From the IMG/VR virus record IMGVR_UViG_3300047462_000311: a DNA stretch of 59,143 nucleotides. One strand, written 5' to 3'. The DNA comes from a virus. This document shows, one piece after another, positions 1-59,143 of this stretch. The notes beneath the pieces are model-generated. The model worked only from the letters and a program-made list of their open reading frames with translations, did not search any database and was not told the DNA's origin. A program made the translations under genes and the position numbers. Positions within the stretch are counted from its first letter, which is position 1. Each line of letters starts with the position of its first letter.

Positions 1-127
1 AGCTCGAATGTGACTGTGTCGTGCTCGCCTGGATTCCTCTGCCGTCCCACTGACACCTTCGTGCGGATGAGTCCGCAATGCTTGCAGTGAGAGCGAGACG
101 AGTATCGCGTCCCACCGAGAGCATAGA
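1..127. repeat. Terminal overlap, copy at window start (identical to 59017..59143)
   Basis: Base-by-base comparison shows no mismatch over 127 nt. This is the typical closure signature of a circular contig. Confidence 0.95.
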
Positions 128-215
128 CACCTGGATTCTCGTCGCAGCCACCTTCGCCTTCGGCAGTGAACTCATGCTCGCCCTCCTCGGTGATTTGTTC
201 GACTTGATGAGTCAT
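1..215 (-). CDS. N-terminal part of a 79-aa Zn-ribbon protein spanning the circular junction (paralogue of the C-terminus of 54390..54890)
   Basis: ATG at 215..213. Translation MTHQVEQITEEGEHEFTAEGEGGCDENPGVYALGGTRYSSRSHCKHCGLIRTKVSVGRQRNPGEHDTVTFE continues across position 1 into 59016..58992. Confidence 0.6.
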   Translation of the reverse strand, partial: MTHQVEQITEEGEHEFTAEGEGGCDENPGVYALGGTRYSSRSHCKHCGLIRTKVSVGRQRNPGEHDTVTFE

Positions 216-242
216 TCCTATGGAGTGATACCCACGAACGCG

Positions 243-271
243 ATATTACAAAATGGCCGACAATTTGTCAA
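243..271 (-). promoter_or_regulatory. Sigma70-like promoter, leftward (TTGACA-N17-TAATAT)
   Basis: On the minus strand the -35 TTGACA is at 271..266 and the -10 TAATAT at 248..243, with a 17-nt spacer. It lies in the AT-rich intergenic region upstream of ATG 215. Confidence 0.6.
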
Positions 272-363
272 GTTTTTTTGAAAAAGTGAAAAAATTTTTA
301 AGTGAAGTAGAATCAATTGGATAGACTGGGGTCGTGGAAATTGGCATTTTTCAACAGGCAGCT

Positions 364-394
364 TTGACAGTCGGCAGCAATCAAGAGGTATAAT
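364..394 (+). promoter_or_regulatory. Sigma70-like promoter, rightward (TTGACA-N19-TATAAT)
   Basis: Both hexamers are perfect consensus (364..369 and 389..394), but the 19-nt spacer is longer than optimal. It lies upstream of tRNA-Trp and the terminase genes. Confidence 0.5.
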
Positions 395-418
395 TCGCGC
401 ATCGTCATGGTTGTTTCT

Positions 419-447
419 GGGGCTTGTGGTTTCCGACTGCAAGCCCC
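419..447 (+). other. 8-bp stem-loop between promoter and tRNA-Trp
   Basis: GGGGCTTG (419..426) pairs with CAAGCCCC (440..447) around a 13-nt loop. Function unknown; possibly a processing element. Confidence 0.5.
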
Positions 448-464
448 TCCTGCTTGGCTGGGCT

Positions 465-539
465 AGGGGAGTCGTCCAACGGCTAGGACTCCGGCCTCCA
501 AAACCGGCTATGGGGGTTCAAATCCCTCCTCCCCTGCCA
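465..539 (+). tRNA. tRNA-Trp (anticodon CCA), CCA end encoded
   Basis: Manual cloverleaf: acceptor AGGGGAG/CTCCCCT, D arm GTCC/GGAC, anticodon arm CCGGC-CTCCAAA-ACCGG, T arm GGGGG-TTCAAAT-CCCTC, G73. Closely resembles bacterial tRNA-Trp (A1-U72, G73). Confidence 0.9.
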
Positions 540-737
540 GTGTTGTCACAGCGAACCCAGCGACTTGGCGGCATCGTGCATATGGAGCACCACATCCTTG
601 AGCCGCTTCCCGATCCCGAGCGGCGAGTACTAGAGCGCGTCCATATCCTGGTGGAAGAGCCCGAGTACGCGCCGAGGGAGTACCAGGGGCGGCCCAAGGG
701 AGCGAAGGATCGGATACCGGGGCTACGGAGATTTCAC

Positions 738-1235
738 ATGGCTGATCGGCCATTAACAGAGAAACAGCAGCGGCTGCTCGAGGCGCTGCCAGAGAGCAGC
801 ACGCTAGGCGAAGCTGCGGCGAAGGCAGGCTACCCAAGCCGTCGCCCGGCGGTGCGAGCGTTGGCGAAGGTAAAAAAATCGTGCGGCGAGCTGCTGGACG
901 CTATTGGGTGGGGGCGAGAGGCGGCTTTGGCGGCGCTGGCCGAAATGGCCGATGCCCAAAAGGTGGTGTACTGGGCGAAGGATGGCATTGTTACCGATGA
1001 GCGCGTGGTGGCGGATAATGACGCGAGGCTTAAGGCCCGAATCGAAATAAACAAGATACTTGGACACTATCAGCAAGATGGGAATCGAACTGACGATCGA
1101 TCTGCGGCGGTTGCCGTACGCGTGGTCATCTCTGACGAAGGACGAGCAGCAAGACTTGCTGAACTCTTCGCCGCTGGTAGCTCCGCTGGTGTCGCCGTTG
1201 ACGTGGCTGCACGAGTGGACGAAGACTTGGGATGA
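738..1235 (+). CDS. terS: Terminase small subunit (putative)
   Basis: ATG 738 has GGAG 7 nt upstream. HTH-like LTEKQQRLLEALPESSTLGEAAAKAGY. Lies immediately upstream of terL. In-frame starts at 411 and 582 run through or abut the tRNA. Confidence 0.65.
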   Translation: MADRPLTEKQQRLLEALPESSTLGEAAAKAGYPSRRPAVRALAKVKKSCGELLDAIGWGREAALAALAEMADAQKVVYWAKDGIVTDERVVADNDARLKARIEINKILGHYQQDGNRTDDRSAAVAVRVVISDEGRAARLAELFAAGSSAGVAVDVAARVDEDLG

Positions 1236-2703
1236 GCACGATACCGCGACTCCGCACAAGCCCTTTCCGCAATACGACTATTTTGCCGAGCTAGCGCGGC
1301 TGTGGACAGACGAGCGCGTGCTCTTCGTCGCGAAGTCGCGCACCATGATGGCAACGTGGTTTTTCGCGGCGATGGCGCTGCATCACGTAATGACGCATCA
1401 GCCAGCATCTTGCATTTTCTGGTGCCCCGACCAAGACCGTGCTGAAAAATGCATAGACTACTGTAAGGTACTGTATTCTCAGCAAGATAAGAGGTTGCAA
1501 GCGCTCTATCCTCTGCCGAGGCGCAAGCGGACGGTTGAGGACTTGGCGGTCTATCGCTTCGAGTTTGCCGGTGGCGGCTGGCTCGAGGCCCTGCCCGGCA
1601 AGAACCCGGACAAGATCAGGTCAGAGCATCCGACCATCGTGATGATGGATGAGGCCGCGCATAACCCGAATGGTGGCGAGGCGTACGGCAACGCCATATC
1701 GACGCGCCCGCAGAAGCTTGTAGCGGTATCCTCGGCTGCGCCCGGCTGGTTCTTCGATCTGGCCGACTCCGCTACATTTGTCGGTCAGCCAGTACGCGGA
1801 CTCACGCTCAAGAAGATACCAGACGGTAAGCCAGCGGCAGGGACCACGGTAGCGTGGCTGCACTATACGGCGGACCCGACGATGACGCCAGAGCGGGTAG
1901 CCGAGCTGAAACGCGGCTACCCGGATCAATCCATCTGGGACAGGGAGATGGAGATCGATCCGCGAGCGCTCCGAGGGCAGAAAGTATTCCCTGAATGGAA
2001 TGCCGGACTGCACTGCGTAGCGGCCCGTTTGCCACTCGCCGCGCAGTACTGGACGACTTACCTTGCTTGCGATCCGCATCCTAGGCGGGCCCACGCATTT
2101 GTGTGGCTCTGCGTGAACAAGTACGGCGAGATGGTGGTGCCGTGGAGCTGGTGGCCCGAGGAGGACAACCGGCTCCGGGAAGCACGCGGAAAGTCGCGCT
2201 TCCTCATCCGCGAGTATGCCGAGGGATTGCGTGATGTGGATGAGGCGAAGCTCTTTCCTCCGGTTCTGCGGCGGTGGATGGATTCGGCTGGGAAAAATTT
2301 CGACGCCGACCAAGAGCACAACTTTTTCGATGCCTATCAGCTCGAGGGCATCTATTTTCAGCCAGCGAAGAAAAATCGAGAGTATGCAGGCTACAGCCTG
2401 ATTAGCCGGGCGCTGGTGCCGCAGAAGATCGTATGCGCGGAAGGCGAGGTATCACGGCCCCTGCTGACCATCATGCGCGGGTGTGGCCATAACGACATTC
2501 TGGCCGGCCAGATCGAGCGGCTGCGCTTCCGCGAATACCGGGGCATCGTCGTTGACAAGGATGCGCCAGACGAGCCGGAGGGCAAGGACAGGCACCTTGT
2601 GGATTGCCTTAGCTACATACTGCTCGAGATGCCGCGCTTTGTGGCGCCACACGGTCCGCGCCGCAGCACATTTGTTCCTGCGAATCCTGCGACCGGGTAC
2701 TAA
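1078..2703 (+). CDS. terL: Terminase large subunit
   Basis: About 540 aa. ATPase-like KSRTMMATWF and IVMMDEAAH, followed by a C-terminal nuclease-like half. Start uncertain (TTG 1060, ATG 1078, TTG 1198). Overlaps terS out of frame. Confidence 0.85.
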   Translation: MGIELTIDLRRLPYAWSSLTKDEQQDLLNSSPLVAPLVSPLTWLHEWTKTWDEHDTATPHKPFPQYDYFAELARLWTDERVLFVAKSRTMMATWFFAAMALHHVMTHQPASCIFWCPDQDRAEKCIDYCKVLYSQQDKRLQALYPLPRRKRTVEDLAVYRFEFAGGGWLEALPGKNPDKIRSEHPTIVMMDEAAHNPNGGEAYGNAISTRPQKLVAVSSAAPGWFFDLADSATFVGQPVRGLTLKKIPDGKPAAGTTVAWLHYTADPTMTPERVAELKRGYPDQSIWDREMEIDPRALRGQKVFPEWNAGLHCVAARLPLAAQYWTTYLACDPHPRRAHAFVWLCVNKYGEMVVPWSWWPEEDNRLREARGKSRFLIREYAEGLRDVDEAKLFPPVLRRWMDSAGKNFDADQEHNFFDAYQLEGIYFQPAKKNREYAGYSLISRALVPQKIVCAEGEVSRPLLTIMRGCGHNDILAGQIERLRFREYRGIVVDKDAPDEPEGKDRHLVDCLSYILLEMPRFVAPHGPRRSTFVPANPATGY

Positions 2704-2713
2704 GCGATGTTTC

Positions 2714-3052
2714 ATGTGGCAGGTAATAGCGGTGTACCGTCCTGGTCCCAAGCGCACTGTGCAATGGAATCGCGGCTGGAGTGTTCCGGAGATAACCGTT
2801 GAGCCCAATCCTGGAGAAGGCTGCGAGTTCAGATTCACGGTGGAAGCGCAAACCGCAGAGGAAGCGGTGGAAGCCGCGCGGCGGCACTCCGGCTACTTCC
2901 TTGGGGGATTGGATGCCAAGTTTGATTTTCGCGCTTTCCGGGTGGCCATACTGGGAGCTGAGCGACTTGCAGAAGTTTCTGAACGACAAGAACCGAGTGC
3001 GGCGCTGGCGCTGGGCGATGGCGGCCAAAACATGGCGGAAGAAATCCGATGA
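2714..3052 (+). CDS. Hypothetical protein (112 aa)
   Basis: First ATG after the terL stop in the long 2483..3052 frame. Protein-like composition (EFRFTVEAQTAEEAVEAARRH). Confidence 0.5.
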   Translation: MWQVIAVYRPGPKRTVQWNRGWSVPEITVEPNPGEGCEFRFTVEAQTAEEAVEAARRHSGYFLGGLDAKFDFRAFRVAILGAERLAEVSERQEPSAALALGDGGQNMAEEIR

Positions 3053-3073
3053 CGATGGAGGATAGCACTTCAC

Positions 3074-3316
3074 ATGGCAACAACACCTGTATTCGAAGTC
3101 ACATTCCAGATACGGAAAGCGGGGATCGGCCAAGGCCAAGCCGACATCTATCGCAGAGAACAGAAAACCTGTTTGCTCGCGGCAGCCACGTCGCACCCGA
3201 AGGACATTCTGAGCGTGCTGGCCAGCAATTTCACGCTGGGGAGCGGCGAGAGCTTCGACGTGCTGAGCGTGCAGCCAATCCATATTGGCGGCAGCGGAGC
3301 CAATGTCCTGTCCTGA
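3074..3316 (+). CDS. Hypothetical protein (80 aa)
   Basis: GGAGGA about 10 nt upstream of the ATG. Co-directional and tightly packed with neighbours. Confidence 0.55.
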   Translation: MATTPVFEVTFQIRKAGIGQGQADIYRREQKTCLLAAATSHPKDILSVLASNFTLGSGESFDVLSVQPIHIGGSGANVLS

Positions 3317-3518
3317 GAAACGCCATTCGGAATGGGCCGCGCGGCGCCTGGTAAGCACCATCCGGGCGCATCACAGCGATCCCAAGGAGCATCTGGTGCA
3401 ATCCGAAATGTGGGCATACAGGATCCTGCGAGAGAGATATCTGGTGCAGGGAAAATGGATCAAGCATGCCTACGCCAAGGCGCTTAGCCTGGCGGAGGGC
3501 AAGGAGAAAACCGCATGA
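3303..3518 (+). CDS. Hypothetical protein (71 aa)
   Basis: Internal ATG 3303 of ORF 3285..3518. Overlaps the previous stop by 14 nt and forms an ATGA junction with the next ORF. Confidence 0.45.
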   Translation: MSCPEKRHSEWAARRLVSTIRAHHSDPKEHLVQSEMWAYRILRERYLVQGKWIKHAYAKALSLAEGKEKTA

Positions 3519-3787
3519 GAGTCAAGAGTTTTGAAGTGTCCAAGATGAAAAGCAACAAAGGGTATGCGTACAAGGTGGTCGTGCATCACCACGACAAGCC
3601 GCCAGCCACCGGAAAGGGCATGAAGGGGCTCTTGGCTCCCACGTATGTGCCGCCGGAGGAGCATGCGCATATGACGCGGGCGGCGCTCCACAAGCACATC
3701 AACGATTTAACGAACTCGATGTGCGTGTCGCCGAACGGTGACGACAACGAGGGCGAGAAGTACCCGGAAAAGAGCGACGAATACTAA
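3515..3787 (+). CDS. Hypothetical His-rich protein (90 aa)
   Basis: AAGGAG 8 nt upstream of the ATG. ATGA overlap with the previous ORF. Confidence 0.55.
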   Translation: MRVKSFEVSKMKSNKGYAYKVVVHHHDKPPATGKGMKGLLAPTYVPPEEHAHMTRAALHKHINDLTNSMCVSPNGDDNEGEKYPEKSDEY

Positions 3788-3791
3788 GAGC

Positions 3792-5957
3792 ATGGCTGAC
3801 ACCATATCCACAGTCGCCGGTTCCGACATCAAGGTCGACGACCATAGCTCGGAGATACTCGAACAGCGCCGCGCGAGCGAGCGCTACATGATGAATAACT
3901 ATTATCAGGAATGGACAGAAATCTACCGGAACATGAAGGCTCGTGTCGAGCCGATCATGCGGAAAAACGAAAAAGGCGAAGAAGTCGAGGATAAGAGCCG
4001 GTCGAACATCTGCCTTCCTGATCACCATGTTATGGTGCGGCGCGGAACGGCGCGGCTAACGCGCAATTCGCCCAATCTGCGCTTGCGCGGCAAGGACCCG
4101 ATAGCGGCGGACAAAGCCGCCGCCCAGCTCATGTATCAGTGGGACAGGAGCGAGTCGCAAGCGCAATTCCGCCGCATTGTGCGGTGCTGCAAGGCTTTGG
4201 GTATTGGCTGGGGAAAGAACTATTACGACCGCGTGCAGGTCATTCGGCGTTTCCGCAGGCTGACGCAGACGCTCACGCGGGAAGAGCTGATGGCGCATCA
4301 GGGCGCTCCGGACGATGAGATCGCCGATGCCATAAGGCAGCTAGGGCCCAATCTGACGCAGGCGGAAATCACTCAGGCAACCAGCGAGTACGGTGACCAG
4401 ATAACGCTCGGAGTGCCTGTCACGCGCTACAGCGGACCGGTGTTGTCTTACGTATTTGCCGGCGACATTTTTGCCGAACCGGGCTTTTACTCCGGCAATC
4501 AGTCCGCGTACATCATCGAGAATAGCATTCGTGACGAAGAATGGCTGGAATACTGGACGCGGCAAGAGAGCATCGATCCCGAGACTGGACAGAAGTCTCC
4601 GGTAATTGATCCGGCAAAGGCGCAAGAGCTCCTGGATATGTGCGGAGACCGCAATTATTTGGATCAAAAGTCGATCAGCCTGCGGCGCATGATGCGCGAA
4701 GCGGTTTCCGTTGCCGATCCTTTGAGTGCGGGCAAGCCTATTCGCCCGCCGCGCAAGCGCTTCATGGTGGATGAGCGGCACACCATCGTGGACGGGCGCT
4801 TGTGCATTGAGTATGTCGGCGAAGAGTCTCTGTACCTCGGAAGGCAATGGTATCCGTGGGACACATACGGAAAATACATTTACACCGATATGGTGCTGAT
4901 CCCCGATCTTTTCGAGGGCATTGGTGATTCCACGCCGAGAATCACGCGTTTCCTTATGCAGCTTCGGAACTCCCGCGCGAATCAGACAACGGACTTCATC
5001 AATAACAAGTTGCTGCCATTGATCAAGGTGCTTGAGGGCACAAACCTAACCGACGATGATTTGGTCAGAACAGGATTCGGGAGGCTTCTCTATCTGAAGA
5101 ACCTGGGGGAAATTGACTTCCTGCAAGACCCTGTCTTTCCAGCGGAAGCGTTTCAGGATCAGGCCCAATGGACGCGGGAAATGCAACAAGCTGATCCTTC
5201 GGTTGCCGATTTCGCTCCCGGAACCGAAGCCATGCCGCAGCCGGGCAAGCTGGCAACAAGCCTGATTCTTCAGAAGCAATCCGGCGATGACGTTCTCGCC
5301 GACGAACTCAATGAGATAGGCCAGTTTATCCGTTCGGTAATGGAGATTTGGCTGGCCTTCAACCAGCAGGCGATGGAGGATGCGCTAGAGATTCAAAAGG
5401 GCGACTCGCCGCGAATCGATCAGATTATCGAAGCCATCAGCGAACGAACGCAGGGCGGAAACCCCAAAGTAATACGCATCGATCCGATGGACATTCAGCA
5501 GGAGTTCGAGATTCTTCCAGAGGAAGGCTCGACGCTCGCCGATGATGATCAGTATAAAGTACAGAAATTGCAGCAGGGATTCATGCTGGCCGCGCAGAAT
5601 CCCGACGTGCTGAACAAGCGCGTATTTGCCGCGCCACTGGCGAAGGCGATAGGGGTGGACCCGGAGGCGGCGATTCTTCCTCCGTCTCCGCCAGCGCCCC
5701 CGGTAAAGATCGGATTCAATGTTACGGCAAAGTTCGAGGATTTGTCTCCCGATGTGCAAGCAGCCATTTTGCAGAGTGTGGGCTTGCCCTCCGAGGGGCA
5801 AGCCATGTTATCGCTTGTCCGGCATGGAAGCCAGGCTGTCCAGCATGTGGGAGCCGCCGCTGATGCCGCTGCGACCTTGGCCGAACCGGCGCATGAACCT
5901 AAAACCATTGTGCCGCCCGGAATGAAAAATGCCGAGAAAAACAAACCTGGAATCTGA
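3792..5957 (+). CDS. Portal protein
   Basis: 721 aa, the first large ORF after terL. Start set to ATG 3792, just after the preceding stop. Called on size and position; no diagnostic motif verified. Confidence 0.75.
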   Translation: MADTISTVAGSDIKVDDHSSEILEQRRASERYMMNNYYQEWTEIYRNMKARVEPIMRKNEKGEEVEDKSRSNICLPDHHVMVRRGTARLTRNSPNLRLRGKDPIAADKAAAQLMYQWDRSESQAQFRRIVRCCKALGIGWGKNYYDRVQVIRRFRRLTQTLTREELMAHQGAPDDEIADAIRQLGPNLTQAEITQATSEYGDQITLGVPVTRYSGPVLSYVFAGDIFAEPGFYSGNQSAYIIENSIRDEEWLEYWTRQESIDPETGQKSPVIDPAKAQELLDMCGDRNYLDQKSISLRRMMREAVSVADPLSAGKPIRPPRKRFMVDERHTIVDGRLCIEYVGEESLYLGRQWYPWDTYGKYIYTDMVLIPDLFEGIGDSTPRITRFLMQLRNSRANQTTDFINNKLLPLIKVLEGTNLTDDDLVRTGFGRLLYLKNLGEIDFLQDPVFPAEAFQDQAQWTREMQQADPSVADFAPGTEAMPQPGKLATSLILQKQSGDDVLADELNEIGQFIRSVMEIWLAFNQQAMEDALEIQKGDSPRIDQIIEAISERTQGGNPKVIRIDPMDIQQEFEILPEEGSTLADDDQYKVQKLQQGFMLAAQNPDVLNKRVFAAPLAKAIGVDPEAAILPPSPPAPPVKIGFNVTAKFEDLSPDVQAAILQSVGLPSEGQAMLSLVRHGSQAVQHVGAAADAAATLAEPAHEPKTIVPPGMKNAEKNKPGI

Positions 5958-6171
5958 AGATCGCAGGCAATTGCTGCTGATGCTGGATAACAGCGCATTG
6001 ATGGCATCGTTTCGCAAATTGCTTCTGGAAGAAGCCGCCTTCTGGCAAACGCATCTTCAAAACGAATCGCTTCAGCAATCGCCAAACACGAATCTAATGA
6101 TCCAGTACGCGGCCAAGGCATCAGCCGTTGCCAGCATGGAAGCCATAATCCGGTCGGCAGCGGGACTATGA
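5929..6171 (+). CDS. Hypothetical protein (80 aa), first gene of the inserted modification operon
   Basis: Overlaps the portal 3' end by 29 nt and forms an ATGA junction with the next gene. Confidence 0.45.
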   Translation: MPRKTNLESEDRRQLLLMLDNSALMASFRKLLLEEAAFWQTHLQNESLQQSPNTNLMIQYAAKASAVASMEAIIRSAAGL

Positions 6172-7166
6172 GGATCGCTGTTTTTTATCCAAAAGACAGA
6201 AGCGCGGCATGGAGCATGGGCGGCGGTTTGCCGGCGACATTGCGCAGGATGGGGCATGCTGTGACGGATGGGGCAATTCGCCCTGGCGCCGGGAGCGCCG
6301 CCGATATAGAAGCGGCTCGCGTCACGATGCCAGCCCTTGAACATCTGCGGTCTATGGACGCCATTCTCATCAGCGGGCCGGAACACTTGATTCCGTGGCT
6401 CGATGAGATATACGGAAAATACGAGTGGAAACAACTGCAAGCAAGGAAAGCGGCATGGCTGCACGAATCGCTTTTCCGAGAGGATTACAGCATTCAGTTC
6501 GACCAGATACAGCCCTGGGCCGACGAATACTTTTTCCCCGCAGTACAGGATGCGGAGTTTTGCGACCAAGAAAGTTTCGCCAAGGGGCATTCGCACTGGC
6601 TCCCGTTTGGCGTGGACACGGAAGTATTCAAGCCGGACGGGTTTGAGAAGAAAGAATGGCCCGTAGCATTCATTGGCGGAATCTATGAGAAACGCGCACG
6701 ATTCCTGCGGGCGCTCAGCAGGCATGCCATACCGCCGATACGCATAGGCGGAGTGATGATTGATGTAATGGGATTCCAGGCGCTCGAATCCGCCAAGCGC
6801 CTGGCCGATTGCTACCGGAGAACTAGCGTGTTTTTCAATTTGCCGGCGCTGTCGCAATGCCTGGTTTCCAAGGTTTACGAAGTGATGGCCTGCGGAACGT
6901 TCTTGCTCACGCCGATGCTGAGCGCGGACAGGGGCGTGGCTAAAAACCAAGCTGCGTTCACCAGCGGGCACCACCTTGTGTACTACCGGTCAAGCAATTT
7001 GCCGTATGTCGCGCAGCTTTTGCGGGAATGGTCCAGCGAAGAAAAATCGGCGGAAAGAGAAATGATTGCCGCTAGTGGATGCCGGGAAGCGCACGCGAAT
7101 CATAGCCTGGAGAACCGGCTGAAAGTGATTATGGAGAAACTTGCCATACCCGTGGCTGTTCAATGA
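6168..7166 (+). CDS. CgeB-like glycosyltransferase (GT-B, Glyco_trans_1_2-like C-terminal domain)
   Basis: The C-terminal half (VAFIGGIYEKRARFL, SKVYEVMACGTFLLTP, HLVYYRS, ENRL) matches my memory of CgeB/DUF3880-type glycosyltransferases. Confidence 0.6.
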   Translation: MRIAVFYPKDRSAAWSMGGGLPATLRRMGHAVTDGAIRPGAGSAADIEAARVTMPALEHLRSMDAILISGPEHLIPWLDEIYGKYEWKQLQARKAAWLHESLFREDYSIQFDQIQPWADEYFFPAVQDAEFCDQESFAKGHSHWLPFGVDTEVFKPDGFEKKEWPVAFIGGIYEKRARFLRALSRHAIPPIRIGGVMIDVMGFQALESAKRLADCYRRTSVFFNLPALSQCLVSKVYEVMACGTFLLTPMLSADRGVAKNQAAFTSGHHLVYYRSSNLPYVAQLLREWSSEEKSAEREMIAASGCREAHANHSLENRLKVIMEKLAIPVAVQ

Positions 7167-8209
7167 TGGAACGCTATTCAGAACTGCGAGTGCTGCGATG
7201 GTATGACCGGATACAAGCGAGCCTTCAGCCGGAAGGGGATGCGCCGGGACCGATACGCGCGAACCTTGACTTGACGAATTTATGCTCGCATGCCTGCCCG
7301 TGGTGCGAACCTTTGGATTTCCGAAAAGCTACAATCGCCGGAAACCGGCACACCTTGCCCAAAGACATTGCGGAAGGCGTGCTATCCGATCTGCGCGAGA
7401 TGGATTGCAGGCTTATAAATTTTTCCGGCGGCGGAGAACCCACGCTGCACAGGGATTTCGGACCGCTTCTCGAAACAGCCCATCGCCACGGCTTTAGAAC
7501 AAACGTGATTACTCATGGCGGTTTCATCGACCGCTGGACCGATTATCTGGTGGATTGCGCGGATCACATTCGCGTATCGCTAGATTCTTCATGCGATGCG
7601 GAGCACCGGCAGATGCACGGAAGCAAATCGGGAGAATTCAGGCGCGTTGTCGGGAATATCCGTTCGCTTGTGAAAGCTCGCGGCGATAAGCGGAGCCCTG
7701 AAATCGGAATTGCCTACATCGTTGCCGACTGTAACAGGACCTACTACAGCATTCTGCCGTTCTTGGAAATGGCCCAGGAATGCGGAGTGGATTTTGTGCA
7801 TTTCCGCCCCGTTTCGGAGCAGACAAGGCAGTTCATGCACGGCGACTGGAATGCCGCCTCCGCGCTGATAGCGCATGTTGCAAAGAAGTTCCCGAGACTG
7901 GACGTACGCATTCTCGGAAAGCGCGGAAACGATGTTTTCACGCAGCGCGAGTTTGATAAGTGCTACGCGGCCTACACCCTTGCCGTGATTGGGGCGAACG
8001 GGGATGTTTCCGCATGCTGTGACCAGCGCACCATTGTATTCGGCAGCGTGCATGAAAAGAGATTCCGCGATATTTGGCAATCGCAAGAACACCGAAAAAA
8101 GGCGGCGGCCATAGTTCCAAGACTTTGCCGCATCTGCCTGATGTGCGACTACAACCGCGCCGTAAGGAAATATGTTGTCGGAAACGAAGCCCTGCCGGAG
8201 ATGTTGTAG
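7163..8209 (+). CDS. Radical SAM enzyme with Cys-rich SPASM/twitch-like C-terminal region
   Basis: Canonical CX3CX2C (CSHACPWC), a GGGEPTL SAM-binding motif, and C-terminal ACCDQ..GSV..IW..CRICLMC. Confidence 0.85.
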   Translation: MMERYSELRVLRWYDRIQASLQPEGDAPGPIRANLDLTNLCSHACPWCEPLDFRKATIAGNRHTLPKDIAEGVLSDLREMDCRLINFSGGGEPTLHRDFGPLLETAHRHGFRTNVITHGGFIDRWTDYLVDCADHIRVSLDSSCDAEHRQMHGSKSGEFRRVVGNIRSLVKARGDKRSPEIGIAYIVADCNRTYYSILPFLEMAQECGVDFVHFRPVSEQTRQFMHGDWNAASALIAHVAKKFPRLDVRILGKRGNDVFTQREFDKCYAAYTLAVIGANGDVSACCDQRTIVFGSVHEKRFRDIWQSQEHRKKAAAIVPRLCRICLMCDYNRAVRKYVVGNEALPEML

Positions 8210-8620
8210 ATGGAAATGAATATCGGAGAAGTGCTTGATAGGTACACCATAGAGGCGCGAAAGGTTCTCTATGGCCACGGCGACGAGGAAATCCTGCGGC
8301 AAATTGAACAAGAGCTTCGCAACCGATTCGGGAACATCCCTGCGGAGTTGTTCCTTGCCGGAGCGCGGCTAGGACTCGCAAACTCGGCGATTGCCGAACT
8401 GGAATGGCAGATACGCGCCGGGCAAGACTTAAGCCTTGAAGAGATTGGGCGCCGCGCCAAGGCAATCCGCGTTTTGAACGGAAAACGAGTCGATGCCAAA
8501 AACTGGGCAGGCCTGGTTTTTGACGGAAAACCAGCCGTGATAGCCCATTATGGCAAGGGAGACGATCTTCCCGCCGCCAAGCTTACGTTCGACATGCAGG
8601 AGCCGCGATGCGCGAGATGA
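8210..8620 (+). CDS. Hypothetical helical protein (136 aa), possibly DUF4254-like
   Basis: The start directly abuts the rSAM stop (TAGATG). The segment NSAIAELEWQIRAG..EEIGRRAKAIRVLNGKRVDAKN is reminiscent of small proteins that accompany sugar-modification loci. Unverified. Confidence 0.5.
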   Translation: MEMNIGEVLDRYTIEARKVLYGHGDEEILRQIEQELRNRFGNIPAELFLAGARLGLANSAIAELEWQIRAGQDLSLEEIGRRAKAIRVLNGKRVDAKNWAGLVFDGKPAVIAHYGKGDDLPAAKLTFDMQEPRCAR

Positions 8621-9216
8621 AGATTCGCAGCGCGGCGGAAGGCGCCAGATATCACCGCGACGTCGGCCCGCGCATATATTCCGATTGTCCGGTTCAGAGG
8701 CCGCGCATCGAACGATCCCGCGAATTTGTTGCGAAGGCGCTTGGGCACCTAAGTCCGGGATCGCGCATTGTAGAACTCGGCTGCGGAACCGCCGACATTA
8801 CGGGGCCATTTTCTGAAAAAGGGTGGATCGTTACAGGAATCGAATGCAACGAAAAATCCGTTGCCATAGCGCGAGAACGATTCCCCAAAATGTTTTTGTA
8901 CAACGAGGAAATCGGATCGATTCGCATTGCCCCAGCCGATCTCGTTGTGATGTGTGAGGTTCTGGAGCATTTGGCCGACCCTAAAGCAGAAGTCCGGCAT
9001 TGGCTTGGCATAGCCAATGCCGCCGTGATTTCCCATCCTATCGATGAACCATTGGATTCCGAGCTCTCTGCGGGAGAGCATCAGTGGAGCTTCAGCGAGC
9101 ATGACCTTGAAGAATGGTTTGAATTGGGCGGCATGAAGCTGAAAGAACAACTGATATTCCCAATGGGGAGCTACAGGATAGGCCTAGCTTATGGAGTCCG
9201 TGAGGTAAGTACATGA
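8608..9216 (+). CDS. Class I SAM-dependent methyltransferase
   Basis: Motif I VELGCGTADIT, an acidic residue after beta-2 (IE), and motif VVMCEVLEHLADP. Confidence 0.85.
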   Translation: MREMKIRSAAEGARYHRDVGPRIYSDCPVQRPRIERSREFVAKALGHLSPGSRIVELGCGTADITGPFSEKGWIVTGIECNEKSVAIARERFPKMFLYNEEIGSIRIAPADLVVMCEVLEHLADPKAEVRHWLGIANAAVISHPIDEPLDSELSAGEHQWSFSEHDLEEWFELGGMKLKEQLIFPMGSYRIGLAYGVREVST

Positions 9217-9713
9217 CAAACAGAAAAAAGGCGATTGCTTTGGCGTTCGCGGTTCCGCTCCTGGCAATCCTGATCATTGCCCTGTGCGGCATGGCCGAAA
9301 ACACAGTCGCGCAAAATCAGCCAGCCTCTATCACCGATCCATGCTTTTCGCAATTCACCGCGAAATCCAGCGTGCCCATAAACGCCACTACGGCGACAAC
9401 GACACAGCTTGTTGCCCCGGCAGCGGGAAAGGCCGTATTCGTGTGCGGAGCTTCACTGACAATTGCTCCGTCGTCCACTTCAGCGGATACGGCACAATTT
9501 ATCAGCGGAACCGGACCGACTTGCGGCACCAACACGGTTACGAATACAGGCACATTCGGCAATGGCGATCTAACAACGGCAGCGCCGCCGCTGTTCATCT
9601 CATTTGCCGATCCCGGATCAACCTTTAGCTCGGCGGTTGGCGCGGGGGTCTGCCTGGTAAGCGCGGGGACTACGGTAAACATTCAAGGCGTACTTACTTA
9701 CGTCCAGCAGTAA
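9213..9713 (+). CDS. Secreted or membrane-anchored Thr/Gly-rich protein (166 aa)
   Basis: ATGA overlap with the methyltransferase. N-terminal KK + AIALAFAVPLLAILIIAL hydrophobic core and TVA-Q cleavage-like site. Confidence 0.65.
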   Translation: MTNRKKAIALAFAVPLLAILIIALCGMAENTVAQNQPASITDPCFSQFTAKSSVPINATTATTTQLVAPAAGKAVFVCGASLTIAPSSTSADTAQFISGTGPTCGTNTVTNTGTFGNGDLTTAAPPLFISFADPGSTFSSAVGAGVCLVSAGTTVNIQGVLTYVQQ

Positions 9714-9736
9714 AAACAGTTTAGGAGGATAGTCAC

Positions 9737-10231
9737 ATGAAGAAGTTTCTTTCAGCGGCACGAAATGGATTTGCTGGCTTCGGTGTTCTGGCCATGCTTG
9801 TCCTTCTGGCAGTGAGCTTATTCGCGCAAGGGACGCCATTTGGAAATGGCAGGGGAGCTTTCCGCGGCGATGTATACGTTCCCTCGGTATTCAATCTCTG
9901 GTTCGGCGACAACTCTTCGAGCGATGTTGCGCTTGCAAAGAACGGCAGCAACGTCGTCGGAATCAGCGGGAATCTCGGCGGAAAGGGGGCCACGGCGAAT
10001 ACCACGACTTCGCCAGCCGGACCCTTCTCGTGGGGAACAGTGGCGCTATCGTCAAACACCGCCACCGTGACGTTCAACAAGCCTTTCCAAAATACGCCAG
10101 TGTGCGTTGTGACGGATGTAACAACGCCACAATTGGTCAAGGCGGCTCCCACGCCCACCACCGTTGTGATTACAGATACCGTTGGCGCAACGGATACAGT
10201 GCAGTACATCTGCGTCGGCAATCCCAATTAA
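9737..10231 (+). CDS. Secreted protein (164 aa)
   Basis: AGGAGG 8 nt upstream. Signal-like GFGVLAMLVLLAVSLFA-QG. Beta-rich, Thr-rich mature part. Confidence 0.65.
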   Translation: MKKFLSAARNGFAGFGVLAMLVLLAVSLFAQGTPFGNGRGAFRGDVYVPSVFNLWFGDNSSSDVALAKNGSNVVGISGNLGGKGATANTTTSPAGPFSWGTVALSSNTATVTFNKPFQNTPVCVVTDVTTPQLVKAAPTPTTVVITDTVGATDTVQYICVGNPN

Positions 10232-10252
10232 ATTTCCGCCTCCCGGCGGGAA

Positions 10253-10301
10253 GGGGCCGCGAGCGAACGACGACACGGAGTGAGCTGCCAGGCGCGGCCC
10301 C
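10253..10301 (+). other. Long-range 9-bp GC stem just upstream of the tRNA
   Basis: GGGGCCGCG (10253..10261) pairs with CGCGGCCCC (10293..10301) around a 31-nt loop. Confidence 0.4.
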
Positions 10302-10312
10302 AGAATTATTGT

Positions 10313-10387
10313 CGCGGGATGGAGTAACTGGAAACTCGGAAGGCCCATGACCTTCAAATTCAGGTTCAAATCCTGATCCCGCCACCA
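10313..10387 (+). tRNA. Initiator-like tRNA with CAU anticodon (tRNA-fMet-like, atypical anticodon loop)
   Basis: 75-nt cloverleaf: CGCGGGA-TG-GAGT..ACTC-G-GAAGG-CCCATGA-CCTTC-AAAT-TCAGG-TTCAAAT-CCTGA-TCCCGCC-A-CCA. The 5' CGCGGGNUGGAG and the 1:72 mismatch recall bacterial tRNA-fMet. Confidence 0.75.
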
Positions 10388-10434
10388 GTTTTACACAGTG
10401 CCGCGACGACGAGCCGGGGCACACAGGAGAAGTT

Positions 10435-11676
10435 ATGAATCTACAAGCGACGAGCGAAGTGGATAGATCAAACGAGGAGGCGATAGTCAGAGCCGTCCTC
10501 GGACAAAGCGCTGAGACAGAAGCACCCGAGGCCACAGAAGCAGAGGAGCCAAATCGGGAAGCAGAAGTTCCAGTAGCCGAAGAGGAAAGCAGTGCGGATC
10601 CGGCGGAAGAAATAGCGGAAGCATCCGACGAGGAAGTGCCCGCAAGCGAGCCGGAAGAACAGGCGGAAGAAGCAGAGCCAACAGAGGCAGCAGAGGAAGA
10701 AGAGGGCGAGTTTGCTCTTCAGGAGACTGACCGCGACTATTCCGATGCTGCTTACGCACGCGCCGCACAGCATTACTCCAAAACGCACAAAGTCCAGTTA
10801 GACCCGCAAGACCCCGCACACCGAGCCATGCTCAAAGAGATCATGGATCGCGGCGAGGCGCTGAAACGCCAGGCAGAAGAGCGCAAGGCAATGGAGCAAA
10901 AGGCCGACGAGGCCAAGGCTTCCGACGAGGAAAAGCCGGTCCAAGCGCATGCGCCGACGCCAGAACAGTTTCAAGCCTATCTCAACCAGATTGGTGAAAT
11001 CGCCAAGAGGCGCGTGAATCCCGCAGTAGCGATGCACGTGTCCAACAGAATCGTCAAGGCATTGTGGCCCGACTTTAAGGGAAATATTTCCCAGGAGCAG
11101 GCAAATGATTTGACTTCGGCGTTTCACGAGATGTTCATGCTGGCCTTGGATGATGCCGCACCGATGGTTCTCGGCATGGTCAACAACAATCTGGCCAGTG
11201 ATCCAGTCTGGGGAAGGACGCGCACCGAGGCAATCCGAGCAAATGCTTTCGAGCACCTGGAAAGCCTGAAGGATGCCACCGGAGAAATGCGCTATCCAGA
11301 CCTCGAGCAGATGGTTGAGAGCGGTCGCCTTAAAAAGGTCATGGCGGCGAATCCTTGGATCAGCGCAGTTAAATCTGGGAAGGGCAACGACCCTGTTCTT
11401 GATTATGCCGCGCAGATCGAGGTTGCCTACAAGATCGCCAAAGGCGAACAAGTAAATCCAGATGTCGTGCGGAAAGCAGTGGAAACTGGAAGAAAACAGG
11501 CAGCGGAGACCGCCAAGAAAGTCGCGGCTTCGCGCGTGGCTCCCGGAAAACCAAAAGGCGGATTTAGCGGACCGGTCAATGAGGCTGAAAAAATAATCGG
11601 CCAAATCACGAGAGGGCCCGGAACCAAGAGTAACTTCTCGGAAGCCGTAAAACAGCAGCTCATGAGAAGGCGTTAA
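10435..11676 (+). CDS. Scaffolding protein (putative)
   Basis: Highly acidic E/A/P-rich N-terminal region, coiled-coil-like middle, basic C-terminus. Lies immediately upstream of the major capsid gene. Confidence 0.65.
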   Translation: MNLQATSEVDRSNEEAIVRAVLGQSAETEAPEATEAEEPNREAEVPVAEEESSADPAEEIAEASDEEVPASEPEEQAEEAEPTEAAEEEEGEFALQETDRDYSDAAYARAAQHYSKTHKVQLDPQDPAHRAMLKEIMDRGEALKRQAEERKAMEQKADEAKASDEEKPVQAHAPTPEQFQAYLNQIGEIAKRRVNPAVAMHVSNRIVKALWPDFKGNISQEQANDLTSAFHEMFMLALDDAAPMVLGMVNNNLASDPVWGRTRTEAIRANAFEHLESLKDATGEMRYPDLEQMVESGRLKKVMAANPWISAVKSGKGNDPVLDYAAQIEVAYKIAKGEQVNPDVVRKAVETGRKQAAETAKKVAASRVAPGKPKGGFSGPVNEAEKIIGQITRGPGTKSNFSEAVKQQLMRRR

Positions 11677-11709
11677 AAACCGGACCGCGCAATCCCAGCG
11701 GAGTAGTGC

Positions 11710-12924
11710 ATGGCCATTAACACCGTGCCAAGGTCAGTAGACCAGGCAATTCAAGAAACAGTACAACAGCGAGTATTTTTCGGGGAAAGAGATATTCTCT
11801 TCAACCCGAATCTCACTCCGATTCTGACCTTAGTGACAAAGATCGGTAATCGGAAAAAAACAACGGCATCAACCCGCGTGGAATGGATCGAAGACGACTA
11901 CGTGGGGTACTGGGGCCAGGCAAACAACACGACCGACTACAGCTCGGTTGCCACGTCCATCACGGTTGTCGATGGAACCCTGTTTGCTTATGGCGACCTG
12001 GTTGCCATTCCCAAGGCTCCTGCCAGCTCGGCGGCGGAAGAAATTGCCCGCGTAACCGCCGTCGCTGGCAATACAGTAACCCTGACTCGCGGCATTGGCG
12101 GCGCTGGAGCGGACACTATCGGGGCATCTTCCGATATCCGCATTCTTGCATCGGCATATGCCGAAGGCGATTCTTTTGGAACGGTGCGCTCAACGAGTAA
12201 GTCAGTGAAAATCAGTTATACACAGATTTTCCGGCGTCCTGTTCAGCTCACCAAATCAATGGTCGCCCAAGCGCAATTCGGACCGTCGAATGAGCGAATT
12301 TTTCAGCGCCAGAAGGGGCTGGAGGAAATTCGCCGCCAAATGGAGCAAGCAGCTCTGTTTTCCAGGCCTTCGGAGTCATTGGCTCTTGGCGCTCCCGGAA
12401 CGGTTCGCACGACGATGGGAATCAAATCCCGAATCGTGACCAACGTTTACAACGCGAACACAACGCTGACCGAAGGCGGACTGGAAAGCTTCGCGGAAAT
12501 GGCCTTCTCCACCTACTTCCAGGGAAACGAGAAGCTCCTGGTTGCATCCAAGAGAGTAATCTCCGCATTCGACTACTTTGCCCTCGGCCATCAGCGCACC
12601 GAACAATCCGAGGAAATTTACGGAGTGAAAGTGCGCAGGTATGTGACTTCACACGGAGAGTTCCTCATCTCACGAGACCTGTTGCTTGACAACGGTCCGG
12701 TGAGCGGTAACGGTCCTGGACATGAAGCCTATGCAATTGACGTGGATTCAATCGAATTCGCTCCACTTGTCGGCAACGGTGAGAACCGCGACACGCATTT
12801 GCTGACCGATGTAATCAAGGACGGCAGCGACAAATACTCGGATGAATACCTGTGCGAGGGCGCATGGGTAATTCGCTTCGAGCAGCGCCACGCCCGTCTG
12901 TGCAATGTCAACGGTTACAACTGA
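11710..12924 (+). CDS. Major capsid protein (HK97 fold, SU10/DUF5309-like)
   Basis: 404 aa. RVEWIEDDY near the N-terminus resembles the SU10-type MCP family. Follows the scaffold gene and is followed by a strong terminator hairpin. Confidence 0.8.
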   Translation: MAINTVPRSVDQAIQETVQQRVFFGERDILFNPNLTPILTLVTKIGNRKKTTASTRVEWIEDDYVGYWGQANNTTDYSSVATSITVVDGTLFAYGDLVAIPKAPASSAAEEIARVTAVAGNTVTLTRGIGGAGADTIGASSDIRILASAYAEGDSFGTVRSTSKSVKISYTQIFRRPVQLTKSMVAQAQFGPSNERIFQRQKGLEEIRRQMEQAALFSRPSESLALGAPGTVRTTMGIKSRIVTNVYNANTTLTEGGLESFAEMAFSTYFQGNEKLLVASKRVISAFDYFALGHQRTEQSEEIYGVKVRRYVTSHGEFLISRDLLLDNGPVSGNGPGHEAYAIDVDSIEFAPLVGNGENRDTHLLTDVIKDGSDKYSDEYLCEGAWVIRFEQRHARLCNVNGYN

Positions 12925-12931
12925 AGCAGGA

Positions 12932-12970
12932 GGCCGGAGCGCATTTATCGCGCTCCGGCCACGCTTTTCG
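12932..12970 (+). terminator. Rho-independent terminator after the capsid gene
   Basis: Perfect 11-bp stem GGCCGGAGCGC/GCGCTCCGGCC with a 7-nt loop, followed by ACGCTTTTCG. Confidence 0.7.
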
Positions 12971-12978
12971 GAGGATAT

Positions 12979-13434
12979 ATGAACAAGCTGAGGATAAGGA
13001 GAATTAACAACATGGCTTCCGCGGTAGCGTACGAAGAAGAGGGCATGGAACCTGATGTGGACAAGGACGTGGTCTTTTACGCATGGAGCGATGCTGGAAC
13101 GCAATCAATGCCATCCAGCGTTACGATCCACATTTCTGGAGGAGAACGCGTCCGGGATGCCAGCGGCAAGATCATGGCCGTTGGGCACAAGGAAGTCCAG
13201 TTCAACAAGGGCATTCTCCGCACGCGGGACCCACAAGTTATCCGCGCAATCCGCAAGCTGATCGAGGGCGGCGACACGATCACCGAGGATAAGGAAACCT
13301 ATCTCTCGATGGTGGAACCTGGAGAGCGCCGCGCTGCCCGCTTGGTGGCTAAAAATTATGCGCTCGTCAGCGAACTGTCCGCAAAGGACAAGGAAATCGA
13401 AGACTTGAAAGCAAAGCTGGCAAACCGGGAGTGA
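12979..13434 (+). CDS. Hypothetical head-associated protein (151 aa; alternative start 13012)
   Basis: GGAGGA lies before ATG 12979 and AGGAGA before ATG 13012. Coiled-coil C-terminus (KDKEIEDLKAKLA). Confidence 0.55.
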   Translation: MNKLRIRRINNMASAVAYEEEGMEPDVDKDVVFYAWSDAGTQSMPSSVTIHISGGERVRDASGKIMAVGHKEVQFNKGILRTRDPQVIRAIRKLIEGGDTITEDKETYLSMVEPGERRAARLVAKNYALVSELSAKDKEIEDLKAKLANRE

Positions 13435-13437
13435 CCA

Positions 13438-13704
13438 TTGTATTGCACGAACAAGAAATGCAGACGCGAGACCAGCAAGATGCTGGTTATTTTCGCCAAG
13501 GATGGAAGCAAGCGAGAGGGCTGCCCTGCATGTATCATGCCTGGCGGAGACAAGCGCGTGCGTACCGGAAAAAAGATATGGGCGGGCAGCGAAGTGTACA
13601 CACGGTCTCAAATCGAGCAGAAAAATTACGATTGGATCGAGCGCACCGCCGCGCGTGCGGCTGAAATGAGGCGCAGATCGCCACTTAGGTTCGTAAAGGA
13701 GTGA
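13438..13704 (+). CDS. Zn-ribbon protein (88 aa, TTG start)
   Basis: GGGAG 6 nt before TTG. CxxxxC (YCTNKKC) plus CPAC form a four-Cys ribbon. Confidence 0.5.
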   Translation: MYCTNKKCRRETSKMLVIFAKDGSKREGCPACIMPGGDKRVRTGKKIWAGSEVYTRSQIEQKNYDWIERTAARAAEMRRRSPLRFVKE

Positions 13705-13712
13705 AGTGACAT

Positions 13713-14015
13713 ATGACGTTGAATATTTACGGGATAGCCTACAGGAACACGCCGAAAGGCACCTTTGGGCCGCCGCAGTTTCAGCGGATCGCCGCAGGGT
13801 CCTCCGAAGAAGCCGCGTCCTTCTTTGGCGAAGATGTATTCATCGAATCCATCTCGAACATTTGCAGCGATGTTCTGATTCCCGACTCAGCGGAAACAGC
13901 GGTACTGAAGAATGAATTGGAAGAGGCAAAGAAGCAGGTTGCCGAACTCAATGCGGAACTTTCCGCGATGAAGTCATCGCCAGCGCCAGAATCATCGGAA
14001 ATATGGCCGTCGTAG
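13713..14015 (+). CDS. Hypothetical protein (100 aa)
   Basis: Co-directional ORF with a coiled-coil-like segment LKNELEEAKKQVAELNAEL. Confidence 0.5.
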   Translation: MTLNIYGIAYRNTPKGTFGPPQFQRIAAGSSEEAASFFGEDVFIESISNICSDVLIPDSAETAVLKNELEEAKKQVAELNAELSAMKSSPAPESSEIWPS

Positions 14016-14947
14016 ATATCGTAATACCAACACAGCGCGGAATCGAACACGAAACCAACAGCAATCTCTCGCTGATGATCCGCGATACGCAATGTTTTTG
14101 CGGGACGCATGAGGCATGGAAATGCCCCAAGGGCCGCCACAGCGTGCGGCTGCTTCCTGTAACCAGCGGAACGGTTGTTCATTGGGCCAGAAATCAAGCC
14201 ATCACGATGGCGCTCTATGGCCAGGTTGATGATGGAAGGCCTCCGGCGGAATTTCTTTTCCTTATGGATGACGACATGCTATGCCAGCCGTGGCACCTCA
14301 ACCGGCTGCTTAGTTATCGCAAGGACATTGTGACCGGAATCGCTACAGTGCGCCGCGATCCGCCACGGCCCAATATCCGCATGTGGGATGCCGAGAAAGA
14401 GCACTTCATCACGCCCGTGGAATGGGATTGGGACACCAACAAGCTGATCGAGATTGATGCCGTTGGAGCGGCGTATCTGCTTGTCAAGCGAAGCGTGTTG
14501 GAGGAGATGGCCGCAGCGTATCTCAACTGTCATTTTGAGCGGCTGGTTGACAAGAGAAAATTTCCCAACTGCCAGGAAATCGATGCCTACTGGAACAAGA
14601 AGGCTGAACGCCGCCGCGCCCGCTTCGAGGCCGCTACGTCAGAAGGGGGCGATTGGAAAGAAGCCGATGGCCAGTGGTTTCAATTCCTAGATAACATCGC
14701 AGACTCTCAGGCAACCGAACTCGGAGAGGACATAAGTTTTTGCTGGAAGGCGAAAATGCTTGGATTCAGAATTTTTGCCGATCCGCAAGTCTTGCCCGGG
14801 CATATAGGAAAATATGCTTATTCGATCATCGACTACCGAGACTGGGTGGAGAGCGGCAAGGACTGCGGGGCACTCCCCGAAACCATGCCGGCAAATGCGG
14901 TGCAGTTGAACCCGGAGGCCCATGTGGACAGTTCAGCAAATCGTTGA
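14003..14947 (+). CDS. GT-A fold glycosyltransferase (family-2-like)
   Basis: DxD-type FLMDDDM, followed by GEDISFCWKAKMLGFRIFADPQVLPGHIG, which is typical of phage and bacterial GT-A enzymes. Confidence 0.7.
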   Translation: MAVVDIVIPTQRGIEHETNSNLSLMIRDTQCFCGTHEAWKCPKGRHSVRLLPVTSGTVVHWARNQAITMALYGQVDDGRPPAEFLFLMDDDMLCQPWHLNRLLSYRKDIVTGIATVRRDPPRPNIRMWDAEKEHFITPVEWDWDTNKLIEIDAVGAAYLLVKRSVLEEMAAAYLNCHFERLVDKRKFPNCQEIDAYWNKKAERRRARFEAATSEGGDWKEADGQWFQFLDNIADSQATELGEDISFCWKAKMLGFRIFADPQVLPGHIGKYAYSIIDYRDWVESGKDCGALPETMPANAVQLNPEAHVDSSANR

Positions 14948-15638
14948 AGAGGTCTCGAAGAGGACGGAGCGCCGCGCGGACCAGAAAATCAACTTGCGCA
15001 TGGAATTCTTCCTTGGTTTGGATGAATTCGTTAGCGAGCAGCATTTCTGGTGGAGAAAGAAGCGCGGAACGTTTCAAACAGTCATCGGCGCAAATATGTA
15101 TGACCTTTCCATGTCGGCGGCTTCTGGAACGATACAGCCGGGCGGCGGGATCAGTGATTTCGCGCAGTTTGACGAAATAATCCTTCTAAATGCCGATGGG
15201 ATTACCAAGCAGCTTGAGATCGTTCCCATTCTCGACCCAGTGGGGCAACTGGTGGCGATCAAGAACACGGTTCAGGATGTTCCCGCAGCATTTTTCATCG
15301 ACCCCCAGATTTCTCCAACCACCGTTGTCTTTCAAGCTCCTGCCAGCGTCGCTCAAACCGTTCTTTACACTTATTGGGCCGTGCCACAAATCTCGGAGCC
15401 GGACGAGGACACCATCCCTATGGTGCCGAGTTACCTGCACTGGGGATTGGTGTACATGCTTGAGCGCCGCGTCTATGAATTTCTGTATGGCGAGGACGAT
15501 CCGCGATTCACCGTTGCGAATTCGCGCTATATGGAATTCTGCCAAAAAGCGGCAAGAATGCCGCATTGGACGGCGAAGCGCGTGCAAGAGATGCGTGCGT
15601 CGAGCCACAGCGTAAAAACAGTTCAGGCACATAATTAG
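14922..15638 (+). CDS. Putative head-tail adaptor / virion structural protein (238 aa)
   Basis: Position between the capsid module and the large tail protein. No diagnostic motif. Confidence 0.4.
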   Translation: MWTVQQIVEEVSKRTERRADQKINLRMEFFLGLDEFVSEQHFWWRKKRGTFQTVIGANMYDLSMSAASGTIQPGGGISDFAQFDEIILLNADGITKQLEIVPILDPVGQLVAIKNTVQDVPAAFFIDPQISPTTVVFQAPASVAQTVLYTYWAVPQISEPDEDTIPMVPSYLHWGLVYMLERRVYEFLYGEDDPRFTVANSRYMEFCQKAARMPHWTAKRVQEMRASSHSVKTVQAHN

Positions 15639-15640
15639 AC

Positions 15641-17563
15641 ATGGCAATGCGCAAGGCAGATCAGTACACGCTTGGCGGAGTGGATTCAAGGTCCAATCCT
15701 GCGAATTATCCGCCGGAGCGTTCTCTCCGCTGCCGGAACTTCACTCCGCTGCCCTCCGGACAATTGCGTTTGCGTTATGGCTACACAAAACCGGCGCAGG
15801 TTTCTACTCCCGCGCCAATTCATTCGGCTGCCTACTATCAGCAGTACGGAGGAAGCCAGTTTGTCCTGTACGGACAGGGTTCGCAGCTAAAGCAGGTGGC
15901 AATTGGCACCGGGACTACGACTACGATTGCCACGCTTTCAACAGGAAATCCTTGGGGGTATTACCGCGCCGCAAATAGGATTTTTATAGGGAATGGGCAG
16001 GACCTGGAGAGCTGGGACGGCACCACCCTTCGCTCGGTGGGCATACGGCCACCGAGCGCGGCGGAAACTTCAGGGATCACTGTATCGGCAGTAAGTAATT
16101 CGAGCGCCAGTTTTGCCACCACGCTCCTTTCGGGCTACCAATTGTTCATGGTGTATTTCAACCCCGTAACCGGAGCGGTTGGGAACCGTGTCCCGATCGG
16201 CAATCCGGTGACCATAGGAACAACCACGACGGCGCTGTTTGTGAACGGACTCCCGGACCTTTCTGGAATCAATGGAGAATGGGTAAAGGGATTTGGACGC
16301 ACAAACGATGGCGGCCAAGTTCCGTATTGGCTGATTGACGCAAACGGAAACCGCGTGGTGGCAAATAATACGGCGACCACCGCCACCATCATTAGCTCGG
16401 TCATAGACACCAATCAGGAATTGCCGTTCCGCAACGGTGTGCCCATTTCCGGCTTGAATGCTTTTGCCAAAGTCGGAAGCAAGATTTTTGGGATTCGTCC
16501 TGGAGATGTGAACATATATTACACCGAGGACGACACAAACCTGACCAACGGAATTTATGTTGGTGTCCCGGCGGAATCATGGCCACCTGACAACGTAGAA
16601 CCATTCCCTACGGCAGAAGTGCCGACAACGATACACGGTTACAACCAGGAGGCATGGATTTTCAGCCAGAACTATCTGGCGATTTGGTCTTTGTTCTTGT
16701 TCCAGCAGGGGCAGAATCCCTGGCGTGCCATCTGGAATGTCGGGTGCGCCGGGCAGCGAGCATGGATCGATACTCCCTATGGGCCGCATTGGGTTACTCC
16801 CGACAAGCAGCTAATGGGTTATAACGGGACCGGCCCGACGCCGGTCAGCGAAGAGTACGAGGCGTCGCTGCTTGGAAGGATCGGGGATCAATTCATTGGA
16901 CAGGTCGAACTGGCGTACTACCGCAACATCGATCTTGGCATCGACCGAATTTACATCCTTGCGAAAGACGCGAATGGCAACCCCTTTGTGATTCTCCATG
17001 ATTTTCGTTTGCGTGATTTCCGTAATTCGATTGCGCAGGGCTACGAAGCCATTTACTCGGGCATGTCGCCCAATACCATGATCGGTTCTGGTTACACCCC
17101 AAGGCAGAATGTGCGCGATGTGAATGGGCGTGAGCGGCTCTGGACTGGCGCGACGGATGGCAACTTGTATCAGCTAGAAGATGGAAATTCGGATAACGGG
17201 AACAACTACACTGGAGACGCGATCTTTTTGATCGGCGCAGGAGACGGAAAGCCATTGCTCGATTCCATCCAGTGGCAGGGAGATGGGAACGTGCAAGTAT
17301 CCGTGGCCGTGAGAGCCACACTGCAACTCAGTGATTTTGAGTCGCGTAATACGGAAGTGGTGGAAATCGACAATCCAGATAACCGCTACAAGATCAAAGT
17401 GGGTCTTGAGACGCGCTGGGTATATGCGCGATTCCAGTTAACATCACATCCGCAGGACGGTGATTTCGAGATTACCGATCCGCCTTTTGTGCCGATGCCA
17501 TCTTACGGAACCATAAACGTTATTACGCCTGATTTTGGAAGGACAAGGGCAAATGCCCCATGA
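15641..17563 (+). CDS. Putative tail tubular/nozzle protein (640 aa)
   Basis: Position and size. N-terminus YTLGGVDSRSNPANYPPERSL and beta-rich repeats suggest a propeller-like podovirus tail protein. Confidence 0.45.
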   Translation: MAMRKADQYTLGGVDSRSNPANYPPERSLRCRNFTPLPSGQLRLRYGYTKPAQVSTPAPIHSAAYYQQYGGSQFVLYGQGSQLKQVAIGTGTTTTIATLSTGNPWGYYRAANRIFIGNGQDLESWDGTTLRSVGIRPPSAAETSGITVSAVSNSSASFATTLLSGYQLFMVYFNPVTGAVGNRVPIGNPVTIGTTTTALFVNGLPDLSGINGEWVKGFGRTNDGGQVPYWLIDANGNRVVANNTATTATIISSVIDTNQELPFRNGVPISGLNAFAKVGSKIFGIRPGDVNIYYTEDDTNLTNGIYVGVPAESWPPDNVEPFPTAEVPTTIHGYNQEAWIFSQNYLAIWSLFLFQQGQNPWRAIWNVGCAGQRAWIDTPYGPHWVTPDKQLMGYNGTGPTPVSEEYEASLLGRIGDQFIGQVELAYYRNIDLGIDRIYILAKDANGNPFVILHDFRLRDFRNSIAQGYEAIYSGMSPNTMIGSGYTPRQNVRDVNGRERLWTGATDGNLYQLEDGNSDNGNNYTGDAIFLIGAGDGKPLLDSIQWQGDGNVQVSVAVRATLQLSDFESRNTEVVEIDNPDNRYKIKVGLETRWVYARFQLTSHPQDGDFEITDPPFVPMPSYGTINVITPDFGRTRANAP

Positions 17564-18042
17564 GCATCTACCAGGCACTCCCATCAACATATGAAGCGGC
17601 CCAGCCATTGCTTCAGCGGGCCCTTCAGGAAACAGCCGCATCCGTTCTGCCACTGGTAAGCTCACGCCGCAGGCCGGATCCGCCGCGCAATTTGATATCG
17701 CAGCCGGGAAGCCTCGAAGCGCTGATTACGTGGAACGCGCCGATAAAATTCAACGAGGTTGCGGGATGGAGAATCTATCGTGACAACGAGGGGAACCTTG
17801 TCGATACAATTCTCGACCCGAATAGCCGCCAGTATCGCCCTAAGCTTCCGGCAAACACGGCAACGGCGTTTTACGTTTCCGCCATCAACAACGCTGGACT
17901 CGAAAGCATAAAGGTGCAAATCATTGCAAAGGCAAACACCGATCAGATGGTGCTAACCGGAGGTACGGGAGGAACCGCCCCGTCGCCCCCTCCGGGATAT
18001 GGAGATGAGCCAACGGGTGGCCGAGGCTTCCTCAGGCAATAG
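17560..18042 (+). CDS. Fibronectin type III domain virion protein (160 aa)
   Basis: PPRNL..LEALITWNAP..GWRIYRDNEG..FYVSAINNAGLES is an FN3 signature. ATGA overlap with the upstream gene. Confidence 0.6.
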   Translation: MSIYQALPSTYEAAQPLLQRALQETAASVLPLVSSRRRPDPPRNLISQPGSLEALITWNAPIKFNEVAGWRIYRDNEGNLVDTILDPNSRQYRPKLPANTATAFYVSAINNAGLESIKVQIIAKANTDQMVLTGGTGGTAPSPPPGYGDEPTGGRGFLRQ

Positions 18043-18048
18043 GAAAAC

Positions 18049-18477
18049 ATGCAGATAATCCCCATAGAATTCGAAGTGGGCACAGGAGCCCCTAGGGACC
18101 CGCATCTTTACGACGCGCTGCAAAAATATTTCGAGCAGGAATTCGGCAGCAGGCAATTGATCTCGAACAACATCAAGACCTGGGCCGTAGTGGAGCATGA
18201 TAACGACGGATACAAGATTCTAGGCGTAACAGCGCTCCGCTACATGATTGATTGCCCGATGTTCCATGTATCGGAAGGAAGAGATGAAGAAACCTGGAAA
18301 CGCGCGGTGGAGGCGCGTGACATGCTTTTTAACCGGGCCCGGGCATTCCTGCAAGATCAGGCGGGAACCGGCACTCGCGTGATGGTATATGTTGCGCCGC
18401 TGGCGCAGCGATTGTGGAAAGGTTTTTTGAAGAAGGCTGGCGCAGTTCCAGCCAATCGATTTGAAGTCGGAGTATAG
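18049..18477 (+). CDS. Hypothetical protein (142 aa), possible GNAT-like fold
   Basis: Compact ORF in the virion module. Weak acetyltransferase-like C-terminus (RLWKGFLKKAGA). Confidence 0.45.
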   Translation: MQIIPIEFEVGTGAPRDPHLYDALQKYFEQEFGSRQLISNNIKTWAVVEHDNDGYKILGVTALRYMIDCPMFHVSEGRDEETWKRAVEARDMLFNRARAFLQDQAGTGTRVMVYVAPLAQRLWKGFLKKAGAVPANRFEVGV

Positions 18478-18492
18478 CCAGAAAGAGGATTC

Positions 18493-19038
18493 ATGTGCGG
18501 CGGCGACGCGCTTGCTTCTCAAAAACAACAAGAAGCCAATCAGCAAATAGCTCTAAACCAGCAGTTGATGAACATGATGCAGCAATACAAGGCGCAGACG
18601 GACCCGTTCTGGATGAGCCGTCTCAGCGGCGGGTTGCCATACATGAATCAGCTCACCGATTACAGCAAGGGTGCGACCGCCCAGGCATTTGCCCCTGCCT
18701 GGGGGCAGTTGAATCGCAATCTGGCAGGGTTCGGCGATACCCTTCCGTCTGGGATGAAAGAGCAATTGATGCAAAATCTAAGCGCCTCGGAGGGCCAAGC
18801 ATTCGACAGCAATATCATCAATGCGCTACAGCAGAATGAGGCCACCAAACAATCCGCAGCCGCTTCTCTGAACCCGTTCCAGCCAGCCCAGTTGGCGAGT
18901 AACGCGGCAGGCAGCGTCCTTTCCGCGCCTCCGGTGCAAAGTGGAGGCATAGGGAATTTCCTCGGCGGTGCGGTCAGCGGACTCTTCAACGCCGCTGGCC
19001 AGGCGCACGGATTTAGCAACCTATTTGCCGGCATATAA
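18493..19038 (+). CDS. Internal virion protein candidate (181 aa, Q/N/G-rich)
   Basis: Low-complexity Q/N-rich protein preceding two larger internal-protein candidates, the usual podovirus order. Confidence 0.45.
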   Translation: MCGGDALASQKQQEANQQIALNQQLMNMMQQYKAQTDPFWMSRLSGGLPYMNQLTDYSKGATAQAFAPAWGQLNRNLAGFGDTLPSGMKEQLMQNLSASEGQAFDSNIINALQQNEATKQSAAASLNPFQPAQLASNAAGSVLSAPPVQSGGIGNFLGGAVSGLFNAAGQAHGFSNLFAGI

Positions 19039-19048
19039 AAGGAATCTC

Positions 19049-20428
19049 ATGTGCCACACGCAACAAACACAAGATATGCCACTGGAAACACCGACGATCA
19101 CGCCGCCGGATTCCGGTCCCGGCGCAGAATTGTCACGCACACTGAATGCCGAGAAAGAGGCTAACCCGCAGATGGTGTCAGTCAAGACGCCAACAAAATT
19201 CGGGATGCTGATGAACTTGATGGCGCCAATGCTAGAAGGGGCAGCCGTTGGCGGCTTCACTGGAAAGGGGCATCCCGGAGGAGGCTTTGGCGCAGCCCAG
19301 GATTATTTCGTCCAGCAGCGGATGCGCCAGATGCAAGCGCAGCAATTTCTTGCCAATATGCAAAAAACGCAAGCTGACGTGGAAAAAGCGAGGGCTGAAG
19401 CAGAATGGAACTTGCGCCGCCCTGGCCTCACGAGAACGGCCCCGGCAATACATGGCATTGGGCCCTCCGGCGAGCCTGTTTTCATGGCGCAAAATCCGAA
19501 CACGAATCAATGGGAAGTCATCAATGGCATTTCTCCAGAAGGGCCGCTGCCAGACTATCAAACCATCGGAACCAACGCAGGAATCGTAAAGTATGACAAG
19601 CGCGGGATAGCGCCAACCCTGCCGCTCACCATGCAAACGCAGCAATCTGCCGCTGTCGGCAATCAACTGCCAGAGAATATAGCGCCACTCGCCAATTCTG
19701 AGCTCTGGGGAGGCCCCAGCAGGAGCGATCTGCAAGGTCCATTGCCTACAAAATTCAATTCTGGACGGCCCAGGATGAGCGCAAGCATTCCGTCTGCGCC
19801 GCCAACGGCAATCCCACAGATACTGCAACCGCCGCCGAAACAGGAGCGCGAAGAAACCCCAGAACAGCAAGATTTTGATTATCTAACCACGCCAAAGGAA
19901 AAAGGCGGCATGGGCCTTACCCCGGATCAGGCACATGCCAGAATGCGAGCCCAGGACCGCAGGCCAGATGAAAGCGATCAGCCGCTGACGGGCCAGCGGT
20001 ACAATGTAGCAAGGCAAAAAATACAAAGCGCCTTGAATCGCCAGTTCGCGGAATCCGAATCACGCAGAAAGGCGGACTTGGCAGCGCTCGAAAAGAAGCA
20101 TAGTACGGGAGAAATTACCGACGACGAGTATGCCTCCCAGAGACAACAGATTGAGGAGGACAATGCCGACCGCAAGCAGGCCGCACACGAACAAGCTGCG
20201 GCGGAAGCCCAAGGAATGGGCATTAACCTTGGCGTTGTCCCGAACTATCGTGAACAACTACGCGGCGGAGGAGGACGGGGTGCCACATCTGGACAGGAGG
20301 CAAGCGGGAAGACGGTAACAATGGACGTTGTGGATGCCTGGGCCAGACACAGTGGAATTTCGCGCGATCAGGCTTTAGCGCAATTCAAGAAGAGAGGCTA
20401 TATCGTTGGCAACGGCAGTGTCCGATGA
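19049..20428 (+). CDS. Internal virion / ejection protein candidate (459 aa)
   Basis: ATG 19049 with AAGGA upstream. P/Q-rich with a charged coiled-coil C-terminus. Confidence 0.5.
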   Translation: MCHTQQTQDMPLETPTITPPDSGPGAELSRTLNAEKEANPQMVSVKTPTKFGMLMNLMAPMLEGAAVGGFTGKGHPGGGFGAAQDYFVQQRMRQMQAQQFLANMQKTQADVEKARAEAEWNLRRPGLTRTAPAIHGIGPSGEPVFMAQNPNTNQWEVINGISPEGPLPDYQTIGTNAGIVKYDKRGIAPTLPLTMQTQQSAAVGNQLPENIAPLANSELWGGPSRSDLQGPLPTKFNSGRPRMSASIPSAPPTAIPQILQPPPKQEREETPEQQDFDYLTTPKEKGGMGLTPDQAHARMRAQDRRPDESDQPLTGQRYNVARQKIQSALNRQFAESESRRKADLAALEKKHSTGEITDDEYASQRQQIEEDNADRKQAAHEQAAAEAQGMGINLGVVPNYREQLRGGGGRGATSGQEASGKTVTMDVVDAWARHSGISRDQALAQFKKRGYIVGNGSVR

Positions 20429-23400
20429 TCTGGACCAATTTGTGGCGAACTATCGCGCCAAGGGTGTGCCCAAAAGTTCTGGCGATGATGAGTTAGATCA
20501 ATTCGTCAAGAGCTATTCGGAGGAGAAATCGGCGCCCCCAGACACCCGTTCGCCATTTGGAACACTTGCGGAACGTTCCGCGCGTCTTGGCGAGCCTATG
20601 ATTCCGCTGGCTCCCCCAAAGAATTTATTCGTTGATACGACAAAAATTCCAAGGAATCCATTTACGAACGAGCTTGAGCTTGCCCCCCCCATAGCGACCG
20701 AGGAAGAGAAGCAGCGTGCCGGAACTATTGGACCAAGGCCAAATACCGAAATCCCCATGCCATTCGGTGCCGCGCCCGCGCAGGTTCCAGATATTACCGG
20801 AGCGCTGCCGCGTGCCATTGCCGCAGGGGCATATCCCGGATCCTTTGCAGAGGAGCTAAAGCGCAGAGCTGGAGTAACGGACGCCGAGCTACAGCGCGAG
20901 CAAGCTGGCGGCCTGCGCCTTTTCGATCCCGCAGAGTTGATGACGGAATCTCAGCAGCATGAACACCCAATCGCCACCGGAGCGCTCCAGGCCATTGGCG
21001 GACTGACGACACCGGAAAACATCGGCATCACTGCCGCAACGGCTGGTATTGGCGAAGCACCGGCTGCTGTCAGGGCCGGATTGAGCACTCTCTTTGCAAT
21101 GCAGATGGCCAAGGGTGCCTATGACGCCATTCCCGGGATCCGCGACGCTTGGAACCGTGGCGACTATGCGGAAGTCAAGCGCCTTGCGACGCTGGCCGGA
21201 GTGAATACGGCACTGGCCGGGGCCGCTGCTGGGCACGGCGTAAATGAATTTCGAGAAGCGGCTTATGGAGAGCCCGCGCCATTAACACTGCCCCCAGGAA
21301 CGGTCAGTGCGCCGCTTAAGGTAGACGAAGCACTTGGCCGTGGCGCACGCCGAATGCAAGAATTCGAGGCCAACAATGCTGCCCGCGAAGGCATGGCGAA
21401 TCTCGCCAATGCCGAGAGCGCGATTGAGAGAGCAAGACAGGAGCGCATAAATGCGCCAGTAGCCATGCCTCGCACGTTTAACCCAGATGAATATCCTCGC
21501 TTGTTGCCCGGGCCCATCCAGGGTCCAGAGACAAATCCCCTTGAACGAGAAGCGACTCAGGTTTTGGAACAGCGAAAGCCCACCGGGCCGCAGGTTGTGG
21601 ATCGCCGCCGCGTAGGCGCTGGAGAGAATCTTGCGCCGGAATCACCCGCAACACTGCGCAAACAAGTCGATATGCTGGCCGAAGGCACGAATAAGGTTGT
21701 GTACTTTCCAAAGGGAACGGAGAATCTCCCCGCGCCGCCGGACAACGCCGTGGTGACAAACGTGCCCGGTGATAAGCCGGGAAGCGGAATTTACTACCAC
21801 GACCCAAGCATCAAGTCCGAGGACATTTATTCAGCGGTCGATAATGGAACCTATGGGAAGCTGCTTGGCAATGTACAAACAAAGCAGGAAGCGGAAAAAG
21901 GAAATCCCGGAGTGCTTGTCTCGCGGGATGCAAACGGAACGGAACAGAAGGCCAGTGTAGTTGATCTTCGCCGAAAGGCAATCGTACGTTTGCAGGAAAA
22001 AGAGCTGAACCGCCAGTTTCCAAATGGGCAAGTCAGCGTGGAGACGCCCGAGAAGGTGATTTCCGAACGCCAGAAAGAACCGGCGCAACCCTTGCCGGCG
22101 AAATTCAGGACGGACAAGGCCGCAAATATAGCTGCGGCGCAGCCGACAAAAGAGCAAATGATCGATGCCTTCCGTACGGATAAGGGGCGCCTTGAAACAG
22201 AACGCCGCTCTGCCTCGCCGGAAGAGCAGTCTCTTATCGATGATCGCCTGGCAACCATCAACCAGCATCTCGAGGAACTAACCGGACAAAAGCCGTTACA
22301 GAAATTCGTAGATCGCCCTGGCACTGACATTGACAAATTTGTCGAGCAATATGGTAAGCCATCGAGTTCGGAGCAGGCCGAAAAAGCGGCTGTTTCTCCA
22401 GGCGACTATGTAGAAGCCAGCAATGGCGCATTGGCTGGCAAAACGCTGGAAGTTACCAAAGCGGGGAAAAGCGGCATTTACGTCCGCGAGGGTGATGGCC
22501 CCATTAAGTTCGTAAAAAACGGTGAGTATCGGAGACTAGAAGCAGCAAAGGAAGTCAAGGATTTGATCGGTGCCGGGAAGAGGTATTCTGGAGCCGATCC
22601 GCGAATCCTAAAGAATCTCATTCCTGAGCCACTGCGGGAGAAATTGGCGGAAGAAAATCGCTACGTTGCCTTGTCCAGGAATGTCCAAGGGGGCATGTAT
22701 GATCTGGAATCTCAAGCGGCGGCGGACATGCTCCGTGCGCGGGAGATACTGAAGAATGCCCCAGGAAGCCCCAAAGACCTTGAAACGATTTATCACAGCC
22801 TCGAAGATTCCAGTATAAAACTCACCCCCGAACAGGCCAAGATTCGTGAACAGTATGTTAAACCCCTGATGGATGCGTCGCGCGAAGCCTATGAGAAAAT
22901 CACCGGCAATAAGGTCGCCGAGGGCGATGAGCACGTTCACCGCATTGCAGCAGAGCGCGGCGGCATACTGGACAGGATACTCGGCGGAAAGGGCAAACTG
23001 AACGCGGGGAACCCATTATCCAAATCGGCCCCTGGGGCGAAGCGCCGCACAATGATGGCGCTCGAAGATGAGAACGGAAATCGCCGGGTGGTATCGATCA
23101 AGGACAACCATGTCACGGCATGGGAACAGGGCCGCCCTGCGGACATGGGAAGATTTCGCACGCCAGCGCAGAAGGGCGTGGACGAATACTACGACGAAAA
23201 AGTTATGTCGGGACTCGAAAAGCTGGCGTCCGATCTCGGAATCTCTCATGAGCGCACGGCCAAAAAATTGGGCGGAGAGGAAAAAATCCCCGGCACGTTT
23301 GTTGATAAGTCAGGAAAGCGATGGAATGTTAAGCAGGCGACAACGAAAGAGATAGAGGCCAACACCAATATCCGGTACTACAAAAACGCGCTAGCTTCGG

Positions 23401-25172
23401 CGGTTCTAGATTTCCTGCAAATGCGGCGTGCCGATCGTGCATACGATTACCTGGAGGGTTTCAAGAATTCACCGGAATTCGGCGAGATCGCGCACAAGAT
23501 AGGAAGCGGAAATGCCCCGGAGGGCTGGCGTCCAACCATGCTTCCACAGTTCCATGGCTACTTGTTCGAGCCGCATACGGCGGAAGTGCTTGACTGGTTT
23601 GCAAAAAGGATGAATGGCGGTGATGCCGGGGTAATCGACCGGGCGATGCAGGGGATCAATCACTTTTTACGGACGGCGGCATTTTTCAATCCGCTCATTC
23701 ACACACCAAACATCGGGGTGCATTGGGCCGTCGAGAAAGGCGTGACCGGATTTGGGCCGAAGAACTGGGGAACCATCCTCCGCACGGGATCACGCGCCAT
23801 TGATGCTGTCATCCATCAGAATCAGGATTTTCTAGATGCGCTCGATTCCGGCGCCCCGCTGCAATCGCAGAGGCTGGATAACGACGTTGTAAATAAGCTC
23901 ATTATTCAGCGCATGGGAAAAGAATTGGAATCGAATCCTGGTTATGCCGCAAAGATTGCCGGGGCTTTGGGCTACGCAAATCCGCTAAAGCTGGTTCGGG
24001 CCATCTATGACTTTTCCAACAAGGCCACGTGGATGACGAACGACATAGCCCTGCTCCAGGCAACGTATGAGCACATGGAACGAACTGGGCAACCATTCAA
24101 AGAAGCAGTTGCGGACGTTGCCAAGCACATACCGGATTATAGGCTGCCCACCCGCATTTTTGACAGCAAAGCGCTTGGCACGCTGATGAGCAATCCCAAT
24201 CTAACCATGTTCGGAGCGTACCACTACGGTGCATTGCGCAGTTACGGAGAAATGATAAAGGAAATGGCCGCAGAAAATGTTCCGCCAGCGCAACGGCTGA
24301 AATCGCTGGATCGTATGGCCATGCTCGGACTTGTCACATTCGCAGCCTATCCGGCAATGGATCAGCTTGCAAAACTTGTAACAGGAGACAAGACAGCGCA
24401 GCTCCGCCGCGCCGGAGCCAGCACCTTCATCTACAATCTCGCACAATTGCTCAAGGGAGATAAAACACCAACGGAGGCACTTCAAGCGGTGGCAACTCCG
24501 GCGGCTGGCACCAAATCCGCGGTGGAACTGGCATTTAACAAGGATTTGCGCACCGGGCGCGATATCTATGATTCATCGGCCCCAGCGCGGACGATTGCCA
24601 AGCAAGTGGGTCGCTACGCGCTAAAGAGTGTAAACCCGGTGGGCATGGGCATGGATTTGGAATCCGGCAAAAAAACACTGAAGCAATTGGGAGCTGGCCT
24701 CTTTGGCGTCAAAACGAACGTGCAAACTCCGGCAGAAGCGCTCGCTTCACGATTGCTGGCAAAGTCCATGGGAACCGCCGCGCCAGACGAGGATACTCTG
24801 GAACGCGCCACGATGCGGCGGACCTATGAACAAAGGCTGCGCGACAAGGAGATTACTCCGGCTGACGTTGCGAAAGATCGTGCCTCGGGAAAACTAAATG
24901 CGCACGATCAGGAGATTATCTTGCGCAATGCCGCGCGGACACCCTTGCAGAATGCCATGCGCAATCTTGGCCCCGAAGAAGCATTAAAGGTTTGGAACAA
25001 GGCGACGCCAGAAGAGCAGCAGCAAATCCGCACGCTGTTTGCCGGAAAACTAAGCTCCATGGGAAAAGTGCCGCCAGAGCGCCGCGAGCAGGTGCGCCAG
25101 CAGATTCTATTGGCCCTCCATCCGCACACTCCAGCGGCCGGCGGCCTGCCTCGCGTGTTTTCAGGAATCTGA
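20406..25172 (+). CDS. Giant internal virion / DNA-ejection protein (1,588 aa)
   Basis: Single uninterrupted ORF (TTG 20406 or GTG 18 in-frame nt later at 20418). Sits between the internal proteins and the fibre genes. No enzymatic motif recognised. Confidence 0.6.
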   Translation: MATAVSDDLDQFVANYRAKGVPKSSGDDELDQFVKSYSEEKSAPPDTRSPFGTLAERSARLGEPMIPLAPPKNLFVDTTKIPRNPFTNELELAPPIATEEEKQRAGTIGPRPNTEIPMPFGAAPAQVPDITGALPRAIAAGAYPGSFAEELKRRAGVTDAELQREQAGGLRLFDPAELMTESQQHEHPIATGALQAIGGLTTPENIGITAATAGIGEAPAAVRAGLSTLFAMQMAKGAYDAIPGIRDAWNRGDYAEVKRLATLAGVNTALAGAAAGHGVNEFREAAYGEPAPLTLPPGTVSAPLKVDEALGRGARRMQEFEANNAAREGMANLANAESAIERARQERINAPVAMPRTFNPDEYPRLLPGPIQGPETNPLEREATQVLEQRKPTGPQVVDRRRVGAGENLAPESPATLRKQVDMLAEGTNKVVYFPKGTENLPAPPDNAVVTNVPGDKPGSGIYYHDPSIKSEDIYSAVDNGTYGKLLGNVQTKQEAEKGNPGVLVSRDANGTEQKASVVDLRRKAIVRLQEKELNRQFPNGQVSVETPEKVISERQKEPAQPLPAKFRTDKAANIAAAQPTKEQMIDAFRTDKGRLETERRSASPEEQSLIDDRLATINQHLEELTGQKPLQKFVDRPGTDIDKFVEQYGKPSSSEQAEKAAVSPGDYVEASNGALAGKTLEVTKAGKSGIYVREGDGPIKFVKNGEYRRLEAAKEVKDLIGAGKRYSGADPRILKNLIPEPLREKLAEENRYVALSRNVQGGMYDLESQAAADMLRAREILKNAPGSPKDLETIYHSLEDSSIKLTPEQAKIREQYVKPLMDASREAYEKITGNKVAEGDEHVHRIAAERGGILDRILGGKGKLNAGNPLSKSAPGAKRRTMMALEDENGNRRVVSIKDNHVTAWEQGRPADMGRFRTPAQKGVDEYYDEKVMSGLEKLASDLGISHERTAKKLGGEEKIPGTFVDKSGKRWNVKQATTKEIEANTNIRYYKNALASAVLDFLQMRRADRAYDYLEGFKNSPEFGEIAHKIGSGNAPEGWRPTMLPQFHGYLFEPHTAEVLDWFAKRMNGGDAGVIDRAMQGINHFLRTAAFFNPLIHTPNIGVHWAVEKGVTGFGPKNWGTILRTGSRAIDAVIHQNQDFLDALDSGAPLQSQRLDNDVVNKLIIQRMGKELESNPGYAAKIAGALGYANPLKLVRAIYDFSNKATWMTNDIALLQATYEHMERTGQPFKEAVADVAKHIPDYRLPTRIFDSKALGTLMSNPNLTMFGAYHYGALRSYGEMIKEMAAENVPPAQRLKSLDRMAMLGLVTFAAYPAMDQLAKLVTGDKTAQLRRAGASTFIYNLAQLLKGDKTPTEALQAVATPAAGTKSAVELAFNKDLRTGRDIYDSSAPARTIAKQVGRYALKSVNPVGMGMDLESGKKTLKQLGAGLFGVKTNVQTPAEALASRLLAKSMGTAAPDEDTLERATMRRTYEQRLRDKEITPADVAKDRASGKLNAHDQEIILRNAARTPLQNAMRNLGPEEALKVWNKATPEEQQQIRTLFAGKLSSMGKVPPERREQVRQQILLALHPHTPAAGGLPRVFSGI

Positions 25173-25355
25173 ATTACCAGGCCAAAGAAGCTGCTTGATG
25201 AGCAGTAGTGGCGAGCCGATTGCCGCTATTACGAGCAGCGGAACCATGATTGCTTTGGCGATGGAGAAGCCGGCAAGCCCATCGAAAAAGCCATAAAGAG
25301 ACCCGATCCAGAAAGCAAATGCCAAAATGGATATGAGGACTTTAAGCCATCTCAT
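25161..25355 (-). CDS. Small two-TM membrane protein (64 aa) antisense to the late operon
   Basis: MRWLKVLISILAFAFWIGSLYGFF and MVPLLVIAAIGSPLLLI are clean hydrophobic helices. Convergent 12-nt overlap with the giant gene. No clear SD. Confidence 0.45.
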   Translation of the reverse strand: MRWLKVLISILAFAFWIGSLYGFFDGLAGFSIAKAIMVPLLVIAAIGSPLLLIKQLLWPGNSDS

Positions 25356-25414
25356 GTCCGAGATTCTTCACTGAAATCGTTCCAACATTCAAGACAAAGG
25401 AAAAGCGAAAGAGC

Positions 25415-27043
25415 ATGAAGCGGCTTCTGCTGATTTTCATGGTATGCCTCATGGTCCCGCTTGGGCTGCGGGCGCAAGTCTCCGTAACCGGGAACCTAAA
25501 GGACGTTGGTGTCGCAAACGTTACAGGATCGAACACGTTCGTGCGATTTACGCTGACAAATTACGGGTCCAACATACCGAAGGTTGTAGGCTCCAATCTG
25601 ATTGCTGTGCCCGTAAAGGATTTCCATCCCGACATAAATGGGAACATCAGCGGAACAATCCAGCCAAATTCTTCGATTTCGCCAATCGGCACGCTATATC
25701 AAGTTTGCATTTTCTACCAGGGACAACAGTTCCGCTGCGCGACGTATTTGATCAGCGGCCCGTTTGACCTGGGTACGGCGGTGCCAATCAGTTCAACGCC
25801 AATCGTCGGACCAAACCAGCTTGTGACACAAATTTTTCTCTGCCCTCAGTTCTCTGCCTCAACGACATGGACATGCGTCCACAATTTTGGAGACTTCAAT
25901 GTCGGATGGCAGCTCTACGACCAAAACAACAACGGAATCGGATTTCCCAACACCGTTTCCGAGCCGGATGCAAACACCATTGTTTTTACATGGATTACTC
26001 CGCAGGCCGGAAGGGCGGAGATATTGCACGCTGGCGCTGTGAATATAGCGACAAATCAGCCGAACGCGGTGGTGCAAAATCCGCTGGGCAGCCAAACGGT
26101 TTGCTGCTTTCCGCTCGCTGTCACGAGCGCGTTCAATGCCACCGGAGGAGGGTCCTTTTCCGGCACATTTTCCGGGAATCCTACCTTCTCTGGCAATCCG
26201 GTATTTTCAGGAAACCCCGTATTTTCCGGCGGCGTAAAGGCTGGATTTTTTTCTACGGCAGCGGCCAATCCGGCACAAACCGGACTGTTGCGCCTGGCAG
26301 CCGCCGATTCGATTGCATTCCGCAACAACGCAAATTCCTCCGACCTCGCGCTTGGCATAGACGGCTCGAACAATCTAAGACTTGACGGTTTTCCAGCGGA
26401 TGTGGTGGCACGCCTTGTTTCGAGATCGGCAAACCCATCGCAAACAGGAAGCATCTCCCTTGCGGTCGCCGATTCAATCTCTTGGCGAAACAATGCCAAT
26501 AGCGCGGACTTGGCTCTTGGATTGAACGGCAGTGACCGTCTCGTATTCTCACTTGATCCGGTTGTCACGGATGCCTCTACTGACACGCTTACGAACAAAA
26601 CGCTAAATTCCCCGGTTGTAAGCACTCCGGTCATAAATGGTGCCAGCACTGGAACCGGGATTCAGGGAAATGCTCCTAGGCTCCTAACAGACGACGCCAC
26701 CGGATCGGCTGGGAATCCGTTATGCCGGGCCTCGGGCGGCGGATCAACCGCATGTTCGGTTACAAGTATTCCCTATCGTCGCGTCGTTTCCAGCAACAGT
26801 TGCGCGAATACTGGATCGGCTGGCGGCGCAACGCAAACCTGCACCATCACAATCTCGCCAGCCGAAGCGGATACCAGCTATCACGCAATCTGCGGCGGCG
26901 AGGGCACCGTAACCGGATATCCACTCATGCTCGGTGTAAGCAGCAAGGGAACAACCACGATTACAGTCACATATTCCGATGGAACAAACAACATGGCAAC
27001 AGCTTCGGGATGGTCCACGATTTCATGCGAAATTCTACGATGA
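25415..27043 (+). CDS. Tail-fibre-like protein with Sec-type signal peptide (542 aa)
   Basis: MKRLLLIFMVCLMVPLGLRA-QV. Beta-rich, with FSGNP(T/V) tandem heptads and repeated NANS(S/A)DLALG segments. Confidence 0.7.
   Translation: MKRLLLIFMVCLMVPLGLRAQVSVTGNLKDVGVANVTGSNTFVRFTLTNYGSNIPKVVGSNLIAVPVKDFHPDINGNISGTIQPNSSISPIGTLYQVCIFYQGQQFRCATYLISGPFDLGTAVPISSTPIVGPNQLVTQIFLCPQFSASTTWTCVHNFGDFNVGWQLYDQNNNGIGFPNTVSEPDANTIVFTWITPQAGRAEILHAGAVNIATNQPNAVVQNPLGSQTVCCFPLAVTSAFNATGGGSFSGTFSGNPTFSGNPVFSGNPVFSGGVKAGFFSTAAANPAQTGLLRLAAADSIAFRNNANSSDLALGIDGSNNLRLDGFPADVVARLVSRSANPSQTGSISLAVADSISWRNNANSADLALGLNGSDRLVFSLDPVVTDASTDTLTNKTLNSPVVSTPVINGASTGTGIQGNAPRLLTDDATGSAGNPLCRASGGGSTACSVTSIPYRRVVSSNSCANTGSAGGATQTCTITISPAEADTSYHAICGGEGTVTGYPLMLGVSSKGTTTITVTYSDGTNNMATASGWSTISCEILR
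26156..26233 (+). repeat. In-frame tandem repeat encoding FSGT-FSGNPT-FSGNPV-FSGNPV-FSGG
   Basis: Read directly: ttt tcc ggN aaY ccN NNN units repeated head to tail. Confidence 0.8.
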
Positions 27044-30000
27044 AAAGACTGGCGCAAGCATGCTTCATTCTGATGGCATGTGCATTCGTGCGCGAACCCG
27101 CTCTCGCGCAGATGCAGACGGACAGTATCGCGGCACGCGGAAACGTAACCGCCAAAGTTCTGGCAAACTCGCAAACAGTAACGATTGCCGGAACGACGCC
27201 GAACGTTTCAGGCGGCAACGTGTTTCTTACCAACAACAGCGGCCCCACAACGATAACCAACTTCACCGGCGGGATCGACAGCCAGCAGATCGTCGTGGTA
27301 TGCGGAGATACAAATACCACCATTCAGAACAACGCCAATATCGCACTTACTGGCGGAACAAACTATGCGTGTGCCCTGAATCAGGGGATTCAGCTCGCCT
27401 TCGTTGGCGGAAAGTGGATTCAGACCGGCACGGCGACTGGAGGCGGCGGAGGCGGTTCCAGTCCTGCTGGAAATAACGGAGACGTGCAGATACGGAATGG
27501 CACATCCCTTTCCGCGGCTCATATCAATGACAATGGAGCCACCATTGGCATCTCCGAAGACACCAATTGGAAGGGGCCAAATCCCTCGGTAAATTTGTTC
27601 CAATATGGCGCTTATCTCGGCTCAACAACACCGCCAACCATTTCTTGCACAACGGCGGCCTCATCGGCGAATTTAACCTGCTCCGGCGGGACCGGTGATT
27701 TTGCGGTCGGCCACGGAGTGGCCGTGCCAATGGCTGGACCGGCCCCAGTCGTGACCACGCCAAATGCTCCCGTCTCCATCGTGTCGCTTTCAATAAGCAG
27801 TAATGTGGCAACGATAGCAATGGCCTCGACAGCCGGATTCAGCAACGGGTCATCCGTCGTCGTTTCGGGTGCCAGCGACTCGACGCTCAACGGCACCTAC
27901 ACTGGCGTAAACACGGTAAATGCAGGCACGTTCACCGCGTCGATTACGCACGCAAATTGCTCCCCATGCACCATTGGAGGGAGCGCTACGGTGGTCGCAA
28001 GCACACCAGCCCTCGTTACTCCTGTTGGACAGGTTGGCGGCTCGACAACCTACAATTACAAAATCGTAGCTCGGGACTTTAACGAAGGACTGTCCGCCGC
28101 CAGCACCGCAATTACTACGACTTCGGGATGGGCGACGCTTGGCGTTCAAACTTACTCGATTGCCAATAATGGCTGTTCATGGAACAGCACAAGCGGGCTG
28201 GAGACCTTTACCACGACCGCGGCTCACAACATCCCCAATCAGCCGGACATTGAGATTTTCGTATCGATTAACGGTGTCGTGAATTTGACCGGCGCATTCG
28301 TGACGGCGGGAGCGCCAACTGCAACGACTGTTACCGTCGCGATGCAGGGAATCGCCACACAGACGCAGACATGCCCATCGGGCGGGACGTTAAAAGTCGT
28401 CGCGCGAAATTTCGTGCAATGGACTCCCCAGCCATATCAGGCTCTTGGTTGGCTTGTTTACCGGTCTGTAGGCGCAGGAGCATATTCTCTTGTAGCCGTG
28501 CTCAACGGCCAAGACTCGAGCTTCTATGACTGGGGATATGGAAGCCCGGTAAAATCCGGCGCCCCGGCGGTCTACATCCCATCGACGCCGCCGAGTTCGC
28601 CGCAAAATGGCACGCTGGCCGCGCTCATCACGGCGATCAACGGAACGACCGTTACACTGTCCAGTGCGGCTTCCGCCAGCCTTACAACTACGGTTCTGCA
28701 TGACAATTCTCCGAACGTGATGGCGGCTTGCAACTCGCTTGGAACTGGAGGGCTTGATATCTACTATCCCGGCGCGAACTCCTTCATGGTGTTCAATTCG
28801 CCGCTAAAACTTTATGGCTGTTCCTCGGGACAGATGCGCCATATCCTGGGCACTCAAATCGTAGCCAACGAACCGATTATCCCGAAGAGTTTTACTTTCT
28901 TCGAGGGGCGTGCGCTCGGCAACAACAGCCAGATTCCGCCGTTCATGACCAGGCCAGTTACCAATATGTTCTGCGGCGTGATGCCATGTTTCCTGCTGAC
29001 TTTCCAGCCGACTGTCGGTGGCCCCATCAGCTCGATAACCCTGAAAGACATAGCCATACAGTCAAGCCAGCCCTACGTGAGCGGAATCTACATGGATCAG
29101 GATGCCACCGGGGCGGGTATAACCTCAATTACTCTTGACAGTGTGTATGTATCGGCGAACAAGGGAGGCATTGCACTCCGCTTTGGTGGCGGTTTTTACT
29201 TCAACATCCTCGGAGGATTTTACGGCATCACGGGGGCCAACGGCGGAGACTGGGGCTATCCTCCGGCAATTTGGGAGACCGTAAACCAGGGACTAGGACA
29301 GAACACGCAGGGGCTGTCTTATCTATCGCAGATGAAAAATGCGACGATAGAAGGCGGCGAGTTTTACTTTGACACAAACAGAGAACAGTTTTTTGGAAAT
29401 TTCGGGACAGGGCCAGGCCAGTGGGAATTCAGCAACATCCTTTCGGAAAGCAATCAGTATCCGATACTGCATTTCAACACGTCGGCGTCAACATTTTTTC
29501 TTAACGGCATCAGCGTGAAAGACCTTTCCTACGCGGATCCGCTGGGCAACATCGCCACGCCGCTAATTGAGCTTGGTGATTCCCGCTTCAACTTCATCCG
29601 CTTTTCCACAAAGGGAGGCTTCAGCGTTTGCGGCAATGGCTCCCAGCCTATTTTTGCGTCGATTACTACCAGCCCGGCAGTGGATATTGATGGAGGCACA
29701 AACTGCGGAACTATTGGGCTGTTTAACTACGCTGTACGCTCAAATGGATCATTTGCTATCGTTGGAAAATCAACCTTCGAGTCGTACGGAGTATCGACAA
29801 TTGGCTATGCCATGGGTGCTCCAACGATTTCCAGCGTGAATACTGTATCCGGCAGTCTTGCGGCTGGCACCTACTACTACTCCATTCGCGGGGTGGACAG
29901 AAATGGAAATGTTACAACGAGCTCGCCTGTCGTCGGTCCCTTCACATCGAATGGAAGCCAAGCCCTGACACTGAATTTCAGCCTGGTGCCTGGACAGGCT

Positions 30001-30762
30001 TTCACGATGCTGTGCCGAAGTAATAGCGGTCCAGTGATTAATAGCTGCGCTGGATTCGGACCCTCACAATTCATTTCTGGAACGAGCTTTACGGACAACA
30101 CGCCACAATTCAACTACTTTAACTCCAACACAGAACCAGCGCTGAATGCCAACGGAGCTTCCTTCGCATCAGCACAAGCCGTTTCTTTGGGAGCCTCTGG
30201 CCTTTCCAGTTATAACTTGGCACTTACTGGCGGAGGGTTTTCCAGTATTCAGTCTGGCACTTTCACGGCGAATCGCACCATAACTTGGCCGGACGCATCT
30301 GGAACACCGGCTCTGCTCGGCGTCGCGCAAACCTTCACACAGCCGCAAACATTCACATCTCTCAGCGGCACAGCCTCAAGCTTAACGATCAATTCGCTTA
30401 CGCAGGGAAGCGAAACACAAACCGCCCTTACCCACCCGCCATTTACCGTGCTTATCCCCGGAGCACTCACCGCAACATCAACAGCGGCCACATGGACTCT
30501 CGACAAAGCGATAACAGTAACGCGAGTGCAAATCCAAACAAGGGTAGCCCCATCGGGATGCAGCCAGAATGCGGTCATCCGCTTGACCGATGGGTCGGCC
30601 AATCAGGATGTGGCCATTTCTGGATCATCCAATGATTCTGGCGGCATCGCTCAAAATTATGTTTCTGGAGCTGCGCTTACGATCAGCGTGCAAACACCAG
30701 CAAGCGGATGCGCTACATCTCCAGGCGATGCGCAGGTAGTGGTCCAGTATCGGAACCAATGA
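27040..30762 (+). CDS. Tailspike/depolymerase-like protein with signal peptide and beta-helix-like core (1,240 aa)
   Basis: ATGA-coupled start. MKRLAQACFILMACAFVREPALA-QM. Pectate-lyase-3-like entry (VNLFQYGAYLG..GDFAVGHGVAV) and a long Gly/Asn/Thr-rich repetitive core. Confidence 0.65.
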   Translation: MKRLAQACFILMACAFVREPALAQMQTDSIAARGNVTAKVLANSQTVTIAGTTPNVSGGNVFLTNNSGPTTITNFTGGIDSQQIVVVCGDTNTTIQNNANIALTGGTNYACALNQGIQLAFVGGKWIQTGTATGGGGGGSSPAGNNGDVQIRNGTSLSAAHINDNGATIGISEDTNWKGPNPSVNLFQYGAYLGSTTPPTISCTTAASSANLTCSGGTGDFAVGHGVAVPMAGPAPVVTTPNAPVSIVSLSISSNVATIAMASTAGFSNGSSVVVSGASDSTLNGTYTGVNTVNAGTFTASITHANCSPCTIGGSATVVASTPALVTPVGQVGGSTTYNYKIVARDFNEGLSAASTAITTTSGWATLGVQTYSIANNGCSWNSTSGLETFTTTAAHNIPNQPDIEIFVSINGVVNLTGAFVTAGAPTATTVTVAMQGIATQTQTCPSGGTLKVVARNFVQWTPQPYQALGWLVYRSVGAGAYSLVAVLNGQDSSFYDWGYGSPVKSGAPAVYIPSTPPSSPQNGTLAALITAINGTTVTLSSAASASLTTTVLHDNSPNVMAACNSLGTGGLDIYYPGANSFMVFNSPLKLYGCSSGQMRHILGTQIVANEPIIPKSFTFFEGRALGNNSQIPPFMTRPVTNMFCGVMPCFLLTFQPTVGGPISSITLKDIAIQSSQPYVSGIYMDQDATGAGITSITLDSVYVSANKGGIALRFGGGFYFNILGGFYGITGANGGDWGYPPAIWETVNQGLGQNTQGLSYLSQMKNATIEGGEFYFDTNREQFFGNFGTGPGQWEFSNILSESNQYPILHFNTSASTFFLNGISVKDLSYADPLGNIATPLIELGDSRFNFIRFSTKGGFSVCGNGSQPIFASITTSPAVDIDGGTNCGTIGLFNYAVRSNGSFAIVGKSTFESYGVSTIGYAMGAPTISSVNTVSGSLAAGTYYYSIRGVDRNGNVTTSSPVVGPFTSNGSQALTLNFSLVPGQAFTMLCRSNSGPVINSCAGFGPSQFISGTSFTDNTPQFNYFNSNTEPALNANGASFASAQAVSLGASGLSSYNLALTGGGFSSIQSGTFTANRTITWPDASGTPALLGVAQTFTQPQTFTSLSGTASSLTINSLTQGSETQTALTHPPFTVLIPGALTATSTAATWTLDKAITVTRVQIQTRVAPSGCSQNAVIRLTDGSANQDVAISGSSNDSGGIAQNYVSGAALTISVQTPASGCATSPGDAQVVVQYRNQ

Positions 30763-30763
30763 C

Positions 30764-32665
30764 ATGAGAAAACTACTTATACTTTCATTGTTTCTTTTTT
30801 TCACCACAAGCCTCGCGGCGCAGAACAACCCGCTGGCGTCCCGGCCCTACGGCCAAGAGACCGTTGCTTTCAGCGCGACTCCGGCATTCAACTATGCGAC
30901 GAGTTACGGAAAGAAAATCGTTCTAACTGGCAATGTAACCAGTTCCACGGCCACGGGCATGGAACCTGGCATGTATCCCACCTTGGAGGTATGCCAAGAC
31001 GCGACCGGGGGCCGCACATTCGTTCCGCCAACTGGTTTCAACGGCTGGGTAGCGATTCCATCATCCGCGAATGCTTGCATTGTCGAGTTCCTTTACTACG
31101 ACGGCGTACAAGCCACTGTAGTAACAACGGCGACTGGAGGCGGAGGCGGCTCCGGCACAATCAATTCCGGCACAAGCGGAAAAATCGCTATCTACTCCGG
31201 TTCCACCACCGTCTCAAGCGATGCCAAGCTCGATGACGGCCTCACTACGGCAAATACCTTGACATATACCGATACCGGAGGAATGGCGGCAAAATCCTTC
31301 AATGCCACGGGCACAGGCGCCGCCGTAGTCAATGGCACAAATGGGGCATGCGGCGCTGGCGTTGCCGGACATTCCCTGTTATGCCTTGGAGACTCGCTCG
31401 CGCTGACAGCGAAGATCAGCCTGAATGGCGGCGCGTTTCTTTCCATACCGCAATGGTCGAATGATTCCCCGACGCCATTTGGGCCGCTTTGCGCCGATGG
31501 AACATTTCCACGCCTCATAACTGTTCCCATTGGATCCGCCGGGCAGCCCCTTCTTTCCACCGGATCCAGTTCATGTTTCGGATACGGCGCTCTTGACCTT
31601 TCAAGTTCCTCGAATGTTACCAATCGCCTTCCCAAGGCAAACATGGCCCTGACAACCGTGCATACGGATCAGACCAACACATTTACAGCAGCGGGAACCA
31701 TCGACCTAAGCGCAGCAACTTCATCGGCAGCGTTTCGTATACCGAATATCGCCGGAGCTTCCACAACTACGAATGGAACGCTGGCCTACAACACCACAAC
31801 GAACAATTTTGTCGGCGGCATGAATTCAGGAAATGCCATCATTCCCGTAACGACGATTACTCCGACAAACAACGACTGCGTAAAATGGGTGGTGACCAGC
31901 GGGAATTTCCAGCTTGGTGATGTCGGATGCGGAGGAACGGTTTCGCTCTCCAGTCTCACGGCAGCGACAACGGCAAATACCATTGCCAATGGAAACAACG
32001 GCCAAACATGGCAATGGTCCCTTACATCTACTGGAGGCGTGGGATTCAAAGTCACTGAATCCTCGGCAAGCACCGCCACGGGAACACCCTATCTGTTTCA
32101 GGTGTCCGCGCTATCGGGATCGACGGCAAATCCAGCCAGATTTGATTTCAACGGAAACGGCGTAGTAGTCAATACATCCGGGCTGCTGACTTCGATTGGC
32201 ACGGGGGCTATTGATGCAACAAAGCTTTCCGGCCAGATAAGCACGTCCAACCTGCCATCCTCCAGCAAAATGCGCACATGCGCGATTATCGTGGGTTCCG
32301 ATGGCGGCTCGGCGCTCGCGAATACGGACATTGCTCCTCTCGGAAGGCAATGTTTTGTTCCTTACGCGGCAACCGTAGTCGAAATCGAAGTGGCGGCGGA
32401 TGGCGGAACGCCGAATGTAATCGTGGCGAAAAATCACGCTGGAACACTGACCGATTTGCTCAGCAGCGCACTGGCGACAGCCGCGTCTGGCGGAATCGCG
32501 TGCTCGAACAGCGGCGGCACGGCTGGGCTTGACGGAACGACGACGTGCTCGGCGACGCTGCAAAATACATCGCTGGCCGCCGGTGATTACATCGAAACGC
32601 ACTCTGCTACCGCTGGCGGAACCGCGAAACGCATGTCCATCTTCATCACGTTCACGGTGAACTGA
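30764..32665 (+). CDS. Tail-fibre-like protein with signal peptide (633 aa)
   Basis: MRKLLILSLFLFFTTSLAA-QN. N-terminal domain, then a TATGGGGGSG linker as in the upstream gene. Thr/Ser/Gly-rich. Confidence 0.65.
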   Translation: MRKLLILSLFLFFTTSLAAQNNPLASRPYGQETVAFSATPAFNYATSYGKKIVLTGNVTSSTATGMEPGMYPTLEVCQDATGGRTFVPPTGFNGWVAIPSSANACIVEFLYYDGVQATVVTTATGGGGGSGTINSGTSGKIAIYSGSTTVSSDAKLDDGLTTANTLTYTDTGGMAAKSFNATGTGAAVVNGTNGACGAGVAGHSLLCLGDSLALTAKISLNGGAFLSIPQWSNDSPTPFGPLCADGTFPRLITVPIGSAGQPLLSTGSSSCFGYGALDLSSSSNVTNRLPKANMALTTVHTDQTNTFTAAGTIDLSAATSSAAFRIPNIAGASTTTNGTLAYNTTTNNFVGGMNSGNAIIPVTTITPTNNDCVKWVVTSGNFQLGDVGCGGTVSLSSLTAATTANTIANGNNGQTWQWSLTSTGGVGFKVTESSASTATGTPYLFQVSALSGSTANPARFDFNGNGVVVNTSGLLTSIGTGAIDATKLSGQISTSNLPSSSKMRTCAIIVGSDGGSALANTDIAPLGRQCFVPYAATVVEIEVAADGGTPNVIVAKNHAGTLTDLLSSALATAASGGIACSNSGGTAGLDGTTTCSATLQNTSLAAGDYIETHSATAGGTAKRMSIFITFTVN

Positions 32666-34123
32666 ATGATGCGAGTCGCAATTCTGTTTTTCGCGTGCGC
32701 CATTTTTCTAGGGATTGCTGGCGGCCCCGCTTCGTCGCAAACATTGCCGGGTGCGCCAACCGCGCTGTGCAACAACAGCACGACATCATCTTCGAGCACT
32801 CTTAGCTGCACGATGAATCACGCATCCGTGACGAACGAGAAAATAATCGTTTCCTGCGGCGCATTCGGCTATTCCACCGCTCCAACGATAACTGTAACGG
32901 ACAACGCTTCGGGAGGCTCGAACACCTACACGCAAGACGCGCAAGCGACGAATACAGGCGGCCCTGAGAGGGTGGCGACTTTCAGCGCGGACGTCGTGCG
33001 CGGAGGGGGAAGCACGCTCACCGTTACCTGTCATTACTCGCCAGCCTCGATTGACGTGGACATGCTCAGTGCGGAATTTGCGAATCTCGCCACGGGGGCG
33101 AAGGATTCGAGCACAACAGCAATTCCAACTGGACTTGCTCCGAATACGCTGAACCAGATTGCCACCAACACTTCGACGGCAAGGAACACACTGGCATATT
33201 CCGCCTGTGACCCGCACAAAGGGCTTTCTCCGCAAGCGGGTCCCGGCTGGACCGCATTGCAACAAACTTCCGTTGACGAGGTGACTGACCAATATCGCGT
33301 CTATCTCGAAAGCGGCTCTCAGGTTGTCGCGTTTCTCGAAGGTAACAACACGACAAATGACGACTTGGCTTGCACTTTTGCGGCCTATGCGCTTGCCGAC
33401 CAAACTGCCGTTGCTGGCGTGGCTGTTGGCAACAGTTCGGCGAGTCTTCAATTCGGCGCCGGCAGCGGTTCTACTACCTGGAGTTGGACGGATACGGTCT
33501 CCTCAAGCGGCTCCAACACTCTCGCCATCGTGGATTTGTTCATAAACGGCACGACGCCGCCATCGGCAGCACCGACGTATGGCGGAACGTCCATGACTCT
33601 CATCACTAACATTACGGACCAGACGAATCTCGAATCGCATTACGTCTACAAACTCGTGAATCCGCCAGCGGGCGCGAACACGGTAAGCGTCAGTTTTGGC
33701 AGCGCAAAAACAGGGGCCGGAATATCCACGAATTTCTTCAACGTGAATCAGTCCTCGCCGACTTCGGCGGCGCAGACGGATAACGGCAGCACGCTGAACC
33801 CGGCGAATCTGACAGTTTCCTCGGCGGCGAATCATCTGGTTTACACGAGCGTAGGCATTGCGGATAAATCCGCTTGCCCCGCATCTGGAGTTGTCGTGGA
33901 CACGAACAATCTCAATGTCGGCCAGATTCCAACTGCGGTGATTGGGCATGTAGCGGGAGCTTCCAGCGTGACCGCTGGGTGGAATCTGCTGACTACCAAC
34001 GGGATTCCGTCCTGCCCCGGAACAAACGGAACTGGAATCGAGCGCACTCACATTGCATTTGATATCGCTTCCGCCAGCGGAGTCATCCCAAGTCCCGTGC
34101 GCCACCGCGCGATTGTGTACTGA
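32666..34123 (+). CDS. Fibre/adhesin-like protein with signal peptide (485 aa)
   Basis: MMRVAILFFACAIFLGIAGGPASS-QT. Start abuts the previous stop. Beta-rich. Confidence 0.6.
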   Translation: MMRVAILFFACAIFLGIAGGPASSQTLPGAPTALCNNSTTSSSSTLSCTMNHASVTNEKIIVSCGAFGYSTAPTITVTDNASGGSNTYTQDAQATNTGGPERVATFSADVVRGGGSTLTVTCHYSPASIDVDMLSAEFANLATGAKDSSTTAIPTGLAPNTLNQIATNTSTARNTLAYSACDPHKGLSPQAGPGWTALQQTSVDEVTDQYRVYLESGSQVVAFLEGNNTTNDDLACTFAAYALADQTAVAGVAVGNSSASLQFGAGSGSTTWSWTDTVSSSGSNTLAIVDLFINGTTPPSAAPTYGGTSMTLITNITDQTNLESHYVYKLVNPPAGANTVSVSFGSAKTGAGISTNFFNVNQSSPTSAAQTDNGSTLNPANLTVSSAANHLVYTSVGIADKSACPASGVVVDTNNLNVGQIPTAVIGHVAGASSVTAGWNLLTTNGIPSCPGTNGTGIERTHIAFDIASASGVIPSPVRHRAIVY

Positions 34124-34137
34124 TGCATGGAGGTCTG

Positions 34138-37100
34138 ATGCGAAAAGCCCTGGCATTGCTGCTCTTCATATTAGTTTCTGCTTTGCCGCTGAACGCGCAA
34201 GCGCAAGTGACAGGAACCGGCACAATTTCCGGCGTTGGCCAAATTACCGTAGTGCCCCTTCCAACGGCGACCGCATCTCCTACAAGCCTAGGATTCGGAA
34301 ACGTGACACAGGGACAATCCAGTGCCTCACAGGCTGTAACGCTGCAAAATACGGGAACGACGCAGCTTACCATTGTAAGCGCGGTCACCACGTTGCCATA
34401 TAGCGCAACAACCACTTGCGGAGCAACACTGGCGGCGGGAAACTCCTGCGTCTACAATGTCGTTTTTTCTCCCACCGGTACCGGCTCTTTCCCCGGCACA
34501 CTTACAATCAATGACAACTCGACCACCACTCCGCACGTTATCTCGCTTGCCGGAAGCGGCGTGCCACCCGCCCAGCCAGGAGCTTCCCTCACTCCCGCTT
34601 CATTCAATTTTGGAAATCAAACAACCGGAACAACAAGCGCCTCGCAGCCGTTTACATTGCAAAATACGGGTGGCGCGGCCCTGTCCATTTCCAGCATTAC
34701 CGCATCAGCTTCGTTCAGCCAGACGAATAATTGCCCGGCAAGTCTGGGAGCCGGTGCAAGCTGCCTGATCAATGTGACATTCTCGCCATCGACCACTGGC
34801 CTGATTCAAGGGTCTTTGAGCGTTGTTGACAACGCGGCGGGAAGTCCGCAAAGCGCGAGCTTGAGCGGAACGGGAATCCCTCCATCATCCGGCGGCGGGG
34901 TGCCAGCAACGGCGGGATGGTTCTCGATCCCGAATACAGCATGGGCATCACTCTGTCCCAATGCTACAGGTGCGCGGCCTGATGTACAGGGAAATTCCGG
35001 CTGTGGCGCGGTAGTTGACGCCTGGGCAGGCGGCTACCTTGACACGAAGAGGCATCGTCTGTGCTTCACTGGCGGCGGCCACCACGATTACTACGGCAAT
35101 GAAATTTACTGCCTGAATCTGGACACGCTGACAATCGCTACTCAGAACGTGGCTTCAAATGCCTCAACGCTGAATACGAATACCAACTCCTACGACACCA
35201 TGCCGGATGGAACGCCGGGTGCCCGCCACACCTACGGCGGATTGGCCTACTATCCAGACATTGATTCCGCCATTTTCATGGGTGGCGGTCCGCCCAACCC
35301 TGGCGGCACAGTGTCCACCACATGGGCAATTGATCAGTCAAAGCTGAATCCCGCAACGACGATGGGTGTTCAGCCGAGCGGGGCCGCAAAAAACATGAAT
35401 CCTACGGTGAGCGGCGGCACGCTTGACGGACAATTCGGCAATTGTTCGGTATATGACCCCAACACGCAGAAAATGCTGCTCTGGGAGCCCTGGCAATCAC
35501 AGCCCGGCAATCTGTGGAACTACGACCAGTCCACGAATACATATACGCATCTTGCGACATTCGGAAGCGGCTCTGTTTTCATGGATGGCAACCAGAGTTG
35601 CGCTCTCGACCCCGTGCATGAGGTGCTCTATGCCATAGGTAACGGAAAGCTGCTGCACGTCAGCGTGGCGAGCGGCTCCAGCTTCACCGTAACGGATTCA
35701 TTTTCGCGCAGCGGATGCAATACAGCGCAGACCAGCTCCGGGTATCCCGGAGTTTCTTTTGACCAGCGCGATGGCGGCATCGTTGTTTGGAATGGCGGCA
35801 ATAGCATAACGGTGTATAGTCCGGCGTCGGACACTTGCTCCACTGAAACATATTCTGGCGGACCAACCACGAAGGGTAGCGCGGGAACTTTCGGACGCTG
35901 GCAATATGACAATGTTCTCGGCGTGCATGTGGTATGCAACGAGAACAGCGAGAACTGTTTCACGCTTCGCCGCAACGTGGACGTGGCCGCGGTGAATGGC
36001 TTCTCCAATAGGGTGGCGGGCATCAACACGCCCGGAGGATCAGCCTCTATTGTTAGCTGGCAAAACTTTGATAGCTATCCTGTAACGAACAAGCAGCAGT
36101 ATTTCCAGACCAACATCGCTTCGCAATTGACAACCGACTGGACGCAGCCGAATACGGATGGAGGAGCTCTCCATTTCGCTTTCAAAAACGGCGATTTTCA
36201 AGCGGGTCCGGGATGGTTCAACTACAACTTCTGCGCCGCGCTGAATTGCCTCTACGGACAAGGCTCCGAGTTTTACGTGCAATACAAGGAGCGTATAAGC
36301 GCCGCCGCCCTCTCCCGCTCAAGCTGGGATAGCGGATTCACCGACTGGAAGATGGCGATTCTGCGGGAGGGCGACAGCAACACGCAGCAGGCCACGAATT
36401 GTTCCAGTACGCCGACTGATATCGTGCTCGATTCCGATGCCGGACACATCGCCAGCGCGGTTATGCCGTGGGTGTACGTGAACTGCGGCAACGCTGGGAC
36501 GCTCAATTTCCTCAACTCGCCATTTCAGCCAATCCAGTACCCGCTAGCGAGCGGTGCTACAGACTTGCTTGACCAGCCTGCCTCTGGCGGTCCGCACTAT
36601 GGCAGTGGCGTGAACGGCTCAACAGTTCCGGTTACAGACCCGACTGCCTGGAATTTCACGGCCAATGAATGGTTCACAATTCAGGCCCATGTCAAGATTG
36701 GCACGTGGGATACGGCCTCATCCGTAATCGAAATGTGGGCGTGCCACCAAGCCCAGCCTTGCCGGCTGGTGACCAACGCGAGTGATGCCGCGCTGAATGA
36801 CCTTGGAGGAAGCGTAACCGACAAGTTCGGCGCAATCGTGCTCTTGCCATACGCGACGGGCGCGACGTGGCTCACGAACGTGGATTACTGGTACGACGAT
36901 CTAATCGTATCCAACCGGCGCATCCCTGATCCTGATGTTTCTACGCCGAATGCTCCTGACTCACTCTCGCTATCGGCCATCTCCAGTTCGAGCATAACGG
37001 TCAACTGGAGAGTCAACTCGAACAATGGCACAGCCCAAGACGATACGGGGTTTTTGGTGGAGCGATGCACGGGAACCGTGGCCGTGTGCATGCCCAATCC

Positions 37101-37287
37101 GCAGTCTGGCTTCACGCAGATTGGCACGACCGCCGCACACGCTTCCAGTTTTGTTGACAACACAGTGAGCGCGGGGCACACCTACACGTATCGCGTTCGC
37201 GCGAAAAACGCGAATGGAAATTCCGCATACACCGTCGCCATCTGCTTCAATGGCGGAACGACGTGCGGAGGAACGGCACAAATCTAA
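34138..37287 (+). CDS. Multidomain depolymerase-like protein with signal peptide, two choice-of-anchor-D-like Ig domains, a propeller-like region, a lectin/lyase-like domain and a C-terminal FN3 domain
   Basis: GGAGG 4 nt before ATG 34138. MRKALALLLFILVSALPLNA-QA. Two copies of F(G)NxTxGxxSAxQxxTLQNTG..L.I. FN3 segment ITVNWRV..YTYRVRAKNANGNS. Confidence 0.65.
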   Translation: MRKALALLLFILVSALPLNAQAQVTGTGTISGVGQITVVPLPTATASPTSLGFGNVTQGQSSASQAVTLQNTGTTQLTIVSAVTTLPYSATTTCGATLAAGNSCVYNVVFSPTGTGSFPGTLTINDNSTTTPHVISLAGSGVPPAQPGASLTPASFNFGNQTTGTTSASQPFTLQNTGGAALSISSITASASFSQTNNCPASLGAGASCLINVTFSPSTTGLIQGSLSVVDNAAGSPQSASLSGTGIPPSSGGGVPATAGWFSIPNTAWASLCPNATGARPDVQGNSGCGAVVDAWAGGYLDTKRHRLCFTGGGHHDYYGNEIYCLNLDTLTIATQNVASNASTLNTNTNSYDTMPDGTPGARHTYGGLAYYPDIDSAIFMGGGPPNPGGTVSTTWAIDQSKLNPATTMGVQPSGAAKNMNPTVSGGTLDGQFGNCSVYDPNTQKMLLWEPWQSQPGNLWNYDQSTNTYTHLATFGSGSVFMDGNQSCALDPVHEVLYAIGNGKLLHVSVASGSSFTVTDSFSRSGCNTAQTSSGYPGVSFDQRDGGIVVWNGGNSITVYSPASDTCSTETYSGGPTTKGSAGTFGRWQYDNVLGVHVVCNENSENCFTLRRNVDVAAVNGFSNRVAGINTPGGSASIVSWQNFDSYPVTNKQQYFQTNIASQLTTDWTQPNTDGGALHFAFKNGDFQAGPGWFNYNFCAALNCLYGQGSEFYVQYKERISAAALSRSSWDSGFTDWKMAILREGDSNTQQATNCSSTPTDIVLDSDAGHIASAVMPWVYVNCGNAGTLNFLNSPFQPIQYPLASGATDLLDQPASGGPHYGSGVNGSTVPVTDPTAWNFTANEWFTIQAHVKIGTWDTASSVIEMWACHQAQPCRLVTNASDAALNDLGGSVTDKFGAIVLLPYATGATWLTNVDYWYDDLIVSNRRIPDPDVSTPNAPDSLSLSAISSSSITVNWRVNSNNGTAQDDTGFLVERCTGTVAVCMPNPQSGFTQIGTTAAHASSFVDNTVSAGHTYTYRVRAKNANGNSAYTVAICFNGGTTCGGTAQI

Positions 37288-37301
37288 GAGGAGGAACACG
37301 C

Positions 37302-37919
37302 ATGAGGAAACACATTCTTTCCCTGCTTTTTTGCCTGGCGGGAACTGCGGCTTTCGCACAAAGTCCGCAGAACTCCAACTCGATGTCATTCACCGTGGTA
37401 GCCTTGCCGCCCGGACCAACCATTACTTCGCTCGGCGGCCTCTCTCCCACTGGAAAGATTTACGCTGGCTCTGTCATGCAAATCATCGGCAGCAATTTCA
37501 CGAGCTCATGTGCCGCCCAGGTTGATGGCACAACGCAGCCAGCAAGCTCTTTCACATACAAGTCCAGCACGGAGATTGACTACACCATTCCCGCGAGTCT
37601 TTCCGCGGCAGCCCACACGATGGTGATTTCCTGCCCGCTTCCGGCACTGACCATGAATACGCCGGTGACACTCCCAAACGCCATAGCGAGGCAGAGCTAC
37701 TCTGCCGACCTGGCATCCCTTGCGAAATTGACCGGAGGAATCCCGCCATACAAGTTCAGCCTTACGGGTGGCTCTCTTCCAACGGGGCTCGCTTTATCGT
37801 CCAACGGCATTGTCACTGGTACGCCTTCTGGTGCTGGCTCTTTTAGCTTTGGATTCACCGTTACCGATTCCTCACAGTTATCTTCCCTGCGCCGTTTTCG
37901 CATTTTTCTTCCCGTTTGA
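37302..37919 (+). CDS. Secreted IPT/TIG plus putative-Ig (He_PIG-like) domain protein (205 aa)
   Basis: AGGAGGA upstream. MRKHILSLLFCLAGTAAFA-QS. GGIPPYKFSLTGGSLPTGLALSSNGIVTGTP is the cadherin-like putative Ig motif. Confidence 0.6.
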   Translation: MRKHILSLLFCLAGTAAFAQSPQNSNSMSFTVVALPPGPTITSLGGLSPTGKIYAGSVMQIIGSNFTSSCAAQVDGTTQPASSFTYKSSTEIDYTIPASLSAAAHTMVISCPLPALTMNTPVTLPNAIARQSYSADLASLAKLTGGIPPYKFSLTGGSLPTGLALSSNGIVTGTPSGAGSFSFGFTVTDSSQLSSLRRFRIFLPV

Positions 37920-37932
37920 AAAAGGAACATTC

Positions 37933-38196
37933 ATGTGCAATGCCACTGGACCAAAGTTTTTTTTGCCTCCCGCTCAACTCGGCTCTGCCGGAGCCGCAGG
38001 AGCGCCGGTGGCTTATGCGAGTTCTCCGCAGCAAGTCTCTAACGTGAGTGGAGGGCTGCCAGCCACAGCGCCACAGCCAACGCTGCCACCAATTTCACCG
38101 CTGCCGATCCAGAACAACCCCCTTGCTGGCGGTCCGCTTTGGGGCGTGAATCCAGGGGTGATCCCGATAATTTCCAGACTTATGAGCAGTTCCTGA
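37933..38196 (+). CDS. Pro-rich small protein (87 aa)
   Basis: AAGGAA before ATG 37933. Lies immediately upstream of the lysis genes. Confidence 0.45.
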   Translation: MCNATGPKFFLPPAQLGSAGAAGAPVAYASSPQQVSNVSGGLPATAPQPTLPPISPLPIQNNPLAGGPLWGVNPGVIPIISRLMSSS

Positions 38197-38205
38197 GAGT
38201 GCCCC

Positions 38206-38493
38206 ATGTTCAATTTCCCGCCTATAACGCTGGGAGCGCTTGTGCTCCTGGCGACGCAGTTCTTTCTCTGTCTCCGCTGGATGTATCGCAGCTACAGAAA
38301 TGCCGAGATCAACCGGCGCTTCGTCAAAGACGTTGCCACAAACCACCTGCCCCATCTGTACCAGGCGATGAAGCAGATCGCAAGAGCCAGTGGCATAGAG
38401 CTGGAAGACCCTCCTCCGGTTCAGTGGATCGATTTCGACAACGGCAATGGCCATCACAAGAAATTCTCTTCCCTATGGCACCGGATGACCTGA
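38206..38493 (+). CDS. Holin-like membrane protein (95 aa)
   Basis: One N-terminal TM helix (ITLGALVLLATQFFLCL) and a charged C-terminus. Overlaps the endolysin start. Confidence 0.4.
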   Translation: MFNFPPITLGALVLLATQFFLCLRWMYRSYRNAEINRRFVKDVATNHLPHLYQAMKQIARASGIELEDPPPVQWIDFDNGNGHHKKFSSLWHRMT

Positions 38494-38945
38494 TCGCGCT
38501 TGCCAAGAGCCTTGCACCGCCGCTGGACCCGGCACTTGTGTGCGCGGTGATCGAGCAGGAGAGCGGATGGAATCAATGGCTCAATCGCTACGAACCGGAT
38601 TTCAGCGCCAACCCCCGTTACAAACCCACCATACTCATCCAATCACAAGACTTCGTGAAGCGAGCCACTTTTGAAATTTCCCTATCAACAGAAATCGTGA
38701 ACCGAGCCATGTCCTGGGGGCTGATGCAGGTTCTTGGACAGACTGCGCGAGAGAATGGATTTCTTCTGCCGATGGCCAGCCTTTGTGACGCCGAGTTTGG
38801 CATTCGCATCGGCTGCAAGATATTGCTGCGCAAAATCACCCTGAGCAACGGCGACAAAGTGGCCGGGCTACAAGCATGGAACGGAGGAGCAAACCCAAAT
38901 TACGCGGCAGAAGTAATGGCAAGAGAAGCGAGATACCAACAGTAA
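38475..38945 (+). CDS. Endolysin, lytic transglycosylase (SLT domain)
   Basis: Catalytic-Glu motif VIEQESGWN, plus SWGLMQV and AWNGG. Confidence 0.8.
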   Translation: MAPDDLIALAKSLAPPLDPALVCAVIEQESGWNQWLNRYEPDFSANPRYKPTILIQSQDFVKRATFEISLSTEIVNRAMSWGLMQVLGQTARENGFLLPMASLCDAEFGIRIGCKILLRKITLSNGDKVAGLQAWNGGANPNYAAEVMAREARYQQ

Positions 38946-38958
38946 GGGGAAGGATGCA

Positions 38959-39141
38959 ATGGCAGATGTGTTCGCAGAAGTCAAGCGCGACCTAGATGCA
39001 CGAAATGAATTGGGGACTTCGCTCTACGGAGGCCCGCTGGAGGTGATAGACAAAAGAGACTGGTTGCTAGAAGCCTATCAAGAGGCCCTCGATCTCGTGA
39101 TTTATCTGCGGGCCGAGCTCATGCGAAGAGGAGCAATATGA
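38959..39141 (+). CDS. Hypothetical protein (60 aa)
   Basis: Compact co-directional ORF with an ATGA junction to the next ORF. Confidence 0.45.
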   Translation: MADVFAEVKRDLDARNELGTSLYGGPLEVIDKRDWLLEAYQEALDLVIYLRAELMRRGAI

Positions 39142-39437
39142 AGAGTTCGTTCATTCTCGACGGCAAGCCATTCTCCAGCGTTCGCGGCGGTCCGCCGCAG
39201 ATCGTCAAGGCCAAGCAGTTCCTTGACCGTCAAAAAGATGGCCTTCTGCTGTCCGGCGCGGAGCTGGCAAAGGCGCTTGGCTTTGGACAGCGCGGATTCC
39301 TCTCAACGTGTCATACCTACAAAGATTTCCTCGATGGTTATTTCGTGAAGGTGCGTTACCCATCACCACGCACGGTATGGGGAAGCCGCAAGACGATTGC
39401 AGAATTGCGAAAACACAAGGAAATCATAATCGCATGA
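39138..39437 (+). CDS. Hypothetical protein (99 aa)
   Basis: ATGA junctions on both sides. Confidence 0.5.
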   Translation: MKSSFILDGKPFSSVRGGPPQIVKAKQFLDRQKDGLLLSGAELAKALGFGQRGFLSTCHTYKDFLDGYFVKVRYPSPRTVWGSRKTIAELRKHKEIIIA

Positions 39438-40468
39438 ACGTTGACCAACTGCTTGAAGCAACCAAAAAAGCCAAGCACGAACGTGCGGCGAACCTCGAGA
39501 AAAAAGCGCACAAAATTCTTCTTCGTGAAAATCTTACGCTCGTGGATTTGGCCGACCATCTTGATTGTGCGCCAAGGGAAGCCAACCAGATTATTCTAAA
39601 CCTTAGAAACAAGGGATATAACCTCAGCCTGCGAAACGGCGAGGCTTCGGTTGCTTCGGAGATACCTTGCAGCCCGCCGTTGGTAATAAGCTCCAAGCGC
39701 TTTTTTGACGGAAAGTGGCACAAGTTTGGCCTGCTTGGAGATACCCACCTTTGCTCGAAATGGGCACGTCTTGACGTGCTTCGCGCACTCTACGATATCT
39801 ACGAACGCGAGGGTGTAACCACGGTCCTCCACGCCGGAAACATTGTAGATGGAGAATGCCGGTTTAACCGGCACGAGTTGGTTGTTAAGAGCGGCTTCGA
39901 GCCGCAAGCAGAATACCTTGCAGCCGAATATCCCCAGCGGAAGGGGATCGAAACGTGGTTCATTACAGGGGAAGACCATGAGGGCTGGTGGGTACAGCGC
40001 GAGGGTATTAACGTAGGCGAGCGTTTGCAGCAAACAGCGCAAAAAGCCGGGCGCAACGATCTGCGCTGGATTGGGCACACGGAGCGAGATATTTACTTCA
40101 AGGCCAAAAATGGCTCTGCCTGGGCCCGCATCATGCACCCTGGCGGAGGAACGGCATACGCCATAAGCTATACCACGCAGAAGCTCGTAGAAAGCTTCCA
40201 AGGCGGAGAAAAACCGCACATGCTCTTCGTAGGACACTACCACAAGTATGAACACGGATACCCGCGCGAGGTGCACGTCGTGCAGAGCGGCTGCGTACAG
40301 GATCAGAGCTCATTTATGCGGCGTCGCAAAATACAGGCCCATGTCGGCGGAGCGATTGTACGCTTTCACCAGTCGGATTCAGGTGAGATCAGCCGGTTCG
40401 TTTGCGAATGGATACCATTCTACGACCGAAAGTTCTACGCTGGTACTGACAAATTTTCTACGTGGTGA
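39434..40468 (+). CDS. Metallophosphoesterase with N-terminal winged-helix-like region (344 aa)
   Basis: Calcineurin-like motifs GDTH, GNIVDGE and GHYH. N-terminal LTLVDLADHLDCAPREANQIILNLRNKGY. Confidence 0.7.
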   Translation: MNVDQLLEATKKAKHERAANLEKKAHKILLRENLTLVDLADHLDCAPREANQIILNLRNKGYNLSLRNGEASVASEIPCSPPLVISSKRFFDGKWHKFGLLGDTHLCSKWARLDVLRALYDIYEREGVTTVLHAGNIVDGECRFNRHELVVKSGFEPQAEYLAAEYPQRKGIETWFITGEDHEGWWVQREGINVGERLQQTAQKAGRNDLRWIGHTERDIYFKAKNGSAWARIMHPGGGTAYAISYTTQKLVESFQGGEKPHMLFVGHYHKYEHGYPREVHVVQSGCVQDQSSFMRRRKIQAHVGGAIVRFHQSDSGEISRFVCEWIPFYDRKFYAGTDKFSTW

Positions 40469-40498
40469 TTGACATTCGCCATGTCGCGGAGATATAAC
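40469..40498 (+). promoter_or_regulatory. Sigma70-like promoter upstream of integrase (TTGACA-N18-TATAAC)
   Basis: -35 at 40469..40474 and -10 at 40493..40498. Confidence 0.5.
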
Positions 40499-40610
40499 AT
40501 GCGTCATGGCGTCCCATCCCCTCTTGCCTCTGCCCGATGAGGACTCTTCCGGCTCATCTGCTACAATTGCCGCCGAGGCAATCGAGTCATCAGCCCAAAA
40601 GGGGGGTTCG

Positions 40611-41780
40611 ATGGCTCAAAGGCGTTTTCAAAGAGGCACAGTTTTTCTGCGAGGAAAGAATCCAGTATGGGTTGGCCGATACCTGGAGGATGTAATTCTG
40701 CCGGGTTCTCCCAACCCTGTCCGCGTGCGAAAGTCGGTGGTTCTGGGCACCAAAAGAGAGTATCCAACCAAGCGCCTGGCACAGCGCCGGATGGAAGTTA
40801 TTCTCGCCAGGATCAACGATTACTCCTATCGTCCCGGAAGGGTAGCCACGGTCGAGCAGTTCGCCGAAAGGTGGATGGCGCAAGTCGTTTCCAAGCTGAA
40901 GTCCTCCACCGCGCACGGCTACGCAGCGCATTTGAAAAACCAGATCGTTCCGCTTCTCGGCAAGTTGCGGCTTGACCAATTGGGAGTGGAAAACCAGCAA
41001 GTCTTTGTCACGCAGATTGCCGGCAAGGTCTCGCGGACGACCACAAAGAACATCCTTGCCACGCTGTCATCCATGCTTGGCACAGCCAAGAATTGGGGAT
41101 ATGCCTGCGAAACCGTTCATCTCAACCGGCTTGTCTTTCCAGAGCGAGGGGTGCGGCAGCGACGAACGGGTTTTTCTCCTAGCCAGGCGGCCCAGATCAT
41201 CGCGACGGCCCAGGGGCAATACCGGGTGATGTTTGCTCTTGCGGCAATGACTGGCCTGCGCGTAGGAGAAATACTAGGCCTACAAACCTCGGATTTCGAC
41301 TTCGAGCGCCGGATTTTTCATGTGCGCCGTTCGGTCTGGCGCGGCAAGCTACAAACCCCTAAGAGCACCAGCAGCGAATCTTCCCTTCCCCTCCCTGACG
41401 CCTTGGCAGCGATCGTGCACGAGTACATCGCCACGATACGGCCAGGGTTCCTTTTCCTCAACAATCGCGGCAGTCTCTTCATTGCCGAAAATGTCGTGCG
41501 CCAGCAACTCGTGCCAATCCTGCGTGCGCTCGGCATCCCGATAATCCCACGCCAAACTAGCTTCCACGCCTTCAGGCATCTGCATACCAGCATGCTGCTG
41601 GCGGCGGGAGCACCCGCATCCGTGGCCCAGGCACAACTGCGTCATGCCGATCCGCGCGTAACCCTTGGCATTTATGGGCATGTCATTGGCGACGAGCAGC
41701 GGCAAGCCGTGGAAAAAGTAGCGGCGATTCTTGTCCCAACTTGTCCCAAACAGAAGCCGGTCGGCGAATGGATTCAATGA
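40611..41780 (+). CDS. int: Tyrosine integrase
   Basis: AAGGGGGG before ATG 40611. C-terminal catalytic signature GLRVGE..HAFRHLH..LRHADPRVTLGIYGH (R-H-R-Y type). Confidence 0.9.
   Translation: MAQRRFQRGTVFLRGKNPVWVGRYLEDVILPGSPNPVRVRKSVVLGTKREYPTKRLAQRRMEVILARINDYSYRPGRVATVEQFAERWMAQVVSKLKSSTAHGYAAHLKNQIVPLLGKLRLDQLGVENQQVFVTQIAGKVSRTTTKNILATLSSMLGTAKNWGYACETVHLNRLVFPERGVRQRRTGFSPSQAAQIIATAQGQYRVMFALAAMTGLRVGEILGLQTSDFDFERRIFHVRRSVWRGKLQTPKSTSSESSLPLPDALAAIVHEYIATIRPGFLFLNNRGSLFIAENVVRQQLVPILRALGIPIIPRQTSFHAFRHLHTSMLLAAGAPASVAQAQLRHADPRVTLGIYGHVIGDEQRQAVEKVAAILVPTCPKQKPVGEWIQ
41731..41750 (+). repeat. Tandem TTGTCCCAA(C/A) x2 inside the integrase 3' end
   Basis: ttgtcccaac ttgtcccaaa read directly. 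The same TGTCCCA core recurs at 41894..41913. Confidence 0.8.
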
Positions 41781-41790
41781 TTTAACGGCG

Positions 41791-41821
41791 GAGGCGTGTG
41801 GAAGTCGAATCCACACGCCTC
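41791..41821 (+). terminator. 12-bp perfect hairpin downstream of integrase (terminator or attP element)
   Basis: GAGGCGTGTGGA-AGTCGAA-TCCACACGCCTC. No T-tract follows. Confidence 0.5.
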
Positions 41822-41893
41822 TCCTAACTTCTTGATGATTCGATTGCCTTTATGGATACGGAGACGAAAAACGAGGCCCTAATTGGCTGTTTT

Positions 41894-41913
41894 TTGTCCC
41901 AATTCTGTCCCAT
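41894..41913 (+). repeat. TTGTCCCAA / CTGTCCCAT direct repeats
   Basis: ttgtcccaattctgtcccat, in the intergenic region between the integrase hairpin and the leftward gene. Confidence 0.8.
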
Positions 41914-41916
41914 TTT

Positions 41917-42210
41917 TTAGGCGAGCGTAAGGCGTTCTCCTCGGTGCGTAAGCCACGCCGTATGGGGGCCCGGTTCGATGACGGCTCCGGCTTTGAGGGC
42001 CGCGATGATCTGATTCCGTTTTTCGTCTCGCCTCTTCAGGGACTCCCTGAGCTTGCGCTGATCTTGGCGCACCTGGTCCTCCAGGAGCCCAAGTTCGGTC
42101 AGATCGAGCTGGAGCAGTTGATTGGACGTGCGAATTGGCACAACGGAACAGCGATGACCAGCAGCGGGCATTCCACGACCGGTCACAAAGCGGACTGGGT
42201 TGGCCGCCAT
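41917..42210 (-). CDS. Hypothetical protein (97 aa), distal gene of the leftward lysogeny-side unit
   Basis: AGGAGG 7 nt before ATG 42210. Coiled-coil-like LLEDQVRQDQRKLRESLKRRDEKRNQ. Confidence 0.5.
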   Translation of the reverse strand: MAANPVRFVTGRGMPAAGHRCSVVPIRTSNQLLQLDLTELGLLEDQVRQDQRKLRESLKRRDEKRNQIIAALKAGAVIEPGPHTAWLTHRGERLTLA

Positions 42211-42275
42211 CTCTACCCCTCCTGGTTGTGAATCTCCTCGCTGGAAGGAGCAAGGATGCGGCGGATTATGTATAG

Positions 42276-42611
42276 TCACGCGGAACGTGTCAAGCCAGAT
42301 TTTACCTTCTTCGAACCGTGTACAATTTGACTTTCCCTGTCGGCTTCCGCAAGGACGGATGACCGGCTGGCCCGCATTGCCTCGTGCTGCTTGATGGCGT
42401 AGCGAAGAATCGAGGGTTCGGGTAATTCCGTCCACTCACGCACAAGGCCCTGGGCACGCGCCTGTTCGGGCGTCAGGTGCGCCAGAAGGAACTGCTCAAG
42501 AACGGTCCGCGCCAGCTCGGAAGAATTGCCATCCATGATCTTGTCGGCCAGTAACTTAAATGCCTTCCTCTTGGCCTGCGGCCACGGAAAGCCAAAGATC
42601 GAACGGGTCAT
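42276..42611 (-). CDS. Hypothetical protein (111 aa); repressor candidate by position only
   Basis: GGAG 8 nt upstream. Transcribed divergently from the early operon, starting at a TTGACA-N16-TACAAT promoter. No HTH recognised. Confidence 0.5.
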   Translation of the reverse strand: MTRSIFGFPWPQAKRKAFKLLADKIMDGNSSELARTVLEQFLLAHLTPEQARAQGLVREWTELPEPSILRYAIKQHEAMRASRSSVLAEADRESQIVHGSKKVKSGLTRSA

Positions 42612-42657
42612 ATATTTTGCTCCATTGCTTGCTCCACTAGTCCCGTAAGGTCAGACG

Positions 42658-42685
42658 ATTGTAGATGCCGCAACGGCGGTGTCAA
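42658..42685 (-). promoter_or_regulatory. Leftward sigma70-like promoter (TTGACA-N16-TACAAT)
   Basis: On the minus strand the -35 is at 42685..42680 and the -10 at 42663..42658. Confidence 0.6.
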
Positions 42686-42729
42686 GTAGCGCTTTCCTGT
42701 AGGACCTCCAGCTTGGCAGTACTAACACT

Positions 42730-42799
42730 CACACAATCAGGTGTGTCAGCACACTGTGCAAAAAAAATGCTTGACAAGTGTTGTGTCACTGGCGGATAA
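42730..42799 (+). promoter_or_regulatory. Operator cluster plus rightward early promoter (TTGACA 42771..42776, GATAAG-like -10)
   Basis: Overlapping palindromes CACAC-N6-GTGTG (42730..42745), GTGTCAGCACAC (42743..42754) and GCACACTGTGC (42749..42759). TGACA-N7-TGTCA (42772..42788) spans the -35. Confidence 0.55.
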
Positions 42800-42837
42800 G
42801 GTCTGTGCAACGCAACGATCTGTGAGGGAGGCGCCTT

Positions 42838-42981
42838 GTGGATCACCTAAACCCGTCGGATTCCGTTTATCCCCTGAAAGAAGCCTGGAACGAGGGCTGG
42901 AACGTGGGCTTCCGGTGCGGCGCAGCCGCAATGCTGTTCCTCGGAAGTGCTGCGGCCTTGCTCTGGGTGGTGCTGCGATGA
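42838..42981 (+). CDS. Small membrane protein (47 aa, GTG start)
   Basis: GGGAGG 6 nt upstream. C-terminal hydrophobic AAAMLFLGSAAALLWVVL. ATGA junction to the next ORF. Below the ORF-track length cutoff. Confidence 0.4.
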   Translation: MDHLNPSDSVYPLKEAWNEGWNVGFRCGAAAMLFLGSAAALLWVVLR

Positions 42982-43178
42982 GCGAGCGCGGCGAATGCCC
43001 CGTGTGCGGAGAATCCCTCTGCAAGCACGGATCATGCACTGACAACTGTACGCCGTGGAAGGACGGCTGTCCGAACGCTAACTGCCAGGATTGCGCGGAG
43101 GCAGCATTCGAGCGGCGGCTCAATGACTACTACGGAAGCAGTATTCCGCAGACCGAGTACGAGGACATACGCCAATGA
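42978..43178 (+). CDS. Cys-rich small protein (66 aa)
   Basis: MSERGECPVCGESLCKHGSCTDNCTPWKDGCPNANCQDC. Translationally coupled on both sides. Confidence 0.55.
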   Translation: MSERGECPVCGESLCKHGSCTDNCTPWKDGCPNANCQDCAEAAFERRLNDYYGSSIPQTEYEDIRQ

Positions 43179-43453
43179 AAATGTTCCAAGTCATTTGCGA
43201 CGAATGCGGCGCAACCAAGAAGGAAACGAACCATTGGTGGAAAGTCTACGTTACCAGAGATGCCTGCTTGGCCATCAGCCCCTACAGCGAGGACGTTGTA
43301 GGAAAAGACGTCTGCGGGCAAGCCTGCGCTTCAAAGGCCGTAAGCCGGTGGATGGCCACCGGATTTCTTGATTCACCAGCACTGAGGGGTGCTGCCTATG
43401 CTGATGAGATTGAGGCAGAAAATTGGGAAAAAAGAGCAATTGGTGCTGATTAA
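43175..43453 (+). CDS. Zn-binding small protein (92 aa)
   Basis: CDEC and CGQAC pairs. ATGA start. Confidence 0.55.
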   Translation: MKMFQVICDECGATKKETNHWWKVYVTRDACLAISPYSEDVVGKDVCGQACASKAVSRWMATGFLDSPALRGAAYADEIEAENWEKRAIGAD

Positions 43454-43613
43454 CAGCGATCACGTCCAAGGCGTATTTCCGGCGCAAGAAGGATCCGCGC
43501 TCAGCTTCGGACTTAGGCCCGACGGAACGGACGACATCATCGAGGTCCGCGAATCCTTTGATGAGATCGAGCGGATATGGAGGAGCGGGGAACATGGGCA
43601 TGGAACCAGATAA
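43389..43613 (+). CDS. Hypothetical protein (start uncertain; TTG 43440 or GTG 43443 likely)
   Basis: Protein-like core LVLINSDHVQGVF..IIEVRESFDEIERIW. Confidence 0.45.
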   Translation: MLPMLMRLRQKIGKKEQLVLINSDHVQGVFPAQEGSALSFGLRPDGTDDIIEVRESFDEIERIWRSGEHGHGTR

Positions 43614-43875
43614 GGGGCGCGAACCTAGGAGCAGGCTTTTCGCCGCATGGTCATTTTTTAGTGCCATCTGCGCAGTCGCGTGGATGGCGATTTATTCGGT
43701 TTTTGGAGTGGGCTTTGCCGCTTATCCGGCGGCAAATCAGAGGAGAAAAAACCATGAATCTGTTGGGCAAGGCAAATGGAAGTATAGAAGAGACCGCAGC
43801 GCCAATTGTCCCGCGTGCGCCCGAGGTAATTACTCAGAGCGAGGAGACAATCGATCAGAAGCTCGCGCGTGCTGA
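43594..43875 (+). CDS. Possible small membrane protein (overlaps next gene by about 120 nt)
   Basis: GGAGGA about 9 nt before ATG 43594. Hydrophobic LFAAWSFFSAICAVAWMAIYSVFGVGFAAY. The tail is probably not genuine. Confidence 0.3.
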   Translation: MGMEPDKGREPRSRLFAAWSFFSAICAVAWMAIYSVFGVGFAAYPAANQRRKNHESVGQGKWKYRRDRSANCPACARGNYSERGDNRSEARAC

Positions 43876-44935
43876 GAAGCACGTCGCGTTCCGCAAGGGC
43901 ATCTTAAGGCTCATTGCGGCACACCTCGAACCCGGAGAGGACGTTGTCCTCTATGGCGACGGCGACAAACAAACAGTCCATCTAACGAAGCACGCATGCA
44001 AGCAGATTCTCGGATGGGCCGGTATTACCGTCCAGCTTGACAGCACCATTCAGGAGAAAAAGTACGAGGGCGTGGACGGCCCTTACATCGATTTCGAGGC
44101 GTGGGCTACCTGGCTCACGCCGGATGGCCGTTACTACCGCGCAATGGGCAATCGCTCGAGTTATGACGATTTCTTCGCCAAGCGAACGCGTTATGTATGC
44201 CCGCACGAAGACTGCCGGGCGCTCACAGAGTTTGGCAAGGGATGCCCGAAGCATGGCCGCGTTACACCTGTCAAGGAGGCGTACTACCTGCCGATTTCCG
44301 AGGTGGACCTTCCGTCGATCAAGCAAGCGGCCATTACGAACCTGTGGAATCACATCGTCGAAGACGCCGGGCTGAAACCATCCAAGCGCGAGCTCGAAGC
44401 GATTGGTTTTCGCTTTGATGCGGTGAAAGAGCGCGTCTCGTTTTCGAGTGCACAAGCTCCGCTGAGCGCCTCCTCAGCGGCCTCCAAGGGTGCGGCAAAA
44501 ACGCCAGCGGCGAAGCCTGCCGATGCCGCACCCTCCCCCCGTCCGAAACCAACAGAAAAAACGGAACTGCCGATCGGCAAGGGCATTGTCAGTGAGGCCT
44601 ACAAGAACACCACAAGGCCCAAGAACGGCAAGGGAGGGGGCAAGCCGTACGTGAAGGTCGTACAGAACGGGCATTTCCTCTTCTGCTACCACGACAAGGA
44701 GGTCGAGACCAGGGACGGCGCGAAAAACATACTGGATTTGATCGCCAATTCCGTCGGCCAATTCTGCGACTTCATTGTCGATTCAAAACAAAGAGGCGAC
44801 GAGCAAATCAACTACATAAACGGAGCCAGGAGAATCGGGGTTCACTCCTGGAATGACGATGGCACTCCGATTATCCCGCAGCGCCAGCCAGGCGACGATG
44901 GCTACCAGGCCGACGATGAGGATATTCCCTTCTAG
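43754..44935 (+). CDS. ssDNA-binding / annealing-type protein with SSB-like acidic C-terminal tip (393 aa)
   Basis: AGGAGA upstream. Ends in DDGYQADDEDIPF, mimicking the bacterial SSB tail (DDDIPF). A/P/S linker. The Cas4-like nuclease gene lies immediately downstream. Confidence 0.55.
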   Translation: MNLLGKANGSIEETAAPIVPRAPEVITQSEETIDQKLARAEKHVAFRKGILRLIAAHLEPGEDVVLYGDGDKQTVHLTKHACKQILGWAGITVQLDSTIQEKKYEGVDGPYIDFEAWATWLTPDGRYYRAMGNRSSYDDFFAKRTRYVCPHEDCRALTEFGKGCPKHGRVTPVKEAYYLPISEVDLPSIKQAAITNLWNHIVEDAGLKPSKRELEAIGFRFDAVKERVSFSSAQAPLSASSAASKGAAKTPAAKPADAAPSPRPKPTEKTELPIGKGIVSEAYKNTTRPKNGKGGGKPYVKVVQNGHFLFCYHDKEVETRDGAKNILDLIANSVGQFCDFIVDSKQRGDEQINYINGARRIGVHSWNDDGTPIIPQRQPGDDGYQADDEDIPF

Positions 44936-44947
44936 GGGGAGGCGAGT

Positions 44948-45976
44948 ATGGCAACCACGCAAGTACTCGAACAGGAGCAGGAACTCACCCCCGAACGCTT
45001 GATCGAGGACTACAAGACACTCAAGCGGGCCCGGCAACATTCGTCTATGGCGTCGGCGAACTGGGTGACGGTGCTGGCGCACGAGTGTGAGGCCTACGCC
45101 GTATTCAACCGGACCGTGCCACCGAATGAACGCCGTCCGCTGAAAGAGTCCCTCGGCATGCTCTTTGCCGAGGGAAACGACCAAGCCCGCGCAATTAAGA
45201 GAGACCTTCTGGACGCGGGCTATGAAGTTGAAGGCGCGGAAGATCAGATGGCTTGGCCGCGCTATCAGATCACTGGCCGGCAAGACCTCAAGATACGCAG
45301 GCCTGGCACGAAACGCGGCGTGAACGCGGAAATCAAGTCGTGTTCGCCGTTCACTTTTGACTCGATCAACAGCGTGGCGGACCTGCGCCATCACAAATGG
45401 TCATTCGTGCGCAAGTGGGACCGCCAAGTCTGCCTGTACATGGTTCTCCAGAGCGTCTCGCGTTATTGGCTCATTCTCAAAAACAAGTCCACTGGAGCGA
45501 TAAAGATCATCGAGTACACGCTCGGCGATGAAGAATTGCAAGTGGCAGAGGCGCTCATTGGCAAAGCCGAGAGGGTAAACAGGCTGGTGCAAATAGCGCA
45601 GATGCCGGGAGCGGAGCAAAAATTATCTGACCCGGATGTGTGTGGAGAGTGCGAATTTCTTCACGTGTGCCTGCCGGAAATGGAGTTTGGCCCAGGAGCC
45701 AAAGTGCTTACAGAGGAAAGCGCTTCTGAGCTTGCGCAAAAAACGGAAAGGCTGCTCGAACTGCGCCCTCTAGCCAAAGAATACGAAGCGCTTGATGACG
45801 AACTCAAGGAAGAAGTCAAGGCGCTTTGTGCTGACGGGAGCGAGCAAGTGGTGTACGGCGACTATGTCGCCACTGTCAAACGCATACAGGTGAATGGCAG
45901 CCCGGAAAAGGTCGTTCCAGCGAAACCGGGATATGTCCAGCAAAGAGTGACATTCATCAGGGCGGCGGCGCCGTGA
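44948..45976 (+). CDS. PD-(D/E)XK nuclease, Cas4/RecB-like with Fe-S cysteines
   Basis: D..EIK core (RQDLKIR..VNAEIKS), one N-terminal Cys (HECEAY) and C-terminal CGECEFLHVC (CX2CX5C). Confidence 0.7.
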   Translation: MATTQVLEQEQELTPERLIEDYKTLKRARQHSSMASANWVTVLAHECEAYAVFNRTVPPNERRPLKESLGMLFAEGNDQARAIKRDLLDAGYEVEGAEDQMAWPRYQITGRQDLKIRRPGTKRGVNAEIKSCSPFTFDSINSVADLRHHKWSFVRKWDRQVCLYMVLQSVSRYWLILKNKSTGAIKIIEYTLGDEELQVAEALIGKAERVNRLVQIAQMPGAEQKLSDPDVCGECEFLHVCLPEMEFGPGAKVLTEESASELAQKTERLLELRPLAKEYEALDDELKEEVKALCADGSEQVVYGDYVATVKRIQVNGSPEKVVPAKPGYVQQRVTFIRAAAP

Positions 45977-46087
45977 AGCTAGAAGTCACAGCGCGGTGCC
46001 CGGTCCACGCGGACTGCCGCATCCATATCGATAAATTGCCAAACGGAGAGGGGGTTTCCAACCACGTAAGAACTCTGGAGGGCATCG

Positions 46088-46216
46088 ATGCAGGAAATAA
46101 TTTACAACCGCCTGCGGACACAATTCGAGGCGATATTCAAGGTCCTGGCCGGAACGGAAGCGGAATCCGAGCTTGACGGACTGCTGTGGGCTCTTGCGAA
46201 GGAATTAGCCGACTGA
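46088..46216 (+). CDS. Small ORF (42 aa)
   Basis: GGAGGG 5 nt before the ATG. MQEIIYNRLRTQFEAIFKVLAGTEAESELDGLLWALAKELAD. Competes with the GTG ORF 45973..46176. Confidence 0.35.
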   Translation: MQEIIYNRLRTQFEAIFKVLAGTEAESELDGLLWALAKELAD

Positions 46217-46259
46217 AAGCAAATTCTGAACCAAAAACCAGTTCTGTGCAGAGAGGGTT

Positions 46260-47174
46260 ATGGCGGGTAAGCGCATGATCCACGATAGGGTTTGTGAATC
46301 GAGGAAGGTCAATTCCGTTGACTTTTACGCCGAAGTTTTGTGGGTGAGACTCCTCACGAAGGCCGATGACAACGGAAATTACTATCGAAGCGTGAAGAAA
46401 ATCCATGCAAATTGCATGGAAGATAAGGCTGGCGCGTCGGAAGAGAGAACAGAAAAGGCGATCAGATCGCTTATTGAGGTTGGCCTTCTCGGGGAATACG
46501 AGGCAGATGATCGCAAGTTCGTGCACGTCACAGACTTTCACGAATGGCAGGAATTGCGCGGCGACAAAGGCGCCAGAATAGACCATCCCTTGCATCCCGT
46601 TGAAATGGGAGGGGCTTACGTCGGCGAGGGATTGCGGCGAGATACCTGGGTTTCGCAGTCAGACCGCGGGATTGTTACCCCTGGGGAACCCGCAGGTAAT
46701 AGATCTGTTCCCCACGGGGAACCCGCAGGTAACAGATCTGTTCCCCGCAGGGAACAGGAAGGTAGCCTTGAAGTAGAAGTAGAAGTAGAAGCTAAGCTAG
46801 CTAAGCTAACTAGCGGCGATCTGAAAACCCTGAAAACCATCTTCCGAGAGCAAACAGGCGCGAAGGCGAAGGTCAGTAGAACTGGGAAAACCGCCGAAAG
46901 GCTCTCCGAGCTCCTGGAGAGATACGGCCTCAGCCCGGTCCTGGAAGCCATCCCGCAGTGGGTGGCGGATGAGGGTGGCAAGGAGGCGGTCCAAAACGAT
47001 AGGCGCAAGAGGGAGTGGGCGTTTGCTAATTTCATCCGGGACGCCCAGGAAATCATCGAGGCACAAAAATGCGGGGTATTCGCCGATGGAGACAGCGATG
47101 AAATCCTGCGTGTTTCCTCGAAGAGTTCGGCTGATGTAATCAGCGAGCTAAAGAGCCGGGGTCTGATGCGATGA
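46260..47174 (+). CDS. Replication initiator / replisome organiser candidate (304 aa) containing iterons
   Basis: Lies upstream of and ATGA-coupled to dnaB. N-terminal winged-helix-like region. Internal 33-bp repeats as in lambda O-type initiators. Confidence 0.5.
   Translation: MAGKRMIHDRVCESRKVNSVDFYAEVLWVRLLTKADDNGNYYRSVKKIHANCMEDKAGASEERTEKAIRSLIEVGLLGEYEADDRKFVHVTDFHEWQELRGDKGARIDHPLHPVEMGGAYVGEGLRRDTWVSQSDRGIVTPGEPAGNRSVPHGEPAGNRSVPRREQEGSLEVEVEVEAKLAKLTSGDLKTLKTIFREQTGAKAKVSRTGKTAERLSELLERYGLSPVLEAIPQWVADEGGKEAVQNDRRKREWAFANFIRDAQEIIEAQKCGVFADGDSDEILRVSSKSSADVISELKSRGLMR
46683..46746 (+). repeat. Two 31-nt iteron-like repeats (period 33), each an inverted repeat GGGGAAC..GTTCCCC; candidate replication origin
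   Basis: ggggaacccgcaggtaa(t/c)agatctgttcccc occurs at 46683..46713 and 46716..46746. It is followed by a partial third copy, (gaagta)x3 and ctaagcta repeats up to about 46810. Confidence 0.6.
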
Positions 47175-48583
47175 GGAGCGAAAGCCAAACAGACAGGCCC
47201 CTCCCGCAGAACCTCGACGCGGAAAGAGCGATCCTCGGAGCGATGCTAGTGGACAACGAGAGCATCCCGGCAATGTCGGAGTTCCTGGACGGCGGCGATT
47301 TCTTCCTGCCACAGCATCGCGCGATATATAACGCATGCCAGGCTCTTTACGCATCTGGTTCGGCGGTTGACCTGGTGCTGCTCTGCGAGGCCTTGCGGAC
47401 CAGCGGAGAGCTCGAAAAGGCTGGAGGCGTTCCCTACGTAAGTGCTCTTGGGGATGGCATCCCGCGCATTTCCGATGTGAAGCATCACGCCAAAGTGGTG
47501 CGCGAGGCTGCGCGGAGGCGGAGAGTGATTTATCTCTGCCATGCGGTCCAGGAAGCCGCGTTTGCCGGTGAAGAGAGCGCACAGAAGATTCTGGAGAACG
47601 GAGCAAGCGAATTTCTTTCGCTGATGAGCCAGCACGGAAGCGCGTCGATGCCGAGCACGTGGGAAAGCGCGGTTATGGGCGCGATGGACGAAATCACGGA
47701 GGCCATCAAGAATCCCGGAAGCACTATGCGCCTGAAATGCGGCGTCGCGGCGCTTGATGATCATCTGGGCGGCTTGCGCCGCGAGCTCGTTTTGGGTGTT
47801 GGCATGACCTCGCATGGGAAATCCCTGCTAGCCATGCAGTTTGCGATCAACGGCGACAATCAGGGATTCAAGGGGTTGATTTTTAGCGCGGAGATGACGA
47901 AAGAGGCCCTCGCTGAACGTGAGCTATCACACGCTTCTGGCGTGCCGCTGTACCTGCTGCGACGCCCGGAGATGATCGAGAGTCCGCGAAGCATTATTGA
48001 GAGTCTAGTGGCCGCTGCCGCTAAGGAGACGGGCCGCCGTTTGCTTGTTGTGGACCGCGATATCACGCCCAAGCGGCTTTGGGCGCTATGCGAGCTCGTG
48101 CATAAGCGCAACGGCCTGGATTTTGTAATTGTCGATTACGACCAGCTTGTGGTTCGCGCGGGGCTAAAGACGCGAGACGATGAGTTTCGGGCGCAAGCTG
48201 AATTTATGGCCGATGCCCTGGCGCTCCAGAAACGGCTGAATATCTGTTTCATGCTGCTCTGCCAGCCGCGCAAGGTCGATGAAGACGTGGCGCGGGGGCG
48301 AAAGCCGCCGCGAATCGAGCAGATCTTCGGTTCGAGTGCGGCTGGAAATACGGCCCATGTCGTCTGGTGGATCATGCGGGAGTTCTTCTTGCATGGCATG
48401 GACCCGGAGTACGAGAACAGAGCAACTGCATACATCCTGAAAGCCCGCAATGACCGAACAGGTGTTGTGCGTTTCGGTTTTGACGACAAGACTGTGCTGT
48501 TTACAAACGATTCATGGCATCCGAAGCCGAAAACCGGGAAAAACGGACGGATGAGGGGTACGGACGACGATGATGCTCAATAA
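47171..48583 (+). CDS. dnaB: Replicative DNA helicase DnaB
   Basis: N-terminal PQNLDAERAILGAML, Walker A-like GMTSHGKS, Walker B-like FVIVDYDQL. 470 aa. Confidence 0.9.
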   Translation: MRSESQTDRPLPQNLDAERAILGAMLVDNESIPAMSEFLDGGDFFLPQHRAIYNACQALYASGSAVDLVLLCEALRTSGELEKAGGVPYVSALGDGIPRISDVKHHAKVVREAARRRRVIYLCHAVQEAAFAGEESAQKILENGASEFLSLMSQHGSASMPSTWESAVMGAMDEITEAIKNPGSTMRLKCGVAALDDHLGGLRRELVLGVGMTSHGKSLLAMQFAINGDNQGFKGLIFSAEMTKEALAERELSHASGVPLYLLRRPEMIESPRSIIESLVAAAAKETGRRLLVVDRDITPKRLWALCELVHKRNGLDFVIVDYDQLVVRAGLKTRDDEFRAQAEFMADALALQKRLNICFMLLCQPRKVDEDVARGRKPPRIEQIFGSSAAGNTAHVVWWIMREFFLHGMDPEYENRATAYILKARNDRTGVVRFGFDDKTVLFTNDSWHPKPKTGKNGRMRGTDDDDAQ

Positions 48584-49256
48584 AACCATCGCTGCTGCTA
48601 ATAGGGGGCCGCTGGACGCGACGTACGCGGCGGATAGGGGTAAGGGTGCTGCCACACCAGAAGAAGCCCGCAAATTGACAGCAAACGTCAAAGAGCGATT
48701 CCAAGAGATAGGCATTCAGTGGCTGGAGCTTGGCGGCATGGTTAGGGCTTGCCTAGATCGCCGAGTACCAGAGGTACTGGGTATTACCACCCTCGATTGG
48801 ATGAAGCTGTGCTTCGATAAGAGCGTTCCCAAGATATACAGATCGCTGCGAATTGTTAGTGCGCTTGATGGTGTTCCGCTCGAAACGCTGAAAGAAATTT
48901 CCGAGGGCAACGCGTACGAGCTATCGCGCCTGCCAGCGGAAAAGCGCAAGTCCGGCACATGGCTCGGCTTGGCCGAGAACACGCCCAATGAGGCCTTCAA
49001 GGCAATGGTGGACGAGGCCCTAGGACAGAAGAGCTCTCTAACCAAGCCGGAAGGATGGACGGAATTTCGGCTTCGCGGTCCCGACTCGATGATCCAGTCC
49101 ATGCAGCGGGCAGAACAGAAAGTATGCGCGATGTTGCACATTGACGATGACGCGAGATGGAAGGCATGGGAGGCCATCGCGGCGCTGATTGAAACGACGC
49201 CGGAAGAGCATTTGGTTGTCGAGATGGAGGGCGAAGACAGTGGCGGACAGGCGTGA
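48570..49256 (+). CDS. Hypothetical protein (228 aa)
   Basis: Overlaps the dnaB end by 14 nt. Protein-like helical composition. Confidence 0.55.
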   Translation: MMLNKTIAAANRGPLDATYAADRGKGAATPEEARKLTANVKERFQEIGIQWLELGGMVRACLDRRVPEVLGITTLDWMKLCFDKSVPKIYRSLRIVSALDGVPLETLKEISEGNAYELSRLPAEKRKSGTWLGLAENTPNEAFKAMVDEALGQKSSLTKPEGWTEFRLRGPDSMIQSMQRAEQKVCAMLHIDDDARWKAWEAIAALIETTPEEHLVVEMEGEDSGGQA

Positions 49257-49375
49257 CTACGATACATTCTGCCGCGAGCTGGCTGCTGCGCTTGATCGCG
49301 ACGTGTCAGAGACGCGTATCGCCATCAGGCGTGCCATGCAAGCCGTGCGGGAGACTACACAAATGGGGAGGAAAC

Positions 49376-49672
49376 ATGGCCCGCGAAAATCAACTCGATA
49401 TCAAGGAATTGGGGGGCGACAAATTCCAGATCGAGTTTCCTTTCAACCAAGACTACATAGACTTCATCAAGTGGAGAGTTCCGGCGGCGGACCGGAGATA
49501 CGACGAGGCAACGAAGACTTGGCTGATCCGGGGAGAGCGCTATATTGGGCCGCTGGAGAGCGTGGGAATGCAGAGGTTCCGCCACGTGACGAGGATATTT
49601 TGGCGGGGAAGCTCACTGGTAATTCGCAATGCGAGAACGGGAACGGAGAGCATTCAGGGAGCGCTGTTCTAA
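49376..49672 (+). CDS. Hypothetical protein, HARP-like N-terminal motif (98 aa)
   Basis: GGGGAGGAAAC before the ATG. FQIEFPFNQDYIDFIKWRVPAADRRYDEATKTWLI resembles HARP-type modules. The C-terminal 30 aa look poor. Confidence 0.45.
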   Translation: MARENQLDIKELGGDKFQIEFPFNQDYIDFIKWRVPAADRRYDEATKTWLIRGERYIGPLESVGMQRFRHVTRIFWRGSSLVIRNARTGTESIQGALF

Positions 49673-49789
49673 ACCTTAGAATCCGCGATGAGCGTCTCCC
49701 GGCGCCGTATCCCGGCTGCTGGATAAAGCGAGAGTGGGTAAGGGAGTACAAGAGGGTGTATATGCGGATCCAAAGGGAAAGGGAAGCTT

Positions 49790-50143
49790 GTGCATACGAG
49801 ACCACACAGGCGTGACGCTAGCGCAACCCGCATGGCGAATTTCTTGAGCCGCCATAGCTATGTGAGCACTCGCATACATCCGGGCACGGAAGCTCAGCAA
49901 TGCGAGTATTTGGCTGGGAAAGACTGCGAAGCGCGAAGGAAGCAGGTTTTCAGGCGAGACCTGATGCGCTGCGTTGTTTGCGGGCAGCCCGTGAATCCCA
50001 GACTGCCTGAATGGCACAACGAAGCTGCCCATCTAGCGCATGGTGGCCACACAAAGGCGCAGCGCTGCTGGTGCCCGCAGAATCTATCCCTGAAGCATAA
50101 GCGCTGCCATTCCGAAAGTGACCATCACGGGAGGCTTGGATGA
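49790..50143 (+). CDS. HNH endonuclease candidate (start GTG 49790 or ATG 49832)
   Basis: Cys pairs CEYLAGKDC and CVVCG, then HNEAAHLAHGGH and NLSLKHKRCH. Confidence 0.45.
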   Translation: MHTRPHRRDASATRMANFLSRHSYVSTRIHPGTEAQQCEYLAGKDCEARRKQVFRRDLMRCVVCGQPVNPRLPEWHNEAAHLAHGGHTKAQRCWCPQNLSLKHKRCHSESDHHGRLG

Positions 50144-50457
50144 GCCCCGTAGAGCGAAGCATGAAGCATCTGCGCGGCGCGGGCTGGACGGTTTGCGTAG
50201 TAGAAAGATTCAATCGTTTCGCGTGCGTGCGCCAAGATGCTTTCGGCTTTGGCGATCTATTAGCCGTGCGTGCTGGCCAGATCGCGCTGATCCAGACGAC
50301 CACGGCAAGCAATATGGCGGCTCGGAGAAAAAAGATTCTCAGCCTTGACGGCTACGGCGCGTGGAAGGCGGGAAACGGACTCTGCATACTTCACGGCTGG
50401 CGAGCTGCGAAGCGTGGCCGCCGTAAGGTGTGGGAGGTTAGAGAAGAATTGCTGTAA
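50140..50457 (+). CDS. Small nuclease-fold protein, Holliday-junction-resolvase-like (105 aa)
   Basis: ATGA start. KHLRGAGWTV..GFGDLLAVRAGQIALIQTT recalls the VRR-NUC/Hjc-type layout, but no clear E-x-K. Confidence 0.35.
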   Translation: MSPVERSMKHLRGAGWTVCVVERFNRFACVRQDAFGFGDLLAVRAGQIALIQTTTASNMAARRKKILSLDGYGAWKAGNGLCILHGWRAAKRGRRKVWEVREELL

Positions 50458-50473
50458 CGAGAGGAGAGTGGGC

Positions 50474-50797
50474 ATGAAGTGGGCACTGTGGGCACTGATG
50501 ATATGGACAGCAGGGACAATAGCCACCTCAAGCATGATCAATGGCATATCCGTAGAGAAGACCATTGCCAGAGACAGCGGCAACACGGTGGCTCTTCTGA
50601 TCAAAAACGACACAAAAGAACACGTGAAGGTGATCGAAGCACGGGCGTGTGACGACTGGAAGTCATGCGAGACAGTCTACGTGAAGGGTGATTTCCGGCC
50701 AGGCACGCGGAGTTGGTCAGAGGATTTTAACCTGAAGGAATCTATGCGCTTGCTAGTGTTAGTGCGCGTGCAAAGCATTGAGGAGGCGGCCCGATGA
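50474..50797 (+). CDS. Exported or membrane-anchored small protein (107 aa)
   Basis: GGAGAG upstream. N-terminal WALWALMIWTAGTIATSS hydrophobic segment. Confidence 0.5.
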   Translation: MKWALWALMIWTAGTIATSSMINGISVEKTIARDSGNTVALLIKNDTKEHVKVIEARACDDWKSCETVYVKGDFRPGTRSWSEDFNLKESMRLLVLVRVQSIEEAAR

Positions 50798-51135
50798 TTC
50801 TCAGCGTAACTCGCAGGCACATCGCAAAAGCGAAGAAATTGCAAAAATCGAAGGGTTACCTCCCCTGGTCTCAGTGTCCAATTGCGCTTGCTTTGCTCGA
50901 TGCGGGATTCGAGGGAAAGAGATTCCGCGACCGTCTGTAGAAAGGCCTGTTTACAAGCCGCAGGTGCGTGAACTGCTATCGCGCAGACGCGCAGATTCTG
51001 GAAGCGCATAAAGAGGCCGCCAAAGAGGGCTGTGTGCGCTTGCGCTGGCGGTGCTCTAACCCCGGATGCGCCGCCGTATCAGAAGAGGTTGTGCTTGAAG
51101 CGGTTGTAGATCCATCGCCGATTATTCATACTTGA
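50794..51135 (+). pseudogene. 113-codon reading frame interrupted by one in-frame TAG (50938..50940)
   Basis: GAGGAGG 7 nt before ATG 50794. The 48-aa N-part (..SQCPIALALLDAG..) is followed, in the same frame, by 64 open codons with CxxC..C..C, up to TGA 51133..51135. Confidence 0.4.
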
Positions 51136-51160
51136 CAGACAGTGTGCAATCGCATATCAT
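51132..51160 (+). promoter_or_regulatory. Sigma70-like promoter (TTGACA-N17-TATCAT)
   Basis: -35 at 51132..51137 and -10 at 51155..51160. About 100 nt of structured leader lies before ATG 51267. Confidence 0.65.
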
Positions 51161-51266
51161 AGCAATTGTTTGTACACCCCCGCCCACGGGTGAGTTGTTA
51201 GTTGTTTGGGTCAACTGCAAGGCCGGGGTGTCGATTCGATTGTATACAGGGACCCCAGCCCCACAC

Positions 51267-51584
51267 ATGAGGCGTCGCAGACATAGCTTCTGCTTGGTTG
51301 GCTGCGCAGGCTACGACAGCTCACTCCTCGAGAGGCATGAGCTCCACGGCCATATCGGATGGAAAGAGGTAAATCGGCTGTGGAGTGAGGGTTTTCTGCA
51401 ACCCCTGTCCGGAGATGGCTCGCCGTATCTGTTCGAGTGGCTAATACCCGGACGCGTCATCCGCTTTAAGCGCCGCATGATCATCCGCGATCTATCGAGT
51501 CGTTTCGGCGAGGTAATTGAGAGGGCCGTGCGGAATCGAGAGACCTGGGCGATGTGCTGGCTAAGCCTTGTCCAGATGCGATGA
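51267..51584 (+). CDS. Hypothetical protein (105 aa)
   Basis: First ATG downstream of the promoter in the long frame. No SD seen. Confidence 0.45.
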   Translation: MRRRRHSFCLVGCAGYDSSLLERHELHGHIGWKEVNRLWSEGFLQPLSGDGSPYLFEWLIPGRVIRFKRRMIIRDLSSRFGEVIERAVRNRETWAMCWLSLVQMR

Positions 51585-51601
51585 TTTCTAAGGATTAGAA
51601 A

Positions 51602-51802
51602 ATGAAGCGAATCACAAAGATTATGATTGCGCTGGCCGGCCTGTTTGGGGCCGCAGTGCAGTTCCTGAGCGATAGCTCGGTTCAGCAGGCGATAGCTGGC
51701 TATCTTCTGCCGATTTTGCGAGCCCATCCGAAGCTGTCAGCGCTCGCCACATCAATTGCCGCGATTCTCGCATTGGCCCACAACCCACAAGAGAGAGGTT
51801 AA
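51602..51802 (+). CDS. Small membrane protein (66 aa)
   Basis: AAGGA upstream. Two hydrophobic segments (IMIALAGLFGAAV and LSALATSIAAILALA). Confidence 0.55.
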   Translation: MKRITKIMIALAGLFGAAVQFLSDSSVQQAIAGYLLPILRAHPKLSALATSIAAILALAHNPQERG

Positions 51803-51803
51803 C

Positions 51804-52334
51804 ATGAAATACGCGAAGAGTTTTCTGGCGGTTGTCTTGTGCCTGGCGATCACCGTCTACGGATGCACAACGGGATGGATTAGCCAGGCCCTTGCGGACT
51901 TGCCTGTGGTGCTGAACATCGTGACGGCGATCCTCTCGCTGACAGACGTCAAGGCAGTGCCGCAAGCGCAAGCTGCCGGAGCCCAGGCCGAAACGGACTT
52001 GCAGAATTTGCAGAAGTTTCTGAGCGACTATCAGGCGGCCAAGGACGCTGCCACGCAGCGCGACGCCCTGACCAATGTGCAAGCGGCATTGCAGGCGGCG
52101 GATCAAGACTTATCCGCGATTCTTGCCGCAGTGCATATTCAGAACCCAGCGAAGCAGGCGGCTATTGCAGCGGCGGTTGGGGTAGCACTGAGCGTTGTGG
52201 TAAGCGTCGAGTCACTGCTGCCGGGAAGTGCGCCGAAAGCCGCCCAAGCGGTTAAGTTGCCCTCGCCGAAAGACTTGCGTCACCGTTTCAACTCTGCCGT
52301 ATCCGGTGCTTATCCCGAGGCCACCCTGAAGTGA
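51804..52334 (+). CDS. Lipoprotein (176 aa)
   Basis: GAGAGAGG upstream. Signal plus lipobox-like AITVYG-C. Ala/Gln-rich helical mature part. Confidence 0.6.
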   Translation: MKYAKSFLAVVLCLAITVYGCTTGWISQALADLPVVLNIVTAILSLTDVKAVPQAQAAGAQAETDLQNLQKFLSDYQAAKDAATQRDALTNVQAALQAADQDLSAILAAVHIQNPAKQAAIAAAVGVALSVVVSVESLLPGSAPKAAQAVKLPSPKDLRHRFNSAVSGAYPEATLK

Positions 52335-53101
52335 AACTCGGTAAGCTCGCGCCCCGCGCAGACGTTCGCACACTGCGCTTAGTCCATTATCTCGACAGCG
52401 ACATCCCCGCCCCGCCGCCAGCGGTAGATTGGTCTGGCGCGGTGACGTGGTGGGGCATGATGGCCAATGACGTGATTGGCGATTGCACGATCGCCGCCGC
52501 TGGGCATCTGCTTGAGGGATGGACGGCCAACAACGGTACGGAGGTCATCCCTGCCGACGCTGACATTGTCGCGGCCTATTCAGCGGTCAGTGGATATGTA
52601 CCAGATGATCCGGTGACGGATCGGGGGGCGGTCGAGCTCGACGTGCTGAATTATTGGCGGCAGGAAGGGATTGCCGGCCACCGCATCTATGCCTATGCGT
52701 CTCTGGATGTGGGAAATATAGAGCACATCAAGCAGGCCGTCTATCTTTTTGGCGGATGCTACATCGGCTTGGCGCTTCCGCTGTCGGCGCAAGGACAAGA
52801 TGTATGGGATACCACGGGACTAGGCGCGTGGCTAGGCCGTGTCTTTCTGTCGCGGAAACATCTCGATCCCACTCCTGGATCGTGGGGCGGCCACGCCGTT
52901 TCGATTGTCGGATACGACGCAGATGGCCTCACGTGCGTGACGTGGGGAGCGCGGAAGCGCATGACGTGGTCATTTTGGCGGCGTTACTGCGATGAGGCAT
53001 ACGCAGTGCTGAGTACGGACTGGATACCAGAGGGACGCGAAGTGCGCGGATTCTATTTCGACGAGCTCCAGCAGGACCTCGAATGCCTTACGACGAAGTG
53101 A
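52331..53101 (+). CDS. Papain-like cysteine peptidase candidate (256 aa, GTG start)
   Basis: NDVIGDCTIAAAGH (nucleophile Cys context) and WGGHAVSIVGYDADG (His context). Coupled to the lipoprotein gene by a GTGA overlap. Confidence 0.55.
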   Translation: MKLGKLAPRADVRTLRLVHYLDSDIPAPPPAVDWSGAVTWWGMMANDVIGDCTIAAAGHLLEGWTANNGTEVIPADADIVAAYSAVSGYVPDDPVTDRGAVELDVLNYWRQEGIAGHRIYAYASLDVGNIEHIKQAVYLFGGCYIGLALPLSAQGQDVWDTTGLGAWLGRVFLSRKHLDPTPGSWGGHAVSIVGYDADGLTCVTWGARKRMTWSFWRRYCDEAYAVLSTDWIPEGREVRGFYFDELQQDLECLTTK

Positions 53102-53274
53102 TGCGGAAGTGGAAAGCTGGCACGCTCAAATCGGGTTCCGGCGGTCGTGTGGTTAGCCGCAAGCAGGCAATAGCGATCATGCTCAGCGAAAAGCGCAAGG
53201 CAGAGGGTGGCAACAGGGAGTATATGCCACGGCGGAAAGGTAGATTTCTTAAGATGGCGAGGAAGATGGCATGA
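53083..53274 (+). CDS. Small basic protein (63 aa), DUF6496-like
   Basis: KWKAGTLKSGSGGRVVSRKQAIAIMLSEKRKA resembles a widespread small-protein family. Unverified. Confidence 0.5.
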   Translation: MPYDEVMRKWKAGTLKSGSGGRVVSRKQAIAIMLSEKRKAEGGNREYMPRRKGRFLKMARKMA

Positions 53275-53462
53275 TGAAACATCCAGGTTTCAAGGCGGTC
53301 CAAGCCAAGATAGCCAAGGAAGGGATCTCGAGGGATCGCGCGGGAGCCATTCTGGCGAGCGCCACTCGTCACGCCAGTGCTGCGGCGAAGCGGGCGAATC
53401 CACGGCTAAAGCGTGTAAAGGCGAAGTCGCGGTACCATCGCATGGCTCGCGCGATGGGTTGA
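53271..53462 (+). CDS. Small basic protein (63 aa)
   Basis: ATGA start. HPGFKAVQAKIAKEGISRDRAGAILASATR. C-terminus resembles the previous ORF (KMARKMA versus RMARAMG). Confidence 0.5.
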   Translation: MMKHPGFKAVQAKIAKEGISRDRAGAILASATRHASAAAKRANPRLKRVKAKSRYHRMARAMG

Positions 53463-53484
53463 TTGATTGAGTAAGTGATTGAGT

Positions 53485-53504
53485 TTCCCCATGCCCACGG
53501 GGAA
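53485..53504. terminator. Bidirectional hairpin between convergent units
   Basis: TTCCCC-ATGCCCAC-GGGGAA. Lies between the 53462 (+) stop and the 53519 (-) stop. Confidence 0.5.
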
Positions 53505-53518
53505 CGGTCAGACTACCC

Positions 53519-53818
53519 CTACCCCTTTTCATGGTCTGACCTTGGCGGCGGCTGACCTACACAGCCGCCGCCATCCTCTTTCCGTCGCCGCCTCCGCAAG
53601 CGATACCAGGCGGCTTGCCGGCTGATACCGAGTCTTGCAGCGAGCTCACCGACTTCGGTTCGCGGTCGTCCTCGTTTTTTTGGCGGACGAAGGGGATACC
53701 AAGAGCATCCCTCCGTCGAGCATACATGCTCATACCGCTTGCCGCACGAACACGTCCACCGCTGCCCATCGCGGTGGGGGAGCTGGGCCTTGGCGAGCTC
53801 TTCTGTGCATTTATGCAT
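53519..53818 (-). CDS. Zn-ribbon plus HTH DNA-binding protein (99 aa)
   Basis: GGAG 7 nt upstream. CSCG..C..C cysteines, then VGELAARLGISRQAAWYRLRR. Confidence 0.6.
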   Translation of the reverse strand: MHKCTEELAKAQLPHRDGQRWTCSCGKRYEHVCSTEGCSWYPLRPPKKRGRPRTEVGELAARLGISRQAAWYRLRRRRRKEDGGGCVGQPPPRSDHEKG

Positions 53819-53939
53819 TACACCGCTCCATTGTGTGAACTATCTTATAGCTGTGGCTCAGACGGATGCGCCCTCACGGTGGACGGATACGCGCCAGCAG
53901 GCATCTCGTCCGCGCCGCGAATGGGCATCAGCACCGCAG

Positions 53940-54062
53940 TCATGCCTTGGCCGTCGCGCGAGGCATCCATGCGGATTGCTTCGTGCGAGTCCTTTCCTCG
54001 TGCTCGCGCAAAAACAACACGTCGAGCAAGATGAGAACGGCGAAGATGGCGATGTCGAGCAT
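53940..54062 (-). CDS. Small TM protein (40 aa)
   Basis: AAGGAG 8 nt before ATG 54062. MLDIAIFAVLILLDVLFL. Below the ORF-track cutoff. Confidence 0.4.
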   Translation of the reverse strand: MLDIAIFAVLILLDVLFLREHEERTRTKQSAWMPRATAKA

Positions 54063-54093
54063 GGTCATTTCTCCTTGCAGATTGGGCAGCGCG

Positions 54094-54393
54094 TCAGCTA
54101 AAGAACGCGTCGCGTGCGAGGGCGGGCGGCGCGCATTCCTCGTGATAGCAGCGCTTCTCCGAGCACCCAGGCTTCCCAGGTGCGAACTCGGATTCCTCGA
54201 CTCTCACCTGGAGGATGATTTGCTCGCCATCGTCGAATGGCTCGCCACAGACCTTACAGCGCGGCTGTTTGCGGACGTACCATACGGCGTCTTGGGTCTG
54301 ATTTCCGCTTGTGCTCGCCTCTTCGCCGACGATGCGAAGCGTGACATACTGCGTGGTTTGACCAATCTGGTCCAGCATTTCCCTGATTGTCAT
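54094..54393 (-). CDS. Zn-ribbon protein (99 aa)
   Basis: GAGGAG 8 nt upstream. ATGA coupling to the upstream gene. CKVCG and C..C pairs. Confidence 0.55.
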   Translation of the reverse strand: MTIREMLDQIGQTTQYVTLRIVGEEASTSGNQTQDAVWYVRKQPRCKVCGEPFDDGEQIILQVRVEESEFAPGKPGCSEKRCYHEECAPPALARDAFFS

Positions 54394-54890
54394 TGCTCTG
54401 ACTCCTCTGGTAGCTCGAATGTGACTGTGTCGTGCTCGCCTGGATTCCTCTGCCGTCCCACTGACACCTTCGTGCGGATGAGTCCGCAATGCTTGCAGTG
54501 AGAGCGAGACGAGTATCGCGTCCCACCGAGAGCATAGACACCTGGATTCTCGTCGCAGCCGCCTTCTCCATCGGCGGTAAACTCATGGTCGCAATCTGGA
54601 TCGGCTCCCGCCTGGCGCATCAATGCTTCCTCGTTCGCGGGGACTTCGACGGTCACCCGCGTGCGCGGGAAAGTGCGTCCTTCGTCTTCGAGGGTGTACC
54701 ACGCAAGGACTGACGCGCCCTCGTCACCCCAATCTCCGTCCATGATCCAGTCCTTCACGATCTGGACGGCCTGGCGCCTGGCCTCTTCGTCCTGCTCATC
54801 CGCTTCGCCGGGAGGAACGGTGATTTCTGCCGTTTCCTCACCGCCGCCCTCGGCCTCCATAAGGACGGTGTACTGTCTCTCTTCTCTCAT
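54390..54890 (-). CDS. Acidic protein with C-terminal Zn-ribbon domain (166 aa); its 3' part carries the 149-nt repeat
   Basis: GAGGAGGAG upstream. The C-terminus DHEFTADGEGGCDENPGVYALGGTRYSSRSHCKHCG.. is paralogous to the junction-spanning 79-aa protein. Confidence 0.65.
   Translation of the reverse strand: MREERQYTVLMEAEGGGEETAEITVPPGEADEQDEEARRQAVQIVKDWIMDGDWGDEGASVLAWYTLEDEGRTFPRTRVTVEVPANEEALMRQAGADPDCDHEFTADGEGGCDENPGVYALGGTRYSSRSHCKHCGLIRTKVSVGRQRNPGEHDTVTFELPEESEQ
54412..54560. repeat. Internal 149-nt direct repeat, identical to 1..149
   Basis: 54412..54560 matches 1..149 exactly. The first mismatch is a150 versus g54561. The flanks stay homologous in frame but are diverged. Confidence 0.95.
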
Positions 54891-54952
54891 TGCTGCTCCT
54901 CCTCTTCGAGGTCTCAGCCGATGGCCGATACCTCTGCCGCGTGACTATGCGC

Positions 54953-54981
54953 ATAGTACATGACTACCTTACGGGTGTCAA
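54953..54981 (-). promoter_or_regulatory. Leftward sigma70-like promoter (TTGACA-N17-TACTAT)
   Basis: On the minus strand the -35 is at 54981..54976 and the -10 at 54958..54953. Confidence 0.6.
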
Positions 54982-55049
54982 GTGAAAAATGAGGGGTGGC
55001 GCAAAATTTTTGAAGAAAAGGCGAAAGTATATAACGTCAATATTGTCAA

Positions 55050-55313
55050 TTAGATGCGAAGGTGTTGCGAATGCCGGATGGCCCTGCGCATCCGCTCGAC
55101 TTTCCGCCAATCTGGATCAGATTTGAGCCTGGTCAGCTCGCGCGGTGATGCACGCCGCAGCCGCAGCTCTCTATCGAAGACAGAGACCTCCGCGCAGCGA
55201 AGACACAGACTTATGTCGCCTGGTTTCGGCGGAACATCGTCAGTCGTTGCGCACCGGTTGCAGCGATGGCCGCAAAACGGGCATTGCTGTTCGAAAATCG
55301 TGTGCTCCTTCAT
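55050..55313 (-). CDS. Zn-ribbon protein (87 aa)
   Basis: AGGAGA 7 nt upstream. ATGA coupling. CPFCGHRCNRC and CLRC. Confidence 0.55.
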   Translation of the reverse strand: MKEHTIFEQQCPFCGHRCNRCATTDDVPPKPGDISLCLRCAEVSVFDRELRLRRASPRELTRLKSDPDWRKVERMRRAIRHSQHLRI

Positions 55314-55849
55314 GGCGTGTTCTCCTGGGGAATCAGAGCTGCGTACTGCCGCGGGAGACGCTCGACTTTCGGCCAAGGGAGCTTCACAAACAGCCACAAC
55401 CCCTTACTGGAAAGCCTAGGCGTGCCGTCCTTGTTGACCATCGGTTTCCAGCCAGCCTTACGAAAGCAGAAACCAACTATGTGCTCGCCATGCCGCTTTA
55501 TCGGCGCAGTCTTGCTCGGGTCAATGTAGGTGTAGAGTCGGTTAGGCCCCCACTCGGCGAATGCCCAGGTCTCGGCTTCGAGCAAAATATCGCTGGCCTT
55601 TCTCGGGGATTCGTTGTGAAAAATAGCGCAGTTATATCCCGTCTGGCCGTCCATGCGCATCTCTGGCCGAGGATACATCCATACGACGAGAACCGTGCCT
55701 TCGGCGTTCCTAAGCACTAGCTTTCTGCCACTGTAAGCAAACTGGCGAGCGCCCGGAGTGCGCCTCGAGTAGTGCCTGTCAGCGAGCCGCCGCATCTCGT
55801 CGTCAAAATGCGTCGTAGGGATGAGTCCCGAGGTAAATGGCAGTCTCAT
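55310..55849 (-). CDS. Conserved phage protein, XF1762-like / GNAT-like fold (179 aa)
   Basis: ADRHYSRRTPG..LVL..GYNCAIFHNES..GFCFRKAGW matches my memory of this family. Function unknown. Confidence 0.5.
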   Translation of the reverse strand: MRLPFTSGLIPTTHFDDEMRRLADRHYSRRTPGARQFAYSGRKLVLRNAEGTVLVVWMYPRPEMRMDGQTGYNCAIFHNESPRKASDILLEAETWAFAEWGPNRLYTYIDPSKTAPIKRHGEHIVGFCFRKAGWKPMVNKDGTPRLSSKGLWLFVKLPWPKVERLPRQYAALIPQENTP

Positions 55850-56277
55850 TTCGCTGGCTCAATCGGCGCATAGTGGCGCCGAAACCAGTGATCCTTGCGG
55901 CAGCGCGCGGAGCAATAGAGCTGCGTACTGCCGCGGAGACGCGGACGAAACAAATTCGCGCAGCCAGGGTGTTTGCACTGAGCGAGGCCATCCGCGAAGA
56001 GTTGCGCGAGCTCGTCTGGCGTCAAAGGGCCGCGCGCCGCGCGCGAACGCCATTTTTCGAGCGCTTTCCTGCTCTCGATCTCGCGCTTTAGTTTTTCGAG
56101 CTTGCGGTTGTCCTTGATCTTGACGGCTTCTGCCGGAGTCTGGGAAATAGAGATAGAAACGGGGGGACAAGAGTCTCTGGAGGTGTTGCTGGCCGCACCG
56201 TAGGCGTCTAGACGCCTACTGGAACGGCTTTCACCCGTCACGTACCCTAAGCTAGCCATTTTATCCGCTTGCCCCAT
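55846..56277 (-). CDS. Hypothetical protein with C-terminal Cys/His cluster (143 aa)
   Basis: CKHPGC..YCSARC. ATGA coupling to the downstream gene. Confidence 0.5.
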   Translation of the reverse strand: MGQADKMASLGYVTGESRSSRRLDAYGAASNTSRDSCPPVSISISQTPAEAVKIKDNRKLEKLKREIESRKALEKWRSRAARGPLTPDELAQLFADGLAQCKHPGCANLFRPRLRGSTQLYCSARCRKDHWFRRHYAPIEPAK

Positions 56278-56292
56278 AGTTGCCCCCTTTCC

Positions 56293-56967
56293 CTACGAAA
56301 ATCGAATCTGCCGCGCGATGAACTCCGAATATGCCGGCGGGATTGCTTGTGTAAGCTCGTACCGGGTCATCCAGTCGATGCCCATCGCATCTCGCCCCTG
56401 CTTCAACGTCCAGTAAATCTTGAATACTTTCTCCGGATGCCCAGGCGAGCAACGGCCGCCGCCGGTTCCGACGATGCAGAACAATTCGCGATTTAGGACG
56501 CATCCCTTTTTGTGCCGGATGTGCGGAGGTTGCAGAAGACAGACGGAAGACTCGAAGTAGCGATGACGAATGACCTTCAGCCCGAACATCAAACCGCAGA
56601 GACGGATTGACCCCTTGCGTAAGGGTGACCCCTCCACGTTTTGGATCACCCACGGTACGGCGAGACGTACCAACCTCTCGCGGATCGGAGTGATCAGATC
56701 GTGATGTTCCGGCCATCGCTGCTTCAATGCAGTACGGCGAAGGTTGCGCAGGACAGAAAACTTCTGACATGGCGGCGATGCCCAAATAAAGTCGTAGCCT
56801 TTCAGGTCCAGTTTCATCGCGTCCGCCTGGACGAAATCGAACGGGTAACGCTTTTGCGGGCGGATATCGACGCCGGTGATTTTGGCCTCTGGCCATGCTC
56901 TGTGCAGTCCCATTGCTGCGCCACCGGCACCGCAAAATAGATCGAGAACACGTTCTGGCCGTTTCAA
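56293..56967 (-). CDS. dcm: DNA (cytosine-5)-methyltransferase, compact (224 aa, TTG start)
   Basis: Motif I DLFCGAGG, motif IV SPPCQKFS, ENV-like IQNVEG, and QAIPP near the C-terminus. Confidence 0.8.
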   Translation of the reverse strand: MKRPERVLDLFCGAGGAAMGLHRAWPEAKITGVDIRPQKRYPFDFVQADAMKLDLKGYDFIWASPPCQKFSVLRNLRRTALKQRWPEHHDLITPIRERLVRLAVPWVIQNVEGSPLRKGSIRLCGLMFGLKVIRHRYFESSVCLLQPPHIRHKKGCVLNRELFCIVGTGGGRCSPGHPEKVFKIYWTLKQGRDAMGIDWMTRYELTQAIPPAYSEFIARQIRFS

Positions 56968-56977
56968 CGCTTCTCCC

Positions 56978-57856
56978 TCACCACAAGCGCCTCACGGGAC
57001 ACATTCTCCATGCAGCTGCGTTCAGCCATACGCGCTCTGTGCGTTTCTGGTCGCCAGTATTCGCACTGCAAAATTGCCCGCCTGTCCATTCGTGCGTGTG
57101 CCAGTCCCGATAGAGATGCTCATACATCTCTCCCGGATAACTCGACACGATCACCGCACCCTTTAATCTGTGAAGCACCTCCGCCAATTCCGCGTGCTGC
57201 TCGTCCGTCATCTCGTGCCGGTAGCGGTGCTCCGGCGTTGTGCCATTTCCAGTTTTCCGCGTGGCCATCGGATACGGCGGATCCACGTAATGCAGCGCGT
57301 CCTCCCGGTCCATTTTGACTAAAATTTCTTTTGCGTCCCGGTTCTCAATCGTCACGCCCTGCAAGCGGTCACAGAACAGCGCTATCCATTTTGGATAGTT
57401 CTTCCAATCGTGCGCTGGCGTCGTTCCGCTCCTATTTGAGTTCGAGCGGAAACCGGTACTCATCGTCCCAGCCAGCACCTTTCCGTGCGTCGTGGAAATC
57501 CGTGTGTTAAATCCCGCATGCGTGGCTTTCATCCGCGAAATCGAGTCACTCCCAAATCCCATGAAACTCCGAATGATCGTTCTGCGCGCTCGCTCGATGT
57601 CGGACCTGGCACACTTGTAGCTCAGAAAGAATTCCTCTCGCGCAAATGGCGTCAGCCGCAGCAACTCCTCCAGCCGGCCCGCCTTCTTTAGAGCCTTCGA
57701 GTCGAAGCTAATGACAGCGGTTTGTCCCTCGAGGACGGGCTCTTCGCCGCGCAGAACGGCCATGCCGCGCCGGCCCTCTTCGGTTCCGTACATGAGTCCC
57801 GAGAGCTTGGAGCGCACCGGGATAACTTCGGAATTATCGACGATTGATACAGGCAT
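56978..57856 (-). CDS. dam: DNA N6-adenine methyltransferase (D12/Dam-like)
   Basis: Catalytic YVDPPYP and FxGxG-like FMGFGS. No restriction endonuclease partner detected. Confidence 0.75.
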   Translation of the reverse strand: MPVSIVDNSEVIPVRSKLSGLMYGTEEGRRGMAVLRGEEPVLEGQTAVISFDSKALKKAGRLEELLRLTPFAREEFFLSYKCARSDIERARRTIIRSFMGFGSDSISRMKATHAGFNTRISTTHGKVLAGTMSTGFRSNSNRSGTTPAHDWKNYPKWIALFCDRLQGVTIENRDAKEILVKMDREDALHYVDPPYPMATRKTGNGTTPEHRYRHEMTDEQHAELAEVLHRLKGAVIVSSYPGEMYEHLYRDWHTHEWTGGQFCSANTGDQKRTERVWLNAAAWRMCPVRRLW

Positions 57857-58247
57857 TTTTCACCTCATTTTTTTTTCCGCGCCCCCTCAGTTTTCGCGGA
57901 TTCTTAAACGACAAAACCGATGCGAGATTGACTGGATTCTCGCCGCAGGCCCTTTCAAGGCGGCGGCGAACCAGCCATGCGGATTTCAGCGTGATGCCGA
58001 GCTCGCGGGCGAGCTCTGCAGACGTCCGATGCCTTGCGGCCAGCAGCTCGATGGCTTGCAGCCATTTTTCGAGCGGCACATGCGACCGGGCGAGGACAGT
58101 TCCGGTGCGAACCGTGAAATCAAACCGGCAGGCATTGCAGCGATAGTAGCCGTCTTTTCGGATGGTGATGCGCTCGCCGCGGCCGCAGCGCGCGCATCGG
58201 ACGCCCTCCGGCCAGCGCACTGCCTCAAGATATTCGCGCGGCGTCAT
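57834..58247 (-). CDS. IS1595-type Zn-ribbon plus HTH protein (137 aa), no transposase domain
   Basis: VRWPEGVRCARCGRGERI..YRCNACRFDFTVRTGT matches the Zn_Tnp_IS1595 N-terminal module. Followed by TSAELARELGITLKSAW. Confidence 0.6.
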   Translation of the reverse strand: MTPREYLEAVRWPEGVRCARCGRGERITIRKDGYYRCNACRFDFTVRTGTVLARSHVPLEKWLQAIELLAARHRTSAELARELGITLKSAWLVRRRLERACGENPVNLASVLSFKNPRKLRGRGKKNEVKNACINRR

Positions 58248-58462
58248 TGCTCTGCCTGCCAGGCGCGGCGGCGCTCCTGGTGGGGACGCTGCGGCTGGGG
58301 GCGATAGTCCTGCGGTCCTCGCGCCGCGTCGTGCGGCACAGGGTTGCGGCAAGGCTCGCCGCGCCGCGCTCCGCAGCGCGGGCAAGCCACTGCCGCAGTC
58401 ACGCGCTCATCCCTGGTTTTGCTGGCCAATTCGTCCTCCGATCTAACTGCATCTAACTGCAT
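58244..58462 (-). CDS. Small Zn-finger protein (72 aa; start uncertain within 10-bp tandem repeats)
   Basis: CPRCGARRGEPC. ATGA junction with the downstream gene. Confidence 0.5.
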   Translation of the reverse strand: MQLDAVRSEDELASKTRDERVTAAVACPRCGARRGEPCRNPVPHDAARGPQDYRPQPQRPHQERRRAWQAEQ

Positions 58463-58472
58463 GAAACTGCAT
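58441..58472. repeat. Three tandem 10-bp units (minus strand GCAGTT(A/T)(G/C)AT)
   Basis: atctaactgc atctaactgc atgaaactgc at, read directly. Each unit carries an ATG on the minus strand. Confidence 0.85.
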
Positions 58473-58477
58473 AACGC

Positions 58478-58621
58478 CTAGGTTTTTGCGCTCGCGTCAT
58501 CGCCTGCGGTCATTGCGCGTAAGACTGCAATTTGTCTTGTTGGCCGATGGATGATACATGGCCCAATTACCGCGCCACTCTCATCAACTACACATCCGCA
58601 CTTCCGCTCATCATAGCTCAT
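58478..58621 (-). CDS. Small Cys-containing ORF (47 aa)
   Basis: AAGGAG 6 nt upstream. MSYDERKCGCVVDESGAVIGPC... ATGA-coupled to a 14-codon mini-ORF (58618..58662). Confidence 0.35.
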   Translation of the reverse strand: MSYDERKCGCVVDESGAVIGPCIIHRPTRQIAVLRAMTAGDDASAKT

Positions 58622-58662
58622 AACCTTCTCCTTTTGCGGCCATCCGCACTTCCGCTCATCAT
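58593..58662. repeat. 22-bp direct repeat CATCCGCACTTCCGCTCATCAT x2 (58593..58614 and 58641..58662)
   Basis: Exact copies 48 nt apart. They are read in different frames by the overlapping minus-strand ORFs. Confidence 0.85.
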
Positions 58663-58892
58663 TGAATTTCCCTTACCTCGGCGGTTAAGTGCCATGTGCC
58701 GTTTGAGTTCTTCGTGATGAGGTAAGAGACGTAGTAATCCGCTAATCCGGGGTCCTTGTCGAGTGCTGTCTTTGCTCGACGGACTCGCCCATAAGCAGCT
58801 TGCCGGCTAGGGTAGTCCTTCTCGAATGGAAATCCCTCGAAGCCATACCCCGGCACCCACCGGTAACCAAGGACTCGCGTTTCTCTGTACAT
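58659..58892 (-). CDS. Hypothetical protein (77 aa)
   Basis: AAGGAG 5 nt before ATG 58892. MYRETRVLGYRWVPGYGFEGFPFEKDY.. Confidence 0.55.
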   Translation of the reverse strand: MYRETRVLGYRWVPGYGFEGFPFEKDYPSRQAAYGRVRRAKTALDKDPGLADYYVSYLITKNSNGTWHLTAEVREIQ

Positions 58893-58959
58893 TTTTGCTC
58901 CTTTTCCATCGGTCACTTCGCCAGACTCGCGTTGAGTTTTCTGACTTAGGACTCGTCAG

Positions 58960-59000
58960 CGCGAGTAATACTCGCGGACGCGATAGTGCAGCTATCGCGT
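58960..59000. promoter_or_regulatory. Two adjacent perfect palindromes/hairpins
   Basis: CGCGAGTA-A-TACTCGCG (58960..58976) and ACGCGATAG-TGCAG-CTATCGCGT (58978..59000). The second covers the stop codon of the junction gene. Confidence 0.5.
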
Positions 59001-59143
59001 TTCGTCCTCTGAGGGGAGCTCGAATGTGACTGTGTCGTGCTCGCCTGGATTCCTCTGCCGTCCCACTGACACCTTCGTGCGGATGAGTCCGCAATGCTTG
59101 CAGTGAGAGCGAGACGAGTATCGCGTCCCACCGAGAGCATAGA
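58992..59143 (-). CDS. C-terminal part of the junction-spanning 79-aa Zn-ribbon protein (see 1..215)
   Basis: Frame carried from ATG 215 through position 1 into 59016. Ends ..FELPSEDETR with TAG at 58994..58992. Confidence 0.6.
   Translation of the reverse strand, partial: YALGGTRYSSRSHCKHCGLIRTKVSVGRQRNPGEHDTVTFELPSEDETR
59017..59143. repeat. Terminal overlap, copy at window end (identical to 1..127)
   Basis: Same comparison. The preceding base (g59016) differs from the base before the internal copy (t54411). Confidence 0.95.

Follow-up and report, generated by a model that had tools for sequence, protein, structure and literature searches.

Seven consecutive genes in an uncultured SU10-like soil phage are best explained as a late-operon cassette for glycan tailoring and transfer that belongs constantly to the head module in an uncultured SU10-like phage family. 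We give this reading a probability of about one half. It is rather likely that the cassette serves a sugar pathway at all, and a virion protein is tentatively proposed as the acceptor. If the reading is true, the phage builds an unusual sugar and attaches it, most likely to the virus particle.

Layout of the cassette

The window (the whole stretch of DNA analysed, 59,143 nt) carries seven + strand ORFs between 5929 and 10231, consecutive genes overlapping, abutting or being closely spaced. They encode a GT-B glycosyltransferase (GT), a radical SAM enzyme (rSAM), a class I methyltransferase, two proteins with hydrophobic N-termini, and proteins of 80 and 136 aa. The features discussed are:

1060-2703: TerL (phrog_2)
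3738..5957, +: 739-aa protein, putative portal by position and size; 3′ end overlaps the 80-aa gene by 29 nt
5929..6171, +: 80-aa protein with no assigned function, between putative portal and GT
6168..7166, +: soluble GT-B glycosyltransferase, CgeB / Glyco_trans_1_2 type, GT4-like fold (PF13524, AF2/Foldseek)
7163..8209, +: radical SAM enzyme, Cys-rich twitch/SPASM-like C-terminal domain, DesII/BlsE-like (PF04055 + PF13186)
8210..8620, +: 136-aa accessory protein restricted to this phage family (conserved motifs)
8608..9216, +: accessory class I SAM-dependent methyltransferase (PF13489, PF08242, PF08241, PF13649)
9213..9713, +: 166-aa Ser/Thr-rich accessory protein, N-terminal hydrophobic segment (hydrophobicity profile)
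9737..10231, +: 164-aa accessory protein, N-terminal signal-like segment, own AGGAGG ribosome-binding site
10313..10387, +: tRNA-Met (CAT) (ARAGORN; Rfam RF00005, 50.6 bits)
10435..11676, +: 413-aa acidic protein, putative scaffold by position and size, directly upstream of MCP
11710..12924, +: major capsid protein (MCP), SU10 type (PF17236 SU10_MCP; phrog_1328; PDB matches)
14003..14947, +: second glycosyltransferase, GT-A fold (Anp1/GT2-like; homologues' Pfam matches, conserved motifs)

An earlier sequence-only reading had described seven tightly coupled co-directional genes here. Its coordinates were exact. The first junction, to the 739-aa gene upstream, measures -29 nt, and those that follow are -4, -4, 0, -13, -4 and +23 nt. 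Its GT, rSAM and methyltransferase calls were borne out by Pfam matches above cut-offs (PF13524, PF04055 with PF13186, and PF13489, respectively), and a single hydrophobic segment was seen at the N-terminus of both of its predicted secreted proteins. It had overlooked the tRNA-Met gene, which occupies the 203-nt gap separating the cassette from the putative scaffold gene.

The putative portal gene lies downstream of TerL and upstream of the scaffold and MCP genes. "Portal" and "scaffold" (net charge -27) are names given by position and size only, because neither protein has a detectable homologue in Pfam, PHROGs, PDB or cultured phages. The PDB matches of the MCP are the VP1 major capsid and SU10 head proteins. 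The GC content of the cassette region showed no anomaly, and no promoter-like site was found on its + strand. All cassette enzymes had a Kyte-Doolittle 19-residue mean below 1.3 throughout, and are therefore considered soluble. Annotation and hydrophobicity profile revealed no flippase, polymerase or priming transferase in the window. No nucleotide-sugar synthesis gene is encoded in the window either, so the substrate must be host-derived, which counts against the proposed pathway.

The 80-aa protein was found at the same position in 13 of 13 relatives (jackhmmer, alignment). It is conserved over its entire length, lacks Cys as well as any invariant Ser/Thr or leader/core pattern, and gave no match in family searches. 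The 136-aa protein has only 8 homologues in 5.8 billion proteins, all unannotated, and has the conserved motifs LxELLDRYxIExRK and KLGxxNxxIAxxEWQxR; like the methyltransferase, whose Pfam matches exceed the curated cut-offs, it is present in a subset of relatives only. The 166-aa protein (Kyte-Doolittle maximum 2.93 at residue 7, S+T 23%) is predicted to be exported or membrane-anchored. Family searches gave no match for it, and homologues were found in only 2 relatives. Those of the 164-aa protein (maximum 2.50 at residue 12) were limited to L001 and L095.

The radical SAM enzyme and the two glycosyltransferases

The rSAM matched PF04055 Radical_SAM (E 1e-12) and PF13186 SPASM (E 1.4e-10), both above curated cut-offs. 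The CX3CX2C motif and Cys-rich tail noticed earlier are present as C41-x3-C45-x2-C48, together with GGGEP, and as conserved C-terminal cysteines, of which C267, C285, C322 and C325 are invariant in the wide family, C286 and C328 in the subfamily only. The full seven-Cys SPASM pattern is missing from the protein; the four family-invariant residues imply an auxiliary cluster.

Structure prediction and Foldseek, suggested as a check in the sequence-only reading, returned a DesII/BlsE-like rSAM and a GT4-type GT. The best PDB sequence matches of the rSAM were DesII (4.5e-7) and BlsE (8.9e-4), and with its AF2 model (pLDDT 94.1) the ranking was DesII (E 2e-15, TM 0.70-0.72), BlsE (TM 0.65-0.69), then SuiB, SkfB and PqqE, with anSME (E 6e-10) and BtrN (E 1e-7) lower (TM 0.41-0.57). 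By sequence and predicted fold, DesII and BlsE are the closest characterised relatives. DesII is a TDP-4-amino-4,6-dideoxy-D-glucose deaminase/dehydrogenase and BlsE a cytosylglucuronate decarboxylase; both act in antibiotic sugar pathways, abstracting a hydrogen from a sugar borne on a nucleotide or nucleoside. BtrN oxidises the secondary alcohol of an aminocyclitol. BtrN and anSME, both twitch/SPASM radical SAM dehydrogenases, resemble the phage enzyme in joining a radical SAM core to a Cys-rich C-terminal domain that holds an auxiliary cluster, but rank below DesII and BlsE. The CX3CX2C and GGEP motifs of BlsE (PMC3715490) are common to DesII, BlsE and the phage rSAM. However, identity is just 18-20%, the four family-invariant C-terminal Cys set the phage enzyme apart, the DesII pathway partners (4,6-dehydratase, DesI aminotransferase) are absent from the window, and actinomycete secondary metabolism is a different setting from a virus.

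Other assignments of the rSAM were rejected. QueE, a housekeeping family raised by the sequence-only reading, scored 25.9 bits where its cut-off is 206, and an RNR activase was discarded as well. So was any curated RiPP maturase: the best NCBIfam matches are maturases (tungsten-cofactor oxidoreductase maturase, 7.8e-23; PqqE, 7e-15), but all fall far under their curated cut-offs (81 vs 380 bits and 55 vs 381). With the NCBIfam model of BlsE itself the score was 26 bits, its cut-off being 400.

The GT matched PF13524 Glyco_trans_1_2 above the curated cut-off (E 4.5e-14). Its AF2 model (pLDDT 96.2) had as best Foldseek PDB matches GT4 retaining enzymes (TM 0.60-0.68; ManT 7qsg, HepE, BshA, GlgM, MshA, PimA). 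The best 50 structural matches were all GT4-type, T4 beta-GT being absent among them. Residues E72, D128, D150, R176, K235 and E238 were invariant or near-invariant in 60 homologues. Flagellar/flagellin glycosylation loci house the nearest cellular homologues (full length, 36-41% identity), between motAB and fliC/fliD/fliS, with further GTs and an epimerase; all these loci belong to a single, closely related bacterial lineage and do not amount to independent observations. The setting is a protein O-glycosylation context, and no rSAM was found in these bacterial loci. Some GT homologues carry N-terminal TPR repeats, including one TPR-fused homologue examined, located outside flagellar loci. In this they resemble the FlmG-type TPR + GT-B transferases of cytoplasmic flagellin O-glycosylation (PMC7591256); the phage GT differs in having no TPR domain.

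The second glycosyltransferase gene lies directly upstream of the SU10-type adaptor gene. Its product's own Pfam matches are sub-threshold (GT2 E 0.12, Anp1 E 0.03), but relatives match Anp1 (20/46), GT2 (11/46) or Glyco_tranf_2_3 (4/46), and a DxD (D89xD91, within LMDDDM) and E242-D243 of a GEDxxFC motif are invariant. These matches and motifs support the GT-A assignment already made by the sequence-only reading. The protein is 47-68% identical in relatives, its position unchanged, and some homologues are fused to O-methyltransferases.

Conservation and genomic neighbours

In all 13 relatives the putative portal gene is followed, in unchanged order, by the small protein, GT and rSAM genes. 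The translationally coupled GT and rSAM genes are neighbours in every case, and the putative portal and scaffold genes flank them throughout. Identities across relatives were 47-61% for the GT, 45-60% for the rSAM and 45-73% for the putative portal; the small protein/GT/rSAM core diverges at the pace of the putative portal and TerL. Judged from these sequences, the core is ancestral to the entire phage family. The earlier description of an "inserted" operon is therefore misleading, as only the downstream genes vary (136-aa protein, methyltransferase, a deoxyhypusine-synthase-like gene, proteins with hydrophobic N-termini). The sequence-only reading had also considered that the cluster might be absent from related phages; the cassette was present in every relative found, and MCP-based sampling yielded no close relative without it. 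DNA N6/N4 methyltransferase genes lie just upstream of the putative portal in relatives. Together with the tRNA gene at the cassette end, they indicate that the region also hosts non-structural cargo, and the head-module position is weaker evidence for a virion role than its appearance implies.

At least 179 IMG/VR stretches carry distant rSAM relatives, which share an N-terminal helix motif, CX3CX2C and four invariant C-terminal Cys. Viral members almost always stand beside glycosyltransferases and sugar-pathway genes, often adjoining capsid genes: among 75 loci examined, a glycosyltransferase lay within 5 kb of the rSAM in 65, and a split transketolase in 54. The order is MCP, rSAM, GT, PhyH, MTase, NodB, GT in podophage MW202801. 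Some 50 sipho-type contigs have portal, MCP, GT2 and rSAM with transketolase halves on both sides, and L028 has a GT2-like gene, rSAM, a PF13524 GT, GT2 and capsid. In L030, an unrelated 135-kb phage contig, two PF13524 GTs accompany the rSAM, a methyltransferase, an ATP-grasp and two 4,6-dehydratase-type epimerases. The class I methyltransferase lies directly 3′ of the rSAM there (Pfam), and was also recovered by profile search with methyltransferase seeds. Fusions exist too: a GT1::rSAM in Wolbachia phage WO, adjoining GlmU-like, epimerase/dehydratase and UDP-Glc dehydrogenase genes, and a cytidylyltransferase::rSAM in bacteria. In jumbo phages, rSAM relatives are flanked by two PF20691 TET-associated (DNA-type) glycosyltransferases and an FkbM methyltransferase; the rSAM family is therefore not bound to protein acceptors.

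Proposed pathway and alternative acceptors

Tailoring of a radical-modified or methylated sugar, as the sequence-only reading had proposed, is the best-fitting interpretation because the rSAM is nearest to DesII/BlsE, its family lives among sugar genes, and some family members are fused to GT1 or cytidylyltransferase. The rSAM would remove a hydrogen from a sugar that is either already attached or supplied by the host as a nucleotide sugar. Its single four-Cys auxiliary cluster could serve as electron sink, giving a keto or deoxy sugar (cf. BtrN, DesII). The GT-B enzyme would transfer the modified sugar, the methyltransferase, if present, may methylate it, and the GT-A enzyme might add or prime another. 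The acceptor would most likely be a virion protein (capsid or connector) synthesised concurrently in the cytoplasm. Its glycosylation would be analogous to that of mycobacteriophage capsids and to cytoplasmic flagellin O-glycosylation, where soluble GT-B enzymes modify the protein prior to assembly. For mycobacteriophages, as cited in PMC12619734, capsid and tail-tube subunits are reported acceptors of phage-encoded glycosyltransferases (Freeman et al. 2023), soluble enzymes in that account too and encoded in or near structural genes. The differences are that the literature on phage glycosylation yielded no system with a radical SAM partner, and that the lineage here is an SU10-like podophage of soil bacteria.

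It is unlikely that the cassette instead alters host surface glycoconjugates or host proteins (flagellin, pilin), for a lysogenic-conversion-like serotype change or superinfection exclusion, with both exported proteins in the same envelope-directed function. An integrase (40506-41780, PF00589) indicates that the phage may be temperate, the predicted exported or membrane-anchored proteins are co-transcribed with the enzymes, and both the flagellar loci of the cellular GT homologues and the non-structural sugar cluster of phage WO would fit. However, the cassette overlaps the putative portal gene inside the late head operon, has no promoter-like site of its own and is not situated near the integrase; similar cassettes adjoin capsid genes in unrelated phages; and the soluble enzymes come without flippase or lipid-carrier enzymes. 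The exported proteins are missing in most relatives that retain GT and rSAM, which also disfavours the earlier suggestion that these two proteins are the substrates. Hypermodification of phage DNA, in which a modified base would receive a sugar from the GTs just before packaging while rSAM and methyltransferase tailor that sugar, is quite improbable. Known DNA-glycan clusters, like the cassette, combine several phage GTs with sugar-tailoring enzymes, and act late, before packaging (PMC13326640). The jumbo-phage flanks, a 5-hmdU DNA kinase domain and a C5 DNA methylase (one of each) among pooled flanks of distant viral rSAM relatives, and the DNA methyltransferases beside the putative portal point the same way; a polyamine transferase in a DNA-glycan cluster (10.1101/2023.12.21.572611) could parallel the deoxyhypusine-synthase-like gene of relatives. 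Against this, the clusters and routes described in 10.1101/2023.12.21.572611 and PMC13326640, where the term "radical SAM" does not occur, require a hydroxylated base from a thymidylate-synthase (ThyS) homologue or 5mYOX/TET. The window yielded no base-hydroxylating enzyme, the thymidylate-synthase signature is absent from every frame of it, and the precomputed Pfam annotation, which covers ~40 kb of the phage genome, holds no thymidylate-synthase or 5mYOX/TET family and no phage DNA polymerase. The GT4-type ranking of the GT, with T4 beta-GT outside the best 50, also speaks against it.

Still more doubtful is a peptide or protein maturase acting on the 80-aa, capsid or secreted proteins, the GT glycosylating the same polypeptide to give a glycosylated RiPP-like or cross-linked product. 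Most SPASM enzymes are peptide or protein maturases, and so are the structural matches that come next (SuiB, SkfB, PqqE); these matches and the SPASM domain count against a sugar reading. The best NCBIfam hits are maturases too, and a small conserved ORF precedes the GT/rSAM pair in every relative. But those NCBIfam hits are far short of their cut-offs, no RRE/PqqD-like domain was found in the rSAM, whose N-terminal extension is a single helix in the AF2 model, and the 80-aa protein does not look like a precursor in its Cys, Ser/Thr or leader/core content. DesII and BlsE rank above every maturase in sequence and fold, and the genomic partners of the rSAM family are sugar enzymes, not peptides.

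Layout and conservation of the cassette

The run of seven genes described in the sequence-only reading was recovered at 5929-10231, all on the + strand, with junctions of −29 nt to the upstream 739-aa gene, then −4, −4, 0, −13, −4 and +23 nt. The glycosyltransferase (GT), the radical SAM enzyme (rSAM) and the class I methyltransferase (MTase) named in that reading each matched Pfam above the curated cut-off. No family match was found for the 80-, 136-, 166- and 164-aa products in Pfam, PHROGs or NCBIfam (up to E 10 in Pfam for the 136-aa protein), and the 8 homologues of the 136-aa protein found among 5.8 billion proteins are all unannotated. A suspected link of this protein with DUF4254 was dropped, as Pfam did not detect it. 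A single N-terminal hydrophobic segment is present in each of the 166-aa and 164-aa proteins, and in none of the cassette enzymes. GC content is level throughout the region, and the only three sigma-70-like promoter sites in 3.4-12 kb are all on the minus strand.

Features of the window
465-539, +: tRNA-Trp (CCA), directly upstream of TerL, overlapping the mechanical ORF 411-1235
1060-2703: TerL
6168-7166, +: CgeB-type glycosyltransferase (PF13524, E 4.5e-14)
7163-8209, +: radical SAM enzyme with a SPASM-type tail (PF04055 and PF13186)
8608-9216, +: class I methyltransferase (Pfam, above curated cut-off)
10313-10387, +: tRNA-Met (CAT), CCA end encoded, in the 203-nt gap between cassette and scaffold gene
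11710-12924: SU10-type major capsid protein (precomputed Pfam annotation)
14922-15638: SU10-type adaptor (precomputed Pfam annotation)
40506-41780, +: tyrosine integrase (PF00589, precomputed annotation)

The putative portal and scaffold genes were matched by no search (Pfam, PHROGs, PDB phmmer, PDB profile search, tblastn), and their names reflect position and size only. The tRNA-Met gene in the gap before the scaffold gene, which the sequence-only reading does not mention, points to a site for cargo or insertions there. ORF 411-1235, overlapped by tRNA-Trp, is therefore unlikely to be a real gene in its listed form.

Among 50,697 cultured-phage records, no nucleotide match was found for the cassette or for the window, and tblastn likewise matched none of three proteins: the GT, the second glycosyltransferase (GT-A, 14003-14947) and the putative portal. 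Assembly of several metagenomes yielded the same phage genome. Homologues of the rSAM number about 50 (43-62% identity) and those of the GT about 90 (43-63%), mainly on contigs of 58-62 kb. The order putative portal, small protein, GT, rSAM is kept in all 13 distinct related contigs (13/13). Divergence of GT and rSAM (45-61% identity) keeps pace with that of the putative portal and TerL on the same contigs (42-72%), and when IMG/VR was sampled with the capsid protein, every contig recovered also carried the cassette. Fixed order, parallel divergence and capsid sampling together indicate that the core belongs to the head module by ancestry and vertical descent, and is not a recent insertion.

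The end of the operon behaves differently. Downstream of the rSAM, relatives carry the 136-aa protein and the methyltransferase, the methyltransferase and a homologue of the 164-aa protein, the 136-aa protein and a deoxyhypusine synthase (DS)-like gene (PF01916), all three together, or the DS-like gene alone. The operon tail is thus a variable cargo site, which argues against the earlier suggestion that the two secreted proteins are the substrates of the enzymes. The DS-like gene, frequent in the relatives' cassettes and absent from the window, could encode an aminobutyl/polyamine transferase acting on a glycan, a protein lysine or DNA, or an enzyme making polyamines for packaging. An analogy with EF-P/eIF5A modification (GT-B enzyme EarP, radical SAM enzyme EpmB, DS) was rejected, since lysine-aminomutase-type enzymes do not include our rSAM and the window has no DS gene; a parallel with the tunicamycin enzymes TunB/TunM was considered as well. 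Relatives also carry a DNA methyltransferase as cargo in the head module, which weakens positional arguments about the acceptor.

Cargo genes in related contigs (L-numbers)
DS-like gene (PF01916), downstream of the rSAM: L006 11194-12273; L009 11143-12225; L010 11066-12151; L011 13459-14526; also L016-L018
N6/N4 DNA methyltransferase (PF01555), between TerL and putative portal: L006 4925-6139; L009 5559-6266; L011 5053-6291

The integrase suggests that this SU10-like podophage may be temperate. The 359-kb metagenome contig L095 (Ga0467026_0000011) begins with 20 kb belonging to a relative of the phage, and could represent either a prophage or a chimeric assembly. Scanning GTDB genomes for prophages with the rSAM gave no close relative; the only hints to the host are that one GT homologue comes from a Terriglobales MAG and that the contigs are of soil and peat origin.

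The glycosyltransferases and the radical SAM enzyme

GT-B enzymes have two Rossmann-like domains, the C-terminal one binding the nucleotide sugar through conserved basic residues and a Glu. The cassette GT scores 53 bits against PF13524 (cut-off 25), its AF2 model is a two-domain GT-B fold (pLDDT 96.2), and the best 40 PDB neighbours of the model are GT4-type (retaining) enzymes. R176, K235 and E238 are near-invariant among 60 homologues, donor-site-type acidic and basic residues being conserved. Sequence and model therefore agree in predicting a GT-B enzyme of the CgeB/Glyco_trans_1_2 type, GT4-like. Its closest homologues outside the phage clade are bacterial (36-41% identity; one is from the Terriglobales MAG). 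At the one bacterial locus looked at in detail, motA/motB and fliC/fliD/fliS flank the GT gene, and other GTs and an epimerase are also present. Within the DNA fetched for related metagenome loci, flagellin was found in 5/52, and flagellin or MotA/B in about 12/52, these loci forming a single bacterial lineage; none of them carries an rSAM. Such neighbourhoods point to cytoplasmic protein O-glycosylation as the probable ancestral setting of the GT. The analogy with FlmG remains a lead, because the one TPR-fused GT homologue examined has a non-flagellar neighbourhood.

GT-A enzymes are recognised by a DxD motif, by a Rossmann-like beta strand at the N-terminus and by GT2/GT62 homology. For the gene at 14003-14947, Pfam matches of the protein itself were all sub-threshold; comparison of the family by hhalign with a small GT2 alignment made for the purpose and a profile search against PDB gave nothing. 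The assignment made in the sequence-only reading is supported by its homologues (1,951 in the representative library), which match GT-A families, and by conserved motifs. Pfam scanning gave Anp1 (GT62) for 20/46 relatives, GT2 for 11/46 and Glyco_tranf_2_3 for 4/46, counts that may overlap, so that at least 20/46 match GT-A families. The DxD, present as LMDDDM (D89-D90-D91), and GEDxxFC (E242-D243) are conserved, and a few relatives are fused to sugar O-methyltransferase domains.

The rSAM scores 49 bits against PF04055 (cut-off 29.5), with invariant C41x3C45x2C48 and G89-G90-G91-E92-P93 motifs, and its AF2 model (pLDDT 94.1) has a core of alternating beta strands and alpha helices. The CX3CX2C and GGE motifs and the modelled core, of the kind expected for a partial TIM barrel, place it in the radical SAM superfamily. 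PF13186 is also matched (41.7, cut-off 21.5). A SPASM domain has a seven-Cys pattern, CX9-15GX4C ... CX2CX5CX3C ... C, which ligates two auxiliary [4Fe-4S] clusters. In our protein the second Cys motif is CX2CX2C, not CX2CX5CX3C, and the only C-terminal positions conserved in the wide family are C267, G280, C285, C322 and C325; C286 and C328 are conserved additionally in the SU10-like subfamily only. The complete two-cluster SPASM pattern is thus absent. Throughout the wide family CX3CX2C, GGGEP, an N-terminal helix motif, C267, C285, C322 and C325 are invariant, and with four invariant C-terminal Cys and an incomplete seven-Cys pattern, one auxiliary cluster, of the twitch-like type, fits better.

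Among solved structures, DesII (4.5e-7), BlsE and PqqE are closest in sequence. Ranking folds against the AF2 model placed DesII first (E 2e-15, TM 0.70-0.72) and BlsE second (TM 0.65-0.69), followed by SuiB, SkfB, PqqE, viperin-like enzymes and anSME; a BFVD structural search returned uncharacterised viral rSAMs only. The phage enzyme is just 18-20% identical to DesII and scores 26 bits against TIGR04466 (BlsE; cut-off 400). DesII works with a 4,6-dehydratase and an aminotransferase, BlsE in the cytosylglucuronate pathway, and no partner gene of either was found in the annotation of the window. Judging from sequence and model, the phage rSAM is not an orthologue of DesII or BlsE, and the likeness is limited to fold and chemistry class. 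Nor is it one of the housekeeping enzymes whose match had been named as a danger to the sugar hypothesis: QueE (TIGR03365) gave 25.9 bits for a cut-off of 206, the QueE-like phrog_2076 only 8.6e-6, and no RNR-activase family was among the best 25 matches listed.

Glycan genes around the wider rSAM family

A profile scan of IMG/VR gave 179 stretches with full-length rSAM relatives (23-31% identity). A GT was found within 5 kb of the rSAM in 65/75 loci, and a split transketolase in 54/75, counts that are not independent because about 51 of the loci are one lineage. In this sipho-type lineage the order is portal, MCP, GT2, then the rSAM between the two transketolase halves, GT2 following the capsid gene directly. 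The association of split transketolase, rSAM and GT2 suggests a two-carbon branched-chain sugar built on a keto-sugar intermediate.

Features in the wider family
L036 (viral contig) 7471-7992 and 9077-9691: split transketolase/E1-like ThDP enzyme, one half on each side of the rSAM, an arrangement found in about 50 IMG/VR contigs
L012 6687-9023 (MN180251.1): GT1::rSAM of Wolbachia phage WO, 778 aa, annotated glycosyl transferase group 1 and moaA/nifB/pqqE-family

Other arrangements are independent of this one. The order is MCP, rSAM, GT, PhyH, MTase, NodB, GT in podophage MW202801; C5 DNA methylase, GT2-like, rSAM, PF13524 GT, GT2, capsid fusion in contig L028; and GT2, rSAM, GT8, GT47 in L049. 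A 135-kb phage (L030) has GT1, GT2, MTase, two PF13524 GTs, rSAM, MTase, then ATP-grasp, two 4,6-dehydratase/epimerase genes, MTase, GT2 and MTase. Within this long glycan-biosynthesis operon lies a TnpB/Cas12f-like gene (PF07282, L030 4118-5263). Two jumbo-phage contigs, L040 (199 kb) and L055 (261 kb), share one order by homology clustering: at L040 6805-9982, an rSAM relative of 434 aa, whose N-terminus bears a long extension, has TET-associated GTs (PF20691, an identity shown in L040) on both sides, then an FkbM methyltransferase. This arrangement is a candidate for a radical-SAM-tailored DNA glycan. The phage WO protein, which adjoins GlmU-like, epimerase/dehydratase and UDP-glucose dehydrogenase genes, is by its predicted domains a natural fusion of both core activities. 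Bacterial rSAM relatives are fused to SpsF-type cytidylyltransferases, and one (P0065) has GTs, methyltransferases and an ABC transporter clustered around it. Together with the resemblance to DesII and BlsE, these contexts make a sugar the best-supported substrate.

Proposed sugar tailoring and its candidate acceptor

The most far-reaching interpretation, to which we give a probability of roughly 0.35, is that an unrecognised phage family of twitch-type rSAMs tailors sugars for phage GTs and, in this SU10-like lineage and independently in several other capsid-adjacent lineages, decorates the virion with an unusual radical-derived sugar (keto, deoxy, branched or methylated). From the genes, their coupling and conservation and the contexts of the family, all of which the analysis shows, we propose a mechanism. 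The rSAM would take a hydrogen from a sugar, the auxiliary cluster helping to yield a keto or deoxy sugar, by analogy with BtrN and DesII. This sugar would be transferred by the GT-B enzyme and methylated by the class I methyltransferase, the GT-A enzyme may add another residue, and the acceptor would be a structural protein synthesised at the same time. The precomputed annotation of the window has no sugar-activation gene, so a nucleotide sugar of the host must be the starting point for the donor. The late head operon, the capsid-gene adjacency that recurs elsewhere and the solubility of the enzymes are the context for virion glycosylation.

That solubility, the position of the genes in a late operon and the absence of lipid-carrier machinery speak against a cassette that modifies the host envelope and not the virion; the integrase and the exported proteins would suit such a role, which we consider unlikely. 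Peptide or protein maturation by the rSAM is very improbable, even if its SPASM domain is of the kind expected. Maturases of this type bind peptides through an RRE/PqqD-like domain and have a precursor peptide encoded next to them, but here the N-terminal extension in the AF2 model is one helix, with no RRE-like domain, and the 80-aa ORF adjoining GT and rSAM has no Cys and no leader/core pattern. The neighbouring genes do not fit either, and all curated NCBIfam models (QueE, PqqE, BlsE and tungsten-cofactor oxidoreductase maturase included) score far under cut-off, with 81 vs 380 bits for the tungsten-cofactor oxidoreductase maturase and 55 vs 381 bits for PqqE. The protein thus does not look like PqqE, the tungsten-cofactor enzyme or a sactisynthase.

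The cassette might also hypermodify the phage DNA, the GTs glycosylating a modified base and the rSAM and MTase tailoring the sugar. This is a real alternative, because rSAM relatives sit with TET-associated GTs and DNA methyltransferases adjoin the relatives' putative portal, but we hold it to be quite improbable, as no base-hydroxylating enzyme encoded with the GTs is detectable in the window. The DNA-glycan routes described in two papers depend on a TET-type (5mYOX) enzyme or on a homologue of thymidylate synthase (10.1101/2023.12.21.572611, PMC13326640). No thymidylate-synthase signature was found in six frames of the window, and no ThyS, 5mYOX or TET Pfam family in the precomputed annotation of 1-18.2 kb and 38.6-59.1 kb (the large tail-type ORFs of 18-38 kb lying outside). 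By sequence, the cassette would not qualify as a DNA glycosyl-hypermodification system.

To our knowledge, virion glycosylation encoded by phages is limited to a few cultured systems; in these it alters how the immune system recognises the particles, and probably how stable they are. Phage GTs and sugar-tailoring rSAMs are already known as separate kinds. What is new is that a phage head module conserves the two as a pair, and that the viral rSAM family is so broad. Full-text literature searches gave no paper joining rSAMs with phage virion glycosylation or with phage CgeB-type GTs, and the two DNA-glycan papers (10.1101/2023.12.21.572611, PMC13326640) do not mention radical SAM enzymes. If virion decoration is correct, the cassette would be the first case of virion glycosylation that depends on a radical SAM enzyme, and a compact system of two to four genes producing unusual sugars. 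Radical chemistry would then be a new layer of virion glycosylation biology, and the widespread, unstudied rSAM family (well over 100 viral contigs) a marker gene for such cassettes. Many phage genes annotated 'MoaA/NifB/PqqE family' or 'Fe-S oxidoreductase' probably encode sugar-tailoring enzymes, not cofactor or peptide maturases. The present-day reading of such genes is exemplified by a cyanophage paper, in which a radical SAM 'maturase' beside sugar-type genes is listed as an 'antibiotic synthesis gene'.

Follow-up and report, generated by a model that had tools for sequence, protein, structure and literature searches.

Tailed phages as a rule assemble in the cytoplasm, and canonical tailspikes carry no signal peptide, folding and trimerising in the cytoplasm. 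Why do six consecutive genes (g1 to g6) in the tail-fibre position of a temperate podovirus all begin as if their products were to be exported, and where would those products act? The window analysed here, a stretch of 59,143 nucleotides, holds the complete, circular phage genome of 59,016 bp, and related phages were found through the conserved C-terminal part of its giant ejection protein.

Leaders and starts in the fibre slot

The six genes, all on the plus strand, form a compact block that follows the giant ejection protein and precedes the lysis genes, and the earlier note was right to place them in the fibre slot. Upstream are a SU10-type tail adaptor (SU10_adaptor, PF24175; 14922..15638, +), with no leader and one Cys; a putative nozzle or tail tubular protein of 640 aa, assigned by synteny (15641..17563, +), with no leader and two Cys; and the internal/ejection protein itself (20406..25172, +), 1588 aa with no Cys. 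Downstream come a holin-like gene (38206..38493, +), assigned from position and hydrophobicity only, whose 95-aa product has a single N-terminal TM segment, and then an endolysin recognized by its SLT domain (38475..38945, +), which is leaderless (start MAPDDL...). The genes g1 to g6 are translationally coupled inside the late structural block, and neither a promoter nor a terminator stood out among them. No other fibre-like ORF of more than 400 aa is present elsewhere in the complete genome, in agreement with the earlier claim that a leaderless fibre candidate is lacking.

By sequence inspection, all six products begin with a Sec/SPase-I-type leader, having K/R in the n-region, an uncharged hydrophobic run (11 to 16 residues in five, 21 in g4), small residues at -3 and -1, and Gln at +1. 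The leaders, all on the plus strand and each followed by that Gln, are MKRLLLIFMVCLMVPLGLRA at 25415-25474 (g1, 25415..27043, 542 aa; ending LRA-Q), MKRLAQACFILMACAFVREPALA at 27040-27108 (g2, 27040..30762, 1240 aa; ALA-Q), MRKLLILSLFLFFTTSLAA at 30764-30820 (g3, 30764..32665, 633 aa; LAA-Q), MMRVAILFFACAIFLGIAGGPASS at 32666-32737 (g4, 32666..34123, 485 aa; ASS-Q), MRKALALLLFILVSALPLNA at 34138-34197 (g5, 34138..37287, 1049 aa, or 1054 from an alternative upstream ATG at 34123; LNA-Q), and MRKHILSLLFCLAGTAAFA at 37302-37358 (g6, 37302..37919, 205 aa; AFA-Q). The six proteins were checked for a twin-arginine motif, a lipobox, a further TM segment, and a PEP-CTERM tail or C-terminal anchor, and none was found. 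In a crude leader test, 6/6 genes of the block were positive, compared with about 7/55 other window ORFs (Fisher p = 3e-5). The leaders are real as signal-type N-termini and are confined to the g1-g6 gene slot.

It is highly improbable that the leaders are an artefact, with true starts downstream and hydrophobic N-termini that are untranslated or due to chance. That reading draws on an independent gene call for a near-identical ENA contig, which starts g4 at Met50 (436 aa) and so makes the g4 leader the least certain, and on two database homologues (P0002 and P0269) called without leaders. However, the same ENA call gives identical 542-, 1240-, and 633-aa products, and an in-frame GTG start restores the leader of P0002. 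GGAGG-type Shine-Dalgarno (SD) motifs lie immediately 5' of g5 (34138) and g6 (37302; AGGAGG), g2 to g4 start within 0 to 4 nt of the previous gene's stop, and a purine-rich tract lies upstream of the g1 start. Alternative downstream starts were examined in all six genes: none was usable and no in-frame start after the leader was SD-preceded, the first Met beyond the leader being residue 505 in g1 and residue 355 in g5.

Conservation among related phages

A survey of related phages for the same leaders, suggested in the earlier note, extended the pattern. Six syntenic phages (L052 and L057-L061) have leaders on all genes that lie after the last internal protein and before the endolysin; including the window, 23/23 fibre-slot genes carry one, compared with 10/112 other ORFs (p = 1.8e-18). 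By eye, the leaders of the window and L052 differ more than the mature N-termini do, while their design is kept; the mature N-terminus of g3, for example, is conserved in its L052 orthologue. The anchor-domain family of g1 comprises 498 clusters at E <= 1e-3, and among the best 162 of these a leader, mostly of 19 to 21 residues, is found in 146 representatives, the exceptions being mostly fragments or miscalled starts. Such retention, in the family and in the syntenic genes alike, is a further argument against chance. Leaders are also found in the g2 family (about 1450 aa), whose named members come from Acidobacteriota MAGs. The leader is thus conserved as a leader across hundreds of related proteins in uncultured phages. 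Ordinary phage fibres served as a control: among those sharing the distal TLTNKT module of g1, 21/22 are leaderless, the test flagging only one, consistent with the earlier statement, and with published accounts (PMC6199706; PMC12946066), that tailed-phage fibres normally have no signal peptide.

These data also bear on the proposal that the leaders do not serve export and are hydrophobic assembly tags or anchors, inserting into the tail or at the inner membrane face, or, in a variant, are cut off in the cytoplasm by a phage or host protease during assembly. The AlphaFold model shows a helical leader at fair confidence, cytoplasmic assembly would be retained, and signal-like N-termini on capsid proteins of Porphyromonas gingivalis phages have been attributed to prohead-protease cleavage (PMC10367356). 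Nevertheless, we consider the proposal improbable. The leaders vary widely among the six proteins and their homologues, with only the Sec design kept, unlike a docking helix; AXA-like sites and the +1 Gln are conserved; and in all but one of the six proteins the hydrophobic run falls short of the length of a membrane span. Moreover, the rare leaderless homologues P0321 and P0344, whose genes adjoin adaptor and nozzle genes, begin exactly at the predicted mature residue and so appear to work from the mature end. The uncleaved virion anchors or tags put forward in the earlier note are disfavoured on the same grounds.

Cysteines, anchor modules, and export

Cysteine content sets the fibre-slot proteins apart. 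For each of five Cys pairs in the g1 N-domain, both partners are either there or missing throughout 33 homologues, and the pairs behave as mutually exclusive alternatives. Mature fibre-slot proteins have an even Cys count in 18/19 cases (p = 4e-5), with Cys making up 1.1-3.2% of residues, versus 0-0.7% and mixed parity in the portal, scaffold, capsid, adaptor, nozzle, and internal proteins; leaderless window proteins have even counts in 11/21 of those tested. Even counts also prevail in the g1 (95/120) and g2 (46/57) families, and parity is unclear in the most distant relatives (L031, L037, and L039). Leaderless P0321 retains one of the pairs, so that pair is not strictly export-dependent, and even counts could stem from oxidation after release instead of in the periplasm. 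Covarying pairs and even-Cys bias would be hard to explain if the proteins folded in the reducing cytoplasm, as the tag proposal has it. The mature proteins thus carry what look like disulfide signatures, and these, together with the conserved secretion signals, imply maturation outside the cytoplasm. Export of the fibre-slot proteins is well supported, and we infer that they are indeed translocated and cleaved. To our knowledge, no tailed phage attaches its fibres after exporting them, and our literature search found no report of tailed-phage fibres maturing outside the cytoplasm.

The proteins are tailspike- and fibre-like. After its leader, g1 has a pair of Ig-like N-terminal anchor domains (residues 22-125 and 136-208; model pLDDT > 90) that match the N-terminal regions of numerous modelled phage fibres and spikes; next comes a fibre shaft containing a TDTLTNKT module, and the protein ends in a tip domain. 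In g2, a clade-specific N-module is followed from about residue 224 by a tailspike-like parallel beta-helix and a conserved C-terminal domain; the core (pLDDT 73, pTM 0.68), whose best Foldseek matches are CBA120 TSP2, Depo32, Fri1 gp49, and the Det7 tailspike, models as a beta-helix depolymerase and is common to two tail types that differ in their N-modules. In g5, two choice-of-anchor D (E = 1.3e-38)/ASH Ig-like domains are followed by a large central part and a C-terminal fn3-like domain, and g6 combines a He_PIG Ig domain with a TIG/choice-of-anchor Z domain. Of the domains named in the earlier note, choice-of-anchor D, He_PIG, and, by model and Foldseek, the beta-helix were recovered, while fn3 (at the g5 C-terminus) and TIG (g6) reached only sub-threshold scores. 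No homologue of g4 was detected among the fetched loci.

Export itself agrees with the second option of the earlier note, given the cleavable-signal geometry, conservation, and disulfide signs; for g1 and g2, the examples it gave there, free enzymes and lysogenic-conversion proteins, are not the reading that fits best. We regard it as possible, though rather unlikely, that the six are exported non-virion proteins, such as free depolymerases, adhesins, or receptor-destroying enzymes, set free in the periplasm or the medium late in infection or else made by the lysogen, which might loosen host polysaccharide, keep progeny off debris, or exclude other phages, with the nozzle or an unrecognised small protein as the true adsorption device. 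The export signatures would be the same, an exported tailspike-like bacterial enzyme exists (WceF), one g1-like gene has bacterial-looking surroundings (L051), and Sec proteins of P. gingivalis phages with +1 Gln, of unknown function, are read as host-modifying cargo (PMC10367356). Because the choice-of-anchor domains of g5 and g6 typify secreted bacterial surface proteins and g4 lacks detected homologues among those loci, some of the six may be such cargo. Yet this reading would leave seven phages without any receptor-binding protein, g1/g2-type proteins being the only candidates in them. In g1 and g2, N-modules are kept while distal parts differ widely among relatives, the pattern of particle-anchored spikes, and homologues in L064, L065, L067, and L068 are neighbours of adaptor and nozzle genes or sit between them (L064 and L065, prophages on 0.6-0.9 Mb contigs, carry g2-family genes between the two). 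The coupling of g1 to g6 within the late structural block, with no outstanding promoter or terminator, also argues against it.

Proposed route and closest known systems

We give about an even chance to the reading that g1 to g6 are exported receptor-binding proteins, oxidised in the periplasm, that join the tail at lysis; on the best reading, g1 and g2, at a minimum, serve as tail spikes or fibres, and g3 to g6 are accessory or branching binding proteins. The primary product of each gene would be a precursor bearing a Sec/SPase-I signal peptide and would cross the inner membrane of a diderm host (probably a member of the Acidobacteriota) while still unfolded. Leader cleavage would expose an N-terminal Gln, which may cyclise to pyroglutamate, and folding, oligomerisation, and disulfide formation would follow in the periplasm, while fibreless, DNA-filled particles were assembled in the cytoplasm. 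Particles and fibres would meet once the holin opens the inner membrane. The conserved N-terminal anchor modules would then dock on the complex of adaptor and nozzle, at the latest while the outer membrane is giving way, and the proteins pooled in the periplasm may in addition remove receptor polysaccharide from the cell as it dies. Virion presence and the time and place of docking are what we infer, and an envelope-associated assembly step, as the earlier note had entertained, would follow if the proteins are both exported and part of the virion. Against this reading, the docking window would be short, and dilution after lysis would work against docking.

Canonical tailspikes and depolymerases (CBA120 TSP2/TSP4, Klebsiella phage Depo32, Acinetobacter Fri1 gp49, and the Det7 and Sf6 tailspikes) share with g2 the parallel beta-helix core (Foldseek E = 3.6e-4 to 1e-2), and with the block the gene position after the ejection proteins and a conserved N-terminal anchor with exchangeable distal parts; CBA120 likewise has several spikes per phage. 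They differ from g1 to g6, which have conserved Sec leaders and are Cys-rich, with even counts and covarying pairs. The g3p of filamentous phages (Inoviridae), likewise a receptor-binding virion protein with a Sec signal peptide, forms periplasmic disulfides and is added to the particle at the envelope. Those phages, however, leave by extrusion through the envelope, with no lysis, and insert every coat protein into the membrane, whereas here we have a tailed phage with a terminase, HK97-type capsid protein, portal, adaptor, and holin-endolysin cassette. Signal-peptide and SAR endolysins are late tailed-phage proteins that use host Sec to reach the periplasm before lysis, but they are lysis enzymes and not structural, and the endolysin here is leaderless. 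Lambda Lom, T5 Llp, and Cor of phi80/N15 are Sec-dependent proteins encoded beside fibre genes, some of which protect progeny or lysogens by receptor masking; they are single small outer-membrane or lipoproteins beside leaderless fibres, whereas here the large modular spikes themselves bear the leaders.

Pantoea stewartii WceF (and likewise Erwinia AmsF) is an exported bacterial enzyme with a tailspike fold, a trimeric beta-helix that modifies polysaccharide; WceF ranks with the best structural hits to g2 (E = 1.2e-3), is exported folded through a Tat signal (PMC7949094), and shows that the tailspike fold can work in the envelope. Unlike g1 to g6, it is chromosomal, belongs to an exopolysaccharide operon, and has no virion anchor, while the genes here are phage late genes with anchor modules and Sec-type leaders lacking twin arginines. 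The P. gingivalis phages (proposed Nixviridae) likewise encode leaders adapted to host secretion, with Sec/SPase-I substrates following the +1 Gln 'Q-rule' (PMC10367356; PMC5837995). Their five such genes belong to phages of a Bacteroidota host; here the leaders are on the entire receptor-binding module, the host is probably one of the Acidobacteriota, and Shine-Dalgarno motifs are used.

The virus is a phage of a soil bacterium. In the related prophage L043, the host flank best matches "Ca. Sulfotelmatobacter," "Ca. Acidoferrum," and other Acidobacteria. A lipoprotein with a VYG-C lipobox (51804..52334, +) is a spanin-like candidate, its homologue in L058 directly following the endolysin, and the combination of this conserved lipoprotein with the SLT endolysin and holin-like gene suggests a diderm host. 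In L051, a g1-like gene and a truncated g2-like gene lie in an apparently bacterial context, which we read as a prophage remnant; a domesticated secreted protein could be the alternative.

Predicted export signals on the fibre-slot genes

Between the gene for the giant ejection protein (20406-25172, 1588 aa) and the lysis genes lie six consecutive plus-strand genes, g1 to g6 (25415-27043, 27040-30762, 30764-32665, 32666-34123, 34138-37287, and 37302-37919), encoding proteins of 542, 1240, 633, 485, 1049, and 205 aa; these sizes and positions, reported in an earlier note on this DNA, were confirmed. That note had also described Sec-type signal peptides on all six, and we found the same: every product has the n/h/c design of a Sec/SPase I signal peptide (here called a leader), with Gln directly after the predicted cleavage site. 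The leaders are MKRLLLIFMVCLMVPLGLRA (g1), MKRLAQACFILMACAFVREPALA (g2), MRKLLILSLFLFFTTSLAA (g3), MMRVAILFFACAIFLGIAGGPASS (g4), MRKALALLLFILVSALPLNA (g5), and MRKHILSLLFCLAGTAAFA (g6), each followed by Q. Their n-regions carry, in order, KR, KR, RK, R, RK, and RK(H), and the uncharged hydrophobic runs span 15, 11, 16, 21, 15, and 15 residues, the run of g4 taking in a Gly/Pro/Ser c-region. The predicted sites (LRA, ALA, LAA, ASS, LNA, and AFA) are AXA-like, with small residues at -3/-1; leucine at -3 of an SPase I site is tolerated, if less frequent. None of the leaders has an RR pair in the n-region (Tat), a [LVI][ASTVI][GAS]C lipobox at the site, or, as read by eye, a prepilin G/F-type motif, and the mature proteins contain neither membrane-span-like segments nor PEP-CTERM-like tails. 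Our own rule-based leader test was positive for 6/6 of these genes versus about 7/55 other window ORFs (p = 3e-5); among the control fibres described below it was positive for 1/22.

The gene starts bear on whether the leaders are an artefact, which we consider unlikely in the extreme. A GGAGG-type motif lies directly 5' of g5 (true start 34138) and g6, and the starts of g2, g3, and g4 fall within a few bases of the preceding stop. Alternative downstream starts, which the earlier note had raised, were sought behind all six leaders, and none with a ribosome-binding motif was present in frame; g1 has no Met at all between residues 13 and 505. A near-identical ENA contig, on which genes had been called independently, has the same starts for g1 to g3 and places that of g4 at Met50, so the g4 leader is the least secure of the six. 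Gene duplication as the source of the leaders was rejected, since BLAST found no similarity among the six proteins.

Genome type, probable host, and leaders in related phages

The window begins and ends with the same 127 nt and is thus a circular assembly, 59,016 bp long. Its products include a large terminase, a likely portal, a capsid protein (phrog_1328), an SU10-type tail adaptor (PF24175; 14922-15638), a 640-aa nozzle candidate (15641-17563), several small internal proteins, the giant protein, and an SLT endolysin, along with a tyrosine integrase and two replication proteins, a DnaB helicase and an initiator, and by this gene content the virus is a temperate podovirus with T7-like gene order. 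No close cultured phage was found: tblastn with the capsid protein returned only distant matches (21-27% identity), and g1 had zero matches among 50,697 phage records.

To find the host, GTDB genomes were scanned for prophages, once using the C-terminus of the giant protein and once using the g1 anchor alignment, and both scans yielded nothing. We relied instead on an IlvD gene flanking a related prophage (L043) and on the names of g2 homologues. This IlvD is 89-91% identical to proteins of Ca. Sulfotelmatobacter, Ca. Acidoferrum, Ca. Acidiferrum, and “Acidobacteria bacterium” MAGs, one top match carrying a Dormibacteraeota label, and the g2-family names are consistent with Acidobacteria. Together these observations point to Acidobacteriota as the probable host. 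A Bacteroidota host, suggested by the +1 Gln, was rejected because SD motifs are in use and because of the Acidobacteria links. With its SLT endolysin, holin-like gene, and lipoprotein, the genome fits a diderm host.

The leaders recur in related phages, which the earlier note had proposed as a place to look for them. In the ENA contig L052, the nozzle gene is followed by genes for small proteins, a 2099-aa giant protein, and five products of 635, 1148, 897, 498, and >778 aa; all five of the latter have leaders, and four can be paired with g1, g2, g3, and g5 through their N-terminal sequences or their domains. Between the window and this contig, the leaders, judged by eye, diverge more than the mature N-termini while keeping the n/h/c design. 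Five IMG/VR phages retrieved with the g1 anchor alignment (L057-L061) share the order adaptor, nozzle, internal proteins, two or three large leader-bearing genes, and SLT endolysin. Across these seven phages, the window included, slot genes carry a leader in 23/23 cases versus 10/112 for other ORFs (p = 1.8e-18). All seven have g1 and g2; no counterpart of g4 was seen in L052, or of g6 in any of the loci fetched.

When 1.84 billion representative proteins were searched by phmmer with residues 21-230 of g1, its mature anchor, as the query, 498 clusters were returned at E <= 1e-3, and among the best 162 of these, 146 have a leader, mostly of 19-21 residues, ahead of the anchor domain. The 16 exceptions comprise seven N-terminal fragments, two miscalled starts, one recombination scar, two rule-missed or truncated sequences, and four truly leaderless proteins. 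P0002 was set aside as a leaderless homologue for its miscalled start, as was P0269, whose start is probably miscalled by comparison with L059. P0032 was also discounted: at 9807-12130 of L062, a 66-aa ORF consisting of a leader and the first 45 anchor-domain residues is followed at once by the full leaderless copy, with resolvases and an AbiU2-like gene nearby, a recombination scar that illustrates leader loss or gain.

As a control, we considered the 22 IMG/VR fibre genes that share the distal TLTNKT module of g1, of which 21 are leaderless. The sole exception belongs to L009, a siphovirus with a lambda-J-like tail protein and five leader-bearing fibre-like proteins, all with even Cys counts. 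At 3072-12802 of L009, fibre genes with the same leader and N-domain lie on both strands (450 aa on the minus strand, 892 and 679 aa on the plus strand), and the J-like tail gene is split across strands, which suggests an invertible or cassette-type fibre region. Among relatives retrieved through the giant protein, the closest (L023, L024, L026, and L043) have terminase or other genes directly downstream and were uninformative about fibres; downstream genes have leaders in the distant, AT-richer L031, L037, L039, and L041 and lack them in L035, L046, and L048. Leaders were also gained by P0035 and P0040, members of a mostly leaderless fibre family in low-GC (36-40%) podoviruses (L053-L056). 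The leader feature is therefore not confined to the window lineage. The P0035/P0040 family has the N-terminal motif “..NG..Y.IP...E.GWG”, and its gene lies between the capsid and adaptor genes; a weak SU10-type adaptor match was recorded in L055/L056 (P0035) and none in L053/L054 (P0040). In L051, a leader-bearing g1-like gene of 760 aa and a truncated g2-like gene of 129 aa, at 10001-12691, have bacterial-looking neighbours (peptidase M1, PAP2, and response regulators), the peptidase M1 leader ending in CSA before Q; this pair is either what is left of a prophage or a secreted protein that has been domesticated.

Spike-like architecture and cysteine pairing

In an AlphaFold2 model of g1, the leader forms a helix that passes directly into two Ig-like beta-sandwich domains (pLDDT > 90). 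These N-domains gave weak matches in the PDB and 42 matches at E <= 1e-3 in BFVD, to N-terminal parts of predicted phage fibre, pectate-lyase, and collagen-like tail proteins. Homologues of g1 keep about 230 N-terminal residues and then continue into unrelated distal parts, including a Pfam beta-helix. The beta-helix-like core proposed in the earlier note is borne out for g2, whose core (residues 224-1240; model pTM 0.68) has as its best PDB structural matches CBA120 TSP2, Klebsiella phage Depo32, WceF, Fri1 gp49, and the Det7 tailspike; a faint Phage_depo_C match was also recorded. Proteins of about 1450 aa form a family that shares this core and the C-terminal domain and has a different N-module, read from the sequence by eye as a leader followed by a carboxypeptidase-regulatory-like domain. 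In the prophages L064 and L065, on contigs of 0.6-0.9 Mb, the gene for this protein lies between genes for a 240-aa adaptor-like and a 982-aa nozzle-like protein, and other named family members come from Acidobacteriota MAGs. Since clade-specific N-modules sit on a shared g2 core, the N-module follows the tail type and the distal part is exchangeable; the architecture of g1 and g2 would thus be that of particle-anchored spikes.

As expected for fibres, the slot is part of the tail module, adjoining adaptor, nozzle, or ejection genes, and in the complete window genome we found no other fibre candidate, in agreement with the earlier note's statement that no leaderless one of comparable size exists elsewhere. 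Its choice-of-anchor-D and putative-Ig assignments hold for g5 and g6, which contain choice-of-anchor D/Z, He_PIG, and fn3-like domains. For g3 and g4 there was no fold or sequence match to known fibres or spikes. Searches of g1 to g4 against Pfam, PHROG, NCBIfam, and PDB sequences gave nothing beyond one PHROG of unannotated function, and neither g2 nor g5 had a match in PDB sequence searches.

Two leaderless g1-family proteins, in L067 and L068, are encoded beside adaptor and nozzle genes, one of them with a clear SD motif and an upstream stop. Their starts, MATLSGN... and MATTVTVN..., align to QVSVTGN... of g1, exactly at its predicted mature end. Retention of the leaders as anchors is unlikely in our judgment, though less so than an artefact.

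Cysteines provide independent evidence for folding outside the cytoplasm; for translocation and cleavage, both this evidence and the leaderless starts at the predicted site are indirect. In 33 aligned g1-family N-domains, Cys occurs only as the pairs 98/108, 44/69, 143/154, 167/201, and 140/204, and the two partners of each pair are both present or both absent, with zero exceptions. The pair 44/69 replaces 98/108 in the four sequences without the latter, and the second domain has exactly one of 143/154, 167/201, and 140/204 per sequence. This is the pattern to be expected if the pairs form structural disulfides. The mature g1 to g6 proteins contain 12, 18, 12, 8, 24, and 2 Cys, all even numbers (1.1-2.4% of residues); for the 19 complete fibre-slot proteins of the seven phages, the count is even in 18 (one-sided p = 4e-5; content, 1.1-3.2%). 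Even counts likewise prevail among g1-family representatives of >= 400 aa (95/120, p = 8e-11; median content, 1.7%) and g2-family members (46/57, p = 3e-6). The leaderless window proteins tested have even counts in 11/21 cases (content, 0-4.0%); parity is mixed in the portal, scaffold, capsid, adaptor, nozzle, and internal proteins (0-0.7% Cys), and the 1588-aa giant protein has no Cys. An even-Cys bias and paired Cys are not expected of proteins that fold in the reducing cytoplasm. The leaderless homologues are mixed, P0344 and P0346 lacking Cys pairs and P0321 and P0343 each keeping one (four sequences); parity is also mixed, under a crude cut-off, in the distant L031, L037, and L039, which were left out of the parity evidence. 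Separately, a DsbA/DsbC-family thioredoxin-fold gene (L064, 24186-24338), of host or phage, adjoins the Acidobacteria prophage that carries a 1445-aa leader-bearing spike.

Proposed export and assembly, and other features of the genome

By textbook account, tailed-phage fibres and spikes are leaderless and are assembled in the cytoplasm; the leaders on all of g1 to g6 run against this and constitute the anomaly here. The literature searched, with incomplete coverage, yielded no report of leaders on tailed-phage fibres, and two papers found no signal peptide on the phage proteins that they examined, one on DGR targets (many with a C-type lectin fold) and the other on gp38 (PMC6199706, PMC12946066). 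The g1-g6 block has the fold and gene logic of ordinary tailspikes but departs from them in its leaders and Cys pattern. WceF shows that export is compatible with a tailspike fold, but it is bacterial and Tat dependent (PMC7949094).

That the leaders are functional Sec signals and the proteins probably mature in an oxidising compartment is well supported by the sequence evidence; that at least g1 and g2 are the virion's spikes is supported by homology, synteny, and elimination. The main rival, in which g1 to g6 are exported but are not virion parts, has a parallel in P. gingivalis phages, whose secreted Q-rule proteins, of unassigned function, were interpreted as host-modifying cargo (PMC10367356). 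The leaders of g1 to g6 all match the +1 Gln of Bacteroidetes Q-rule substrates, but those belong to a Bacteroidota host with glutaminyl cyclase, whereas the host evidence given above points to Acidobacteriota. Moron and lysogenic-conversion proteins have their own promoter and terminator and a patchy distribution; a promoter/terminator scan of the g1-g6 block was uninformative, with fewer matches than shuffled sequence and none above background, and, as described above, g1 and g2 occur throughout the seven phages, which g4 and g6 do not. We regard the rival of exported non-virion proteins as rather improbable, although a more serious contender than retained anchors.

If the proteins are both exported and part of the virion, spikes would meet particles only after the inner membrane opens. 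Such a meeting is physically plausible: holin lesions can be large, and fibreless particles of several phages take up spikes in vitro. The closest functional analogue is g3p of filamentous phages, an unrelated virus type. The full model, that exported, periplasmically matured spikes join particles at inner-membrane opening, seems to us evenly balanced between holding and failing. More tentatively, and with somewhat less confidence, we propose that in a large uncultured phage group (podoviruses of Acidobacteriota with SU10-type adaptors and one or more siphoviruses of the lambda-J type), spikes are Sec exported, processed by signal peptidase, disulfide bonded in the periplasm, and joined to cytoplasm-assembled, DNA-filled particles only when holin breaches the inner membrane. 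Were this true, it would be an unrecognised envelope-stage last step of tailed-phage morphogenesis, tying infectivity to lysis and opening oxidised, protease-hardened spikes to phages.

Conserved export signals and disulfide signatures mark a whole receptor-binding module, and homologous protein clusters by the hundred have them too. Should the proteins be part of the virion, either an envelope assembly step has so far gone unrecognised or the phages leave the cell without fibres and are armed outside it; both would alter the link between morphogenesis, lysis timing, and host range. Annotation pipelines treat the lack of a signal peptide as a mark of phage structural proteins, and in viromics such proteins would be discarded as belonging to the “host” or as “morons”. 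To be produced recombinantly, these depolymerases would require an oxidising compartment. The system also opens a way into the phages of Acidobacteria, which are almost unknown although the phylum is dominant in soil.

Several other features of the window were observed. The region between the portal and scaffold genes (6168-10231) contains what may be a protein-modification cluster, comprising genes for a glycosyltransferase (PF13524), a radical SAM enzyme, and a methyltransferase, with an ORF of 136 aa ahead of the last. Behind it come two small leader proteins (9213-9713, 166 aa; 9737-10231, 164 aa, with a strong SD motif). The C-terminal 85 aa of the 164-aa protein are homologous to the tip domain of the g1-family fibre P0004 (E = 2e-5); with these two, the genome encodes eight proteins with leaders, and a fibre-related domain is present in one or both of the additional pair. 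Just upstream of the adaptor gene, a 314-aa protein (14003-14947; phrog_1574), with a homologue in the same place in L061, has an N-terminus that by eye resembles family-2 glycosyltransferases, with no Pfam match. The 240-nt gap between the giant gene and g1 holds a minus-strand, 64-aa hydrophobic ORF (25161-25355) with the look of a two-span membrane protein, and L052 has a small minus-strand membrane ORF just 5' of its giant gene. At 51602-52334, a gene for a 66-aa membrane protein precedes one for a 176-aa lipoprotein (lipobox VYG, then C), homologous (E = 9e-10) to the lipoprotein directly 3' of the endolysin in L058 and a putative spanin-like candidate 13 kb from the window lysis genes. 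Genes for tRNA-Trp (CCA) and tRNA-Met (CAT) occupy 465-539 and 10313-10387, the latter inside the structural block just 5' of the scaffold gene. Finally, a third, 184-nt copy of the end repeat (1-127 / 59017-59143), 97-99% identical, lies at 54409-54592, so that direct repeats flank 4.6 kb in which there are minus-strand genes and the GC skew is reversed; this segment may be an island that was inserted or can excise, or else an assembly repeat.
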